Source: Chitinophagales bacterium (lineage in GTDB: Bacteria; Bacteroidota; Bacteroidia; Chitinophagales; UBA2359). From it: a stretch of 52,035 nucleotides of DNA. The stretch lies in the NCBI GenBank assembly GCA_049613665.1, contig JBMZCV010000010.1, positions 1 through 52,035 on the forward strand, written 5' to 3'. Below, in pieces: positions 1 to 52,035 of this stretch (positions are counted from its first letter, which is position 1; every line of letters starts with the position of its first letter). Below the pieces are notes generated by a model. That model saw only the letters and a program-made list of their open reading frames with translations, was not told the DNA's origin and did not search any database. The position numbers were made by a program, and so were the translations under genes.

Positions 1-47
1 CTTTGGGGCATCATAACATTCAGCTTTTTAACTAACCTGACGGCTAT

Positions 48-102
48 GGTGTTATCACCAACAACTAAAAAAGTTTGCTAAAAAGTTGTTGGTGATAACA
101 CC
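48..102. repeat. Perfect 19-bp inverted repeat (GGTGTTATCACCAACAACT ... AGTTGTTGGTGATAACACC) with a 17-nt spacer.
   Basis: Read directly. The arms lie at 48-66 and 84-102 and are exact reverse complements. The site is downstream of the minus-strand fadN-like gene. Confidence 0.6.
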
Positions 103-318
103 AACAACGGCAAGAGTCTCGTTTTTTTATAATAAATAGTATTTTCTAAATGCTTGACATTATTTTAATATCCAAGCTATTTTCGCATTTTTTTATAAAA
201 TTTATTTCAGAAAAAAGAAAAATAAGTGCTGGTGAAAACACGCAACAATATTAAAAGTATTGAGTTTTATTTTTGTAAAAGCTCAATAGTGGCGTTTTTT
301 ATAAACGCCTTTCTTTTA

Positions 319-2772
319 TTAATTTCTCAATGGTTTTCCTGTTTTCAAAATGCTTTGAATACGCTCTAAAGATTTTCTTTGCGTCAGCAATTCTAAAAAG
401 CCTTTTCTTTCCAAATCTAATAGATATTGTTCAGATACTTTTGCAGGAGCAGAAAGGTCGCTACCGCAAATTACATGAGCTACTTTTTGAGCAATATGTT
501 CGTCATGGTCAGAAATATAACCTGCTACTTTCATTGAAGAAACACCTGTGTAGAATGTACCTAAAGCAGCACGTCCCAATACTAAAATGTCTTTGCGTTC
601 GACAGGTTGCGTGTAGCCAGCCGCTTGCAATTCTAACACTGCTTTTTTCGCTTCTGCCAACACTCTATCGCCATTTATGACAATGCTATCTGTTCCTTTT
701 CTGAAATATCCCATTTCCATCGCTTCGTGTGCCGAAGTCGCTACTTTTGCAGTTGCAATATTCATCAAAGCATCTTGCAAAGCTGGTACTTGCACATCAC
801 CTGTATAATAACCATCAGAAGCACGCAAAGCCAATTCTTTTGTGCCACCACCTGCTGGCAATACACCTGCACCTACTTCTACCAAACCGATATATGTTTC
901 GGCAGCCGCAACTACTTTGTCGGCGTGTAAACAAATTTCGCAGCCTCCACCCAAAGTCAAGCCACGAGGAGCTGCAACAACAGGAATAGAAGAATAACGA
1001 ACTCGCATAGTTGTTTTTTGGAACGCACGAATAGCGAAATCTAATTCGTCGTATTCTTGTTCGATAGCCAACATGAAAATCATCGCTAAGTTTGCACCAG
1101 CCGAGAAATTTGGAGCATCGCTTCCGATAACCAAACCTTTCCAGCCATCACGCTCTGCAATGTCAATTGCTGCATTGATACCTTGCAATACTTCGCTACC
1201 AATAGCATTCATTTTTGTGTGGAACTCTAAGCATAAAACGCCATCGCCAATATCGTGCAAAGTTGTACCGCTATTTTGGTAAACAGGCTTTTGGTCACGA
1301 TAATTGTCTAATTTGATGTAGTCTTCTGTGCCTGCAATATCAGCATATGCTTTTGTAGCAGGGTTGTATGCCTGACGCTTGCCATCTGCTATTTTGTAGA
1401 AAGAATCGCAACCAGCTTCTAGCATATCATATACCCATTGAGCCGCTTTGTTGTCACTTTCTTCCATCGCTTTCACAGTTTTGGCTACGCCCAATGCGTC
1501 CCAATACTCAAACGGGCCAAGTTCCCAACCGAAACCTGCACGCAAAGCATCATCTACTTTATATACTTCGTCAGAAATTTCTGGAATGCGATTGCTCACA
1601 TACTGAAATGTCAAATTGCCTACTCTATTCAAGAAGTTTGCCCCTTTGTCGCCTGCTGAATGCAATGTTTTTAGACGTTTTTGAATATTGTCAATTGGCT
1701 TTGCTGCCGCAATACTCGCCAAACGTGGTTTTGCTTTTGGACGATATTCGAAAGTTTCTAAATCAAGCGTTAAAATTTGGCGTTTGCCTTGTGCATTTTT
1801 CGTTTTTTTGTAGAAACCTTGCTTTGTTTTATCGCCAAACCAACCATTTTCTAGCATTTTATTTACATAATCTGGCAATTTGAAATACTCACGCATTTCA
1901 TCATCTTTGCAATTGTCATAAATGCCTTTTGCTACTTTTACCATCGTATCTAAACCTACGACATCTGTTGTGCGGAAAGTTGCTGATTTTGGACGGCCAG
2001 TAATTGGGCCTGTCAAAGCATCAATTTCTTCAATAGTCATGTTCATTTTTTCCATGATATTGAAAATAGCCATCACTGAAAAAACACCAATTCTATTTGC
2101 GATAAAAGCAGGTGTGTCTTTACACAAAACAGTCGTTTTACCTAAATAAAGGTCGCCATATTTCATGAAAAAATCTACGACTTCTGGAGAAGTAGCAGGC
2201 GAAGGAATTACCTCAAACAACTTTAGATAACGTGGCGGATTGAAAAAGTGCGTACCGCAAAAATGCTGTTTGAAATCTTCGCTACGACCATCAATCAACA
2301 TATGAATCGGAATACCAGAAGTATTCGAAGTGATGAGAGAACCAGCTTTGCGATATTTTTCGACATTGTTGAAAACGATTTTTTTGATGTCGAGACGCTC
2401 AATAACCGCTTCAATAATCCAATCGCAATCTTTCAACAAATCCATGTTGTCGTCGAAATTGCCTGTTGTGATAAGCGATGCAGCACTTTTGCTATACAAA
2501 GGCGATGGCTTCGATTTGACAGCCGTTTTCAAAGCATCATTTACGAGGCGATTTCTTACGGCAGGGTGTTCCAAAGTTAAGCCTTTCGCTTCTTCTTTTG
2601 GAGTAAGGCTTCTAGGCACGATGTCGAGCAAAACGGTTTCGAGACCGATATTTGCAAAGTGACAAGCGATGCGAGACCCCATAACGCCAGAGCCAAGTAC
2701 GGCTACTTTTTTAATTTTTCGTTTAGCCGCTTCTACAACAGTAGAATCAGATTGAGCTATAATAGCTTCCAT
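319..2772 (-). CDS. Bifunctional 3-hydroxyacyl-CoA dehydrogenase / enoyl-CoA hydratase (FadN/FadB-like beta-oxidation enzyme).
   Basis: 817-aa ORF. The N-terminal NAD-binding Rossmann motif VAVLGSGVMGSRIA matches the 3HCDH family. The C-terminal crotonase-fold region (GSDAPNFSAGANL, GGGCEICLHAD) fits enoyl-CoA hydratase. Confidence 0.85.
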   Translation of the reverse strand: MEAIIAQSDSTVVEAAKRKIKKVAVLGSGVMGSRIACHFANIGLETVLLDIVPRSLTPKEEAKGLTLEHPAVRNRLVNDALKTAVKSKPSPLYSKSAASLITTGNFDDNMDLLKDCDWIIEAVIERLDIKKIVFNNVEKYRKAGSLITSNTSGIPIHMLIDGRSEDFKQHFCGTHFFNPPRYLKLFEVIPSPATSPEVVDFFMKYGDLYLGKTTVLCKDTPAFIANRIGVFSVMAIFNIMEKMNMTIEEIDALTGPITGRPKSATFRTTDVVGLDTMVKVAKGIYDNCKDDEMREYFKLPDYVNKMLENGWFGDKTKQGFYKKTKNAQGKRQILTLDLETFEYRPKAKPRLASIAAAKPIDNIQKRLKTLHSAGDKGANFLNRVGNLTFQYVSNRIPEISDEVYKVDDALRAGFGWELGPFEYWDALGVAKTVKAMEESDNKAAQWVYDMLEAGCDSFYKIADGKRQAYNPATKAYADIAGTEDYIKLDNYRDQKPVYQNSGTTLHDIGDGVLCLEFHTKMNAIGSEVLQGINAAIDIAERDGWKGLVIGSDAPNFSAGANLAMIFMLAIEQEYDELDFAIRAFQKTTMRVRYSSIPVVAAPRGLTLGGGCEICLHADKVVAAAETYIGLVEVGAGVLPAGGGTKELALRASDGYYTGDVQVPALQDALMNIATAKVATSAHEAMEMGYFRKGTDSIVINGDRVLAEAKKAVLELQAAGYTQPVERKDILVLGRAALGTFYTGVSSMKVAGYISDHDEHIAQKVAHVICGSDLSAPAKVSEQYLLDLERKGFLELLTQRKSLERIQSILKTGKPLRN

Positions 2773-2891
2773 ACGGTTATATTTATTTTTATTATTATGA
2801 ATTAAATTTTATAATATTATAAATTGTCATCTTTTTGACAAAACTATTTTTTTATAATAAAGTAGTTTTATATAATGTAACGTTTATTTTT

Positions 2892-2907
2892 TACCAAACG
2901 TTTGGTA
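2892..2907. promoter_or_regulatory. Perfect 16-bp palindrome TACCAAACGTTTGGTA. Candidate TetR operator in the fadN-like promoter region.
   Basis: Exact palindrome about 120 bp upstream of the fadN-like start (2772). An identical copy with the same extended context (ttaccaaacgtttggtagataaa) lies at 3626-3641. Confidence 0.6.
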
Positions 2908-3030
2908 GATAAAAATTCTTTTTAGATATGTTATTTTTTGCAACAGCAATATGAAGAAAACATTAATTTTAGAAAAAAGTTTATTCTCTATATTAAAAAC
3001 CTTTACATTTGCCCTTGTTATAAAATGCTG

Positions 3031-3591
3031 TTAATCTAGTAATTGAATGATATTTTGATGGGTTTGTTTTAAAAAGCTAGTGTCATTGAAGAGTCGCATC
3101 ATCATCACAGAGCCTTCAATTTTGGCTACGCAATTTTTGGCTAATGCTTTTGCTTCAGCTATTTCATATTTTTCTTGAAAGATATGTGTCATAGCATCTA
3201 TCCAATCTTGAAAAAATAATTGCACCATTTTTGAAAATTCAGGCATATTTCCAGCCATTTCCAAAGCTAAATTGCCCATTAAGCAGCCGCTATCGGTCGT
3301 AAAAAATTGATTTTCGGCAATATTGGCCAAAAGTTGCAGTTTTTGCTTGCTACCAAGTTGTTTGTCGTAGGCATGAATAAAGATTTCGGTTTTGTAGTAT
3401 TCATGTAGATAATTGATAACTGCTTTTAGTATATCTTTTTTGCCACCTTTGAAGTAATGATATAAACTACCTTTTTTGAGGCCGCAAGCCGTTGCGATAT
3501 CTTCCATAGAAGTATCAGCATAGCCTTTGCTTCGAAATACTTTTAGTGATTGTCGAATTAAGAAATTCTCGCTGACTTTCTGTTTAGGCAT
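3031..3591 (-). CDS. TetR/AcrR-family transcriptional regulator.
   Basis: 186-aa ORF with an N-terminal helix-turn-helix (SMEDIATACGLKKGSLYHYF) typical of the TetR family. It is adjacent to and co-oriented with the beta-oxidation gene. Confidence 0.8.
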   Translation of the reverse strand: MPKQKVSENFLIRQSLKVFRSKGYADTSMEDIATACGLKKGSLYHYFKGGKKDILKAVINYLHEYYKTEIFIHAYDKQLGSKQKLQLLANIAENQFFTTDSGCLMGNLALEMAGNMPEFSKMVQLFFQDWIDAMTHIFQEKYEIAEAKALAKNCVAKIEGSVMMMRLFNDTSFLKQTHQNIIQLLD

Positions 3592-3625
3592 AAAGGTATT
3601 TATTTAATTTAGTGTTTTGCAAATT

Positions 3626-3641
3626 TACCAAACGTTTGGTA
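3626..3641. promoter_or_regulatory. Second copy of the palindrome TACCAAACGTTTGGTA. Candidate autoregulatory operator.
   Basis: Exact copy about 35 bp upstream of the TetR start codon (3591). It also lies in the divergent promoter region shared with the large surface-protein gene. Confidence 0.6.
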
Positions 3642-3822
3642 GATAAACAAATTTATTTTTGTAGTTTTATTTTTTTTCTTAAAAAATCGGTAAGAAAATG
3701 ATTTTAATATATTATTTTTTTTGTTTTTTTGTTTGTATTCAAGCTGTATTAATACTTTTTTTGTATTTTTGTCATAAATTTATTTCATATCAATATCTAT
3801 TTTTAAACTAAATTATAGTAAA

Positions 3823-6800
3823 ATGAAAAAGTTATTACTTTTTACATTATGTTGTTTTTTTGCTCAAGTGAGTTATGGGCAAACTGCAATAATTAACGAA
3901 ATCACGCCAGATCCAGGCCTCAATGATGGTTCTGGTGGCGAATATACAGAGCTGTACTGTCCGCTTGGCGGTGGAGCTTGTGACATTGGTTGTTTCTCAA
4001 TTACAGATGGTACAGACATTGTTACTATTCCTGCTGGTGTCACTATTGCGGAAGGCGAAACTTATTTGATTGCCAATACTACTTTATTTGTAAATGTAGA
4101 TCCTAGCTTATGGACACAATTGGGCAGCAGTCCTGCCAACTATTTAGACTTGGCTACTTGTGGTTGTTCTAATCGAGATGCTACTGTTTGGGACAATGTC
4201 CCTGGAGAGCGTATCGTAATGTTTGATGCAGGTGGTTCAATTGTAGAAGCAATATATTGGGAAGGTGGTACAAATACGGGTACAGCTCCTTTAAATGTCA
4301 ATTCTTCGCCAGATGCTTCTTGTACGGCGGCTAGTTTTGTAGTACCAGAAATTGCTGCTAATCCTGCTATTTGGGAAGACATCAGTAGTTCAAAAGCTAT
4401 TAAAGGTTGTCTGACTGCTTATATGCGTGATACAGATGGTAGCATGACTTGGATTTCGGATGACTGGCCAACACCAGGTCAAGCAAATGAGGCTAATCGA
4501 CCTGGATATATGGTTACTTCTGATGCTACTTCTGTTTGTAGTGGAGATGATGTAACTTTTACGGTAGAAGTATATAATTACAATGCTGTTTATACCAACG
4601 ATGCTGATGATGGTGGTAGTCCAAGAGGTGGCTCTTGGATTTCGGATGATGGCGGTACTACTCGTTTAGACTGGGATACAGACCCAAATGCAACCGTAAA
4701 CTTTAGTGCTGCAACAGGTACTACTACTTTTACTTATACTACACCAGCTTTAACTGCTGATGCTACATACGCTATTATAGTAAAAGAAAATACGCCTGTC
4801 GCTAATGGTAGAGCTATTGAGTGTTACATAAAAGAAATCATTGATATAGAAGTAGTTTCTGATATTACTGCTATTGATTACACTTGTGACAATGGTTTAG
4901 TTACTGTAAATATTACACCTTCTTCTTCTTTTGGCGAAGTGCAATTAGATATTACAAATGGAGCAGATGCTTCTTTGAGCCAAAGTGCAACTACTACAAG
5001 TTCGCCTGTGACGTTTCAACTATCGCAAGGAACAGATTCTGACTTTTCTATTTCAGCTACGCAATTAAGTCCAAATCCTGTTTGTGCTGCTTTGCCAGCT
5101 ATTACAGGTGGCCCACTTTGCGTTTTCGCTCCTAATTGTCCTGATTTTGATGATTGGGGAACTGATGCTACTGCTGATAATAGTGCTTTATGCCCAAGTG
5201 ATGGTATTGAATTGTGTTTAGATGGAACAGACTTACCTTCTGGCGGAAGTATCGAATGGGTAACTTTAGCTGCTGCTGGTGATGATCCTTATACTGCTGC
5301 TGTTGATGTAATTGGTAGTGCTTATATTCCTACTCAAGGCATTAGTATTGGTAGTTCTAATGTGTATGCGGGTGCTGATGGTGCTTTTTTTGCTGCTCAA
5401 GATACTGATGGGGACTCTCCAAATCCAACAACGCAAACATTTACAATTGCTGGTTTGAATATTACAGGACAAACAGGCTTATCTTTTTCTATTGACTTGG
5501 CAGAAGAAGATGGTACAAACCCAAACGATAATAATGAATCTAACTGGGATAATGGAACTGGAAATTTTGATGAATTTATAATAAGTGCCAACATAGATGC
5601 AGCGGGAGCAAGCAATATATTATCTATTCAATCTGATGCTCCAGGAACAACTTCTAATGGAAATCCTTTAGTAGATACAAACGGAGATAGTATTGGTGAT
5701 GGTACTGAAGTAACAGCAACATTTAGCACTTTTACGAGTCCAATTGCAGGAGCAGGTAATAGCCTTGATTTAGTTTTCACAATTACTGTTGAAGATGGAG
5801 GAAGTGATATTGCATTTGACAATATTATTGTTACATCAAATGAAAATCCTTCTGGTTTTTTTGTTATTGATTTTGATACTAACAATGCAGGATATACAAC
5901 AGGTGCTTTTTATTCAGATGGTACTGACGATTATTTTGGAATTGTAAGTGATGGTTCTCCAGCTTGCATTACTTACCCAATTACCCCTGATGAGTGCAAC
6001 ATTGGCCCTATCATCATCGCTCCTCGTATCATGCCAGACCAAACAGGTTGTTCACCAGGTTCGCCAACTCCTACTTTACCTGCTCGTACCTATACTGTTA
6101 CTTGTCCAACAGCAAGCATCGACGATGCAGTAGCTATTTGCGATGGTTCAAGCACTAGCTTTATGGTAGCTTTCGACAACTACGGAGGTGCTTTCCCTGC
6201 TGCTGGCTTTGATGTGACCTATACAGTTGATGGTGCTACACCTACTACTGTTACAGCTACGGCAGACCCTTTCGAAATTACAGGTATTGCAACAGCAGGC
6301 ATTTACGAGTTATCAATTCTTGTTAATAATGATGGTGGCTGTGATGGTTCTGTTTCTGGCGAAGTAATTGTTACGACTTCTACAAACCCTGCTGCACCAA
6401 CTTTTGCAAGTCCTACAATTGATGTATGCGAAGGCTCAAATACTTTCTTAGAAGTAGCCACAGGTGATGCCGAATTGCGTTGGTATGATGCAGACCCAAC
6501 AACAACAGGCGTTTTAATTGGTACAGGTAGTTTATTGAATTATACGCCTACCGCAACAGCAGGTGGCACTGAAACCTTATTTGTCAGAAGTGAAAATGCT
6601 GACAATGGTTGTGTAAGCACTCCTGCTTCTGTTACTTTAAATGTATTGGCTTGTCCATCTGTCGGAAATTTAGTATTCTTCGATGCTGCTGATAATGGTG
6701 CTTTTGATGCAGGCACAGATGTAGGTTTGGCAGGTATTACCGTAACTTTATACAATGCTACAACAAATATGCCAGCAGATGGCTTTATTCCTTTAACAAC

Positions 6801-7392
6801 AGATGCAAATGGAAACTATCTATTTGAAAATGTTCCTCCAGGCGACTACTACGTTTCATTTACAATTCCTGCAGGTTATGTAACAAGTACTGCAACACCA
6901 ACAGGAAATGACCAAAATAATGCTGCTACCACAGGTAACACGGCTGTATTTACAGTCGCAGCAGCTACTGACGACCTCACAATTGATGCAGGTTTGATTG
7001 GAACAGGTTCTATTGGCGACTTTGTGTGGGCTGATACTAATGGCGATGGCATACAAGATGTTGGCGAAGCAGGTATCAATGGTGCAACCGTAGATGTAAT
7101 TTGGTATGGCGATGATGGCGTAGCTGGTGGTGGCGATGATGTCACTTATACAGTTACAACTGCTAATGATGGTACAAATGATGGTGCTTATTTAGTAGAA
7201 AATTTACCTCCAGGTAATTATAGCGTAAGTGTTACAGGTGGTACAACAGGTACAGCTACTTTTGATAGTGATGGCGGTAATGATTCTAGTTCATTGGTTA
7301 CTTTGGGCGATGGCGAAGATAACACAGACCAAGATTTCGGCTTTCAAGAATCTTCTTGCAACGCTGCAGTTGGTGTATTCCCAGGCCAATAA
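3823..7392 (+). CDS. Large secreted surface protein with an N-terminal lamin-tail-like domain, Thr/Gly/Asp-rich repeats and C-terminal SdrD-B/Cna-B-type repeats.
   Basis: 1189-aa ORF with a signal peptide (MKKLLLFTLCCFFAQVSYGQ). An LTD-like segment (INEITPDP...EYTELYCP...GETYLIANT) follows. Two SdrD-B-like repeats are present (DANGNYLFENVPPGDYYVSF; NDGAYLVENLPPGNYSVSV). No T9SS C-terminal domain was recognised. Confidence 0.7.
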   Translation: MKKLLLFTLCCFFAQVSYGQTAIINEITPDPGLNDGSGGEYTELYCPLGGGACDIGCFSITDGTDIVTIPAGVTIAEGETYLIANTTLFVNVDPSLWTQLGSSPANYLDLATCGCSNRDATVWDNVPGERIVMFDAGGSIVEAIYWEGGTNTGTAPLNVNSSPDASCTAASFVVPEIAANPAIWEDISSSKAIKGCLTAYMRDTDGSMTWISDDWPTPGQANEANRPGYMVTSDATSVCSGDDVTFTVEVYNYNAVYTNDADDGGSPRGGSWISDDGGTTRLDWDTDPNATVNFSAATGTTTFTYTTPALTADATYAIIVKENTPVANGRAIECYIKEIIDIEVVSDITAIDYTCDNGLVTVNITPSSSFGEVQLDITNGADASLSQSATTTSSPVTFQLSQGTDSDFSISATQLSPNPVCAALPAITGGPLCVFAPNCPDFDDWGTDATADNSALCPSDGIELCLDGTDLPSGGSIEWVTLAAAGDDPYTAAVDVIGSAYIPTQGISIGSSNVYAGADGAFFAAQDTDGDSPNPTTQTFTIAGLNITGQTGLSFSIDLAEEDGTNPNDNNESNWDNGTGNFDEFIISANIDAAGASNILSIQSDAPGTTSNGNPLVDTNGDSIGDGTEVTATFSTFTSPIAGAGNSLDLVFTITVEDGGSDIAFDNIIVTSNENPSGFFVIDFDTNNAGYTTGAFYSDGTDDYFGIVSDGSPACITYPITPDECNIGPIIIAPRIMPDQTGCSPGSPTPTLPARTYTVTCPTASIDDAVAICDGSSTSFMVAFDNYGGAFPAAGFDVTYTVDGATPTTVTATADPFEITGIATAGIYELSILVNNDGGCDGSVSGEVIVTTSTNPAAPTFASPTIDVCEGSNTFLEVATGDAELRWYDADPTTTGVLIGTGSLLNYTPTATAGGTETLFVRSENADNGCVSTPASVTLNVLACPSVGNLVFFDAADNGAFDAGTDVGLAGITVTLYNATTNMPADGFIPLTTDANGNYLFENVPPGDYYVSFTIPAGYVTSTATPTGNDQNNAATTGNTAVFTVAAATDDLTIDAGLIGTGSIGDFVWADTNGDGIQDVGEAGINGATVDVIWYGDDGVAGGGDDVTYTVTTANDGTNDGAYLVENLPPGNYSVSVTGGTTGTATFDSDGGNDSSSLVTLGDGEDNTDQDFGFQESSCNAAVGVFPGQ

Positions 7393-7449
7393 TTTTAAAC
7401 TAAATAAAAGTTTTCTTTTTTAGCGAAAAGAAAAATATAGAAAACAACA

Positions 7450-7492
7450 AACATTGAGCGAAAAAGTCTATTTCGTTCAATGTTTTTCTTGT
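7450..7492 (+). terminator. Rho-independent terminator of the large surface-protein gene.
   Basis: 14-bp stem AACATTGAGCGAAA/TTTCGTTCAATGTT with one mismatch and a 7-nt loop, followed by TTTCTTGTT. Confidence 0.6.
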
Positions 7493-7551
7493 TATAGCAA
7501 CTTCTTAAATATTTAATCTATATCTTTGCTTTCAAAAAGAAATAGATAAGC

Positions 7552-8031
7552 ATGAATAAACATTTCATTGAACTATTGAAATACGATTTTTGGGCAACCC
7601 AACAACTTTTAAAAACGATTGAAAAATATGAAGTGCAAGATGAAAAAATACTTTTTTGGCTCAATCACACTTACAATGCTCAAATGATATGGCTCAAACG
7701 CATTGTTGGCCAGCAATCTCACCTTACATCAAATACGATGCACGATACTGAACATCTAGCTAGCTTTTTTATGCAAGTCAATTCTTTTTTGTTAGGCTTG
7801 TTATATAATCGAAAAAACGAAAATGTTCCCAATCTGAATACCATTATTGCTTATAAAAATAGCAAAGGAATTTCATTTGAAAATACAATGCAAAGCATTT
7901 TTTCGCACCTTTTGCATCATTCCACACACCATAGAGGGCAAATTTGCTCACAACTGCGAAATTTAGGTATTCAGCCACCGCCAATAGATTATATTTTTTA
8001 TAAAAGAAAACAGCAAAGTGAAAGACATTAG
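7552..8031 (+). CDS. DinB/YfiT-like (DinB_2) metal-dependent hydrolase-superfamily protein.
   Basis: 159-aa ORF carrying the conserved HHSTHHRGQ motif. Confidence 0.6.
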   Translation: MNKHFIELLKYDFWATQQLLKTIEKYEVQDEKILFWLNHTYNAQMIWLKRIVGQQSHLTSNTMHDTEHLASFFMQVNSFLLGLLYNRKNENVPNLNTIIAYKNSKGISFENTMQSIFSHLLHHSTHHRGQICSQLRNLGIQPPPIDYIFYKRKQQSERH

Positions 8032-8410
8032 AAGCAGAAATGATATTGAGTTATTGGTTAATGATTTTTATAAAAAAGCACTAAAAGATGAGAAAATTGG
8101 CTTCATTTTTACTGATATTGTACAGCTAAATTGGAAAACTCACATACCTATTATATGCGATTTTTGGGAGAGTGTTTTGCTCGACAACATCAAATATAAA
8201 GGAAATCCTATCTTGAAACACATTGCATTGAATAAAAAAATAAATCTTAAAAAAGAACATTTTGAACGTTGGCTCATGCTATGGCAAAAAAGCGTTCAAA
8301 GAAATTTTGCTGGAAAAATAGCCGATGAAGCCATCAAAAAAGCTAACATGATGGGAAATTTGATGCGATATAAAATTGAAAAAAGTAATGACGCTGGCTT
8401 TATACAATAA
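8018..8410 (+). CDS. Truncated-haemoglobin-like (globin-family) protein.
   Basis: 130-aa ORF. DFYKKALKDEKIGFIF and EHFERWLMLW resemble trHb signatures. It overlaps the upstream gene by 14 nt. Confidence 0.45.
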   Translation: MKDIRSRNDIELLVNDFYKKALKDEKIGFIFTDIVQLNWKTHIPIICDFWESVLLDNIKYKGNPILKHIALNKKINLKKEHFERWLMLWQKSVQRNFAGKIADEAIKKANMMGNLMRYKIEKSNDAGFIQ

Positions 8411-8436
8411 AATTGGCTCTTTTTCAATCAAAAGAA

Positions 8437-8470
8437 TCGCAATTCGTATGCGAAAACATACAAATTGCGA
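8437..8470. terminator. Hairpin between convergent genes that could act as a bidirectional terminator.
   Basis: 14-bp stem TCGCAATTCGTATG/CATACAAATTGCGA with one mismatch and a 6-nt loop. A T-rich tract follows on the minus strand. Confidence 0.35.
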
Positions 8471-8509
8471 TAATACCTAATCTCTTCCAAATTATAAAAT
8501 ATCGTTTTC

Positions 8510-9685
8510 CTAATATGTAGCTAAACTTTCGTCAATTTCGTTGGCATAAGCCAAAACACCACCTTTCAAATTATACAAATTATCGAAACCAAAAGCCTCC
8601 TCTAGCTTCCGAATAGCATCGGCACTACGCTTGCCACTTCTACAATGAATGACTACCTTTTTGTTTCGAGCAACTTTTTCAAAAGCCTTTTCAATCTGTC
8701 CCAAAGGTATGAGTTCGCCAGCCAAATTCACAATTTCATATTCATAAGGCTCTCGCACATCTATCAATTGAAAATCTAATTTTTCGTCTCCCCAAGTTTT
8801 CAGCGTTTGCACATCTATCTCTTTCACTTCTTTCGGTTTTTCCGTTTCAAAACCCAAATCGACATTGCAAAATTCTTCATAATCAATCAAATTCGTTTGC
8901 GTTGGGTTTTCGCCAGTTAGCGGATTAAATTTGCTTGGTTTCACTTTCAAAGTGCGAGTATGAAAAGTAGCCGCATCAAACAAAAATAAACGCCCAGAAA
9001 GTGGCTCGCCTACGCCAGAAATAATTTTAATCACTTCCAAAGCTTGCAAACTACCAATGATGCCAGGAAGTACGCCAATCACACCACCTTCTGCACAATT
9101 TGGCACTAACTCGGCAGGTGGCGGTTCTGGAAATAAATCACGATAATTTGGCCCTAAATTTCCTGCTGTATCTCGCCAATTGAAAACAGAAACCTGCCCT
9201 TCAAAGCGAAAAATAGATGCATAAACATTTGGCTTCCCTAGCAACACACTCGCATCATTGACCAAATATCGTGTCGCAAAATTGTCTGTGCCATCTGCCA
9301 CTACATCATAATTTTTCAAAATATCAAGAGCATTTTCCGAAGTCAATTTTGTATTATGAACCGTAATTTCGATATAAGGATTCAACGCCAACAATCGTTT
9401 TTTGGCTGTTTCAGCCTTAGATTTGCCCACATCTTCCACCGTAAATAAGACTTGACGCTGCAAATTGCTGTTATCTACCACATCAAAATCTACAATTCCG
9501 ATATGTCCAACGCCTGCCGCAGCCAAATATAACAAGACAGGACTTCCCAAGCCGCCAGAGCCAACAACTAGCACTTTTGCTGCTTTCAGCTTTCGTTGTC
9601 CTTCAATATTAAACTCTGGAATGATGATATGGCGACTATAACGTGCGATTTCTTCGTTTGAAAATTTTATTTTGTTATCTGACAT
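8510..9685 (-). CDS. moeZ: MoeZ/MoeB-like E1 adenylyltransferase with a C-terminal rhodanese domain (sulfur-carrier-protein activating enzyme).
   Basis: The ThiF/MoeB nucleotide-binding motif LVVGSGGLGSPVLLYLAAAGVG and the rhodanese active-site motif HCRSGKRS are both present. The start is called at MSDNKIKF (9685), because the longer ORF runs into a repeat element. Confidence 0.85.
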   Translation of the reverse strand: MSDNKIKFSNEEIARYSRHIIIPEFNIEGQRKLKAAKVLVVGSGGLGSPVLLYLAAAGVGHIGIVDFDVVDNSNLQRQVLFTVEDVGKSKAETAKKRLLALNPYIEITVHNTKLTSENALDILKNYDVVADGTDNFATRYLVNDASVLLGKPNVYASIFRFEGQVSVFNWRDTAGNLGPNYRDLFPEPPPAELVPNCAEGGVIGVLPGIIGSLQALEVIKIISGVGEPLSGRLFLFDAATFHTRTLKVKPSKFNPLTGENPTQTNLIDYEEFCNVDLGFETEKPKEVKEIDVQTLKTWGDEKLDFQLIDVREPYEYEIVNLAGELIPLGQIEKAFEKVARNKKVVIHCRSGKRSADAIRKLEEAFGFDNLYNLKGGVLAYANEIDESLATY

Positions 9686-9705
9686 TTTTTTGTTTTTATA
9701 AATGA

Positions 9706-9885
9706 CAATAGTTCTGACATTTTTTATAACAATTTTCAGTTTCATAAAAAAACTTCTTTTGACAAGTGAAACATACTATTTTCAGTTCAAAAGGCCATTA
9801 AATTTGCAAATATTGGCCACCTTAACCTAAAAAAAATAGTACGTTTAAACTTTTGATAAAAAAATGTATAAATGTCCGAACTGTT
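9706..9885 (-). mobile_element. MITE-like repeat element, copy A, about 180 bp with terminal inverted repeats, inserted between cysO and moeZ.
   Basis: Reverse-complement match to the elements at 12479-12659 and 51959-52035. The termini are CAATAGTTCTGACATTTT at 9706 and AAATGTCCGAACTGTTG at 9869-9885. Confidence 0.75.
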
Positions 9886-9917
9886 GAAATAAGAAGTTAA
9901 AAATTATTTTTTTAATG

Positions 9918-10196
9918 CTAAAAAGAGCCGCCTGCAATAGCTGGCACAATGCTAACAACTGTTTCGTTAGAAATAGCAGTTTCACTACCATCAAGGCTAT
10001 TAATGTCTTCATCGCCAACATAAATGCGGATAAAAGAGCGAATTTGCTGGTTTTTGTCCAAAATATGAGGTGCTAATTTGGGATTTGCTGCTACCAAATC
10101 GGCAATAGCTGTTTGCACATTTTGGCTATCTACATCAAAAGTTGATTGATTGCCTGTAAATTTTCTTAACGGAGTTGGAATGATAATTTTTGCCAT
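9918..10196 (-). CDS. cysO: CysO-like MoaD/ThiS-family sulfur carrier protein with a C-terminal GG-SF extension.
   Basis: 92-aa ORF. IPTPLRKFTGNQ...IRIYVGDEDI...VVSIVPAIAGG resembles CysO/MoaD2. The ORF ends GGSF-stop (stop codon TAG at 9918-9920). Confidence 0.8.
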   Translation of the reverse strand: MAKIIIPTPLRKFTGNQSTFDVDSQNVQTAIADLVAANPKLAPHILDKNQQIRSFIRIYVGDEDINSLDGSETAISNETVVSIVPAIAGGSF

Positions 10197-10247
10197 GATT
10201 TGTATATTTTTTAAGTTAATTTTTAAATGTATTTTTGCTTTTCAAGC

Positions 10248-10664
10248 TTATAAAACGCTTTCTTCATCAAATATTTTCGTTTCTTCATTGAGCCGCCACG
10301 AGCGTAAAATATCGACTTTTCCATTCATAACTGAAATAATGATGTATGAAAAAAACGGCATTGCTTGCTTCAAATCATGCACCGACGGAATGGCGAGATG
10401 ATTTGGATGTGTGTGATAAATGCCCAACAATTCAATTTGATTTGATAATGCGTATTGCTCTGCTTTCATATAGTCGAAAGGCGAAATTTCAAAACGCCTT
10501 CTTTGGTCGCCTTTTTTGCTATTTTTCGCAGGCCGTGCCAACTCGACATATCGTTTTCCGCCTGTTATTTTTCCATACAAAAAACCGCAACATTCGTTCG
10601 GAAAACTCGCTTCGCTTTGCTCAAACATCACTTTCTTTGAATTTTCATTAATGCTTATTTCCAT
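10248..10664 (-). CDS. mec: JAMM/MPN+ metalloprotease (Mec+/QbsD-like) that processes the sulfur carrier protein.
   Basis: 138-aa ORF with the JAMM motif HTHPNHLAIPSVHD (H-x-H-x7-S-x2-D) and an upstream Glu. It lies between cysM and cysO. Confidence 0.85.
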   Translation of the reverse strand: MEISINENSKKVMFEQSEASFPNECCGFLYGKITGGKRYVELARPAKNSKKGDQRRRFEISPFDYMKAEQYALSNQIELLGIYHTHPNHLAIPSVHDLKQAMPFFSYIIISVMNGKVDILRSWRLNEETKIFDEESVL

Positions 10665-10725
10665 TTTAAAATATTTTTTTATCTACAAACGTTTCGCATC
10701 TATGATGCTTTAAAATGTTTCTTTT

Positions 10726-11667
10726 TTACAAAAAAATATGCTTTAATACTTCGCCATATTTCTCTGCATTGTCTGCGAAAATCGTGACAATAGTGCCTTC
10801 TTTTATCTGTTCTGCAACTTGAATCGCACCAACCAAATTTGCGGCTGCCGAAGGACTCAATAAAATACCTTCTGTTTGTGCAACATGTCGAATCATGTCG
10901 TAAGCTTCCATCGTATCGACTTCCAAATTTTGATGTGCAATGCTGCCGTCATAAATTCGAGGCACTTTCGCTGTTTCGAGATGTTTCCAACCTTCCATAC
11001 CGTGCAAAGCCGAATTTGGCTGAAACGAAATCAGTTGAATATTAGGGTTCAACAATTGCAATTTTCGGCTTGTGCCAACAAAAGTTCCTGTTGTGCCGAT
11101 TCCTGTTGCGAAATGCGTAATTTTTTGATTCGTTTGCTCAAAAATTTCTACTGCTGTTGTCTCGAAATGTGCTTTCCAATTGTTTTCGTTAGCATATTGG
11201 TCGGCATAAAAATACTTGTTTGGATAAGCTGCTGCCAACTCTTTAGCTTTTGCTTGCGAGCCATCTGTGCCATCGAAACGAGAAGTATAAATGATTTCTA
11301 CGCCAAGAGCTTTGAGAATTTGCTTGCGTTCTGCCGAAGCATTTTCTGGCAAACACAAACTTACTTTTATGCCCAAAGCCGCTCCGATAGACGCATAAGC
11401 AATGCCTGTATTGCCACTTGTAGCGTCTAAAAGCGTTATGTTTTCATGTATAAATCCTTGATTAACAGCATTTTTTATGATGTTGAAAGCTGGCCGAGCT
11501 TTTACACTTCCACCAAGTTGTTGCCATTCTAGCTTGGCAAAAATTTGTATATTCTTTTTTTGAAAAGCTCTTTTTATTGGAAACAAAGGCGTATTTCCGA
11601 TAAAAGATTGTATGTTTTTGAGTCTTTCAAGAAGTTTTTGGCTGACTTGTCGTTTTACTTGATTCAT
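10726..11667 (-). CDS. cysM: PLP-dependent cysteine synthase of the CysM type (uses a thiocarboxylated carrier and O-phosphoserine/O-acetylserine).
   Basis: 313-aa ORF with the fold-II PLP motifs GGSVKARPAFNII and TSGNTGIAYA. It is the first gene of the cysM-mec-cysO-moeZ block. Confidence 0.85.
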   Translation of the reverse strand: MNQVKRQVSQKLLERLKNIQSFIGNTPLFPIKRAFQKKNIQIFAKLEWQQLGGSVKARPAFNIIKNAVNQGFIHENITLLDATSGNTGIAYASIGAALGIKVSLCLPENASAERKQILKALGVEIIYTSRFDGTDGSQAKAKELAAAYPNKYFYADQYANENNWKAHFETTAVEIFEQTNQKITHFATGIGTTGTFVGTSRKLQLLNPNIQLISFQPNSALHGMEGWKHLETAKVPRIYDGSIAHQNLEVDTMEAYDMIRHVAQTEGILLSPSAAANLVGAIQVAEQIKEGTIVTIFADNAEKYGEVLKHIFL

Positions 11668-11694
11668 TTTATGATAGACGTTTTTTGTATGGCG

Positions 11695-11738
11695 AAAAAA
11701 AAATGCACTTTTTCAACTGAATGAAAAAGTGCATTTTT
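11695..11738 (-). terminator. Attenuator terminator T2, a perfect intrinsic terminator 28 nt upstream of the cysM start codon.
   Basis: On the minus strand the sequence reads AAAAATGCACTTTTTC-attcagtt-GAAAAAGTGCATTTTT followed by nine T. The stem is a perfect 16 bp. Confidence 0.75.
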
Positions 11739-11763
11739 GATAAAAAATATTTTTTACAATAAA

Positions 11764-11847
11764 TTACATAGCTACGCCTTTCCACTTTTGGTGAATGAAA
11801 CAACAACAGCAGCAACAGCAATTGATATGTAAATTTGTAAATAACAT
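11764..11847 (-). CDS. Cysteine leader peptide 1: MLFTNLHINCCCCCCCFIHQKWKGVAM, with seven consecutive Cys codons.
   Basis: Reverse complement of 11764-11847 reads ATG TTA TTT ACA AAT TTA CAT ATC AAT TGC TGT TGC TGC TGT TGT TGT TTC ATT CAC CAA AAG TGG AAA GGC GTA GCT ATG TAA. It lies between terminator T1 and terminator T2. Confidence 0.7.
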   Translation of the reverse strand: MLFTNLHINCCCCCCCFIHQKWKGVAM

Positions 11848-11872
11848 GTTTAGATAATTTTTCAGTAACAAC

Positions 11873-11927
11873 AAAAAATAGAAAAAGCCTTTCTTATGAC
11901 CAAATAGTCTTGTAGAAAGGCTTTTTC
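11873..11927 (-). terminator. Attenuator terminator T1.
   Basis: On the minus strand the sequence reads GAAAAAGCCTTTCT-(20-nt loop)-AGAAAGGCTTTTTC followed by TATTTTTTGT. The stem is a perfect 13 bp. Confidence 0.65.
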
Positions 11928-11968
11928 AAACATTGCAATGTTTATATAATAACACAATCTTTCCACAT

Positions 11969-12022
11969 TTATGGACAATACATAAAACAGCAACAACAAC
12001 AAAATGAATGAATTAATCGCAT
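11969..12022 (-). CDS. Cysteine leader peptide 2: MRLIHSFCCCCCFMYCP, with five consecutive Cys codons plus one more.
   Basis: Reverse complement reads ATG CGA TTA ATT CAT TCA TTT TGT TGT TGT TGC TGT TTT ATG TAT TGT CCA TAA. It lies about 40 nt upstream of terminator T1 on the minus strand. Confidence 0.55.
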   Translation of the reverse strand: MRLIHSFCCCCCFMYCP

Positions 12023-12478
12023 AATGAGAAAGATTGAAATATTCTATATTATTTAATACTAAGCGTTTATTTTTAAACGGACTGCTATAATACGGCGTTT
12101 TTTTTAGAAAAACAAACCTAGAACATCATAAAAGTTACAAAGTGTATCTTTAATCAGTTTTGTGACATAAAATTGACTTTTTGGATTATTTTGCTTTACC
12201 CAAATAAAATAATAGTGTGTTTGTATTTGAATGTTTGCTTTTTATTCGTATTTTGAAAAAAAACAAATATTTTGCTTTTTTACTGAAAATAGTAATAAAA
12301 TAGTGCTTTTTTCCTTTTTATATTTTGACAGTTTTTTCACATTCCTTATTTTACACCATGTTTTCTAAAAAAAGATGTAAATTTATTGTTCAAGACTAAT
12401 TTTTAATTTACGCTGTGTCAAAGGCTATTGAATAATAATGCTATTTGTGCTAACACCTTAAAAAACTTGTTAGTTTAC

Positions 12479-12659
12479 CAATAGTTCGGATATTTATACG
12501 TTTTTTATCAAAGACTTAAACATATTATTTTTTTTAGGCTAAGGTGGCCACTATTTGCAAACTTTATAGCCTTTTGAACTAAAAAATAGTAGGTTTCCCT
12601 TGCCAAAAGGTGTTTTTTTATTCGACTGAAAATTGTTATAAAAAATGTCCGAATCATTG
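12479..12659 (+). mobile_element. MITE-like repeat element, copy B, 181 bp with 17-18-bp terminal inverted repeats.
   Basis: Left terminus CAATAGTTCGGATATTT; right terminus AAAATGTCCGAATCATTG, which is the inverted form. A possible 5-bp target-site duplication, TTTAC, flanks it. An internal GGCTAAGGTGGCCA core is shared with copies A and C. Confidence 0.75.
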
Positions 12660-12748
12660 TTTACATAAACTGTAAAATAAATTTGTCCAAATACTTACTA
12701 AACATAAGTTTATTTTTTAATTTATATTATAAAGTTAAATCTACTTAA

Positions 12749-13429
12749 TTGATGAAATCAAAAATTGTATTAATAACGGTTTTATTTTTCTCGCTATTCA
12801 TGTTTAGCAACTGCTCCAACTCAGCTAGTTGTACTGATGGCATTCAAAACCAAGGCGAAAGAGGGATTGATTGTGGCGACGATGCTGGCTTATGTCCTGC
12901 TTGTTCCGATTGTACCAATGGTATTAAAGATGGTGGAGAAGAAGGCATAGATTGTGGTGGGCCAAATTGCGACCCATGCGAAACAGCAGTAGCGAGCTGC
13001 ACTGATGGCATTCAAAATCAAGGCGAAGAGGGCATAGACTGTGGCGGCCCTTGTACGGCTTGCGACCCTATTATTATAGGTGGCGATGCTGCTATGACAG
13101 CAACCATAGATACGGTAGCATTTGTAGCTACTAGCGTAGTGGCAGTTGTGGTTGAGCCACTTGTGAGCATCACAGGAAATGCTGGCGATATAGGAATTGC
13201 TTTGTCTTATTCTGGCACATTAGAAACAGGTACTTTCGACTTGGCAAGTGCTACGATGACACAAGATGTTATCTCTTGTACATCTACTAGCGGCACGATT
13301 ACATTTTCGAGCGTAGATACCGACAATCAACTTTTATCTGGCTCATTCGAGTTTGATTGCAACGATATTTTGGGTGGTACAGGCGACCATAGCATCACAT
13401 CTGGTACTTTTGAAAATGTAAGTTTCTAA
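12749..13429 (+). CDS. Secreted lipoprotein with three tandem Cys-rich modules (about 25 aa, four Cys each).
   Basis: The signal/lipobox is MFSNC. The repeats are SCTDGIQNQGERGIDCGDDAGLCPAC, SDCTNGIKDGGEEGIDCGGPNCDPC and ASCTDGIQNQGEEGIDCGGPCTAC. A Thr/Ser/Val-rich C-terminal half follows. The modules are also visible as DNA repeats. Confidence 0.65.
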   Translation: MMKSKIVLITVLFFSLFMFSNCSNSASCTDGIQNQGERGIDCGDDAGLCPACSDCTNGIKDGGEEGIDCGGPNCDPCETAVASCTDGIQNQGEEGIDCGGPCTACDPIIIGGDAAMTATIDTVAFVATSVVAVVVEPLVSITGNAGDIGIALSYSGTLETGTFDLASATMTQDVISCTSTSGTITFSSVDTDNQLLSGSFEFDCNDILGGTGDHSITSGTFENVSF

Positions 13430-13447
13430 ATCTTTCTATAAAAAAAC

Positions 13448-13489
13448 AAAATGCGAATAAATCGAGTGATTTATTCGCATTTTTTATTT
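13448..13489 (+). terminator. Rho-independent terminator after the lipoprotein gene.
   Basis: Perfect 16-bp stem AAAATGCGAATAAATC/GATTTATTCGCATTTT with the loop GAGT, followed by TTATTTG. Confidence 0.7.
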
Positions 13490-13544
13490 GTCTTAGGAAT
13501 ATTATAGCGATAAGTGTTACATTTTAAAATGTAATACTTATTTT

Positions 13545-14036
13545 TTAGTGATATTTCTTCAACGCCTTTTCGCCTAATTTCGTCATATCTTGACTCCACA
13601 TCATGCCTTTGTTGCTGACCAGCTTTTTGCCATTAGGTTCAATAATGACTAAGGTAGGCAACGCCTCTACGCCATATTTATCGGCCAAAGCTTTTCCTTC
13701 TCGGCTATCGACATCTATTTTAAGATTGACAAACTCTTTGTTATACATATTAGCAACAGGTCTGCTATTAAAAACTTGCTTGTCCATAATTTTGCATGGC
13801 CCGCACCAAGTTGCATAAAAATCTATAAAAATAGGTTTATCTTCTTTTTTGGCCATCGCAACAGCATCATTGAAAGATACATTTTGGAAGTTTAGCTTAG
13901 TCGAAGTTTTCGATTTTGGGCTAGGTTTTTGGTAAGTCGTATTTTGTGATTGTCGTGGTGTACTACCACAGCTAGATAAAATGACCAATATACTAGCCAT
14001 TACAGCCACTTTTCTCATGTTTTGGAATGTTCTCAT
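13545..14036 (-). CDS. Thioredoxin-family lipoprotein (thiol:disulfide oxidoreductase).
   Basis: 163-aa ORF with the WCGPC active site (FIDFYATWCGPCKIMDK) and a signal peptide containing the lipobox LSSC. Confidence 0.8.
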   Translation of the reverse strand: MRTFQNMRKVAVMASILVILSSCGSTPRQSQNTTYQKPSPKSKTSTKLNFQNVSFNDAVAMAKKEDKPIFIDFYATWCGPCKIMDKQVFNSRPVANMYNKEFVNLKIDVDSREGKALADKYGVEALPTLVIIEPNGKKLVSNKGMMWSQDMTKLGEKALKKYH

Positions 14037-14205
14037 TGAATTGAATTAACTTTATTAAAATATAAAAAATGCAAAAATAGTATTTGCAAATTAAGGTTTG
14101 GAAGTGTTATTAAAACTGTTTTGCAATCACTATTATTTTGTAAAAATAGATATAAATAGAATAAATAAGCGTACATTTTTCATATAATAAAAAAACAATC
14201 CTATT

Positions 14206-14952
14206 CTAACAACTTAAACCGCCACAAACGCTCAAAACTTGCCCAGAAACATAGCTCGACATATCGGAAGCCAAAAAGACAGCTACATCAGCTATTTCTT
14301 TGCCTGTGCCAAAACGTCGTAAAGGTATGGTTTTCAAAAAATCGGCTTTTGTTTCTTCTTTAAGTTCGTCGGTCATATCGGTAGCTACAAAACCAGGGGC
14401 TATCACATTGCAACGTACATTACGAGAACCCAATTCTTGTGCCACAGATTTGCTAAAGCCGATAATTCCAGCTTTTGAAGCCGAATAATTTGCTTGCCCT
14501 GCATTTCCTCGCACGCCAACCACCGAACTTACATTGATAATGCTGCCTGCTTGCTGTTTCATCATGTAGCGAACTGCGTTTTTTGTGAGATTGAAAACTG
14601 ATTTCAAATTGGTGTTCATCACATCATCCCACTGGCTTTCTTTCATTCTTAGCAGCAATCCATCACGAGTGATACCTGCATTATTGACCAAAATATCAAT
14701 GCGACCAAAAGTTTTAATAACACTTTTAATGAGTGTTTGAGCTGCCTTGAAGTCTGACGCATCTGATTGGTAGCCAACTGCTTTTATGCCCAAAGCATGG
14801 AGTTCTTCTGTCAATGTTGTGGCTTTTTCGACAGACGAGCGATAGGTAAAGGCAATGTTTGCCCCTTCTTTTGCCATTTGCAAAGCCATAGCACGGCCAA
14901 TGCCTCGTGTAGCTCCTGTGATAAGGGCTACTTTGTTGGTTAATAAACCCAT
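14206..14952 (-). CDS. fabG: 3-oxoacyl-[ACP] reductase, SDR family.
   Basis: TGATRGIGRA glycine-rich motif and YSASKAGIIGF catalytic motif. The start is taken at MGLLTNKVALITG; the ORF could extend to 14979. Confidence 0.8.
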   Translation of the reverse strand: MGLLTNKVALITGATRGIGRAMALQMAKEGANIAFTYRSSVEKATTLTEELHALGIKAVGYQSDASDFKAAQTLIKSVIKTFGRIDILVNNAGITRDGLLLRMKESQWDDVMNTNLKSVFNLTKNAVRYMMKQQAGSIINVSSVVGVRGNAGQANYSASKAGIIGFSKSVAQELGSRNVRCNVIAPGFVATDMTDELKEETKADFLKTIPLRRFGTGKEIADVAVFLASDMSSYVSGQVLSVCGGLSC

Positions 14953-15072
14953 TTTTTTAGTTTTTAATTTTTTAGTCAAAAAATAAATTTACCTTACTTT
15001 TATTAAAAAAGTATAATTCGTTTGCTTTTACACAGATTTTAATCTACATTTGGATTATAATCTAAAAACAAT

Positions 15073-17073
15073 ATGACAGCTACACAAATATTTTATCAAA
15101 ACATTGCCCAAATTAGAGATTTGTTTCATAAATATGGTCGTTTTGATGATGCTAATGCCAAACTAGACGAATTGTCGAAATACTTATGTATTTATGTTTA
15201 TGAAAAACAAAGTCCAAAGTTAGCAAAATATAATATAGCAAGCTTACTTATTGAGTTTGAAAAAAACAATTCTTTTTCACTTGTTTCAAAAATTCAAGAA
15301 TTGTTTCATCAAGTTATACTTATTGATGAATTAAAAGATGCCAATGGACATTCCATATTTAAAAATTCGGCAAAGCTAAATATTGCAGCCGATGACCATC
15401 AGTTTGCTTATGCTTTATTAAAATTAGTTTGCAATGCTGTTGATGGCATTATTGAAGGCGAAAGAAACTTTGATGTTCTCAATGAATGTTTTGGACACTT
15501 TGTGAGAGCTAATTTTAGAAATCACATTGAAGATGCCCAATATATGACTCCCAATGAAGTAGTCGAATTTATTTGCGATATAGCACTTCACGATATAAAT
15601 GTCACAGATGTAGATTTAAAAGAATTTATAGTTTTAGACCCTTGTTGTGGTGTTGGCTCGTTTATTTCTACATTTTATCAAAAAAACTTAACTTCAAAAA
15701 AGGTTAAAAATCTAACAGTCATTGGCCAAGATAAAGTAGAAAGAATGGCCAGATTATCGAAAATAAACCTTTTTCTTGCCAACAATAAAAAGCATATTAT
15801 TTCAAACAACAATTCACTTTCAGGAAAGTCTGCACTTGATAATTTGCATGGAAAAGTTGATTTAATACTAACCAATCCTCCTTTTGGAGCAAAGTTTACG
15901 AGCGATGAATTAAAAGTTGATGCAAAAAAAAATTATCCTCATTTATTTGATATTATAGTAAGAAAAAACAAAACGTTTAACTCAGAAGTCTTATTCGTTG
16001 ATAAATGCCTTTCTTTGCTAAAACCAAATGGTAAATTGTTGGCAGTAGTGCCAGATAGCGTTATTTCCTCTAAGGGCCTTAATGAAATGTTAAGACGTAG
16101 ATTAGCGTATAAAAATAATATTCACATTAAAGCTATTATAGAATTGCCAAATGTCACTTTCGCACAAGCAGGCACACGCACCAAAACAAGTATTCTTTAT
16201 ATTGAGAAAGGAACAAGCAAAATTTCTAATACTTTTATTGCGAAAAGCGAAAGTATTGGTTTTGAAGTTAGTACCAAAAAAGGTGCAACCATAAAACATG
16301 AGCAAGGCGAAAATGATTTGTTAAGTATTTTTAAAGCTTATGTTTCGCAAATGGATTTTAAGAATGGTTTGGATATTCAAAAAGTCATTCAAAAACAGCC
16401 TTCTTGTGTTGCTATTCCTTCCGAATGGTTAAAAGAACAAACATGGACTCCCAACCATTATAAAGCATCAAAATTTACTTCTTTTGATAATATGAAAATT
16501 CCAGCAAAAGAAGTAAACTTTGTAAAGTTGTCAGATATTGCATTTTTCGATACCAAAAAGAGAAAGAAAGAAATTTTGGCCAATGATGCAAAATGTATTA
16601 GCGTACTTCATATAAACGATGAAAATTTAAACTATGAAGATTTTCTAAATTATGCTCCCAAATATATGGGCATTCCTTGTCAAAATGGCGATTTGCTCTT
16701 TTCAAAAATAAACCCTAGAATTGTTAGAATATTTGTTATACCTAATTTACCTTATGCTTTAAGCTGTTCTTCCGAATTTGAAGTACTCAATTCTTCAACC
16801 GAACTGAGCAATTATGCTCTAAAAATGTTGTTATTGTTGCCTGCTGTTCAAATTCAAATTAAAGCTTCTACTTCTGGCACATCGTCTTCTCACAATAGAA
16901 TAAAAACTAACGAATTATCTAATCTTATTATTCCAATGCCCAAAAAAGGTAGCAACTATTATACATCTTTTATTGAAAAAGCAAAAAAATACGAAGAAGA
17001 CAGTATCGCCTACAACAATTTAATTTTTACTATGTATAAAACTAAAATGGAAGTTTTCGACATGGTTGAATAA
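15073..17073 (+). CDS. Gamma-class N6-adenine DNA methyltransferase with its own target-recognition region (Type II-like restriction-modification methylase).
   Basis: 666-aa ORF. Motif X (AQYMTPNEVVEFI), motif I (VLDPCCGVGSFI) and motif IV (LTNPPFGAKF) are present, with a C-terminal region of about 300 aa. The local sequence is A+T-rich. Confidence 0.8.
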   Translation: MTATQIFYQNIAQIRDLFHKYGRFDDANAKLDELSKYLCIYVYEKQSPKLAKYNIASLLIEFEKNNSFSLVSKIQELFHQVILIDELKDANGHSIFKNSAKLNIAADDHQFAYALLKLVCNAVDGIIEGERNFDVLNECFGHFVRANFRNHIEDAQYMTPNEVVEFICDIALHDINVTDVDLKEFIVLDPCCGVGSFISTFYQKNLTSKKVKNLTVIGQDKVERMARLSKINLFLANNKKHIISNNNSLSGKSALDNLHGKVDLILTNPPFGAKFTSDELKVDAKKNYPHLFDIIVRKNKTFNSEVLFVDKCLSLLKPNGKLLAVVPDSVISSKGLNEMLRRRLAYKNNIHIKAIIELPNVTFAQAGTRTKTSILYIEKGTSKISNTFIAKSESIGFEVSTKKGATIKHEQGENDLLSIFKAYVSQMDFKNGLDIQKVIQKQPSCVAIPSEWLKEQTWTPNHYKASKFTSFDNMKIPAKEVNFVKLSDIAFFDTKKRKKEILANDAKCISVLHINDENLNYEDFLNYAPKYMGIPCQNGDLLFSKINPRIVRIFVIPNLPYALSCSSEFEVLNSSTELSNYALKMLLLLPAVQIQIKASTSGTSSSHNRIKTNELSNLIIPMPKKGSNYYTSFIEKAKKYEEDSIAYNNLIFTMYKTKMEVFDMVE

Positions 17074-17076
17074 AAT

Positions 17077-17718
17077 TTAAACTGCCTCCAAACACATTCC
17101 CCTTGTCAAGACACTTTTTTTGAAATATACAATGTCATACGACAATTTATTGCTATTCCAAATAGCTTCTAAAAAAAGCGGATAGTGCAAGTTTCCACAA
17201 CTATTTCTAAATTCATTAGAGTTTTTACCTCTTGGCGGATGCAACTGAAAGTTATTGCTAGTAATAATGCCTTCATCTCTTTTTTTATACCAAACAGCAC
17301 ACATTTTGCGAAAAAAAGGGTCTTTAGGTGGCCGAACAAGCCAAACTCTGCATCTTTCGCTTTTATGTTTAGGTTCATTATCCCACAAAACAAAAATAAG
17401 TTTTGGCATAGTATCTAAATAAGATAAATTACCAGAATATTCGCTTTTTGTACCTGCTTTAATAACGCCATTAAAGCGTGGTGTATCAATTGCTCCCCAT
17501 GTATTAGCACCTTTTACATCTGAGCCATCAAGTAAATCAGGGCCTTTTTTTCGCCCATATCCTTCTATTCCTGTTAGCAAACTAGCTAATATTTGAGACC
17601 AAGCTCTTGTATCAGTTGGCGTAGGCTGTTTTGTTGCTTTTGCATAAGGTTCGACAGCAAAAAATGATTGATGGTGTAAATTAAGAAATGTAAGCACTTC
17701 CCTCAAATCTGTATTCAT
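17077..17718 (-). CDS. Candidate cognate restriction endonuclease of unknown family.
   Basis: 213-aa ORF convergent with the methylase and separated from it by a 3-nt gap. It has no recognisable family; GPDLLDGSDVKG is a weak PD-(D/E)xK-like pattern. The call rests on position. Confidence 0.4.
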   Translation of the reverse strand: MNTDLREVLTFLNLHHQSFFAVEPYAKATKQPTPTDTRAWSQILASLLTGIEGYGRKKGPDLLDGSDVKGANTWGAIDTPRFNGVIKAGTKSEYSGNLSYLDTMPKLIFVLWDNEPKHKSERCRVWLVRPPKDPFFRKMCAVWYKKRDEGIITSNNFQLHPPRGKNSNEFRNSCGNLHYPLFLEAIWNSNKLSYDIVYFKKSVLTRGMCLEAV

Positions 17719-17865
17719 TGGTTATGTTTTTTGATGGCTAAAATATACTCTTCCTTTCATTTCTCAAAATAAAAAAACGAGCATATCAGCCACTTATTTT
17801 TCGAGAAATAAAAAGCTAATACACTCGCACATTTTAATGCTTTATTTTTTTTGAAGCAAAAAAGC

Positions 17866-18750
17866 TTATCCGATAAACTCGCCTTTCAAAGCTCTAGCCA
17901 TCGTCAAACCAATGATAGCTGGCGACTCTACTACTTGAATGCCACACTGACGCATGATTTCCATTTTGGCAGCAGCCGTATCGTCTTTTCCGCCGATAAT
18001 AGCACCTGCATGTCCCATTCTACGGCCTGGAGGAGCTGTTTGACCAGCAATAAAACCGACAACAGGTTTTGTAGCATTGGCTTTAATCCAATTTGCTGCG
18101 TCAGCTTCCATTTGTCCACCGATTTCGCCAATCATAATGATACCTTCTGTGTCTGGGTCGTTCATCAACAATTCGACAGCATCTTTTGTGGTAGTGCCAA
18201 TAATTGGGTCGCCACCAATGCCGATGCAAGTAGATTGTCCCAAGCCTTCTTTGGTTACTTGATCAACTGCTTCGTAAGTCAAAGTACCAGAACGAGATAC
18301 AATACCGATAGTACCTGGACGATGAATGAAGCCTGGCATAATACCTACTTTCGCTTCGCCTGGTGTCATAATACCTGGGCAGTTAGGGCCTATTAAGCGG
18401 CTTTTTTTACCTGCTAGATAAGACTTTACCTTTACCATATCTTGCACAGGAATACCCTCTGTAATAGCAACAATCACTTCAATGCCAGCGTCGGCAGCTT
18501 CCATAATGGCATCGGCCGCAAAACGTGGAGGCACGAAAATAATGGATACATTTGCTCCCTCATTGCTTACTGCATCAGAAACAGTATTGAAAACAGGACG
18601 TTCTAGGTGTATCAAACCACCTTTTCCTGGTGTTACACCACCTACTACATTTGTGCCGTATTCAATCATTTGACCAGCGTGAAAAGAACCTTCACGGCCA
18701 GTAAAACCTTGAACAATAACTCTTGAATGTTTATTTACTAATACGCTCAT
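17866..18750 (-). CDS. sucD: Succinate--CoA ligase subunit alpha.
   Basis: 294-aa ORF with strong family similarity across [25 protein letters not shown] and the CoA-binding and His-loop regions. Confidence 0.9.
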
Positions 18751-18987
18751 GAAATATGTATTCTATATAAATTTAAAATTTTCTATTTTTGTTTTACAAA
18801 TATCAACTTTTTTCCAGAGTTGGTTTTTGCGATGCGAAATTACAATAATTTAAGGTATTTTTAAAACTTGATAAAAATTTTGTCGTGAAATTGGTAGTTT
18901 TTTTAAATTTGAAAATAGCTACTTTTTATTTTTTCGGCAAAAACTATATAAAAAGCAGCTTGAGATACTTCCCAAACTGCTTTTTTT

Positions 18988-19080
18988 GTTAGCACTATTT
19001 AATAAACGGTCGATTCGTTGCTAACGCATTGATGTTCAGCGTGTTAGCTTCAACGAGATGTATATTTATTTTTGTCTGAC
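18988..19080 (+). repeat. Intergenic repeat family R, copy 1 (core AGCACTATTTAATAAACGGTCGATTCGTTGCTAACGCATTGAT...CTTCAACGAGATGT).
   Basis: About 95% identical to the reverse complement of 51168-51266. Related copies lie at 27495, 29085, 30430, 31874, 33441, 45473 and 48052. Confidence 0.75.
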
Positions 19081-19084
19081 TACT

Positions 19085-20314
19085 CTAATACATTTTTTCT
19101 GAATAAGCAGGTTTCAAAGGCAAGCCAAAGTTTTTTGATTTCGCAAAATTCAGCAAAATTTCAAGTTTTGTTTCCTCAACTTCAGGGCAAAAAAGATTGA
19201 GCTTTTTATACAACGCTTGCAAATTGTCGGTATTAAATTTTATTTTCTCCTGAATAAGATAGGGTGTCAAAAAAACACCAACTACATTATGATAAGTGCT
19301 TTCCAAATTATTTAAGTCTTTTGGCATTTTATCAACAAATGAGTAACCTGTAATGTTTAATACCTTAAAAATTTGCTGAACACACCATTCAGTAGGTGTT
19401 TCTTCTTCATTAACCAAGTGAAAATAATCGCCTTCTAGGTTTTGTATGCAGGTTTGATACAATATTTTGGCGGCAAAATCTACGGGAATAATATTTATGC
19501 CCGAATTTAAATCAGCTAAAACACGAAGTTTTACCTCTAGTTCTTCGTCATAAATCGATTCTGTATTATTTTTACAAACCATCGTTTTCCAATGAAGGAA
19601 AAAAGCAGCCCAGCCATAAAAAACATCAAACTTCGGTATTGCTCCTATTTCGTTTTCCAATAGTCTGCCGCTAATCGTAGTTGGTCTAAATATCCGACAG
19701 CGAAGTCCTGTACGGTCTTGATAGGCTTTTACTAATATTTCGGCTTGCAATTTACTTCTTTCATAAGGATTTCTAAATTTTTGGTCTAAATTTACATAAT
19801 CTGGCTGAATTTCGTTGTAAGTAGCTCCACAAACATAAGCCGTACTGACATAATCAAACTCTTTAACATCTAATTTGGAAACTAAATTTAAAAGATTTTC
19901 TGTACCTTTTACATTGATTTGATGCAGTTTTGCAATATTTTCGGCACTATTTTTAAAATTAGAAAAAGCAGCAAGGTGCATAAAATAATGAATTGTTTTT
20001 CCTTTCAATTTATTCAATTCATCATTACTGATTAATTCGTCATTGGTTAGTTCAATATTGACAAAATGAACTTTTGTATCAAAAAACACCTTTAATTCTG
20101 GTAATTTATCGGAACTCGCTGCCAAATAATCAAGCCCGTCATTAAAAAAGATGTCTTTCATACGCTCAGACAAAGTTTGTTGAGCCGATGAGCGTCCCAA
20201 AATAATTAATTCAATACTATCAAGCTGATGCAAGTTATCTTTAACAATTTCAAAAAATACATTTCTACCAAAAAATCCTGTGACTCCTGTTAATGCAAAT
20301 ACTTTATTCGCCAT
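19085..20314 (-). CDS. SDR-type NAD(P)-binding reductase (NAD_binding_4 / thioester or fatty acyl reductase-like).
   Basis: 409-aa ORF with N-terminal ALTGVTGFFGRNV matching the TGxTGFLG motif. Confidence 0.55.
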   Translation of the reverse strand: MANKVFALTGVTGFFGRNVFFEIVKDNLHQLDSIELIILGRSSAQQTLSERMKDIFFNDGLDYLAASSDKLPELKVFFDTKVHFVNIELTNDELISNDELNKLKGKTIHYFMHLAAFSNFKNSAENIAKLHQINVKGTENLLNLVSKLDVKEFDYVSTAYVCGATYNEIQPDYVNLDQKFRNPYERSKLQAEILVKAYQDRTGLRCRIFRPTTISGRLLENEIGAIPKFDVFYGWAAFFLHWKTMVCKNNTESIYDEELEVKLRVLADLNSGINIIPVDFAAKILYQTCIQNLEGDYFHLVNEEETPTEWCVQQIFKVLNITGYSFVDKMPKDLNNLESTYHNVVGVFLTPYLIQEKIKFNTDNLQALYKKLNLFCPEVEETKLEILLNFAKSKNFGLPLKPAYSEKMY

Positions 20315-20746
20315 TTTTAATTGTTTAATAGCTGTTTACTTGAAAAGCAAGTTTCTACTTATTCAAGCAAACAAGAGTTAGTAATAAAGGTTGTTTTATG
20401 TGTATTTATTGCACATATTTTGAGTAAATTTACATTCATTTTATATGAAATATGCTTTTTTTCTATTAAAAAAAAGAAACTTGATGAGTCATAGGCTAAC
20501 ATTTTAAATACTGCAAAAATATTTTTTTATCTTTTGTTTTCGTTTTAATACAATTCATTATAACATTAAAATAAAACGGAAATTATTAATCCGTAGCAAC
20601 AAAAAAAACATTTTTCCAAAAAAATTAAAACCCTTTTTTTCCCAAAAGTGTAATAAAAGCAATAGATTAGCGACATATTGAGTAGAAAGTATTAATTTTG
20701 TTATTTCTTTTCATTATTTCAAAAAAAGTAAACTAAATATAAACCT

Positions 20747-21928
20747 ATGGATTTCGATAGCTGGCAAAAAAAACAAGGCAATACGAATGTTAAAGCAAAA
20801 GAGCAAAAACCAAAAGCAAAGCAAAAGTCGTGGAAACGAGAGTTGTTAGAGTTGGCTATTATTGCATTTATTATCGTTCCGCTCATCAATATTTTCGTGT
20901 TGCAATCTTATGCTATTCCGACTTCTTCTATGGAAAATGAAATGTTGGTAGGCGACAAACTTTTTGTTAGCAAATTTCATTATGGTGCAAGAGTGCCGAT
21001 GACTCCTATTGCATTTCCGTATGTGCACAATACTTTGTTTGGCTCGCCATCTTATACCGAAGCTGTCAAATTGCCATATAAAAGACTGCCTGGCATTGCT
21101 CCTTTGAAGCGAAACAACATCGTGGTATTCAATTATCCAGGCGATGTGAAATATGATATTCCTGTCGATAAGCGAGAAAATTATGTGAAGCGTTGTGTGG
21201 CAGTAGCTGGCGATGAAATTCAAGTGATTGAAGGCGAAGTTTTTATAAATGGCGAAAAAGGCGAAAAGCTGAGAAATCTACAACATGCCTACCAAGTTAT
21301 GACGACAAATGAACCTTTCAATCCGAAAAAAATAAAAGAATTGGGCGTTTCAGAAGTCTATCGTTTTCCGAAACGTGGCAATGAACCTGCTATTCCAATT
21401 TCAAAACTCGGTGGTGTGAAAGCTTCTGCTTATACTTTTATGCTGACCGAAAAAGCAGCAGCAGCTTTAGAAAAAATGAGCAATGTGCAAGTTGTCAAAA
21501 GAATGATACAGCCTGTCGAAGCAGCAGATGTATATATTTTTCCTCGTGACGAGCGTTTTGCGTGGAATGTCGATAATTTTGGCCCTGTTTATTTGCCAAA
21601 AGCTGGCGAAAGTATCAAATTGGACTCTACCAACTTTGCGATTTACGAATATCATATTCGCAACTACGAAGGCGAAAAAGATATTACTTTCAAAAATAAT
21701 CAAGCTTATCTCAACGGAAAAGCCATTGAAAGTTATACTTTTAAACAAAATTACTACTTTATGATGGGCGACAACCGACACAATTCGGCCGACTCTCGCT
21801 ATTGGGGTTTTGTGCCAGAAGACCATATCGTGGGCAAACCAATTTTCGTGTGGCTTTCTACCGAAAAAGATGCCACAGGTTGGTCTGACTGGGTGCGTTG
21901 GGGAAAAAGTATGAGAACTGTTCAATAG
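20747..21928 (+). CDS. lepB: Signal peptidase I, paralog 1.
   Basis: Catalytic Ser motif SSMENEMLVGDKLFVSK and the Lys box [24 protein letters not shown]. Confidence 0.85.
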   Translation: MDFDSWQKKQGNTNVKAKEQKPKAKQKSWKRELLELAIIAFIIVPLINIFVLQSYAIPTSSMENEMLVGDKLFVSKFHYGARVPMTPIAFPYVHNTLFGSPSYTEAVKLPYKRLPGIAPLKRNNIVVFNYPGDVKYDIPVDKRENYVKRCVAVAGDEIQVIEGEVFINGEKGEKLRNLQHAYQVMTTNEPFNPKKIKELGVSEVYRFPKRGNEPAIPISKLGGVKASAYTFMLTEKAAAALEKMSNVQVVKRMIQPVEAADVYIFPRDERFAWNVDNFGPVYLPKAGESIKLDSTNFAIYEYHIRNYEGEKDITFKNNQAYLNGKAIESYTFKQNYYFMMGDNRHNSADSRYWGFVPEDHIVGKPIFVWLSTEKDATGWSDWVRWGKSMRTVQ

Positions 21929-22406
21929 TTTTTAATTTTTAGTGATGAGTTTTTAGTTCAATGGTTCTGACAATTTTTATGACATCATTTTATATAATTG
22001 TTAATTATAACAAGTGTTTTTTTATCAAAAAAACACCATTTTTCAATAAAACCTGTCAAATGGAGTATCGAATTTAAGCATAACAAGAATATTGTTTTTC
22101 GCTCCAAAAAGTGCCAAATAAACTATAAAACAGGTATGAGTTTTCAACTCGTGCTGGTACACTTTTTTGTTGATTTTTTTTAAATATTAAGACTTATTAT
22201 TTTGTCATTTCTTACAAAAAATAGGGCGAATGTTTATAAAAAAACACCATGAAATTCGACAGCCCACCTGTCAGATTTTCCCAAAAAGGGATAAATATCC
22301 GAACCTTTATTAGTTAAAAAAAGAATTAAAAACATTTTTAAAATAACAAAAAAGCTTATAAATTTAACAGAGTTAATTTATAAGCTTTTCTATATATAAT
22401 AATACA

Positions 22407-23639
22407 ATGACAACTCCTTCTGATTCGAGTGTTGAACCTAACGAAAAACCGATTAAAAAGAAGCCAAAACCGCTTTGGCGTGAATGGTTTGATGCCTTGT
22501 TTTTCGCTATTATTGCGGCCACCATCATCCGCACTTTTTTCATTGAAGCCTACACTATTCCGACTTCTTCGATGGAAAAAACTATGCTTGTAGGCGATTA
22601 TCTTTTTGTTAGCAAGCTAAATTATGGTGCAAGAGTGCCAATGACACCGCTTTCGTTTCCTTTCGCACATCATACGATGCCTTTTACGGGTGGCAAATCA
22701 TATAGCGAAGCTTTGAAATTGCCTTATTGGAGACTGCCTGGTTTTCAAGATATAAAACGCAACGATATTATTGTTTTCAATTATCCGATGGAAAGTATGC
22801 GGCCTGTCGATAAGCGAGAAAACTATATCAAACGTTGTGTTGGGTTGCCAAGTGATACGCTACAAATCGTGAATCGGCAGTTGCTCATCAACAACGATAA
22901 ATCGGAAGATATGGGCAATATGCAGTTTAATTATTTTGTGCGAACAAACGGCAATCACATCAATAAAAACGATTTATTTAAGCTAAATATCACAGAAGGT
23001 GGTTTGAACGAAGCCACCGATAGTTTCAATTTGTATAAATATGCTTTGACGCTCGAAAGTCTGGAAAAGATGTCGAAATTTAAGAATGTCGTCAAAATAG
23101 ATACCGTTATGCGTGACAAAGGTATTTATAGCGAAGAGGTGTTTCCGCTTTATCCAAAATTGATGCAAATGGCTCATGCCGAACATCATAATCAAGATAC
23201 GATAACTAAAGTTTCTAAGCAAATTATGAAAAGTTTTGCGTGGAATATCGACAACTTTGGCCCTTTGGTAGTGCCAGCGAAAGGCGACACGGTAGAACTA
23301 AACTTAGAAAATATTTATTTGTATGAACGCATTATTAGGGTGCATGAACACAATGATTTGCAGTTTAACAATGACCAAATACGCATCAATGGCAAGGTGG
23401 CGACTTCTTATGTTTTCAAGATGAATTATTATTTTATGATGGGCGACAACCGACACAATTCGGCGGACTCTCGCTATTGGGGTTTTGTGCCAGAAGACCA
23501 TATCGTGGGCAAAGGCTGGCTAGTGTGGCTCTCGCTAAAACCGATAAATCTCAATCGCAAGGCTGGCTTTTTTAGCAAATATGTGTTTAAAGGGAAAGAA
23601 GTGCGTTGGGATAGGTTTTTTAAGTGGATACATGAGTAA
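22407..23639 (+). CDS. lepB: Signal peptidase I, paralog 2.
   Basis: [17 protein letters not shown] and [24 protein letters not shown]. The second motif is almost nucleotide-identical to paralog 1 over 79 nt. Confidence 0.85.
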
Positions 23640-23817
23640 AATCACTTAAAAGGCTCAATAGTGGTAGGTTTTATACCTACCAAAACCATATTTTTACAAA
23701 AACAAATAATCAGCGAAAAACATAAGCGGTTTGTTCTAAAAAAAATGGATTAGAAATGTATTTATCAGAATTATATAAAAAACATATTATTATAATAAGA
23801 ACTTTCTCGTGCTAAAA

Positions 23818-24522
23818 CTACATATCTATCCGATAAACCACCCTCGGATAATCCAAAATATTCACCTTCTTTTTCGTCAGTTGTCGGATAGCATCTCGTG
23901 CAATCCACTTTGCGGCCTTGCTATCTAGTTCCAAGATTTCGTGAGCCTGTACCAAAGCCATTTTATGCAAATCAACATTTCGTTTGCCTATATTTCGCAA
24001 AGCCCAATTTACTGCTTTTTTTACATACTGCCGCTCATCTGTCGCCGCTTGCTTTATGAGTGCGAAAAACTGTTCAAAAACTTCATTTTCGGCTTTTTTA
24101 TCAGCCATACAATAAGCCGCCATCGTTGCGAAAGCTGCTCTTTTTTCAAACTCGGCAGGCCGCAAATACCATTCATTTATTTTTGCAACAGCAAATTCAC
24201 TTTTCGCAAACAAACCCATAGAAAACGAGTCGCAAACCTCCCAATTTTCGAAAGTTTGCACCCATTTTTCCATCAATTCTTCCGTTATCTCTTTTGGCGA
24301 AAACAATTTGCTACACAAAATTCTAGCCTCATAAATACCGCTATCAAACAGTTTTATGGCTAATTCGTTGTTTTTGCCTATTGTTTTCGCCAAAATTTTC
24401 AAATCTTTGTGATAAATGCCAAGTGCATTTTTGGAAACTATGCCAAACTTTTTTTCTTTCAAAAGCACTTTTTCGGCATTTCCCAAATGACGCAACTCCG
24501 CTATTATTTCATCAAAAGTCAT
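23818..24522 (-). CDS. DNA alkylation repair enzyme (AlkC/AlkD-like HEAT-repeat glycosylase family).
   Basis: 234-aa all-helical ORF whose length and layout fit the DNA_alkylation family. Confidence 0.55.
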   Translation of the reverse strand: MTFDEIIAELRHLGNAEKVLLKEKKFGIVSKNALGIYHKDLKILAKTIGKNNELAIKLFDSGIYEARILCSKLFSPKEITEELMEKWVQTFENWEVCDSFSMGLFAKSEFAVAKINEWYLRPAEFEKRAAFATMAAYCMADKKAENEVFEQFFALIKQAATDERQYVKKAVNWALRNIGKRNVDLHKMALVQAHEILELDSKAAKWIARDAIRQLTKKKVNILDYPRVVYRIDM

Positions 24523-24539
24523 ACTTATAATCTTGATAT

Positions 24540-26684
24540 TTATCGTATTTTTGCTACTTTAAAAATCGTTTTTTCGCCTGCTACTTCTACTCGTACCAAA
24601 AACACGCCTACTGTAAATTGGTCTTTATCTATCGCAATTCGGCCTCCGCCTTCATAGCTAGATTCATGCACTAATCGGCCTTGCAAATCGAAAATTCTGA
24701 CATTTGAACCTTCTGTTTCTGCTGGCAATTCGAGAATCATATCGCCACGCCCACGCAAAAAGCGGTCGGTATTTATCATGCGAATTTCGCTACCTTCATA
24801 CTCGCCATAACATTCTTCAATACTTTTTACAGTTACTAAAACTTCATCTGTGTATAATACATTTTCTTCATCTATCACATTCAAAGTATAAAGCGTTGTT
24901 TCGTCTGTGGTCGCAAAAGGTCGTACTGCTGTGCTATCGTTCAGGCTAATGCCTGGCGACCAATAAATTTGTGCATTATCAGCAATAGCCATATTTTCGC
25001 TGCCAAGTTGTATAGTGTCGCCCAAGCAAATTTCGGCAGGCAAGCCTGCATCTAACAAGAAATCAACTAAACCACGATTGAGCAAATGTTGATATACAAT
25101 CGTACTATATTCGCCACCATAAAGTTGTTGTTCCGTAACCAACAAAACACTCGCTGCTGTTTTCATATTGATGTTTGCCGAAAAATTGAACATGGCTTCA
25201 ATGACTAATCTATCTGTTATTTCTTGCCCCAAATCCGTCCAAATTTCCATTAAAACAGCCGAAAAAATCTCCGATTGATAATAAATATCATGGATTAAAT
25301 CTTCTGGATAATGCTTATCTGTTGCTACATTTCTGCCTTCCCAAAACTCATTGTGGCCGTCCCAGCTAAACATTTCTTCCCAATTGTAAGGATTAATGCT
25401 TCGAGAGTAAGAAGTCGCAAAATAATCGCCCACAGCCTCGTCAATAGCAGTACGCTCTACACCCGAATTGCAATTTTCGCAAACATCATTCGAAATAGCA
25501 TGACCATATTCATGTATAATTACATCGGCATCTTCTGCATCATCTACATGAAATGTTTCGCCATAATGGCCATCGCCAAAAGTAAGCCGATGATTGCCAT
25601 TTTGGAAGGTATAAAAAGATTGGTCAGCACCATTTTGTGCGTGTGTATCTGCCAAAACCATTTTATTCAATACATTGTCGAAACCTAAACCTTGTATGTG
25701 TTCTTGATAGCTATGCACATGATAAAAAGTATTTATATCTTCAAAACCATCATGCGAGCGAGTCAATTGAAAATCGCCTGTACTACTCGTATAAGGAATT
25801 ACACTTGGCGAACTCCAATTATCAATTTTTATATAAGGGCTCTCCAATTTATACAAACCATTTTCAAACAAAACCTCTATTTCTACACTTTTTAGCTCGG
25901 CTGTCAATTCTGGCGTATCTTCATTTTGAGCATTGCGATACTCACCATTTTCTCCATAAGAAGCTTCAGCAGAGGTAACTGGGTCTGGCAAAAACACATT
26001 GGCCGTTACGGTTTCTGTTGTGGCTGGCTTTGGTTTAAAATAAGTATGTAAATCTTTTTTATAAAGTGTATTTCCTTTATTGTCTATAAAATATACATCA
26101 AAAATATTTTCTTCATGATTAAAACCTTTAATTTGCAACACATAATGAGCTGCATTTTCACTTTCAAACAAAAGCATTAATTCTGTTTTTTCATCTTGTT
26201 TCAAATGCTTTTTACTCAAAAAATCATTTGTCAAAACTGCTTTTTTAGTGGCTAAATTCTCTTTTTCTTCCTTTAAGTTTTTGACAACTTTGCTCATATC
26301 ATACAGATTCTGAATCACAGAAACGATATTGCCATCAACATCTAATTTCACTTTAACATAAGAGTTATAAATAGGAATATCTTTGTAAACTTGCCGAAAA
26401 GTATAATAAACACCTGTCATACTTTCTTTTTCATTCACAAATTTTAGATTGACATCATCATATTTTAGATTTTCTATACTTTGTTTTAAGTAATTTGCTA
26501 CATCATTTTTATCGAAACTACTAAGCGAAACAATATTAAAATCGCTTGTTGCAATGCGGCTTTCAGTATAATGAGTTGCTAAGTTTTCTGTTTGATTTCC
26601 TTGTTTGCTTTGTCCTCGCAACACATTGGAAGAATAAAGAAATAGGCTTATTAAAACAAAAAACAAAAACGATATTTTATTCAT
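24540..26684 (-). CDS. Secreted HExxH zinc metalloprotease with a T9SS C-terminal sorting domain.
   Basis: Signal peptide MNKISFLFFVLISLFLYSS and the motif VIIHEYGHAI. The C-terminal roughly 80 aa (IRMINTDRFLRGRGDMILELPAETEGSNVRIFDLQGRLVHE...FLVRVEVAGEKTIFKVAKIR) is typical of Por_Secre_tail. The longer ORF extending to 26783 is probably a false extension. Confidence 0.7.
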   Translation of the reverse strand: MNKISFLFFVLISLFLYSSNVLRGQSKQGNQTENLATHYTESRIATSDFNIVSLSSFDKNDVANYLKQSIENLKYDDVNLKFVNEKESMTGVYYTFRQVYKDIPIYNSYVKVKLDVDGNIVSVIQNLYDMSKVVKNLKEEKENLATKKAVLTNDFLSKKHLKQDEKTELMLLFESENAAHYVLQIKGFNHEENIFDVYFIDNKGNTLYKKDLHTYFKPKPATTETVTANVFLPDPVTSAEASYGENGEYRNAQNEDTPELTAELKSVEIEVLFENGLYKLESPYIKIDNWSSPSVIPYTSSTGDFQLTRSHDGFEDINTFYHVHSYQEHIQGLGFDNVLNKMVLADTHAQNGADQSFYTFQNGNHRLTFGDGHYGETFHVDDAEDADVIIHEYGHAISNDVCENCNSGVERTAIDEAVGDYFATSYSRSINPYNWEEMFSWDGHNEFWEGRNVATDKHYPEDLIHDIYYQSEIFSAVLMEIWTDLGQEITDRLVIEAMFNFSANINMKTAASVLLVTEQQLYGGEYSTIVYQHLLNRGLVDFLLDAGLPAEICLGDTIQLGSENMAIADNAQIYWSPGISLNDSTAVRPFATTDETTLYTLNVIDEENVLYTDEVLVTVKSIEECYGEYEGSEIRMINTDRFLRGRGDMILELPAETEGSNVRIFDLQGRLVHESSYEGGGRIAIDKDQFTVGVFLVRVEVAGEKTIFKVAKIR

Positions 26685-26865
26685 AATGAAAAAGTTTTTA
26701 TAAGTATAAAAATCAACATTTTTTGGATAGATAACAGCGACTTCTTGAACAAAAAAAGTTAGAAACAAGTTTTTTTCGGACAAAAAAGACGTAATTTAAC
26801 TTTTTTTGTGGCTGACAATAACTAAAAAAGCGTAATTTTGCTTTTTTTAAATTAAAAAATTTATC

Positions 26866-27435
26866 ATGCCAGCATTAGAAACAATTGATATTCCTTTGGG
26901 CTTCGCAGCACCAGATTTTAATTTGTTAGACACTGTTTCGGGTGAAACAAAAAATTTACAAAGCTTAAAAGGCGAAAAAGCAACTGTTGTTATGTTCATT
27001 TGCAATCATTGTCCTTTTGTTATTCATATCGCCGAGCAATTATCTCAACTTGCAAACGATTATACTAACAAAGGTATTGCTTTTATCGCAATTAGTAGCA
27101 ACGATGTCGAAAAATATCCTGCTGATAGTCCTGAAAAAATGACGATTTTTGCCGAACAGTATGACTTTTCATTTCCATACTTATACGACGAAACGCAAGC
27201 AATAGCTAAAGCTTACAAAGCAGTTTGCACGCCAGATTTTAGCATTTTCGATGCAAATTTAAGTTGTGTTTATCGTGGACAATTGGATGATTCACGGCCT
27301 GGAAAGCACACGCCTATTACAGGAAACGATATTCGTCAAGCTTTAGATGCCATTTTAGCCGAAAAAGTTGTCAGCGATATGCAAAAACCTAGCATTGGTT
27401 GCAGCATTAAGTGGAAAGGAACAGCTCCTTATTAA
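26866..27435 (+). CDS. Thioredoxin-fold (redoxin/AhpC-TSA-like) protein with a CxxC motif.
   Basis: 189-aa ORF containing FICNHCPFV. Confidence 0.55.
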   Translation: MPALETIDIPLGFAAPDFNLLDTVSGETKNLQSLKGEKATVVMFICNHCPFVIHIAEQLSQLANDYTNKGIAFIAISSNDVEKYPADSPEKMTIFAEQYDFSFPYLYDETQAIAKAYKAVCTPDFSIFDANLSCVYRGQLDDSRPGKHTPITGNDIRQALDAILAEKVVSDMQKPSIGCSIKWKGTAPY

Positions 27436-27494
27436 AAAAATGGTTTAGATTTTACCACAAAAAAGCAATGACATACCTTAGCGATATGTCATTG

Positions 27495-27565
27495 CTTGAA
27501 AAATATATTTGTGAGGAAACCGATTAAATCGTACCTTGATATTTAAATGATGCTTGGCATTTGGA
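27495..27565 (-). repeat. Diverged copy of intergenic repeat family R.
   Basis: The reverse complement reads CCAAATGCCAAGCATCATTTAAATA...TACGATTTAATCGG. Confidence 0.35.
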
Positions 27566-27567
27566 TA

Positions 27568-28890
27568 TTACTGATTAAAATTGAAGCCTAATTTTACGCC
27601 CCATCTTTTGGTGTCAGTAAAACTTTGTACAAAGTCGAAACGAGCGATTTTAAAAATATTTTCAACACCAATACTATACTCACCATAATACAAATTTTTA
27701 TCGACATAAAATGTGTTGAAGCCAACTACTAATTTCCATTTCAATTCCTTGATAATTGGTACTTTTTGCAAAGCACTTCCTTTGAAATGATGCTCATAAA
27801 AAGTTTTTAGATAGCTTTTATCTGTATAAAACTCATAATATTTAGTAAGCTGATAATGTTGCAAGTATGTGTAAGATGCAAAAGTTTCATTGCCATTGAA
27901 AAAGGTATAATCTGCAATACCTAGTTTTTTGTTATTTATATAACTCCCTGCTGAAATATGGTAGTAACTATCTCCTATATTTCCAATCGCAAACTCATCT
28001 TTAATAGTCATTTCTAGTTTATCAAAATTGACATCGCTGCCCAAAATTTTGGCAATTCCTTTCGTAAAACGGAGGTTTAACTGTGGATAGCGGCTAGAAT
28101 AATTACTTTTTTTGCCATTCACAAATTCATATTTTTGCCCACAATTGACATTGACATCTATTTGAAAAAGCAAAGCTTCATGAGCCGAAAAGTCCAACGG
28201 ACTTGTATTAGGAGCATAAAGGCGTTCCATTTGTTGTCGAATGGTAAAATCGCTATTATTTTTCAAAGGAAAACGTTTGTTGAAACCAATTTTCGCTTTT
28301 GCTTGCACACCAGGAAACAACTCACGAAAGTAGCTGATTTCAGCAAATCGTCTTTCATAAATTTTCATGATATTAAACTTGAGCAGCAAAGTATTCAACA
28401 TATTCTGCGATTCTTGCACCGTATTTGGCTCAAATTGCGATACATCTATACCACCTTTCAAGCTAATGGCTTCTAACTTTCGGGCATTTCCAAAATATTT
28501 TGCAGAAAAAATAGGCTTGAAATGTGTATCTTGAGTAGTAAATCGCCAGGCAGAGCCAACCTGAAACCTTTTATTATTTTTTAAAAAAATCTGATGCTGA
28601 AAGCTTGGTTTGAAAACAAATCCTTCGACAATATTGAAAGACCAACTTTTGAGCAATGCTTTTACAATGAACTCCTCATTTTTATATTTGTAAATGTAGC
28701 CTTTTGTAAATAATTCTAGAACCTTGAGTTTATTGGTATGATTCAGTACCGAATCTGCCTCACTAATGCTATTTTGCAAAAACGTATTTATTGCTCCCTT
28801 TTCTATTAATGTATTTTGTTGTGCCTTGCTTATTTGCGTAAACACACACAAATTCAAAAAAAATGTAAAAAAAAGTAAACCTGTTTTCAT
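27568..28890 (-). CDS. Outer-membrane beta-barrel protein, hypothetical.
   Basis: 440-aa ORF with a signal peptide, alternating amphipathic beta-strand pattern and an aromatic-rich C-terminus (WGVKLGFNFNQ). Confidence 0.5.
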   Translation of the reverse strand: MKTGLLFFTFFLNLCVFTQISKAQQNTLIEKGAINTFLQNSISEADSVLNHTNKLKVLELFTKGYIYKYKNEEFIVKALLKSWSFNIVEGFVFKPSFQHQIFLKNNKRFQVGSAWRFTTQDTHFKPIFSAKYFGNARKLEAISLKGGIDVSQFEPNTVQESQNMLNTLLLKFNIMKIYERRFAEISYFRELFPGVQAKAKIGFNKRFPLKNNSDFTIRQQMERLYAPNTSPLDFSAHEALLFQIDVNVNCGQKYEFVNGKKSNYSSRYPQLNLRFTKGIAKILGSDVNFDKLEMTIKDEFAIGNIGDSYYHISAGSYINNKKLGIADYTFFNGNETFASYTYLQHYQLTKYYEFYTDKSYLKTFYEHHFKGSALQKVPIIKELKWKLVVGFNTFYVDKNLYYGEYSIGVENIFKIARFDFVQSFTDTKRWGVKLGFNFNQ

Positions 28891-29084
28891 TAGTTATCTA
28901 TAAAAAATGGTGATTTGCACAAAATTAAGCTTTTTCAACAATACTTTTGCCGTTTTACTTCTTTTTTGTTTTTATCATCATACGATATGATTATTTTCAG
29001 CTATTTTTTTGACTAAAAATGTACTGTTTTCTAAAACAAAATAAATGTATGTAGCAGTCGGACAGACTTATTCTACAAATTGTG

Positions 29085-29185
29085 AAAGCTAACACATCAA
29101 ATAGATATTATTCACAAAAAAACATAAGCAAAAATATCAGTGCGTTAGTAACCAAACAACCTTTATTAAATAGTGTTGGCATTTA
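29085..29185 (-). repeat. Diverged copy of intergenic repeat family R.
   Basis: The reverse complement reads AAATGCCAACACTATTTAATAAAGGTTGTTTGGTTACTAACGCACTGAT. Confidence 0.5.
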
Positions 29186-30382
29186 TTTTTTCTGATAGAA
29201 AGTTTCTATCATATTGTTTAGTTTAATTAAATCATGTTCGCTAATTGTTAAACTAGCTTTTGCATAGCTGATTCGTTCAAAAAGTTGGCGAATGAAAACG
29301 AGTTCTACTCCTGTTTTTTGGGCAAGTCGTTGATAAAAAACATCGGTAAATTCTATTTTTCTAATAAACAGCTTTGTTCTGATATGTTCAAACAAGTAAT
29401 TTATTTTTTTGTTCGCCAAATCTTTATGGTCAGCATTTTGATAATATAACAAACCTAAAGTTTTCGCAAATTCAAGGCTCGTATTTTTGGGTCGCTCCAC
29501 AATTGGGATAATACGTTGCTTGCGTTTGCTCTCAAATAACATAAACAAAATCATGCCAACAATAGCTAAATACAAAGCCCAACGCAAAGCTGGCATAGCA
29601 ACCACATATCTCAATGGCGACTTTGCTTCCTTGCGGCCAACTTTATAGTATTCGTCCCAAAAAATAGTTTTGTTTTGTGGCAGATGCGAAAATACTTGAG
29701 CAGCATAACTTGTTGATTTTTCGTCTAACAAATGATAATTTGTAAAAAACAAAGGGTTAGCATGAATATAAAAGCCACCTTTTCCAATAGGAAGATAAAT
29801 AAAATTGGCTTCATTTGTTTCGTTTACGCCCAAAATCAAGGTATTTTCATTGCCAAAATTTTGAAAATAGGCATCATAATTTTGTCTTTTGAATAGATAA
29901 GCAGAATCAGCTTTCAAATCTTTATGCACAAAATTGACATTATTTCTGCCAAACATTTCGCCATCTGTACGCTTCCAATTGCTAATATATTTTTTGCGAA
30001 ATTCAAAAGCTAAAGTATCTTTCCAAGCTTTTGGCCAGCTATTGCAAGCCATAAAAATGTGATTTCCGTTGTGGGCAAAATCCAACAATTTTGTAATATC
30101 TAGTTCATCTGCATTAATATTATTATTGATAAAAATATAGTTTGCAGCATCTAAATCCTTATTAATCAATTGATTATATATAGGCTGATAAACAGATTGA
30201 ATGTCGGAGGTTGGAAAAATAGCAGATAGTTCGTTGTGAAGAATAAAAGTTCCATAAGGAATTTTATCGTCTTTTGAGCAGGTAATGTTCCAATCAATAG
30301 GCTTGGGTTGATTGTATTCGACAACAATCAACAGCAAAAAAAGAGCGAGCAGTAAAAATATGGAAAAGTTGCTTTTTTTCAT
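29183..30382 (-). CDS. Membrane-anchored hypothetical protein with an N-terminal transmembrane segment and an internal one.
   Basis: 399-aa ORF with hydrophobic segments at the N-terminus and at LRWALYLAIVGMILFMLF. Confidence 0.5.
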   Translation of the reverse strand: MKKSNFSIFLLLALFLLLIVVEYNQPKPIDWNITCSKDDKIPYGTFILHNELSAIFPTSDIQSVYQPIYNQLINKDLDAANYIFINNNINADELDITKLLDFAHNGNHIFMACNSWPKAWKDTLAFEFRKKYISNWKRTDGEMFGRNNVNFVHKDLKADSAYLFKRQNYDAYFQNFGNENTLILGVNETNEANFIYLPIGKGGFYIHANPLFFTNYHLLDEKSTSYAAQVFSHLPQNKTIFWDEYYKVGRKEAKSPLRYVVAMPALRWALYLAIVGMILFMLFESKRKQRIIPIVERPKNTSLEFAKTLGLLYYQNADHKDLANKKINYLFEHIRTKLFIRKIEFTDVFYQRLAQKTGVELVFIRQLFERISYAKASLTISEHDLIKLNNMIETFYQKK

Positions 30383-30429
30383 GATTTTGGCAGATTAAGT
30401 AGTTGTTCAGAAGCTTTTGGGCATTTCAT

Positions 30430-30612
30430 AACAAGGCAATACCTTGATTTTTCAATGCGTGGGCCACTAAACAAATGCTTTATTAAATAGTACTTAACTT
30501 TGAGTAGCACTAACGAATATAGCTAAAAAATAAGTAAGTGCCAAACACTATTTCATAAAGGTCAGTTGATTGCTAACGCATTGATATTGAGTATCTTAGT
30601 TTTCACAACTTG
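30430..30612 (+). repeat. Composite copy of repeat family R: an R core plus a GCAATACCTTGATTTTTCAATGCG sub-motif.
   Basis: AGTGCCAAACACTATTTCATAAAGGTCAGTTGATTGCTAACGCATTGAT at 30537-30585. The upstream sub-motif is also present in the copy at 31874-31951. Confidence 0.6.
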
Positions 30613-30634
30613 TAGTATAAGTCTATTCTACTGC

Positions 30635-31834
30635 TTATGTTTTCAAAACACTTTCGTACATTTCCAATAAATCTTTTCCTATTTTTTGTTTGCTATATGT
30701 CTGTCTGATATTTTTTGCTAAAGCTACTGCATCATATTTCTTATAGTTTTCTATCATATAACAGATTGCATCTTCTAATTCTTGAGGCTTTTTTGGCGAA
30801 ATAAGCAAGCCATTTTCTTTCGTAATAAAAATTTCTGGGCCACCACAACGAGTCGCAATAACGGGTTTGCCACAAGCTAAGGCTTCTGCCGTTACGACCG
30901 AAAAAGTTTCATAGTTGCTATTGACGATTAGAAAGTTGATGGTAGGTAAAAAAGCAAGCACAAAATCATTGGTTTTTCGACCATGAAAAAAGATAGATTT
31001 ATTTAAAACTCCAAGTTGCTTGGCCAGATATTTTAGGCTTTCTTCGTCTTCTCCTCCACCGATTATATGATATTCGAAAGGCTCGAAACGCTGGCTTACG
31101 GCTATTTTTGCGACTACTCGTATAATATCGCTAATGTTTTTGACTTTATCGAACAAATCGCCTATGCTTAGAAAGCGAATTGTAGCATTTTTTGAAGAAG
31201 CTTTATCGTTTTTTTCTTGAAATTCGACAAACTCTACCACATTGGGAATCAAGTAGTTAGGCCGTTTTAATCCATTTTTTTCGATAGCATTTTGCAAAGC
31301 CACAGATACTGCCGTAAAAGCACTGCTCTGAGCTACAAAAAAACGAGTTAAGGCTTTCATCAAAGCATTTTTTTGAGCATATTTGCCATTGATATAGCCA
31401 GACCAATGTTCTGTTATGCAGTATGAAATATTATATCGTTTTTTGATATAGTAAGCAACTGCGGCAGGCCGATTTAAAACATGAGTATGCACTAAGTCTG
31501 GCTTTTCGTGTTCTTCAAAAATTTGCTGTAAAGCTTGCCTGCTTGTTTTCCAATATCGGTTGATGTTGATGAGCTTTTGCAAAGGAGAAAAAGCTGCTAT
31601 ATGTTGTTTGTAGTAATAAGTGTAAGCTATAAATTTTTCGTTTTTTGTTTTTACTAAAATTGGTGTTTTGGTCGCTAAATTTGGGTCTCCTACCACATAA
31701 AGCACAACAATATCTGCATACAAAGCAGCAGCTTCGGCGTGTTTCTGCACGAAAATTCCAAGTTGTTCGTCAAATTTGTTAGGATACCATTTGCTTAGAA
31801 ATAAAACTTTTATTTTTTTCTTGTTATTCATCAA
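30635..31834 (-). CDS. Family GT4 glycosyltransferase.
   Basis: C-terminal ETFSVVTAEALACGKPVIATRCGGPEIF matches the GT4 E-x7-E region. Confidence 0.8.
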   Translation of the reverse strand: MMNNKKKIKVLFLSKWYPNKFDEQLGIFVQKHAEAAALYADIVVLYVVGDPNLATKTPILVKTKNEKFIAYTYYYKQHIAAFSPLQKLININRYWKTSRQALQQIFEEHEKPDLVHTHVLNRPAAVAYYIKKRYNISYCITEHWSGYINGKYAQKNALMKALTRFFVAQSSAFTAVSVALQNAIEKNGLKRPNYLIPNVVEFVEFQEKNDKASSKNATIRFLSIGDLFDKVKNISDIIRVVAKIAVSQRFEPFEYHIIGGGEDEESLKYLAKQLGVLNKSIFFHGRKTNDFVLAFLPTINFLIVNSNYETFSVVTAEALACGKPVIATRCGGPEIFITKENGLLISPKKPQELEDAICYMIENYKKYDAVALAKNIRQTYSKQKIGKDLLEMYESVLKT

Positions 31835-31873
31835 AAATAGGATTAGTCAAACAAGAGAAATAAATTGCTCATT

Positions 31874-31951
31874 TGTGGAAGCTAATGCCTTGATTTTCCA
31901 ATACGTTAGCAACACATCAAACACGCTATACTAAATTAGTGCTTGGCACTT
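31874..31951 (-). repeat. Copy of repeat family R.
   Basis: The reverse complement reads AGTGCCAAGCACTAATTTAGTATAGC...GTTGCTAACGTATTGGAAAATCAAGGCATTAGC. Confidence 0.6.
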
Positions 31952-33116
31952 AGCTACTGACGACTTCAATATCTGGCATCACTCGCAGGTTGTCTGGAAT
32001 GTCATATTGCCATTTATCCAACGTAAATTTCCATTCTTTTTGAATAGCTTTTATTTCTCGCTCCGAAATATTGTGTTTATTTTTTTTATATTTTCTTTGC
32101 TTGTTAGCATATTTCTTAAAATACTTTTTAGCTCTATCAAAATCGGATAATCCCAATTTAGTATAAATTTTTTCTAATTCTACAAGTGGATCTTGTTCAA
32201 ATTCTTCAAAACGAATTTCGGCCAAATTTCCTTCAGGAATAAGGTGTCTATCTTCATAATATTGAGCAAGAATATTTTGATATGTCCACAAAATTATTTC
32301 TTCTAATTTTCGCTCGCCTACTTGTTCTAATTGCAAGCTAGGCATCATTTCTTTCAAAAATTTCTTATTGGAAAGAAAAACATTGTAAGGATTTCGATAA
32401 ATAAAAACAAATTTTGCTTTTGGAAAAATCTCTAATAGCATTTTTATGCGGCCTGTGTTTGGCGGATTTTTCGATACAAAACGAGAGCCTCCCGTATTGA
32501 GCATGGCAGTTTTAACGATTCGTTCATAGCTTTTTTTGAAATCGCCAATGACTTCATCGCTTACATTTTCAAAGTTTATATATTTTTTATAAAACTCTTT
32601 TGTTTTGCTCGGAAAATACCAAAAGTTATAAAAGCTATAAGAATGCGTGTTGGCTATTGCAAATTCCTCCTCTTGCGGATAATCGGCATTCATTTCTACA
32701 TTGTCGCCTTGCCTTTTGCTAGGGAGAACTACACGCATAAAGTTTTTGAACAATATTTTGCCCATTTTGCCCAACACTACTTCTGGAAAAGTGCCTTGAT
32801 AAGTCGTTACATAAGCTATTGAAGGGTCTTCGCATATCATATTGTGCAAATATGTAGTGCCGCTTCGCCAATGTCCGATGATAAAAACAGGATTTTCGGG
32901 CAATGGCAAGCTATCGAGCATTTTGTTGTAACGAGAGCGTTCATATATACGAAAGGGTTCGCCCAACACGCTTAATAATGTCGCAGCCCATTTTTTGCTT
33001 CTATAATTTTTATCAATATGTCCCAACTTTAAAGTGCGACGCAAAGCAGAAATTGAGCCAGCCGAAATTGCAGGTATTGCAATTTTAGTTTTATAATCTT
33101 TAATTGATTCTAACAT
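31950..33116 (-). CDS. Sulfotransferase-family protein.
   Basis: 388-aa ORF with the 5'-PSB loop IIGHWRSGTTYLHNMI. Confidence 0.7.
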   Translation of the reverse strand: MLESIKDYKTKIAIPAISAGSISALRRTLKLGHIDKNYRSKKWAATLLSVLGEPFRIYERSRYNKMLDSLPLPENPVFIIGHWRSGTTYLHNMICEDPSIAYVTTYQGTFPEVVLGKMGKILFKNFMRVVLPSKRQGDNVEMNADYPQEEEFAIANTHSYSFYNFWYFPSKTKEFYKKYINFENVSDEVIGDFKKSYERIVKTAMLNTGGSRFVSKNPPNTGRIKMLLEIFPKAKFVFIYRNPYNVFLSNKKFLKEMMPSLQLEQVGERKLEEIILWTYQNILAQYYEDRHLIPEGNLAEIRFEEFEQDPLVELEKIYTKLGLSDFDRAKKYFKKYANKQRKYKKNKHNISEREIKAIQKEWKFTLDKWQYDIPDNLRVMPDIEVVSS

Positions 33117-33440
33117 TAGAATAATTTTGAATAAGAATATTTTTTACTAAAGCTAACATTCTTATTTTGTGTAAAATATATATCATTTCAAACTCTCAAA
33201 CACCTTTTTCTATACTAATATGTCTTTCACTTAACAACATTGTAAGCCTTGTCGTTTGATTTCTTTTCACAAAACTAACGAATATTCAGCCAAAGATAAA
33301 CTAGATAGCTTATATTTAACACTATGACGCATAAAATTACCAATCTATTACAAGAATTAGGCATAAACAAAAAGATATTATAGTTTTAAACTATTGTTTT
33401 TTTATTTTTGCTATACAATTTGTATTTTAGCATCTTTTTA

Positions 33441-33535
33441 AGTGCCAAGCACTAATTAATAAATGGCCAATTTGTGCTAACATTTTGATATTTAGCATGT
33501 TATTTTCAGTCATTTGTCGTTTATTGTTGTCTGAA
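33441..33535 (+). repeat. Copy of repeat family R.
   Basis: AGTGCCAAGCACTAATTAATAAATGGCCAATTTGTGCTAACATTTTGAT. Confidence 0.6.
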
Positions 33536-33575
33536 AACTTGTAATTTTTCCCTTATTCCAAAAAAAATAATAGGT

Positions 33576-35702
33576 ATGAATATAGCACATCGGTTACTCA
33601 AAGAATATTTTGGTTATGATAGGTTTCGGCCCATGCAGGAAGAAATCATTAATAATATTTTAGATAAAAAAAACACTTTAGTTTTGATGCCAACAGGCGG
33701 CGGAAAATCTATCTGCTACCAAATTCCAGCTTTAATGATGCAAGGTATTGGAATTGTTATTTCGCCGCTTATTGCTTTGATGAAAGACCAAGTAAGCGGC
33801 TTGCAATTAAATGGTATTCAGGCAGCTTTTATCAATAGCACCCAATCAAGGCATGAACAGCTCGAAATCGAAAAAAATTGTTTGCGTGGTCATATCAAAT
33901 TGCTATATATATCGCCCGAAAAGCTACAAAATGCCTATTTTCAAGATTTTTTGCGTAGCCTCAAAGTTAGCCTTTTTGCTATTGATGAAGCTCATTGCAT
34001 TTCGTTTTGGGGACATGATTTTAGGCCTGAATATGGGCAACTTCGAGTTTTGAAACAACGCTACCCCAATACGCCAATTGTGGCACTAACGGCTACTGCT
34101 GATAAACTGACACGAGAAGATATCGTAAAACAGTTGAATTTGCAAGAACACAAACTTTTTATTAGCTCTTTCGATCGCCCAAATCTTAGCTTGGAAGTAG
34201 AGGAAGGGAGAAATAGAGTCAATAAAATTACTCGTTTTTTGTCGCAACGTCGCCATCAATCGGGTATTATCTATTGTTTGAGCCGTAAAAGTACAGAAAC
34301 ATTAGCACAAAAATTGAGAGATAGAGGTTTCAATGCTGGGCATTATCATGCACGGCTACCTACAAAAGAGCGAAATCAGGTGCAAGATGACTTTTTGAAA
34401 GATAATGTTCAAATTATTTGTGCAACTATTGCCTTTGGAATGGGCATTGACAAGTCGAATGTTAGGTTTGTGATTCATTATAATTTGCCTAAAAATATCG
34501 AAAGCTACTATCAAGAAATTGGTAGAGCTGGCCGTGATGGTGTAGAAAGTCAAACGATTTTATTTTATTCTTTGGCAGATGTAATTATCCATCGCAAAAT
34601 GCTGGAAGATGAGGAGTCGAATATCAAAATGCTCAAACTGTCGAAGCTAGAACGCCTCCAACAGTTTGCGGAAGGGCATATTTGCCGACGTAGAATTTTG
34701 CTCAATTATTTTTCGGAAGAACGCACACATGATTGTGGCAACTGTGATGTATGTCGAAACCCAAGAGAAACTTTTGATGGAACGATAGTAGCTCAAAAAA
34801 TCTTGTCGGCTGTGGCTCGTACCAAACAAAAAACACCTACTCGTTTGATTGTAGATATTTTGCGAGGCATCAACTCGTATAGAGTCGTTTCTAATAACTA
34901 TAACAAAATCAAAACCTTTGGAGCAGGCAGAGATATAAAAGCAGAAAATTGGGTGCAATATATCCAACAAATCATCAATATGGGATTTCTTGATGTGGCT
35001 TACGACAGAAATAGTGCTTTACAACTCAATGAAATGAGCAAAAAGGTGCTGTTTGAAGGCCAGAAAGTGAGTTTGGCTCGTGTTGTGGTAAAAACAGCAG
35101 CCGACAAAAAAGCAGAGCGAGTGAAAAAACGCTCGAAAAAAGAGATTTTTATCGAAGATTTGCTTTACGAATTAAAGATGTTGCGAAAAGAAATTGCGAC
35201 CGAACAAGGTGTGCCGCCTTATGTGGTTTTTAATGATAAAACCTTGCAAGATATGGCAGAAATTTTGCCTTTGTTGCCCAAAGAAATGACCAATATTTCG
35301 GGTGTAGGTTTCAAGAAAATGGCTTTTTATGGCAAGCGTTTTTTAGCTAAAATAACAGAATTTTTGACTACTAAAGGCAAAGACCATAAGGCAGCAACCA
35401 GAAAAGTTAGCTATGCTTTTTATACACAAAAAGCTGATATTCAATATATTGTGGGAGAAAGAGAGCTTACTGCTGGCACTATTGCTTCGCATTTGGCACA
35501 GTTTTATTTAGATGACTATCCGCTAGATATGGATAAATTAGTGCCTCCAGATGAAAGACTTGAAATTGGCAAAGTTGCTAAAAAAATTGGCGTAGAATAT
35601 ATACGAAAAATCAAAGAAGTATTGGGCAATAAGTATGATTATGATAAAATTCGTTTGACCATAGCTTTTTTGGAAAAACAAGAAGAACAAGAAAAACAAT
35701 AA
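33576..35702 (+). CDS. recQ: ATP-dependent DNA helicase RecQ.
   Basis: 708-aa ORF with the DEAH box (FAIDEAHCISFWGHDFRPEY), helicase motifs, a zinc-binding Cys cluster and a C-terminal HRDC domain. Confidence 0.9.
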   Translation: MNIAHRLLKEYFGYDRFRPMQEEIINNILDKKNTLVLMPTGGGKSICYQIPALMMQGIGIVISPLIALMKDQVSGLQLNGIQAAFINSTQSRHEQLEIEKNCLRGHIKLLYISPEKLQNAYFQDFLRSLKVSLFAIDEAHCISFWGHDFRPEYGQLRVLKQRYPNTPIVALTATADKLTREDIVKQLNLQEHKLFISSFDRPNLSLEVEEGRNRVNKITRFLSQRRHQSGIIYCLSRKSTETLAQKLRDRGFNAGHYHARLPTKERNQVQDDFLKDNVQIICATIAFGMGIDKSNVRFVIHYNLPKNIESYYQEIGRAGRDGVESQTILFYSLADVIIHRKMLEDEESNIKMLKLSKLERLQQFAEGHICRRRILLNYFSEERTHDCGNCDVCRNPRETFDGTIVAQKILSAVARTKQKTPTRLIVDILRGINSYRVVSNNYNKIKTFGAGRDIKAENWVQYIQQIINMGFLDVAYDRNSALQLNEMSKKVLFEGQKVSLARVVVKTAADKKAERVKKRSKKEIFIEDLLYELKMLRKEIATEQGVPPYVVFNDKTLQDMAEILPLLPKEMTNISGVGFKKMAFYGKRFLAKITEFLTTKGKDHKAATRKVSYAFYTQKADIQYIVGERELTAGTIASHLAQFYLDDYPLDMDKLVPPDERLEIGKVAKKIGVEYIRKIKEVLGNKYDYDKIRLTIAFLEKQEEQEKQ

Positions 35703-35705
35703 ACC

Positions 35706-36206
35706 ATGAAAGTAATATTTGAAACCGAAAGACTTTGGCTCGCAGAAGCAGCTTTGACGGATAGTGCTTTTTTTTATGAGCTATTGAATACGCCAAAATG
35801 GATAGAATTTATCGGCAATAGACATGTCAACTCTATTGGGCTTGCAGAAAAGTACGTCAAAAACCATATTTTGCCAAGCTACGCCAATCATGGTTTTGGC
35901 TTTTATAAAATGGTTTTGAAAACAACTAATGTAACTATCGGAATATGTGGCTTGGTAAAGCGGCCAAACTTAGAAAATGTAGATATTGGCTTTGCTCTTT
36001 TGCCAAAATATGAGCGGAAAGGCCTGATGTATGAAGCTGCTCAAGCAACGCTAAGTTATGCAAAAACAGAATTGAAATTATCAAAAGTAGTAGCGATAAC
36101 CGTAACTGAAAATCAAGCCTCCAGAAACTTGTTAGTGAAAATTGGTTTACATCAAGCAGGAACGGTTTTATTTGGCAAAGAAACTTTGTTGTTATATTCT
36201 ACTTAG
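35706..36206 (+). CDS. GNAT-family N-acetyltransferase (RimJ/RimL-like).
   Basis: 166-aa ORF with the GNAT fold pattern (IGICGLVKR...GFALLPKYERKGL). It begins 4 nt after the recQ stop. Confidence 0.7.
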   Translation: MKVIFETERLWLAEAALTDSAFFYELLNTPKWIEFIGNRHVNSIGLAEKYVKNHILPSYANHGFGFYKMVLKTTNVTIGICGLVKRPNLENVDIGFALLPKYERKGLMYEAAQATLSYAKTELKLSKVVAITVTENQASRNLLVKIGLHQAGTVLFGKETLLLYST

Positions 36207-36253
36207 TCATGATACAACTCACCATTACATACTTAATATTTTAAATACAAAAA

Positions 36254-36300
36254 AATAAGGTGGTACACATTTTGAAAATGCCTACCACCTTATTTTGCTA
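36254..36300. terminator. Bidirectional terminator hairpin between convergent genes.
   Basis: Perfect 12-bp stem AATAAGGTGGTA/TACCACCTTATT with a 17-nt loop, followed by a T-rich tract. Confidence 0.55.
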
Positions 36301-36331
36301 TTATTGCCTACTCCTTTTTTTTGAATAGAGG

Positions 36332-38446
36332 CTATTTTATATCTTTTTTGAAACGCACAGGAATAATATATTTCACTTTTACTTTTTTGCCGTTGTGTAC
36401 GCCAGCTTTCCATGCTGGCATTTGCCTCACAAGTCTCATAGCTTCTCGCTCACACCCCATGCTGCTATCCTCAAGGCCTTTATCTATCTGCACATTCGAA
36501 ATAACACCATTTTCATTAATCACACATTTTACATATACAGTTCCTTCAACGCCTTTATCATACGCTTCTTTTGGGTATCTCAAATTGCTAGAAATATAAG
36601 CAAATAAGCCTGTTTGCCCTTCAGGATATTGAGGCATTACATCTGTGATAGTATAGATTTCTGGTGCCAAATTTTCATATTCTATTGGAGCTGACAAATC
36701 ACTATCTGCCAATATTTCATCTTTTTTAATGTCGTTTTCAAAATTTGCAACTTCTTTTTTCGTTTCTTGTTTTGCAACCTTGTCGGCTGTTGCACTATTA
36801 CTTGTCAAAGCTTGTGTTGGTCGGCTTTCAGTATTTTTCGGTGGAGCTGATTTTGTCGTTACCACTTTTTTAGCAGTTACACCTCCTGCATTCATAACCA
36901 TACCTGTTTTTTCGGTCTCGTCAATAATTTTTAGCATTTCAATAGCACGTTTATCATTAGGCAACAAAGCCAAACGACGCTGATAGTTTTGCCGTGCCAA
37001 ATCATACTGCCCCAATTTATAATAAGCTTCTCCCAAGCTTTCATACACAATGTCTTCTTGAGGAAAAAGCCTCTGATTGATTTTTGCGATGGCCAAAGCA
37101 CTTTCCCAATTTTTAGCAAAAGTAAAATCACGAGACAAACCATTTAAAATCCAAACTCTATCTATATCATAATTGCCTTCTTTCACGATGTCGTCAAAAT
37201 TTTCGACCACATAATCCAAGTCTTTTTCCTTAATTATTTCATTCAAAACATACGAAAAAGGATGATGTGGCATATAATAATCAGGGTCAAAGAAAATTTC
37301 GTCTAATTTTTCTGACATTTCGAGAGCTACATCTACATCTATATTTCTATTGCATAAAATAATAATAGTATAGCCTTCTTCTTCGTAGTGTCTAACTTGC
37401 GAACTCAAACCAGATATCAAACCACCTTGATACACAATCCGATTGCCATTTTCTAGTTTCACTTTCCAGCCATAACCATAGCCACTTTCACTTTCAAAAG
37501 ATAAATTTTCTTCCAAAGTATAATTTTTTGTCATAATATCTTTACTTTCCTGTGAAAGCAACTTATTTTTGAAAAAAGCATCAGAAAACCCTACCAAATC
37601 CTCTACCGAACAATACATAGCATCTGCTCCAAAAGGAAATGCTCCTTCAAAATTAGCAAATGTAATCACTTCATCTTCTTTTTTGTCATAGCCTACTGCC
37701 TTGTTTCTGATAATTTCGTTCCAATTATACAAACCTGCATCTTTCGATAAATTACATTTACTCAACACATTTTTTTTAAGATATTTTTGATAACTCTCGC
37801 CAGATTGATTTTCGATTATTTTGGCTAAAAAAACATAATTTGAATTCGATTCATGTATTTTTGAATTAGGCTCAAACATTAATTGTTCTTCCAAAATTAT
37901 TTTTATCAAATCGTCTATTTTGCCTATTCTCAAAAATTTATTATAATATGCTTGTATTTCATAATAGTCTGCAATGCCAGAAGTATGCGTCAGAAGTTGA
38001 TGCACCGTAATTTTTTCGCCAATATTCCCTACTGTTTCAGGCAAGTAAGTAGCAATATTAGCCTTCAAATCAACTTTGCCTTGCTCAACAAGCTGCATGA
38101 GAGCAGTAGCCGTAAATGCTTGCGTAATATAAGCAGTATTAAATTGAGTAGATAACGAAGCCTGAACAGTATAATCCAAATTTGCATAACCAGAAGCATA
38201 TTTATATATTGGCTTGCCATCTTTCACAATCATAGCCACACCATCATATATCCCAAGCCAGCGATAAGCCTTCAACAAACGCTGCATTTTTATAAGACGG
38301 TCTCTTTCGGCATCACTTTGCAAGATTTCATCCAAATCAATAACACTTTTTTCTTTCTCTTTAGCAGATGTTTGCGAAAAAAAAACACTGCCTAAAAGCA
38401 ATATTGTTATGTTTAAAATAAAAAATAGCTTTGTAAAGTTTCGCAT
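36332..38446 (-). CDS. Beta-lactamase-family domain (apparently non-catalytic) fused to TPR repeats and a TonB C-terminal domain.
   Basis: 704-aa ORF with a signal peptide. The beta-lactamase-related region (GVAMIVKDGKPIYK...LLTHTSGI) has FNTAYITQAF in place of the usual SxxK motif. TPR-like repeats follow. The C-terminus (ITDVMPQYPEG...GVEGTVYVKCVINENGVISNVQI...IPVRFKK) matches TonB_C. Confidence 0.6.
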   Translation of the reverse strand: MRNFTKLFFILNITILLLGSVFFSQTSAKEKEKSVIDLDEILQSDAERDRLIKMQRLLKAYRWLGIYDGVAMIVKDGKPIYKYASGYANLDYTVQASLSTQFNTAYITQAFTATALMQLVEQGKVDLKANIATYLPETVGNIGEKITVHQLLTHTSGIADYYEIQAYYNKFLRIGKIDDLIKIILEEQLMFEPNSKIHESNSNYVFLAKIIENQSGESYQKYLKKNVLSKCNLSKDAGLYNWNEIIRNKAVGYDKKEDEVITFANFEGAFPFGADAMYCSVEDLVGFSDAFFKNKLLSQESKDIMTKNYTLEENLSFESESGYGYGWKVKLENGNRIVYQGGLISGLSSQVRHYEEEGYTIIILCNRNIDVDVALEMSEKLDEIFFDPDYYMPHHPFSYVLNEIIKEKDLDYVVENFDDIVKEGNYDIDRVWILNGLSRDFTFAKNWESALAIAKINQRLFPQEDIVYESLGEAYYKLGQYDLARQNYQRRLALLPNDKRAIEMLKIIDETEKTGMVMNAGGVTAKKVVTTKSAPPKNTESRPTQALTSNSATADKVAKQETKKEVANFENDIKKDEILADSDLSAPIEYENLAPEIYTITDVMPQYPEGQTGLFAYISSNLRYPKEAYDKGVEGTVYVKCVINENGVISNVQIDKGLEDSSMGCEREAMRLVRQMPAWKAGVHNGKKVKVKYIIPVRFKKDIK

Positions 38447-38923
38447 AATTATTCGTTTTTTTAAATTCTTTGCAAGGGAACATTGCTATTTTTTATTTAA
38501 AAATATTGGTTGATATACTGTTTTATATACATGCAACATTTTATCTAAAAATAACATTATTATGACATTTGCATTTATTTATTTTTTAGTAATTTAAGTC
38601 ATTTTATATGTAAAGATAATTTTTTTTTTACAAAAAGCCTAAAAGCATGAATATGTAAAATGAAAATAACAAAAGTAATTAGTTATTAAAGCAAAAACTA
38701 TCTATATATGAATGGACATAATCCATGTTTAGCTTTTGAAGAGTAGGTATAACCTACCTTTTTTAACTAAAGAAAACAACAATTAAAGTAAAGAAAAACT
38801 ATATTAATATCCAAAAAAAACGAGCTTACTTTGACAATTTTGTGGCGTATTTATTTTTTTGCATCAAAAATTAGCTAAAACAAAATGCACTAAAAAACAT
38901 AATCGCAGAAACAAACCTTTTGG

Positions 38924-39490
38924 TTATTTTTCCTTTAAAAACTCATCAGAATTTACCTTTAAAATGCCCGTGATATTCAGAATGGTATAGCGGCTAAAAT
39001 CCTGTTCGGCTTCAAATCCTGTTCCAAAAATGCTTTCGGTTTCAGTCGTTACCTTCACAAACTTATCAGACCTAATTTTTTTGTTTCGTTCGTCCCAAAT
39101 CAATTCTTCACTTTCTATCCGTTTTTGCTCCGTAGCACTCACCCAAACGACATTTTCTCTCACAATTGTTTGCTGTTTCCTTTCGTGTCGCACACCATAG
39201 TCAGCATTCAAAGAGCCTGTTTCTTGCAGCATTTCATCAAAAAACTGTACGCTTATTCCATCTGGAAATTCGGAATATGGGTCTTTCGTTTTGTGACGCA
39301 ACAAAAGCGGTGCAGTAAGTTTGACTTTCACATTTGCCGACTCGCTATACAAAATCTGCACATCTTTTACTGTTTCGACGGCTTCTTCAAATTGTTGCGT
39401 AACAGCTTGCACATCTTCTAAGCTATTTTCGCAAGCCAAAAAACCAACTAGCATAAATATGAATATATAAAGAAAAGATTTGTTTTGCAT
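38924..39490 (-). CDS. LptC-like periplasmic lipoprotein.
   Basis: 188-aa ORF with the lipobox FLAC. Its size and beta-rich pattern resemble Bacteroidota LptC. Confidence 0.4.
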   Translation of the reverse strand: MQNKSFLYIFIFMLVGFLACENSLEDVQAVTQQFEEAVETVKDVQILYSESANVKVKLTAPLLLRHKTKDPYSEFPDGISVQFFDEMLQETGSLNADYGVRHERKQQTIVRENVVWVSATEQKRIESEELIWDERNKKIRSDKFVKVTTETESIFGTGFEAEQDFSRYTILNITGILKVNSDEFLKEK

Positions 39491-40279
39491 AAAGTGTTTT
39501 TTATATTAAGTAAATACATAGACAAAAATAAGCTACTCAGCAGTTTCTCCTTTGACATTTTGTCAATATATGTGTAAAAAATGTCGGCAGAAAATCGCTT
39601 TTTCTGAGCCAAAAGATAAAACCTAAATAGTCTTTGACAAAAAATAAGCTTTTTAGCCAAACAAAAAAAATAAAATATGCTTTTTCATAAAAGAAAATAG
39701 TTTTTATTTTTTTCTATCACAGTTTTTTAGTATATGCAAGCCTTCAACAACTTTTTTTTATATCTTTGTTTTGTTGGAGAAAGCTTATCGCATTTATGTA
39801 GCCGTTTTAGGTAAGGCATATCTTACTTCTAAAGTTATTAAAAGTAATCTGGAGTTTGTGAGGCAAACAGTAAGAAAGGATAAATAAAAATATGTAACAA
39901 TTGATTGTCATAGATGCAATCTTTTATTTCTTTGTATTTGCGAGCCTGTGAAGCAATCTAATCCCGTGCCGAAACTGACGAAATCTCGTTTAACTTCATG
40001 CCTTCCACTTTTTCACGCTGTTCAAAAGATGTTCGCTATGACGCAAAATCAACAGATTTTATTGTAGCATTTATTAATTTTATGTTAATTATTTGAGCTA
40101 CTCAAGCAACGAAACAAAAACCTTTACACGTCATTTTAGTGCAATTTGATGACTAAAAGACCTTATTTTTAGTTTACTTTTTGTTTCAAATTATTTTTTC
40201 GCATTTTGAAAAAAATAACAATCAATTGTCATTGCAGCGAAAAAGCAAGTCCACATACCATTTATTTTTTTAGCAAAAC

Positions 40280-40759
40280 ATGAAAAAAACAACAATATTA
40301 CATACATTTCTTTCGGTAGGTATTTTCTTTTTTCTTTTCCTACAAACCGCCTGCGACAAAGCTGGCCTTATTCGCATAGATGGCGTAGAACTCTTAGGCT
40401 TAGAAGAATGTTGGCAGTTCGATTTCGAGGAGATATTGATAGACGACAGCCTCACTTATCAAGATTTGTTAGATTATAGAAGTGCCGCCGCCGAGTGCAG
40501 CAATATCGAATTGCCAGCCATAGATTTTGCGAAACGCACCCTTTTTGGCAAAAAAAGCGAAGTGACGAGTTGCGAAGTATTTTATTTCAGAAGTGTGTTT
40601 GCAGACCCAGAAAATAAGGAGTATCTGTACGAAATCGTCGTTTCAAACAGTTCGGCAGCAAGTTGTACACAGCAGACTTTTAGCAGCATGAATTGGCTTT
40701 CTGTGCCGAAAATGCCAGAGAATTATACGCTTAGGTTTGATTTGAAATATGAGGAATAG
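40280..40759 (+). CDS. Hypothetical lipoprotein.
   Basis: 159-aa ORF with a signal peptide and the lipobox LQTAC. Confidence 0.5.
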   Translation: MKKTTILHTFLSVGIFFFLFLQTACDKAGLIRIDGVELLGLEECWQFDFEEILIDDSLTYQDLLDYRSAAAECSNIELPAIDFAKRTLFGKKSEVTSCEVFYFRSVFADPENKEYLYEIVVSNSSAASCTQQTFSSMNWLSVPKMPENYTLRFDLKYEE

Positions 40760-40897
40760 TTTTTAATTATGAGTTTTTAGTTTTTAATTATGAGTTTTTA
40801 GTTTTTAGTTATTACACTGTAATATAAAAAATCAAGGGTTTTAAAGGCATTTTATCCGATAAAACTTAAATTACAGTGTAGTTATTTTTTTTGAAAA

Positions 40898-40978
40898 AGA
40901 AATGACATATTTCTAAAACCACGATAGCACACATTATGTTATATTTGATGCTTTTAGCCAAAAAAATATGTCATTTCT
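40898..40978. repeat. 15-17-bp inverted repeat (AGAAATGACATATTTCT ... AAATATGTCATTTCT) with a spacer of about 50 nt.
   Basis: Read directly. It lies between convergent genes and is preceded by the tandem repeat GTTTTTAATTATGAGTTTTTAG x2 at 40760-40805. Confidence 0.5.
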
Positions 40979-41000
40979 CAAGCTAATTCATAATTACGCA

Positions 41001-42503
41001 TTAATCATAATTCACTTTAAAACCCATAAAAAATCCCCATTCGCCGAGATGATTCACCGAATATTCGAGCGAAATAACATTGTCGTATAACGTCACGATG
41101 TCTAAGCCTACGCCTGTACTTCGCAGCAGTTGATTGTTCAGGGGATTGTTTTCGGCATAATATTTATCTTGCACATAGCCCATTTCACAATATGTTTTGA
41201 GATAAGCCGCAAAAGGAATAGTACGAAATTGACTAAGTTTGACGATAGGATTGATAAATTTTCGGTCAATCAACTGATATTTTAAGGCTGTGCGAGCCAT
41301 CGCATACCTTTGTCCATCAACAATATACAACTCATAGCCTCGAAGATTGCCGCTTCCTCCACTCAAACCACTTTGATTGAAATAAGGTTGAATATCTGGA
41401 AAAGAAGTTTTCGCTTGCACATTTGCTACGGCATAAACTTTTGGGTGCAGCCGCATATATTGCGTATAATTTCCGATAATCCAAAGCATATTCAAGTCGT
41501 CGAAAACACCTATTCCAGCTTTTGCAACTTGCAGCCGAAAATAATTTCCCTTCAAAGGATAGGCTCGTATATCTCTGTTATCGTAATTTAGAACATAGGC
41601 CAGATAAAAATACTGCTGTTTTGTGCGATTATCCAAAAAAAAGTTGCCATTGCTCGCTTCATTTACCGCATCGGCAATGCTATTGTTGAAATAACTGAAA
41701 TTGAAATAATGTTGCCATTTGATATTTGGCCGATGTGTCAGCACCGTTCCGACACGAAAACGTTTTAGAATATAAGTAGAATCGTTGAACACTTTTTGGC
41801 GAGTGAAAGAAGTATCGCTGAAAAATACCTGTTTATTATTTTCAGTTTTATAGCCCAACTGTCGCTGTATGATATACGAAATAAAAGGATTTAAGCCAGT
41901 ATTACGTTTTTTATCAATAAAAGGCAGATGATAACTCAATTCCAACTTTTTGGTATAGCCAAACTGCATATTGAGTTTTAGCATCTCTTTTCGCCCACGA
42001 AAATTGACGTGTGTAAACAGCATACCGTATTCGGTGCGTGACAAATCTCTATTGTGCGTATTCCACCACACATTAAAATCGTCAGTGAGTTCAAAAATAG
42101 GTGCTGGAATCACATACCAACGCTCTTCTACTTCTACGAGTAGTTCGGCTATATTTTCTTTCCAAGATTGAATTTTAATATTTACATCATTGAAAAGGCG
42201 TGTGTTATATATTTGATTTTGATTTTTTTCAAAAATTCCCTCCAACTCTGCTACATCTAAAGTATCGCCAACGACAACATCCATTTCACGCAAAATAACA
42301 TATGCTTTTGTTCGCTTATTGCCTTTCATATTGATGTCTTTTACCACAATATAATCACTCGTAGCAATGGTATCACGGCCATCATTTTTCTTTTTTTCAT
42401 CAAAAGCAAAGACATGACAAGGCGACAACACTAAAAGTATTGCAACATATATTAAAACAAAAGAATAATAAAAAAAATTTGGAAGAGAATGAAAAAAAGC
42501 CAT
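41001..42503 (-). CDS. Omp85/BamA-family outer-membrane protein with a POTRA domain.
   Basis: 500-aa ORF with a signal peptide, a POTRA-like segment (YIVVKDINMKGNKRTKAYVILREMDVVVGDTL) and a C-terminal beta-barrel signature ending VNYD. Confidence 0.6.
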   Translation of the reverse strand: MAFFHSLPNFFYYSFVLIYVAILLVLSPCHVFAFDEKKKNDGRDTIATSDYIVVKDINMKGNKRTKAYVILREMDVVVGDTLDVAELEGIFEKNQNQIYNTRLFNDVNIKIQSWKENIAELLVEVEERWYVIPAPIFELTDDFNVWWNTHNRDLSRTEYGMLFTHVNFRGRKEMLKLNMQFGYTKKLELSYHLPFIDKKRNTGLNPFISYIIQRQLGYKTENNKQVFFSDTSFTRQKVFNDSTYILKRFRVGTVLTHRPNIKWQHYFNFSYFNNSIADAVNEASNGNFFLDNRTKQQYFYLAYVLNYDNRDIRAYPLKGNYFRLQVAKAGIGVFDDLNMLWIIGNYTQYMRLHPKVYAVANVQAKTSFPDIQPYFNQSGLSGGSGNLRGYELYIVDGQRYAMARTALKYQLIDRKFINPIVKLSQFRTIPFAAYLKTYCEMGYVQDKYYAENNPLNNQLLRSTGVGLDIVTLYDNVISLEYSVNHLGEWGFFMGFKVNYD

Positions 42504-42614
42504 AGCAGATATTTTCGGCTTTTGCTTGTTATAAAAATAATATTGCTAAGTGGTTGGTTTAGTTTAGACAGAAAAAAAGCCAAAAGGACACTTCTTTTGG
42601 CTTTTTCGATAAGT

Positions 42615-43277
42615 TTATATATTCATATAATTCATAAAAGAATCATAACGTTCTTGCACATCTGGCATATAACTATCTTCTTGATAAGCAGCTTTTATAG
42701 TATAATTATACCGCTCGAAAGTCGCAATAATTCGCCTCATTTCAGTTTTATTTATCTTAATAGTCACATCTATTTTGGTGCTTAAAGTATTTGTTGTGAC
42801 ATACAAACTCAATATTTTGGCACTATTACTTTCCACAATTTGAGCAATTTCAGATAAAGTATAATCATTCACATTCATTTCCAAAATAATAATACCGCCA
42901 CGCTCTTTCATTGCATTGGCTTCGGCAAAATAATCTAGCAAGTTTTGCAAACTAATCACTCCCAAATATTCATCATCTTCGTCTAATACCGCAATGAGCG
43001 ACAAATGATTGTCATTAATCATTTTTACGACATCATATACATGCGTGTTATAATATACAAAAACTTGTTTTTCAGTCCAATCGTATTCCGCAAAGCTTTT
43101 TTCGGCATAGTTGTTATCCAAAATATCATATTCGGCAATCATACCGATATATTTTTTTCCATTCGTAATTGGCAAGTGTTGCACATGAAAACTACTCATC
43201 CAGTCTAAAGCTTTTTGCCCTGTATCGCTCAGTTTTAAAGGCGGCACCGCCTCGCTTATCAAATTTTGTGCAGTCAT
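42615..43277 (-). CDS. CBS-domain pair protein.
   Basis: 220-aa ORF with two CBS-like segments (LPITNGKKYIGMIAEYDIL; LIAVLDEDDEYLGVISLQNL). Confidence 0.6.
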   Translation of the reverse strand: MTAQNLISEAVPPLKLSDTGQKALDWMSSFHVQHLPITNGKKYIGMIAEYDILDNNYAEKSFAEYDWTEKQVFVYYNTHVYDVVKMINDNHLSLIAVLDEDDEYLGVISLQNLLDYFAEANAMKERGGIIILEMNVNDYTLSEIAQIVESNSAKILSLYVTTNTLSTKIDVTIKINKTEMRRIIATFERYNYTIKAAYQEDSYMPDVQERYDSFMNYMNI

Positions 43278-43803
43278 AATTGTAGATTTTTCAATATATA
43301 GCTCTTGTTTATATTTTTTGCTAAAAAAACAAAAACCTACAACAAGCTTGCACTATACATTATCGTTATATGATATAAAAAACATGGTTCTCTGACAATT
43401 TGGGCGTTCACTTTTATAACAAAAAATAGATAAGGTTTCTTTTTTGTCAGAAAATCAAAAAGATTGGCCTTTTAAAAATTAGTCTTTTGGTGCAAAAAAA
43501 GAAGTTATTTTTTGAACGTTACTTAGCACAGAAACCTGTTTGAGCATTTCGTGAAATTGTCTTTTGTTTTTTAGAAAAAATAATTTAACAAATAAAAACA
43601 TCAATTAACAACAAGTTTAAGCGAGTTTTTTTGTGACAAAAGGCGTTAAGATTTTTAAACAGTCTTGATTTTTTTTAGTTCGTTTTTTTTATCAAATAAA
43701 AAAATGAACAACTAGCCAAAACGGACTACAAGAATGACATAATTTCTTTCTTATGTTATCTAGCTACCGCCCAAAATTGTCAAAGAACCAAAGACATTGT
43801 AAG

Positions 43804-44571
43804 TTAGCTTTCTATTTTCAATTTTGCTAAAAATTCGGACAAAACTTCATTAAAAATTTGTGGTCGTTCCATCATAGGAGCATGACCACACTTTTCGATA
43901 AATTTTAACTCCGAATCTGGCAACAATTTTTGAAACTCATGAGCTACAAAAGGAGGTGTTACTTTATCGTCAGTTCCCCAAATCAAAAAAGAAGGAATAG
44001 TAATATTAGGCAAATCTTCGCTCAAATTGTGTCGGATAGCAGACTTTGCCACCGAAAGTATGCGTAAAGCCTTGCCTCGATTATTCACGATTTCAAATAC
44101 CTCATCAACAAGTTCTTTTGTAGCAGTTTTTGGGTCGTAAAAAGTATATTCCACCTTATCTTTCATATACTCATAGCTCCCTCGCTTCGGAAAAGTTGCT
44201 CCCATAGCATTTTCAAACAATCCAGAGCTTCCTGTTAGTATCATTGCTGCCACTTTTTCAGGATTATTCAGCGTATAAAGCAGCGAAATATGGCCGCCTA
44301 ACGAATTGCCCAATACTATGACTCGCTCATATTGTCGGAAGTTTACAAAGTCTTCGACAAAAATCTGCAAATTTGGCAAGGTTGCTTTTCGCAAAGGCAA
44401 CTCATAAATAGGCAAAAATGGCAATACTACTTTATATTGAGTGCTAAACTGCTCAATTAGTTCCGAAAAGTTGCTCAAAGCCCCAAACAAACCATGCAAA
44501 AGTAACAATACTTCCCCTTCTCCTACTTCTACAAACTTGAATTTGCCTTGCTCTTGAATTTTCATGTTCAT
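43804..44571 (-). CDS. Alpha/beta-fold hydrolase.
   Basis: 255-aa ORF with the nucleophile elbow GNSLGG and LLLHGLFG near the N-terminus. Confidence 0.75.
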   Translation of the reverse strand: MNMKIQEQGKFKFVEVGEGEVLLLLHGLFGALSNFSELIEQFSTQYKVVLPFLPIYELPLRKATLPNLQIFVEDFVNFRQYERVIVLGNSLGGHISLLYTLNNPEKVAAMILTGSSGLFENAMGATFPKRGSYEYMKDKVEYTFYDPKTATKELVDEVFEIVNNRGKALRILSVAKSAIRHNLSEDLPNITIPSFLIWGTDDKVTPPFVAHEFQKLLPDSELKFIEKCGHAPMMERPQIFNEVLSEFLAKLKIES

Positions 44572-44927
44572 AAACCATGTATTTTTTTAATGTAAATATT
44601 CAGCAATAAGCTACTAAACTTTTGAGATACAAAATAAGGCTTTTTAGCCAAAATTGTTAATACTAAACGATTACTTTTTTAATGAAAAAGTAATGAATAA
44701 GTCACTTAATTGCAAAAATACACTTTTTTGTATGGACATAGCCATAAAACAGACTTTAGCTAACTATTAATGTGTAATATATTTTATCATATACATATTT
44801 TAATCTTACAAAATAATTTGTTGTCATGTTTAAATATATACGATTTTAGCTAAAAAATAGTTGTGCAAGAAATGTTTTTTTGTTATTGGAATAGCGTTTT
44901 TTCACAAAAAATGATAAATACGAAAAT

Positions 44928-45206
44928 CTAAGCTGCATTTTTTTCTTCAAAAATATGTAAGAAATGAGCTATTTCATATTCATTTTCTGGTTCTTTTTTT
45001 CCTGTAAAACAAACATAACAACTATTTGCAGAAGCAAAAGCAGAGCCAATAATCCAAATATCACGCCCACAATCACACTTTTTTCCCTTCCAAAAACTAT
45101 CTAAAGCAAGTTCTAATTTTTGTTTTAAAGACTTTGCATCAATATTTTTATTTTTAGCTACTTCTTGTTGAATAAAATTTTCTATTGAAATTGGTATAAA
45201 AGGCAT
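44928..45206 (-). CDS. Small hypothetical Cys-containing protein.
   Basis: 92-aa ORF with KCDCG...CYVCF. Confidence 0.35.
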   Translation of the reverse strand: MPFIPISIENFIQQEVAKNKNIDAKSLKQKLELALDSFWKGKKCDCGRDIWIIGSAFASANSCYVCFTGKKEPENEYEIAHFLHIFEEKNAA

Positions 45207-45472
45207 TTTTTTTGTAATTTTAAAGGTTCAAAAATCTTTTTTGTTTACTATAAAAAAAGTTGAGTCTAAAGTTAATTAGCTTTTTCAACAAAACAAAGTC
45301 ACTTTGGATATTCACGCTAAAAAAATACTATAAAGTAGCAACTATTTTTACACTTTTTTCGGCTATCAAAATAGCGTTTTTCAACATACTTTAGGAACTT
45401 TTCTTTTATTTTAATAGTTGTATAATTTGTAAATAAATGAGCAAAGCATTTTTTATCCAAAAAATATCATTG

Positions 45473-45575
45473 AGTGCCAAACACTATTTAATAAACAGCC
45501 GATTCGTTGCTAACACATTGATAATCAAAGTATTAGCTTCAACAAGCTCTCATGTTATTTTTATTGTAGGTACTT
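45473..45575 (+). repeat. Copy of repeat family R.
   Basis: AGTGCCAAACACTATTTAATAAACAGCCGATTCGTTGCTAACACATTGAT. The ORF 45437-45652 reads across it and is rejected. Confidence 0.65.
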
Positions 45576-45648
45576 ACTTGTTCAAATATTTCTTTTCTTC
45601 TAAAAAAATACGCAACATAGCGTTTACATTCATCAAAACTCCAATCGC

Positions 45649-47958
45649 ATGATAATTTTAAATATTTTAGCTCCTATCTTAGCTGTTTCAGCAGGTTTCA
45701 TCTTGTTGCTTATGGTCGGAAGCGTCATCTTTTACCTTTCTTTTTACAAGAAAGTTCCTCAAGGCCAAGCCTTAGTACGCACAGGGCGAGGTGGTATTCG
45801 GGTGGCTTTCGACGAAGGTATGTTGGTTATTCCTGTTTTGCATCTTGGCGAAGTGATGGATACTTCACTAAAAAAATTGGAAATTGCTCGTATCGGAAAA
45901 GATGGTTTGATTTGTAACGACAATTTGCGAGCCGACATAAAAGTTGTATTTTTTGTGCGAGTAAATCAGAAAGAAGAAGATGTAAGAAGAGTAGCTCAAT
46001 CTATTGGTTGTACGAGAGCTTCGAGCAATGAGACACTTGTAAATCTGTTTGATGCCAAATTTTCGGAGGCTTTAAAAACGGTAGGTAAGCAGTTCAACTT
46101 TGTTGATTTATACAATTCTCGTGAAAAATTTAAGAACGAAATTTTGAATACTATCGGTCGTGACTTAAACGGCTATATTCTTGATGACTGTGCCATTGAC
46201 TATTTGGAGCAAACACCCTTAGAATATTTGAAGCCAGATAATATTTTAGATGCTCAAGGTATCAAAAAAATTACGGAACTGACTGCAAATGAAAAAATCA
46301 AAGCCAACCTTATTAGAAGAGATGAAGAAAAAACCATTAAGAAGCAAAATGTAGAAGCTCAGGAAGCTATTTTGGAATTGGATAGACAATTGGCAGAAAA
46401 ACAAGCGATTCAACATCGTGAAATTGCAACAATAAAAGCTAGAGAAGAAGCTGAAACCGAAAAAATAACACAAGAAGAACGTTTGAAATCTGAACGAGCG
46501 AGAATAACGACAGAAGAAGAAATGCAAATTGCAGAAGAAAATAAGCAACGACAAGTTATTGTGGCTCAAAAAAATAAGGAACGCACCGAAGTCGTAGAAA
46601 CCGAAAGAGTGGAAAAAGACCGTTCTTTGGAGCAAACAGAGCGTGAAAAAGTAGTGGCTTTGGCAAGTATAGAAAAAGAAAAAGCAGTAGAAGAAGAAAA
46701 GCGAAATATTCAGGAAGTGATAAGAGAGCGTGTTGTTGTGGAACGTGGCGTAGTGGAAGAAGAAGAAAAAATAAAAGATACACGAGCAGTTGCAGAAGCT
46801 GACCGTTCAAAAACTGTGGCTTTGACTGTGGCTTCGCAAAAAGCAGAGGAAATCATGGTGAGAACGGTTAAAGCAGCAGAAGCAGAAAAAGAAGCAGCAA
46901 AAATTGCAGCAGAACGCAAAGTGATTGAAGCTCAAGCCAAGAAAGATGCTGCTGGACGTGAGGCAGATGCAAAAATAATTTTGGCAGAAGCAACCGCAGC
47001 AGAAGAGGCAGCTATCGGAAAGGCAGAGGCTCAAGTGATTGAGGCAAAAGCGGAAGCTGCTGAACGTGAAGGTATGGTAGAAGCAACAATTATGGAGAAA
47101 AAAGCAGTTGTCGAAGCTAAAGCAATTGAGTTAAAAGCAGAAGCAGCGAAAAAACAGGGCTTGGCAAAGGCAGAAGTCATCGCAAAACAAGGCTTGGCAG
47201 AGGCTCAGGTAATCGAACAAAAAGCGATTTCGGAAGCAAAAGGTTTGCAAGAAAAAGGCCTGGCAGAAGCACAAGTCATTGAAAAACAAGGCTTGGCAGA
47301 GGCTCAGGTAATCGAACAAAAAGCGATTTCGGAAGCAAAAGGTTTGGAGCAGAAAGGTTTGGCAGAAGCGATTGCTTACGAGAAACAAGCACTTGCCGAA
47401 GCAAAAGGTATGCAAGAAAAAGGTCTGGCAGATGCAAAAAGTATTGAACTGAAAGCAGAAGCCATGAAAAAATTAAATGGTGTAGGCAGAGAACACGAAG
47501 AATTTAAGTTGCGATTGGAGAAAGACAAAGAAATTGCTCTGGCTCAAATCAATATTCAAAAGCACGTTTCGGAAGCACAAGCGAAAGTGATTGCAGAAGC
47601 TTTGAAATCAACGAAAATTGATATTGTTGGTGGTGAAACGATGTTTTATGACAACATCATTAACTCGGTAATGCGTGGAAAATCTATTGATAGAATGGTT
47701 GATAATAGCAATAGCTTGACTGACCTGAAACAAAATTTATTGGGCGGAGATGGAAATGCAATTGGAAAAGTGCGTGAATTTATCGCTCAATTTGGCTTAG
47801 ATACCAACGATGTCAAAAATCTAACGCTATCAAGTGCCTTGCTCAAGTTTAGTCAATTGACACAAGATGCTGGCACAAAAAATACATTGCAGCAAATGCT
47901 AGAGTCAGTTAAAAATACTGATTTGGCAACGAAAACACTTGAAAGTTTGGGCTTGTAA
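45649..47958 (+). CDS. Flotillin-like SPFH/Band-7 protein with a long Glu/Ala/Lys-rich coiled-coil repeat region.
   Basis: 769-aa ORF with an N-terminal transmembrane segment, an SPFH domain and roughly 33-aa repeats of the form KQGLAEAQVIEQKAISEAKGL. Confidence 0.75.
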   Translation: MIILNILAPILAVSAGFILLLMVGSVIFYLSFYKKVPQGQALVRTGRGGIRVAFDEGMLVIPVLHLGEVMDTSLKKLEIARIGKDGLICNDNLRADIKVVFFVRVNQKEEDVRRVAQSIGCTRASSNETLVNLFDAKFSEALKTVGKQFNFVDLYNSREKFKNEILNTIGRDLNGYILDDCAIDYLEQTPLEYLKPDNILDAQGIKKITELTANEKIKANLIRRDEEKTIKKQNVEAQEAILELDRQLAEKQAIQHREIATIKAREEAETEKITQEERLKSERARITTEEEMQIAEENKQRQVIVAQKNKERTEVVETERVEKDRSLEQTEREKVVALASIEKEKAVEEEKRNIQEVIRERVVVERGVVEEEEKIKDTRAVAEADRSKTVALTVASQKAEEIMVRTVKAAEAEKEAAKIAAERKVIEAQAKKDAAGREADAKIILAEATAAEEAAIGKAEAQVIEAKAEAAEREGMVEATIMEKKAVVEAKAIELKAEAAKKQGLAKAEVIAKQGLAEAQVIEQKAISEAKGLQEKGLAEAQVIEKQGLAEAQVIEQKAISEAKGLEQKGLAEAIAYEKQALAEAKGMQEKGLADAKSIELKAEAMKKLNGVGREHEEFKLRLEKDKEIALAQINIQKHVSEAQAKVIAEALKSTKIDIVGGETMFYDNIINSVMRGKSIDRMVDNSNSLTDLKQNLLGGDGNAIGKVREFIAQFGLDTNDVKNLTLSSALLKFSQLTQDAGTKNTLQQMLESVKNTDLATKTLESLGL
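47188..47346 (+). repeat. Tandem 99-nt repeat inside the flotillin gene, with two 60-nt blocks that are 100% identical.
   Basis: CAAGGCTTGGCAGAGGCTCAGGTAATCGAACAAAAAGCGATTTCGGAAGCAAAAGGTTTG occurs at 47188-47247 and again at 47287-47346. Confidence 0.8.
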
Positions 47959-48051
47959 GAAATATAAAATTTGTCTCTTGGCAATTTTCCAAAACTGATT
48001 TATGCACCTTGTCTGCATCTTGTAAAATAGATGTGGCAAGGTGTTTTTTTA

Positions 48052-48140
48052 GTGCCAAGCACTACTTAATAAACGGCTGATTTGCTGCTAACGCATTAAC
48101 ATATTATTGTATTACCTTCAACGAGATGTTATACTTTGTT
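48052..48140 (+). repeat. Copy of repeat family R.
   Basis: AGTGCCAAGCACTACTTAATAAACGGCTGATTTGCTGCTAACGCATTAAC...CTTCAACGAGATGT. Confidence 0.65.
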
Positions 48141-48223
48141 CTTTAATTACTTATTCTTCAAACTTTAATGTATCTTTTTCAGTCTAAAATCTTTATTCTT
48201 TTTCACTTCAAAAAAATAAAATC

Positions 48224-49480
48224 ATGCTAAAATATTTTACAAAAAACACCTTTTTCCTGCTAATAAGTTTGTTCTTCTTAACAAAATGTACGACATCAAA
48301 ACAGCAAAAAAACCTCGCTTACAAATATCAAAAAAACACCAATAGATTTACGTTCAAAAATCTTGTACATCATCAAAGTTCAGATTCTAGTACCATTTAT
48401 GTGCAGATGTCGGCCAAAAATTTGACTTTCGACGAAAACAAGGAAACACAAATTCAAACGCAAATACAAGTCTATGAACATATAAAAGAGGGTGGCTTGC
48501 TAGATACTTTTTTTAGAAATATTACCGTAAAAGAAAATCCCAGCAATACAAATATCGCTTTGTGGAAATATCTTGTGCCTATTAAAACTGAAAAAGATTA
48601 TTTGGTCGTTCTCAATATGATAGAAAAAAGTACAGGACGGCAGTTTGAAAATTCGTTTCGAGTTTGGAAAAAAGCAGAGTTGGCCAACGAAAATGAGCAA
48701 AACTTTTTGTGTATCAATACGACCAATCGGCAATTTTTGTTTGAAAACTATGCGAATGTTTCTAGCGATATTATAATGAGATATAGGCAAGAAATTTCTC
48801 CAACATTACAAGTTTCCTATTTCAAAACATCGCAGCAGTTAGCCTTGCCACCATTCGTTACAGATAGAAAAATAGTTGTGCCTTCCAAAGCCGATAGCAG
48901 TTTTCAGATACAAGGAAATTTGACTTTAGAAAAAGAAGGTATTTATTTTATACAAAAAAACAAAGGCGATAAATATGGCAAAACGATAGTTGCTGTCAGC
49001 AAAGGGTTTCCGAAACTGACTTCTGCCGAAGCTTTGACACAATCGTTGCGATATATCACACGAAACCAAGAGTATCAAATGATTATAAATGCAGAAAATA
49101 CTAAAGTGGCGATAGACAAGTTTTGGATGAAGCGTGCAGGAAGTCCTGAAAGAGGCAAAAAGTTGATTAAAGAATTTTATGGAAGAGTGCAATCTGCCAA
49201 CGAATATTTTACGAATTATATGGAAGGCTGGCAAACAGATGCTGGCTTGATTTATGTGATTTATGGCGAACCAACGGCAGTTTACGATTACTTTGGGGGC
49301 GAAGAATGGGTTTATGAAGCACGAGGAAGCTGGCCACGACAAAGTTTTTATTTCAATAGAGTTTCAACACCTTTTATGCAAGATTTTTTGAGCTTAGAAC
49401 GCAATATCCAATATGAAGAGCGTTGGCATTTGGCGGTTTATGAGTGGCGAAAAGGTATGATACAAAATGTTGGGCGGTAA
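48224..49480 (+). CDS. GWxTD-domain protein.
   Basis: 418-aa ORF with the C-terminal motif MEGWQTDAGLIYVIYGEP and a signal peptide. Confidence 0.65.
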   Translation: MLKYFTKNTFFLLISLFFLTKCTTSKQQKNLAYKYQKNTNRFTFKNLVHHQSSDSSTIYVQMSAKNLTFDENKETQIQTQIQVYEHIKEGGLLDTFFRNITVKENPSNTNIALWKYLVPIKTEKDYLVVLNMIEKSTGRQFENSFRVWKKAELANENEQNFLCINTTNRQFLFENYANVSSDIIMRYRQEISPTLQVSYFKTSQQLALPPFVTDRKIVVPSKADSSFQIQGNLTLEKEGIYFIQKNKGDKYGKTIVAVSKGFPKLTSAEALTQSLRYITRNQEYQMIINAENTKVAIDKFWMKRAGSPERGKKLIKEFYGRVQSANEYFTNYMEGWQTDAGLIYVIYGEPTAVYDYFGGEEWVYEARGSWPRQSFYFNRVSTPFMQDFLSLERNIQYEERWHLAVYEWRKGMIQNVGR

Positions 49481-49669
49481 ACAGCTAAAGTAAAACTAAA
49501 GATGGAAAGCACTTTAAAAGTGCCTTCCATCTCCTAAAGTAAATCAATGCTATTATACTCCTTTTTCTGTGCTTCCTTTTTTCGTTTCAACTCTTGTTCT
49601 ATTTCATTTATCTCAGAAGAGATAATCCATTTTTGTAGTTTTTCTACTATCATTTCCTAGATAAATTTT

Positions 49670-50164
49670 TTATTGTTTAAGTGCAGCTATGACTCTTTCA
49701 AGAAATTGTTTATCAGGACTAATCAGTCTTGCATAATCGGTTGCTCCTACAATTTCTATTTCAAATAAATAATCTAACTTCTCTCGTAATAAATCATATT
49801 TTCCTTTTTCTTTTAACCTTTTCAAATCCATAAAATAAGGTGGCATCATGTTAGTTTGAATTATTTTAACAGTTTGCCTAATATGTGGAAGCAAATTTAA
49901 AAAAGAGGCAGTATCCATTATATATTCCATCTCAATATTTCGAACATATAATGTTTGTGCATCTGCTTTCATATTATACAAAGTATGTTCAAAAGATGAC
50001 CAATTATTAGTATTTTCATGATGTTCTACACACCATACAAACTTGTAATTAGGTTCTATAATATGTTTTAAATCTAAAGCAGTTGGAAAGTCTAAAATGA
50101 CAAGATAATGCCCTTTATATAACTCTATTATCTCATTAGTTTGCATCTCATTGACTTTAAACAC
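49670..50164 (-). CDS. Hypothetical protein.
   Basis: 164-aa ORF with no recognisable motifs. Confidence 0.4.
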   Translation of the reverse strand: MFKVNEMQTNEIIELYKGHYLVILDFPTALDLKHIIEPNYKFVWCVEHHENTNNWSSFEHTLYNMKADAQTLYVRNIEMEYIMDTASFLNLLPHIRQTVKIIQTNMMPPYFMDLKRLKEKGKYDLLREKLDYLFEIEIVGATDYARLISPDKQFLERVIAALKQ

Positions 50165-50180
50165 ATTGAAAAATATTTAT

Positions 50181-51104
50181 TTAGCAAGGCAAAAAAGTCT
50201 TCCCTTCTTCCGCCAAAAAACTATTTTCAAACACACTTTTCGCCTCCTCCAAAAATGGCTGCAAATTGCGATAGCGAGATGAAAAATGGCCTATCAACAA
50301 CATTTTTGCATTCGCTTTTTTGGCTATTGTAGCCGCTTCTGTTGTTGTGGAGTGTCCACGCTCGGCGGCCATGCCTGTCATATCATCCAAATAAGTCGTT
50401 TCGTGATACAACATATCAACATTCATGATTTGCGGCAAAATATTTTCGGTGTAAGCCGTATCAGAGCAATAAGCGTAAGAATAAGTTGTTAAAGGTTCGG
50501 TAGTCAATTCAGCATTTGATATAATTTTACCGTCTGCTGTCGTAAAATCAGTACCTTGTTTGATGGCAGGAATTTTTTGATATGGAATGTCGTATTCTTC
50601 TATCTTATTCTTAATCATTTTTCTAGCACCTACTTTTTGGCGAAAAACAAAACCTGTACACGGCACACGATGTTCAAGCAACAAAGTTTCCACGATTAAA
50701 TTTTTTGTTTCTAGAATGCAAATAGGTATTTCAGCTTGTGTAGCGTGAAAAATCAAAGAAAAAGAACGCTCATAATTGCCGCTAATTTGCTGATGCAATT
50801 CCAACAAACTTTCTAAAGGAGCAGGAGCATAAATATGTAATTCTTTTGTGCGGCCCGAAAGATTGAAGCTATCTAGCAAAGGCAGCAACCCCAAATAATG
50901 GTCGCCATGAAGATGAGAGATAAAAATATGTCCGATTCGGCTCATTCGCAAGCCATATCGTTCCAACTGCATTTGCGTTCCCTCGCCGCAATCTATCAAA
51001 AAATATTCTTGCCTTATTTTCAAAAGTTGTGCAGAAGGATGTCTATTATAAGCTGGTTTTGCAGAGTTTGAACCTAAAATAGTGAGGCAAAAATCGTGAT
51101 TCAT
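50181..51104 (-). CDS. rnz: Ribonuclease Z (tRNA 3'-processing metallo-beta-lactamase).
   Basis: 307-aa ORF with the HxHxDH motif ISHLHGDHYLGL and an N-terminal TILGSNSAKP. Confidence 0.85.
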   Translation of the reverse strand: MNHDFCLTILGSNSAKPAYNRHPSAQLLKIRQEYFLIDCGEGTQMQLERYGLRMSRIGHIFISHLHGDHYLGLLPLLDSFNLSGRTKELHIYAPAPLESLLELHQQISGNYERSFSLIFHATQAEIPICILETKNLIVETLLLEHRVPCTGFVFRQKVGARKMIKNKIEEYDIPYQKIPAIKQGTDFTTADGKIISNAELTTEPLTTYSYAYCSDTAYTENILPQIMNVDMLYHETTYLDDMTGMAAERGHSTTTEAATIAKKANAKMLLIGHFSSRYRNLQPFLEEAKSVFENSFLAEEGKTFLPC

Positions 51105-51167
51105 TGATTTTATTTTTTTGGGAAGTGCAAATCTTTTCGTAAAGCTTATATAAATCCTTATTTAAGT

Positions 51168-51266
51168 AGTCAGACAAAAATAAATATACATCTCGTTGGA
51201 GCTAACACGCTGAACATCAATGTGTTAGCAACGAATCGACCGTTTATTAAATAGTGCTTGGCACTT
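51168..51266 (-). repeat. Copy of repeat family R, nearly identical to the copy at 18988-19080.
   Basis: The reverse complement reads AGTGCCAAGCACTATTTAATAAACGGTCGATTCGTTGCTAACACATTGATGTTCAGCGTGTTAGCTCCAACGAGATGTATATTTATTTTTGTCTGAC. Confidence 0.8.
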
Positions 51267-51295
51267 ATGAAGGATTTATATAAGTTATTTTTATT

Positions 51296-51712
51296 CTAGG
51301 CTTCTTCTTTTGTTTCATTATTCTCTGCTTCTGCTGCACTATTTCCTCCTCGCAATTCTTTCATCAATTCTTCCATTTTGATAAAATCTTTTGCTTCTTG
51401 AATAGTAGGAATAAGCGTCAAAACGCTATCTAGCTGCGAAATTTTAACCAAACGTTTCACATTGTCAGTCACTTCTGTAATCACGAGCAAGCCGCCTACA
51501 TTTTGGCACAAACGATTTGCGACCAAAATAGCACTCAAACCAGATGAATCTACAAAACTAACAGCACCTAAATCGAGTATAATATTTTTGACACCTTCAT
51601 TGTTCAAAATTGCCATTGATGTTTTCAAATCTGGTGCAACTAATGTATTAAGTTTTTGTTCCAACACACTCAATACTGTATATGTTTCTTTTTTATCTAA
51701 TGATATTTTCAT
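51296..51712 (-). CDS. STAS-domain anti-sigma-factor antagonist (SpoIIAA-like).
   Basis: 138-aa ORF. ILDLGAVSFVDSSGLSAILVANR is a typical STAS motif with a phosphorylatable Ser. Confidence 0.7.
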   Translation of the reverse strand: MKISLDKKETYTVLSVLEQKLNTLVAPDLKTSMAILNNEGVKNIILDLGAVSFVDSSGLSAILVANRLCQNVGGLLVITEVTDNVKRLVKISQLDSVLTLIPTIQEAKDFIKMEELMKELRGGNSAAEAENNETKEEA

Positions 51713-51958
51713 TGTCGTATAATCAGCTTTTGATTAATAATTTTTAGGCTGCAAATATAAATAAACATTTAGCTTTACAGCAAATTTTAACATTTTTTGG
51801 CTTATAACAAAATAATTTATTCGTCATATTATTATTTTGTATTTTTTAAGCAAAAATTTAGACAATGTAATCAATAATAATTACTTTTTTAAATTTTTTC
51901 GCAAAAAAATATTTTAAGCTTATTTTCGTCATTTTTTGTATTTTTTATTATATTTTCA

Positions 51959-52035
51959 CAATAGTTCGGACATTTATAGTTTTTTTTATCAAAGGTTTAA
52001 ACATACTATTTTTTTTAGGCTAAGGTGGCCAATAT
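51959..52035 (+). mobile_element. MITE-like repeat element, copy C, truncated by the window edge.
   Basis: CAATAGTTCGGACATTTATAGTTTTTTTTATCAAAGGTTTAAACATACTATTTTTTTTAGGCTAAGGTGGCCAATAT matches copies A and B. Confidence 0.7.

Follow-up and report, generated by a model that had tools for sequence, protein, structure and literature searches.

Three short repeats in a contig from an uncultured Chitinophagales lineage, designated here copies A, B and C, very probably form a lineage-specific MITE family, i.e. a family of non-autonomous cut-and-paste DNA transposons. The window, by which we mean the whole stretch of DNA analysed, is a complete 52,035-bp MAG contig that ends inside copy C. A MITE-like nature had been proposed earlier from the letters of this DNA, and our analysis supported it: the elements are small and carry no conserved ORF, they possess TIRs and flanking duplications, their diverged copies sit in unrelated flanks, and copy A is an insertion. 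Weighing against this reading are the number of copies (only three, plus one variant), the non-uniform length of the duplications and the fact that no autonomous partner was found.

Copies, termini and flanking duplications

The three copies of about 180 bp in the original prediction were all recovered at their expected sites, with the end of copy A corrected from 9885 to 9886. The copies and their flanks are as follows.

9706..9886, minus strand: copy A, 181 bp, full length (nhmmer E 4.6e-55)
12479..12659, plus strand: copy B, 181 bp, full length (nhmmer E 7.6e-57)
51959..52035, plus strand: copy C, first 77 nt only, the copy being cut by the contig end (nhmmer E 3.6e-22)
12474..12478, plus strand: left target-site duplication of B, TTTAC
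12660..12664, plus strand: right target-site duplication of B, TTTAC
9887..9892, minus strand: left flank of A, TTATTT in minus-strand reading, a degenerate target-site duplication
9700..9705, minus strand: right flank of A, TCATTT in minus-strand reading

Pairwise identity was 85.2% between A and B (over 182 columns), 91% between A and C, and 89.6% between B and C. In the MAFFT alignment the similarity was sharply bounded by CAAYAGTTCGG... and ...GAAYNATTG, and the flanks beyond these ends were unrelated, so the copies are not segmental duplications. All three, like the longer variant D described below, are intergenic. Because the copies are 85-91% identical, the family is not very young, and it may no longer be active.

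The internal core TAAGGTGGCCAMTATTTGCAAA (22 nt) that the copies had been said to share occurred twice in full in the window, compared with 0.00 occurrences expected from shuffles, and the contig end truncates copy C within this core. The 17-nt terminus CAAYAGTTCGGAYATTT gave 8 matches in the window with three or fewer mismatches (0.72 expected), five of which were ends of copies A, B and C. The terminus pair of the element is CAAYAGTTCGGAYATTT / AAATGTCNGAAYNATTG, and the TIRs of about 17 bp can be extended to about 25 bp. The predicted 17-bp TIRs were present at the copy ends but turned out to be imperfect, matching at 14/17 positions in B and 15/17 in A. In the same way, the quoted consensus was present at termini and core but with small deviations in A, namely CAACAG at the 5' end, TCAGAA at the 3' end and AGGTTAAGG in the core. 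Searching the window and every retrieved locus with an nhmmer profile returned no further copies, only weak matches at the two ends of D.

The 5-bp repeat TTTAC, which had been suggested as a possible duplication around B, was confirmed as a 5/5 match, and the chance of a 5-mer match at that spacing in the window was 0.34%. Target-site duplications were then compared over all copies: the flanks of A agreed at 5/6 positions (a match at least this good has a chance of 0.9%), D showed 6/6, and C ends with the contig. The duplication thus measures 5 bp at B but 6 bp at both A and D, in AT-rich targets.

The sizes of the elements (181 bp, and 351 bp for D) fall within the MITE range of about 50-600 bp, and no conserved coding capacity was found. 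The element had been judged too short to encode a protein; in agreement, B contains a single ORF (49 aa), whose frame is interrupted in A, and a search of the concatenated six-frame translations of A, B and D against 5.8 billion proteins found no called proteins.

An independent Logan contig of the same strain (L017, from SRR27204699) was 100% identical to window positions 9863-12544, and its two ends fell inside A (after 24 nt) and inside B (after 66 nt). Breaks in A, B and C are the pattern that multi-copy repeats produce, although this is not proof of a high copy number. Since MAGs can carry misjoins at repeats and the window ends in copy C, the copies might also be explained as chimeric joins or collapsed repeats introduced during assembly or binning. 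This is extremely improbable, because the Logan assembly reproduced the segment together with the junctions between the partial copies (24 nt of A, 66 nt of B) and their flanks, the 9-15% divergence among the copies marks them as distinct loci, and the gene order around A matches that of three relatives. Three copies and one variant lie in the 52 kb of this single contig. Extrapolation from one copy per ~17 kb would give tens to hundreds of copies per genome.

The sites of copies A and B and the longer element D

Copy A occupies the spacer between thiS and moeB. It runs in the direction of the operon and ends 20 nt before the ATG of moeB (9685). The gene order PALP-JAB-ThiS-MoeB is conserved in relatives, in which the thiS-moeB spacer measures 54 nt (L013, 80% MoeB identity) or 50 nt (L014 and L015, 76%). 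The corresponding spacer of the window consists of 31 + 20 = 51 nt plus the 181-nt element. These spacers were compared by length only, the outgroup spacers being too diverged to align, and the lengths indicate that copy A is an insertion relative to the outgroup genomes. The site is accordingly polymorphic for presence and absence, as judged from the spacer lengths in L013, L014 and L015.

In the closest relative, L012 (93% MoeB identity), two YeeE/YedE-type sulfur-transport genes were found between thiS and moeB (L012 2520-3501, compared with window 9686-9917); these genes are missing from the window and from two outgroups. We considered whether copy A could be a scar left by deletion of these genes, and rejected this, as two outgroups have a bare spacer of 50-54 nt. 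By the same comparison, the YeeE/YedE genes are best regarded as a gain in the lineage of L012 and a separate change. No copy of the element was present in any relative locus examined, including the spacer of L012. An empty site that is clean at the sequence level was not obtained, as L012 carries the two extra genes at the site of A and another relative, L016, has other sequence at the site of D. Extended N-termini in MoeB homologues (P0003 and others) were also considered as a sign of upstream copies and were rejected as unrelated.

Two further matches to CAAYAGTTCGGAYATTT, facing each other at 21959-21975 (plus) and 22293-22309 (minus), revealed a longer relative of the family.

21959..22309, minus strand: element D, 351 bp, each terminus matching the family TIR at 14/17 positions in inverted orientation
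21953..21958, plus strand: target-site duplication of D on one side, TTAGTT (AACTAA in element orientation), chance 0.06%
22310..22315, plus strand: target-site duplication of D on the other side, TTAGTT, a perfect match

Element D shares only about 25 nt per end with A, B and C; its interior is unrelated to theirs and is also fold-back. It lies between tandem lepB paralogues, antisense to both neighbouring genes. These signal peptidase I paralogues (20747-21928 and 22407-23639) contain segments that are 72-91% identical at the DNA level. Upstream of lepB2, L016 (a 93% relative) was 92% identical to the window down to 22318. The homology stopped 2 nt beyond the duplicated TTAGTT of D and gave way to unrelated sequence, a breakpoint that fits the edge of D. 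L016 was therefore rejected as a clean empty site, since the place of D is taken there by other sequence. D would presumably have been mobilised by the same enzyme as A, B and C.

Copy B stands in 1.08 kb of intergenic DNA, 92 nt before a DUF6252 lipoprotein gene (12752-13429), and copy C lies 246 nt upstream of, and divergent from, a STAS-domain gene (51296-51712). The known Bacteroidetes promoter has a -33 TTTG and a -7 TAnnTTTG element spaced by about 19 nt. The terminal TTG of B (12657-12659) stands 18 nt upstream of TAAATTTG, a -7 box at 12678-12685 ahead of the gene at 12752, a spacing that agrees with this consensus, and a similar ..AATATTTGCAAA.. string occurs upstream of lepB2 in L016. 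The insertion of B may thus have rebuilt the -33 element of the downstream gene's promoter. As an account of the whole family, the idea that the element carries or creates promoters, its 3' end (..CATTG) or its core (..CCAATATTTGCAAA) supplying promoter parts to the downstream gene, is very unlikely. The case at B is single and a TTG trinucleotide is weak evidence, no -7 box follows the 3' end of A, and the agreement of the core with TAnnTTTG is only 7/8 positions (A and C) or 6/8 (B).

The intergenic gap around B (11668-12748) is unusually long for a non-coding region and lies upstream of the PALP gene. It contains a CAG-rich tract (~11795-11830), a fragment of a second repeat family, R, and copy B, and synteny with L012 ends exactly at this gap. 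The R fragment had been noticed directly to the left of B, where it was found again.

12412..12478, plus strand: R fragment (left boundary approximate), a separate repeat family and not part of the MITE, with B inserted at its 3' edge

Besides this fragment, R copies occur at 18991-19090, 30525-30614, 33434-33518, 45473-45562 and 48051-48130 on the plus strand and at 51159-51265 on the minus strand. The family is about 80-100 nt long with a conserved hairpin, GTGCCAAGCACTATTTAATAAACGG...TGCTAACAC..GTGTTAGC. Five of the seven are oriented toward a gene that starts ~60-100 nt downstream; for the fragment beside B the gene start is ~270 nt downstream, with B in between. In this respect the R family resembles a shared leader or promoter module more than it does a transposon.

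Several other features of the window were recorded. The ends of Logan contig L001 fall within an R copy and a coding tandem repeat. Within the ORF at 45649-47958 (769 aa, no Pfam match), positions 46900-47460 are periodic, with a repeat unit of 33 nt (11 aa) that is rich in A/E/K/Q, and this is where a Logan contig ends. A hairpin repeat at 36252-36336, GGTGGTACACATTTTGAAAATGCCTACCACC plus TTATTTTGC, separates convergent genes. A second occurrence, 83.5% identical, was seen in the 93% relative at a site that is not orthologous (L016 37-115); the repeat may be a dispersed, terminator-like palindromic element. At the left contig end (47-113), a long near-perfect hairpin, GGTGTTATCACCAACAAC...GTTGTTGGTGATAACACC, lies downstream of a fatty-acid oxidation gene (319-2772). 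The region 15073-17718 encodes, in convergent orientation, an N6-adenine DNA methylase (Eco57I-like) and a MamI-family restriction endonuclease, which together probably make up a type II R-M system.

Palindromic structure and a possible role in RNA

The whole 181-bp unit is an imperfect palindrome centred on TTTGCAAA. Its left arm (about 75-80 nt) pairs with the right arm over about 61-63 Watson-Crick columns; the right arm measures about 100 nt, of which some 25 nt are extra. The RNA-structure prediction that had been proposed as a check was carried out, and the sense strands of A and B were each predicted to form one long hairpin. For A, the predicted energy of the sense strand was -43.4 kcal/mol (z -4.55) versus -34.7 for the antisense strand; for B, it was -40.6 kcal/mol (z -3.76) versus -31.1 (z -1.76).

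The markedly better folding of the sense strand would be expected if the element were a structured cis-acting RNA of the ERIC/Correia type, spread perhaps as a MITE and retained for a hairpin that modulates the processing, stability, termination or translation of an adjacent mRNA such as thiS/moeB. In the arms of the sense strand, mismatches are G.U more often than A.C (5:1 in A, 4:1 in B), a bias that is not significant, as there are only two full copies and these are non-independent. Of the differences between A and B at positions predicted to be paired, eleven preserve the pair as a wobble and one is compensatory. Both A and B are oriented toward the start of the downstream gene, and A is necessarily co-transcribed if thiS-moeB is still an operon; D, on the other hand, is antisense to both of its neighbours. 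Rfam gave 0 matches at gathering score in the window, the best E value around B (0.94) being far below gathering. There is no tRNA in the element and no conserved Bacteroidetes -7 box (TAnnTTTG) within it, and an intrinsic-terminator scan was empty in both A and B. The same spacer in relatives is without the element, which is therefore not an ancestral regulator. Taken together, we consider a structured RNA an unlikely primary explanation. It is also unlikely that the sense transcript is a 181-nt hairpin used by the host as a portable module for mRNA processing or expression, with its orientation selected relative to the downstream gene. If that were true, the hairpin module could uncouple moeB from thiS in a CysO-type sulfur-carrier operon. 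A secondary RNA-level role for sense-transcribed copies of the MITE is a slight possibility, the main candidate being copy A, which lies in an operon 20 nt before moeB.

Distribution, comparison with known elements and proposed mechanism

To define the distribution of the family, public collections were scanned with exact patterns, which would miss diverged relatives. Neither the core nor the TIR pair (130-160-nt gap) had a match in 185,579 species-representative genomes (GTDB). The core scan of JGI metagenomes gave 10 matches, all of them chance matches in coding sequence or tRNA ends that shared ~20-40 nt. The exact TIR-pair scan of viral contigs (130-160-nt gap) gave 0 matches, blastn against plasmids and phages gave no match, and a text search of the literature for the TIR string retrieved one irrelevant match only. 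The neighbouring genes lepB1, lepB2, the STAS gene and the DUF6252 gene were likewise not on record in the public assemblies looked up. From these scans, the family appears confined to one lineage. Within the window, a Pfam scan detected no transposase domain in the 36 large ORFs, the context being ordinary housekeeping genes, and a TIR scan detected no second terminus pair enclosing an autonomous IS.

ERIC/IRU elements of Enterobacteriaceae and Vibrio are 127-bp imperfect palindromes that are intergenic and non-coding, often lie in transcribed operon spacers, include longer variants and have no known transposase. The present element is likewise an intergenic, non-coding palindrome over its whole length, with a longer variant and a strand-dependent RNA fold. 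It differs in having no sequence similarity to them, a length of 181 bp, clear duplications of 5-6 bp and a host in the Bacteroidota (Chitinophagales). In form, its nearest counterparts are elements that are palindromic over their whole length, such as ERIC, but it has clear target duplications.

Correia/NEMIS elements of Neisseria and RUP of Streptococcus pneumoniae are MITEs of ~100-160 bp with TIRs and target duplications that lie beside genes, where they are known to affect transcription as well as the processing of mRNA. The TIRs of Correia elements measure 26 bp, and RUP has a link to IS630-Spn1; in both cases the target duplication is TA. The present element resembles both as a short MITE with TIRs and target duplications inserted beside genes, whereas its duplications are 5-6 bp long, its termini are different and it has no known partner IS. 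A REP/BIME is a 20-40-bp palindrome with a GTAG/CGTC tag, and a PATE of the IS200/IS605 type has a sub-terminal hairpin without TIRs or target duplication. Both assignments were rejected, because the present unit is 181 bp long with TIRs and flanking duplications.

Within the phylum, MITEs have been described in Porphyromonas gingivalis, including BrickBuilt (PMC4596501; MITEs also noted in PMC2575886), where they cause assembly breaks and rearrangements (PMC5771137). Compared by description only, they belong to the same class of non-autonomous element as the family described here. Bacterial MITEs in general are well known, including in Bacteroidota (PMC4596501, PMC2575886, PMC5771137, bioRxiv 10.1101/2024.01.18.576219). 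The earlier description of the family as novel therefore holds in a narrow sense, i.e. it is lineage-specific and has no copy in the public collections scanned, but it belongs to a known kind of bacterial MITE.

We propose that the termini of about 17 bp (CAAYAGTTCGGAYATTT) would serve as binding and cleavage sites for a DDE-type transposase that is encoded elsewhere in the genome and acts on the element in trans. Such an enzyme would make cuts staggered by 5-6 bp at AT-rich intergenic targets, and fill-in of the gaps after integration would leave the flanking direct repeats. Both transposition in trans and the DDE type of the enzyme are what we infer from the form of the element, and the same applies to current activity and genome-wide abundance.

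The family neither opens nor settles a long-standing question. It accounts for the fragmentation of the MAG and of the independent same-strain assemblies at these points, and its copies indicate where the genome of an uncultured Chitinophagales lineage has recently changed. It could also serve as a strain-typing marker. Its partner transposase, if found, would add one more IS-MITE pair in a phylum in which few have been described.

What the first reader, a model, noticed from the sequence alone, without database searches (positions are those of the whole stretch)
18988..19080. Abundant roughly 90-bp intergenic repeat family with the core AGTGCCAAGCACTATTTAATAAACGG...TTGCTAACGCATTGAT...CTTCAACGAGATGT.
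At least nine copies of varying divergence lie at 18988, 27495, 29085, 30430, 31874, 33441, 45473, 48052 and 51168, on both orientations. The copies at 18988 and 51168 are about 95% identical. Each contains a short palindrome (AGTGC-CAA-GCACT) and a GCTAAC...GTTAGC hairpin. Most sit in short gene-to-gene gaps, often at 3' ends. A REP/BIME-like element family has not been characterised in this kind of genome. It could mark mRNA stability or termination elements or recombination hot spots.
Basis: seen in the sequence. Interest (0 to 1): 0.55.

Follow-up and report, generated by a model that had tools for sequence, protein, structure and literature searches.

The report
New 105-bp foldback MITE family
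The repeat is real: it is a 105-bp miniature, non-coding mobile element scattered between the genes of an uncultured marine Bacteroidota bacterium, a new family of an already known kind, and also a landing site for an IS110/IS1111-type insertion sequence.

Summary
The repeat is confirmed. An HMM finds 9 solid copies in the 52-kb window, plus 3 decayed remnants. A 22-nt pattern from the element finds 97 marine-metagenome contigs but no GTDB species genome, IMG/VR virus, plasmid or phage.

Seventy-three copies with unrelated flanks define a sharp 105-bp unit, TAAGTGCC...GGTACTTA. Its ends are imperfect inverted repeats, and the whole unit is an imperfect foldback (88% of modelled pairs kept). 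It has no coding capacity, never lies inside an ORF and has no preferred orientation relative to genes. It sits in A/T-rich gaps and, when it touches a gene, always touches the 3' end (15 gene ends vs 0 starts within 15 nt). Related contigs lack it at sites the window has filled, and carry it at sites the window has empty.

The anatomy is that of a MITE, not a REP/BIME, a riboswitch-like RNA or an IS fragment. The mobilising transposase was not found. The only transposase linked to it is an IS110/IS1111-family element, present as full copies and as transposase-less mini copies of about 470 bp. These repeatedly abut the element's 28-nt arms, much as IS1111 does in Coxiella QMITE2. Whether that IS targets the element or shares its ends is unresolved.

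Verdict: new member of a known kind, moderate interest.

The parts
18991..19087 (+). Element copy, 96% identical to the copy at 51163-51267. It lacks the first 9 nt of the left arm. Its right end overlaps the stop codon of the SDR gene at 19085-20314(-).
   Evidence: (I1)
29053..29185 (-). Element copy with about 27-30 extra nt in the loop of the central hairpin. Its first TAA is the stop codon of the gene at 29183-30382(-).
30407..30519 (-). Diverged copy, back to back with the next copy.
30535..30640 (+). Element copy. Its right end touches the stop codon of the glycosyltransferase gene at 30635-31834(-).
31848..31952 (-). Diverged copy between the sulfotransferase and glycosyltransferase genes.
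33439..33541 (+). Element copy in the divergent gap upstream of recQ.
45471..45576 (+). Element copy upstream of the 769-aa repeat-protein gene.
48049..48153 (+). Element copy upstream of the GWxTD gene. Homology to the related contig L188 stops 4 nt from its right end, and L188 has no copy there.
51163..51267 (-). Best copy in the window (91% identical to the family consensus). It sits in the loop of a 15-bp-stem hairpin between the STAS and RNase Z genes. The orthologous gap in L188 holds an intact terminator hairpin and no element.
12412..12476 (+). Degenerate, truncated copy (left arm plus hairpin) that abuts a copy of the second MITE-like family.
27527..27565 (-).
39507..39537 (-). Solo right arm (TAAGTAAATACATAGACAAAAATAAGCTACT on the + strand), directly joined to an IS1111-like inverted-repeat end.
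39538..40270 (.). Decayed, transposase-less IS1111-like derivative. It starts with CAGCAGTTTCTCCTTTGAC. The boundaries are approximate.
   Evidence: the end was assigned by eye

Best explanation
[quoted passage not shown] Each is a 105-bp non-coding unit, TAAGTGCCAAGCACTATTTAATAAACGG...TTATTTTTGTCTAGGTACTTA. Its two 28-nt arms are imperfect inverted copies of each other, and its middle is a 12-bp-stem hairpin, so the whole unit can fold back on itself.

Inferred mechanism. A transposase supplied in trans recognises the terminal arms and moves or copies the unit into A/T-rich intergenic DNA, possibly at a TA dinucleotide and sometimes into the loops of terminator hairpins. Purifying selection then leaves copies only where they do little harm, mostly just downstream of stop codons. 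Once in place, the copies act as dispersed homologous and palindromic sequence and as landing sites for an IS110/IS1111-family insertion sequence.

Shown here: the unit, its sharp ends, its foldback, its copy number, unrelated flanks, presence/absence differences between relatives, the lack of strand bias, and the link to gene 3' ends.

Inferred only: the transposition chemistry, the TA target and the identity of the transposase.
For: - Sharp boundaries. Seventy-three copies with unrelated flanks all start at TAAGTGCC and end at GGTACTTA.
- Terminal inverted repeat. TAAGTGCCAAG matches the reverse complement of the right end (TAAGTACCTAG) at 9 of 11 positions, read directly from the consensus.
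- Whole-element foldback. As RNA the forward strand folds at -39.4 kcal/mol (z -6.7). As DNA it folds at -16.7 kcal/mol (z -3.8).
- Structure kept across copies. 88% of modelled pairs are kept, against 28-44% when partners are slid. Fourteen pairs carry double changes, against 7.2 in shuffles.
- Never in a gene. 0 of 73 copies lie inside an ORF, and orientation relative to genes is 23:23.
- Target. There is no motif beyond A/T richness, and no duplication beyond the possible TA.
- Mobility. Contig L188 (83-90% nt identity) lacks the element at two sites that the window has filled. L041 and L062 carry copies at sites the window has empty.
- Not part of something larger. There is no transposase gene in the window, and no hit in Rfam, plasmids, phages, IMG/VR or GTDB species genomes.
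Against: - No autonomous element with matching ends and a DDE transposase was found. The ISKra4-family IS next to one copy has unrelated inverted repeats.
- The target-site duplication could not be proven, because TA is part of the conserved ends and every empty site comes from a relative too diverged for base-level mapping.
- The metagenome copies were selected with a left-arm pattern, which inflates apparent conservation.
- Some of the double changes in the foldback reflect two subfamilies, so they may be one event counted many times.
Confidence: 0.8

Rival explanations
1. The element is a miniature derivative of the IS110/IS1111-family element, or cargo sharing that element's ends. On this reading the 28-nt arms are the true outer ends of a modular transposon. 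The slot between them holds the 49-nt hairpin (the 105-bp element), a mini-IS of about 470 bp, or the 1.75-kb IS. The DEDD, RNA-guided transposase would then move all three.
For: - The only transposase linked to the arms is IS110-family (Pfam; NCBIfam NF033542).
- In contigs selected by the transposase rather than by the repeat, 8 of 9 readable junctions have an outward-pointing 28-nt arm directly against the IS inverted repeat. Both left-arm-type and right-arm-type arms occur, always at exactly 28 nt from the arm terminus.
- L003 and L179 show [arm>][IS][<arm].
- No occupant-free [arm][arm] dimer exists in 97 loci.
- There is a precedent for transposase-less modules moved by an IS110 enzyme: ISPpu9/ssr9 (PMC12288879).
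Against: - IS110/IS1111 elements insert at specific targets, but the 73 element flanks share no motif.
- In IS1111-type elements the subterminal repeats lie 7 and 3 bp from the ends, not 28 (PMC11187229).
- Other junctions show the IS inside elements instead: L071 (elem 1-86|IS|78-105), L066 and L187 (arm|IS|elem 20-105).
- The L070 'left arm' turned out to be the end of an ISKra4 IS.
- Similarity between the element's middle and the IS inverted repeat is weak (12 of 21, with the offset chosen by eye).
- No guide-like matches were found in the IS non-coding regions.
Confidence: 0.12
2. The element is a structured RNA element (cis-regulatory leader, small RNA, terminator or mRNA stabiliser), kept because of what its transcript does.
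For: - The forward strand folds much better as RNA than the reverse strand (-39.4 vs -23.4 kcal/mol), because several G-U pairs all fall on one strand.
- Pairing is kept in 88% of cells, with some compensatory changes.
- Copies cluster just after stop codons.
- The right arm carries a conserved TATTTTTG, which fits the Bacteroidota -7 box TAnnTTTG (read from the sequence; the motif is from my own knowledge).
Against: - There is no strand bias relative to flanking genes (23:23 downstream, 20:32 upstream).
- No Rfam family matches at gathering threshold in the window, or at E<=1 in four loci.
- No U-tract follows the hairpin, and the terminator scan does not flag the central hairpin or foldback of any copy; its one hit inside a copy is the 5-bp left-end hairpin of 31848-31952.
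- The flanking genes are functionally unrelated.
- RNAalifold itself calls only the 4-bp 5' hairpin.
- Insertion polymorphism between relatives fits a mobile element better.
Confidence: 0.05
3. The element is a REP/BIME-type element multiplied by a RAYT (Y1 HUH) transposase.
For: It is intergenic, palindromic and high-copy, it lies near gene 3' ends, and it is a target of an IS110-family IS, as REPs are (PMC1525189).
Against: - The unit is 105 bp with terminal inverted repeats, not a 20-40-nt palindrome.
- Neither end carries a GTAG or CGTC head (consensus; criteria from PMC3733652).
- There are no BIME-like alternating clusters.
- No RAYT gene was seen in the window or the loci, although the genome is far from complete.
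Confidence: 0.02
4. The copies are fragments of a larger known IS, prophage or plasmid.
For: The first 28 nt also occur next to IS110-family elements.
Against: - Stand-alone 105-bp units with both ends intact far outnumber the IS-linked pieces (73 vs about 20 junctions).
- There is no transposase or phage gene in the window.
- There are no plasmid, phage or IMG/VR matches.
Confidence: 0.01

Closest known systems
QMITE2 of Coxiella burnetii (PMC5896051)
   Same: Both are small foldback MITEs found in intergenic DNA and 3' UTRs, and some copies overlap stop codons. Both are hot spots for insertion of an IS1111-type element. In both, most IS-associated copies are incomplete or rearranged.
   Different: There is no sequence similarity and the phylum differs. 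QMITE2 is 150-190 bp, has 7-11-bp direct repeats and carries a GTAG REP that is the IS1111 target. This element is 105 bp, has no detectable duplication beyond a possible TA and has no GTAG. Here the IS abuts the arms at exactly 28 nt from either terminus.
Correia elements (CREE/NEMIS) of Neisseria, and RUP of Streptococcus pneumoniae (from my own knowledge)
   Same: All are units of about 100-150 bp with terminal inverted repeats and ends beginning TA. All are high-copy and intergenic, can fold into a long hairpin when transcribed, and may carry outward promoter-like boxes.
   Different: The sequences and hosts are unrelated. A TA duplication, IHF binding, RNase III processing and promoter activity are shown for Correia elements and untested here. 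No IS630-type parent element was found.
MITEs of Bacteroidota: MITECca01 of Cardinium (PMC9769881) and the P. gingivalis MITE (PMC4596501)
   Same: Same phylum, and the same kind of non-autonomous element found in repeat-rich genomes.
   Different: Those elements are 240 bp or more, and MITECca01 has an identified parent IS (IS982-family ISCca4). This family is shorter, has no identified parent and is not similar in sequence (no literature hit for its core).
REP/BIME elements as IS110-family targets (IS621, ISPpu9 and ISPpu10; PMC1525189, PMC11208160, PMC12288879)
   Same: Both are dispersed palindromic intergenic repeats occupied again and again by IS110-family elements. Transposase-less modules also exist in both systems.
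   Different: REPs are 20-40-nt palindromes with a GTAG/CGTC head and are thought to be spread by RAYTs. This unit is three times longer and has MITE anatomy.

Membership tests
MITE (miniature inverted-repeat transposable element) | Small size (well under 500 bp) and no coding capacity | tested here: met
   The consensus is 105 bp. No ORF fits inside it, and 0 of 73 copies lie inside an ORF.
MITE (miniature inverted-repeat transposable element) | Terminal inverted repeats | tested here: met
   TAAGTGCCAAG matches the reverse complement of the right end at 9 of 11 positions. The arms pair in 94.8% of cells in helix 1, and the whole unit folds back.
MITE (miniature inverted-repeat transposable element) | Many copies with sharp common ends and unrelated flanks | tested here: met
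   There are 73 distinct-flank copies in the window plus marine contigs, and 9 copies in 52 kb of the window.
MITE (miniature inverted-repeat transposable element) | Target-site duplication | tested here: inconclusive
   No duplication is seen beyond the conserved terminal T...A/TA. One empty site in the window has TA at the junction, but TA cannot be told apart from the element's own ends.
MITE (miniature inverted-repeat transposable element) | Presence/absence polymorphism at orthologous sites | tested here: met
   L188 lacks copies at the STAS/RNase Z gap and upstream of the GWxTD gene. L041 and L062 carry copies where the window has none. The relatives are 82-90% identical, so mapping is not base-exact.
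MITE (miniature inverted-repeat transposable element) | An autonomous parent IS with matching terminal repeats | tested here: not met
   No DDE-type IS with these ends appears in the window or in 107 marine loci. The ISKra4 IS in L070 has unrelated repeats. Only an IS110/IS1111-type element is linked to the arms. The genome is incomplete, so absence is not proven.
REP/BIME | A 20-40-nt imperfect palindrome with a conserved GTAG or CGTC head (PMC3733652) | tested here: not met
   The unit is 105 bp, and neither end has a GTAG or CGTC head (consensus).
REP/BIME | An associated RAYT gene | not testable with these tools
   Only 52 kb plus short contigs of this lineage are available, and none of the proteins scanned is a Y1 transposase.
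Any Rfam RNA family | A covariance-model match at the gathering score | tested here: not met
   There are 0 matches in the window. The only match at E<=1 in L070, L066, L071 and L003 is a chance-level fstAT hit outside the element.
IS1111 group of the IS110 family (for the associated IS, not the repeat) | A DEDD transposase (PF01548 + PF02371), subterminal inverted repeats, and a long non-coding region downstream of tnp (PMC11187229) | tested here: met
   Pfam matches both domains and NCBIfam NF033542 scores 190 bits against a cutoff of 140. The ends are the 18-nt inverted repeats CAGCTATTTCCGCTTTGA / TCAAAGCGGAAATAGCTG. A 361-nt non-coding region lies 3' of tnp, although a 386-nt one also lies 5' of it.
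Correia-type (IS630/Tc1-like, TA-targeting) MITE | Duplication of a TA target, and an IS630-family parent | tested here: inconclusive
   Ends that read TA|AGTGCC...GGTACT|TA are compatible with this, but no parent was found and no base-exact empty site is available.

The most novel reading that the evidence does not exclude
The 28-nt arms may form a fixed docking frame whose interior is exchangeable. The same slot, exactly 28 nt from either terminus, holds the 49-nt hairpin, a non-coding mini-IS of about 470 bp, or a 1.75-kb IS1111-like element. On this reading the 105-bp repeat would be the smallest member of a modular family moved or re-loaded by an RNA-guided DEDD (IS110/IS1111) recombinase. 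That would make it a MITE family tied to bridge/seek-RNA transposition, yet able to land in many different A/T-rich sites.
Probability: 0.12. Interest if true: 0.7.

Novelty: new member of a known kind. Interest (0 to 1): 0.35.

Why it matters
- Assembly. The family explains why this marine Bacteroidota lineage assembles so badly. Most contigs are 1-4 kb, and many end inside a copy.
- Strain typing and genome dynamics. The family gives a marker for strain typing, and for tracing rearrangements and IS1111-type insertions in an uncultured group whose nearest sequenced relatives share only about 60% protein identity.
- Effects on genes. Copies sit within a few bases of stop codons, and some supply the stop codon itself. 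They can therefore alter 3' ends and terminator hairpins of ordinary housekeeping genes.
- The IS link. If the tie to the IS110/IS1111 element proves mechanistic, this would be a natural case of RNA-guided recombinases using or spreading a high-copy miniature element. That bears on how such recombinases choose and multiply their targets.

Tried and rejected
- Promoter or 5'-leader idea. In the window 7 of 9 copies point toward a downstream gene start. Across 73 copies the orientation is 23:23, so I dropped it.
- Target-site duplication and flanking inverted repeats. Neither differs clearly from shuffled flank pairs. Only three copies sit inside clear hairpins.
- Exact empty sites. L041 and L062 against the window, and L188 against the window, are too diverged in intergenic DNA for base-level junctions.
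- Close genomes. The GTDB species set has no pattern match. RecQ relatives are at most 60% identical over the full length and lack the element. Window proteins are not on record. The best RNase Z relative is 92% identical.
- ISKra4-family IS as parent. Its 24-bp inverted repeats are no more similar to the arms than shuffled sequence.
- Bridge/seek-RNA guide search. I looked for k-mers shared between the IS non-coding regions and the arm or IS ends. Only chance-level A/T-rich 6-7-mers turned up.
- Uninterrupted [arm][arm] palindrome that could be the IS target. None was found.
- RNAalifold on the 74-sequence alignment. It returned only the 4-bp 5' hairpin, so I scored the full foldback with an explicit structure instead.
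- One fuzzy-regex script timed out. I replaced it with a Hamming scan.

Full report
**Observation**

The stretch at 18988-19080 belongs to a real repeat family. A repeat scan shows the copy at 18991-19090 to be 96% complementary to 51159-51258, and related to copies near 30557, 33461, 45494 and 48058. An HMM built from seven copies finds nine significant copies in the window, with E-values from 6e-6 down to 2e-33. A 22-nt core pattern occurs six times against 0.03 expected by chance.

The site at 27495 is only a decayed remnant. The '30430' region holds two copies back to back. Further remnants lie at 12412-12476 and 39507-39537.

**Setting**

The window is chromosomal DNA of a low-G+C (about 34%) member of the Bacteroidota. 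It carries ordinary genes, including sucD, recQ, RNase Z, two signal peptidases, lptC, an Omp85 protein, a T9SS-tailed protease and a restriction-modification pair. It has no transposase and no phage genes. The genes that flank copies are functionally unrelated. There are no tRNA genes and no Rfam matches.

**Distribution outside the window**

The core pattern is absent from one genome per GTDB species, from IMG/VR, and from plasmid and phage collections. It occurs on 97 marine-metagenome contigs, nearly all 1-4 kb long and often ending inside a copy.

The nearest genomes are distant. RecQ is at most 60% identical over its full length, in Bacteroidetes, Sphingobacteriales and Chitinophagales MAGs, and none of those loci holds the element. 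RNase Z has one relative at 92%, and the next-best matches are at most 60% identical. The host is therefore an uncultured marine lineage with essentially no sequenced close relatives.

**Anatomy**

Aligning copies together with their flanks shows sharp common ends. Similarity starts at TAAGTGCC and stops at GGTACTTA, and the flanks are unrelated. The consensus is 105 bp:

TAAGTGCCAAGCACTATTTAATAAACGGTCGATTCGTTGCTAACGCATTGAAAATCAGTGTGTTAGCTTCAACGAGAAGACTACTTATTTTTGTCTAGGTACTTA.

- The ends are imperfect inverted repeats, matching at 9 of the outer 11 nt.
- The whole left half is an imperfect inverted copy of the right half.
- The forward strand folds into one rod-like hairpin. As RNA it reaches -39.4 kcal/mol (z -6.7), against -23.4 for the reverse strand. 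As DNA it reaches -16.7 kcal/mol (z -3.8).
- On 74 copies, 88% of the modelled pairs are standard pairs, against 28-44% when partners are slid.
- Fourteen pairs carry changes on both sides, against 7.2 in shuffles, with 0 of 500 shuffles as high. Part of this reflects two subfamilies, so it is modest support only.
- RNAalifold alone calls only the 4-bp 5' hairpin.

One caveat applies. The metagenome copies were fetched with an exact left-arm pattern, so conservation of positions 4-25 is partly by construction.

**Placement**

- None of the 73 distinct copies lies inside an ORF.
- Orientation relative to the downstream gene is 23 same to 23 opposite. Relative to the upstream gene it is 20 to 32.
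- The flanks share no motif other than A/T richness, and there is no duplication beyond the terminal T...A/TA.
- A few copies sit in the loop of a pre-existing hairpin. One is the window copy at 51163-51267, inside a 15-bp stem.
- Copies that touch a gene always touch its 3' end. Within 15 nt there are 15 gene ends and 0 gene starts (p = 6e-5). The median distance is 44 nt to gene ends and 113 nt to gene starts.
- In several cases the element's terminal TAA is the stop codon.
- The terminator scan does not flag the central hairpin or the element foldback of any copy. Its one hit inside a copy is the 5-bp left-end hairpin AGTGCCAAGCACT of 31848-31952.

**Mobility**

Contig L188 comes from a relative with 83-90% nucleotide identity to window 48158-51946. 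It has no copy in 3.2 kb. Its STAS/RNase Z gap holds an intact terminator hairpin where the window has a copy inside a hairpin loop. Its homology upstream of the GWxTD gene stops 4 nt from the end of window copy 48049-48153.

The reverse also occurs. L041 and L062 carry copies at sites that are empty in the window, and one of those empty sites reads AAC-TA-AAAAC at the junction.

Copies inside the window are 54-90% identical to one another, so they are old. Many metagenome copies are within 5-10% of the consensus.

**Interpretation**

The following features together are the anatomy of a MITE:
- a small non-coding unit with inverted-repeat ends and a whole-element foldback;
- many copies with unrelated flanks, strictly intergenic and with random orientation;
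- insertion differences between relatives.

REP/BIME membership fails on size and on the missing GTAG/CGTC head. A strand-specific RNA function is not supported by the orientation data. I cannot exclude secondary effects: hairpins at 3' ends, or an outward TATTTTTG that fits the Bacteroidota -7 box.

The transposase is unknown. TA-bounded ends would fit a Tc1/IS630-like enzyme, but no such parent element was seen.

**The IS link**

Partial copies led to an IS110/IS1111-family element. Its features are:
- a full copy at L070 2077-3828;
- a transposase matching PF01548 + PF02371 and NF033542;
- 18-nt inverted repeats, CAGCTATTTCCGCTTTGA / TCAAAGCGGAAATAGCTG;
- long non-coding regions on both sides of the gene.

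Transposase-less versions of about 470 bp also exist (L066, L071, L003).

Ten IS ends at different genomic sites are directly preceded by positions 1-28 of the element. Contigs fetched through the transposase itself are free of the pattern bias. In these, 8 of 9 readable junctions have an outward-pointing 28-nt arm against the IS. The arm is of the left or the right type, and always exactly 28 nt long.

Other junctions put the IS inside elements: L071 (1-86|IS|78-105), and L066 and L187 (arm|IS|20-105). In L070 the apparent left arm is really the end of an ISKra4-family IS with perfect 24-bp repeats. No occupant-free [arm][arm] palindrome exists in the data.

The window itself holds a solo right arm fused to a decayed mini-IS at 39507 to about 40270.

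I cannot decide whether the IS targets the element's arms or shares them. Targeting has precedents in IS1111 in Coxiella QMITE2 (PMC5896051) and in IS621 and ISPpu9/10 in REPs (PMC1525189, PMC12288879). I favour targeting, because the element's own flanks show none of the target specificity expected of IS110-type insertion.

**Comparison and verdict**

The closest known system is QMITE2 with IS1111. Correia and RUP elements are the closest in anatomy. MITEs are already known in Bacteroidota (PMC9769881, PMC4596501). This family has no sequence match anywhere I could search, including the literature.

It is a new member of a known kind. It is useful for understanding this lineage's genome dynamics, and mildly interesting for its tie to an RNA-guided transposase family.

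Noticed in passing
window 9705-9906 (-), 12477-12680 (+), 51939-52035 (+, cut by the window end); also L065 1206-1290 and L055 3317-3404: A second, unrelated MITE-like family of about 200 bp. It has inverted ends of about 17 bp (CAATAGTTCGGACATTT...AAATGTCCGAACTATTG) and an internal palindrome. One copy abuts a truncated copy of the first family at 12476/12477, and another abuts a full copy in L065.
   Followed up: partly
L070 2077-3828; L066 90-566; L071 1062-1538; L003 1732-2070; L178-L187: An IS110/IS1111-family IS (332-aa transposase, on record in 39 blocks of the collection; 24 contigs read) and transposase-less derivatives of about 470 bp made of its two non-coding ends. They resemble the modular ssr9 units of ISPpu9.
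   Followed up: partly
window 43446-43742: A stretch about 76% identical to the 3' non-coding region of the IS110/IS1111-like element. It has no transposase gene and no recognisable ends nearby, so it is probably a decayed mini-IS.
   Followed up: partly
L070 450-2065: An ISKra4-family IS (494-aa transposase, NF033572 at 228 bits) with perfect 24-bp terminal inverted repeats. The IS110-family element sits 11 nt from its right end.
   Followed up: yes
window 18906-20611 vs L062 1399-1445: A 1.7-kb segment holding the SDR/NAD_binding_4 gene and the element copy at 18991-19087 is missing from the related contig L062. In L062 the sucD and signal-peptidase regions are only 46 nt apart.
   Followed up: no
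window 46900-47460, inside ORF 45649-47958: In-frame 33-nt (11-codon) tandem repeats, with higher-order units of 66 and 99 nt, in a 769-aa protein that has no Pfam or NCBIfam match. G+C and purine skew are high in this segment.
   Followed up: no
window 20747-21928 and 22407-23639: Two tandem paralogous signal peptidase I genes (Peptidase_S26), with patches of 73-91% nucleotide identity.
   Followed up: no
window 15073-17718: A restriction-modification pair: an N6 DNA methylase/Eco57I-type gene converging on a MamI-family restriction endonuclease gene.
   Followed up: no
window 49670-50164 vs L188 1695-1727: A 164-aa ORF with no family match lies between the RNase Z and GWxTD genes in the window. 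It is absent from the related contig L188, where those genes are 32 nt apart.
   Followed up: no
window 8510-11667: A ThiS-like, JAB-domain, ThiF/rhodanese and PLP-enzyme gene cluster, which looks like a sulfur-carrier (CysO-type) cysteine pathway. A copy of the second repeat family lies between the ThiF and ThiS genes.
   Followed up: no
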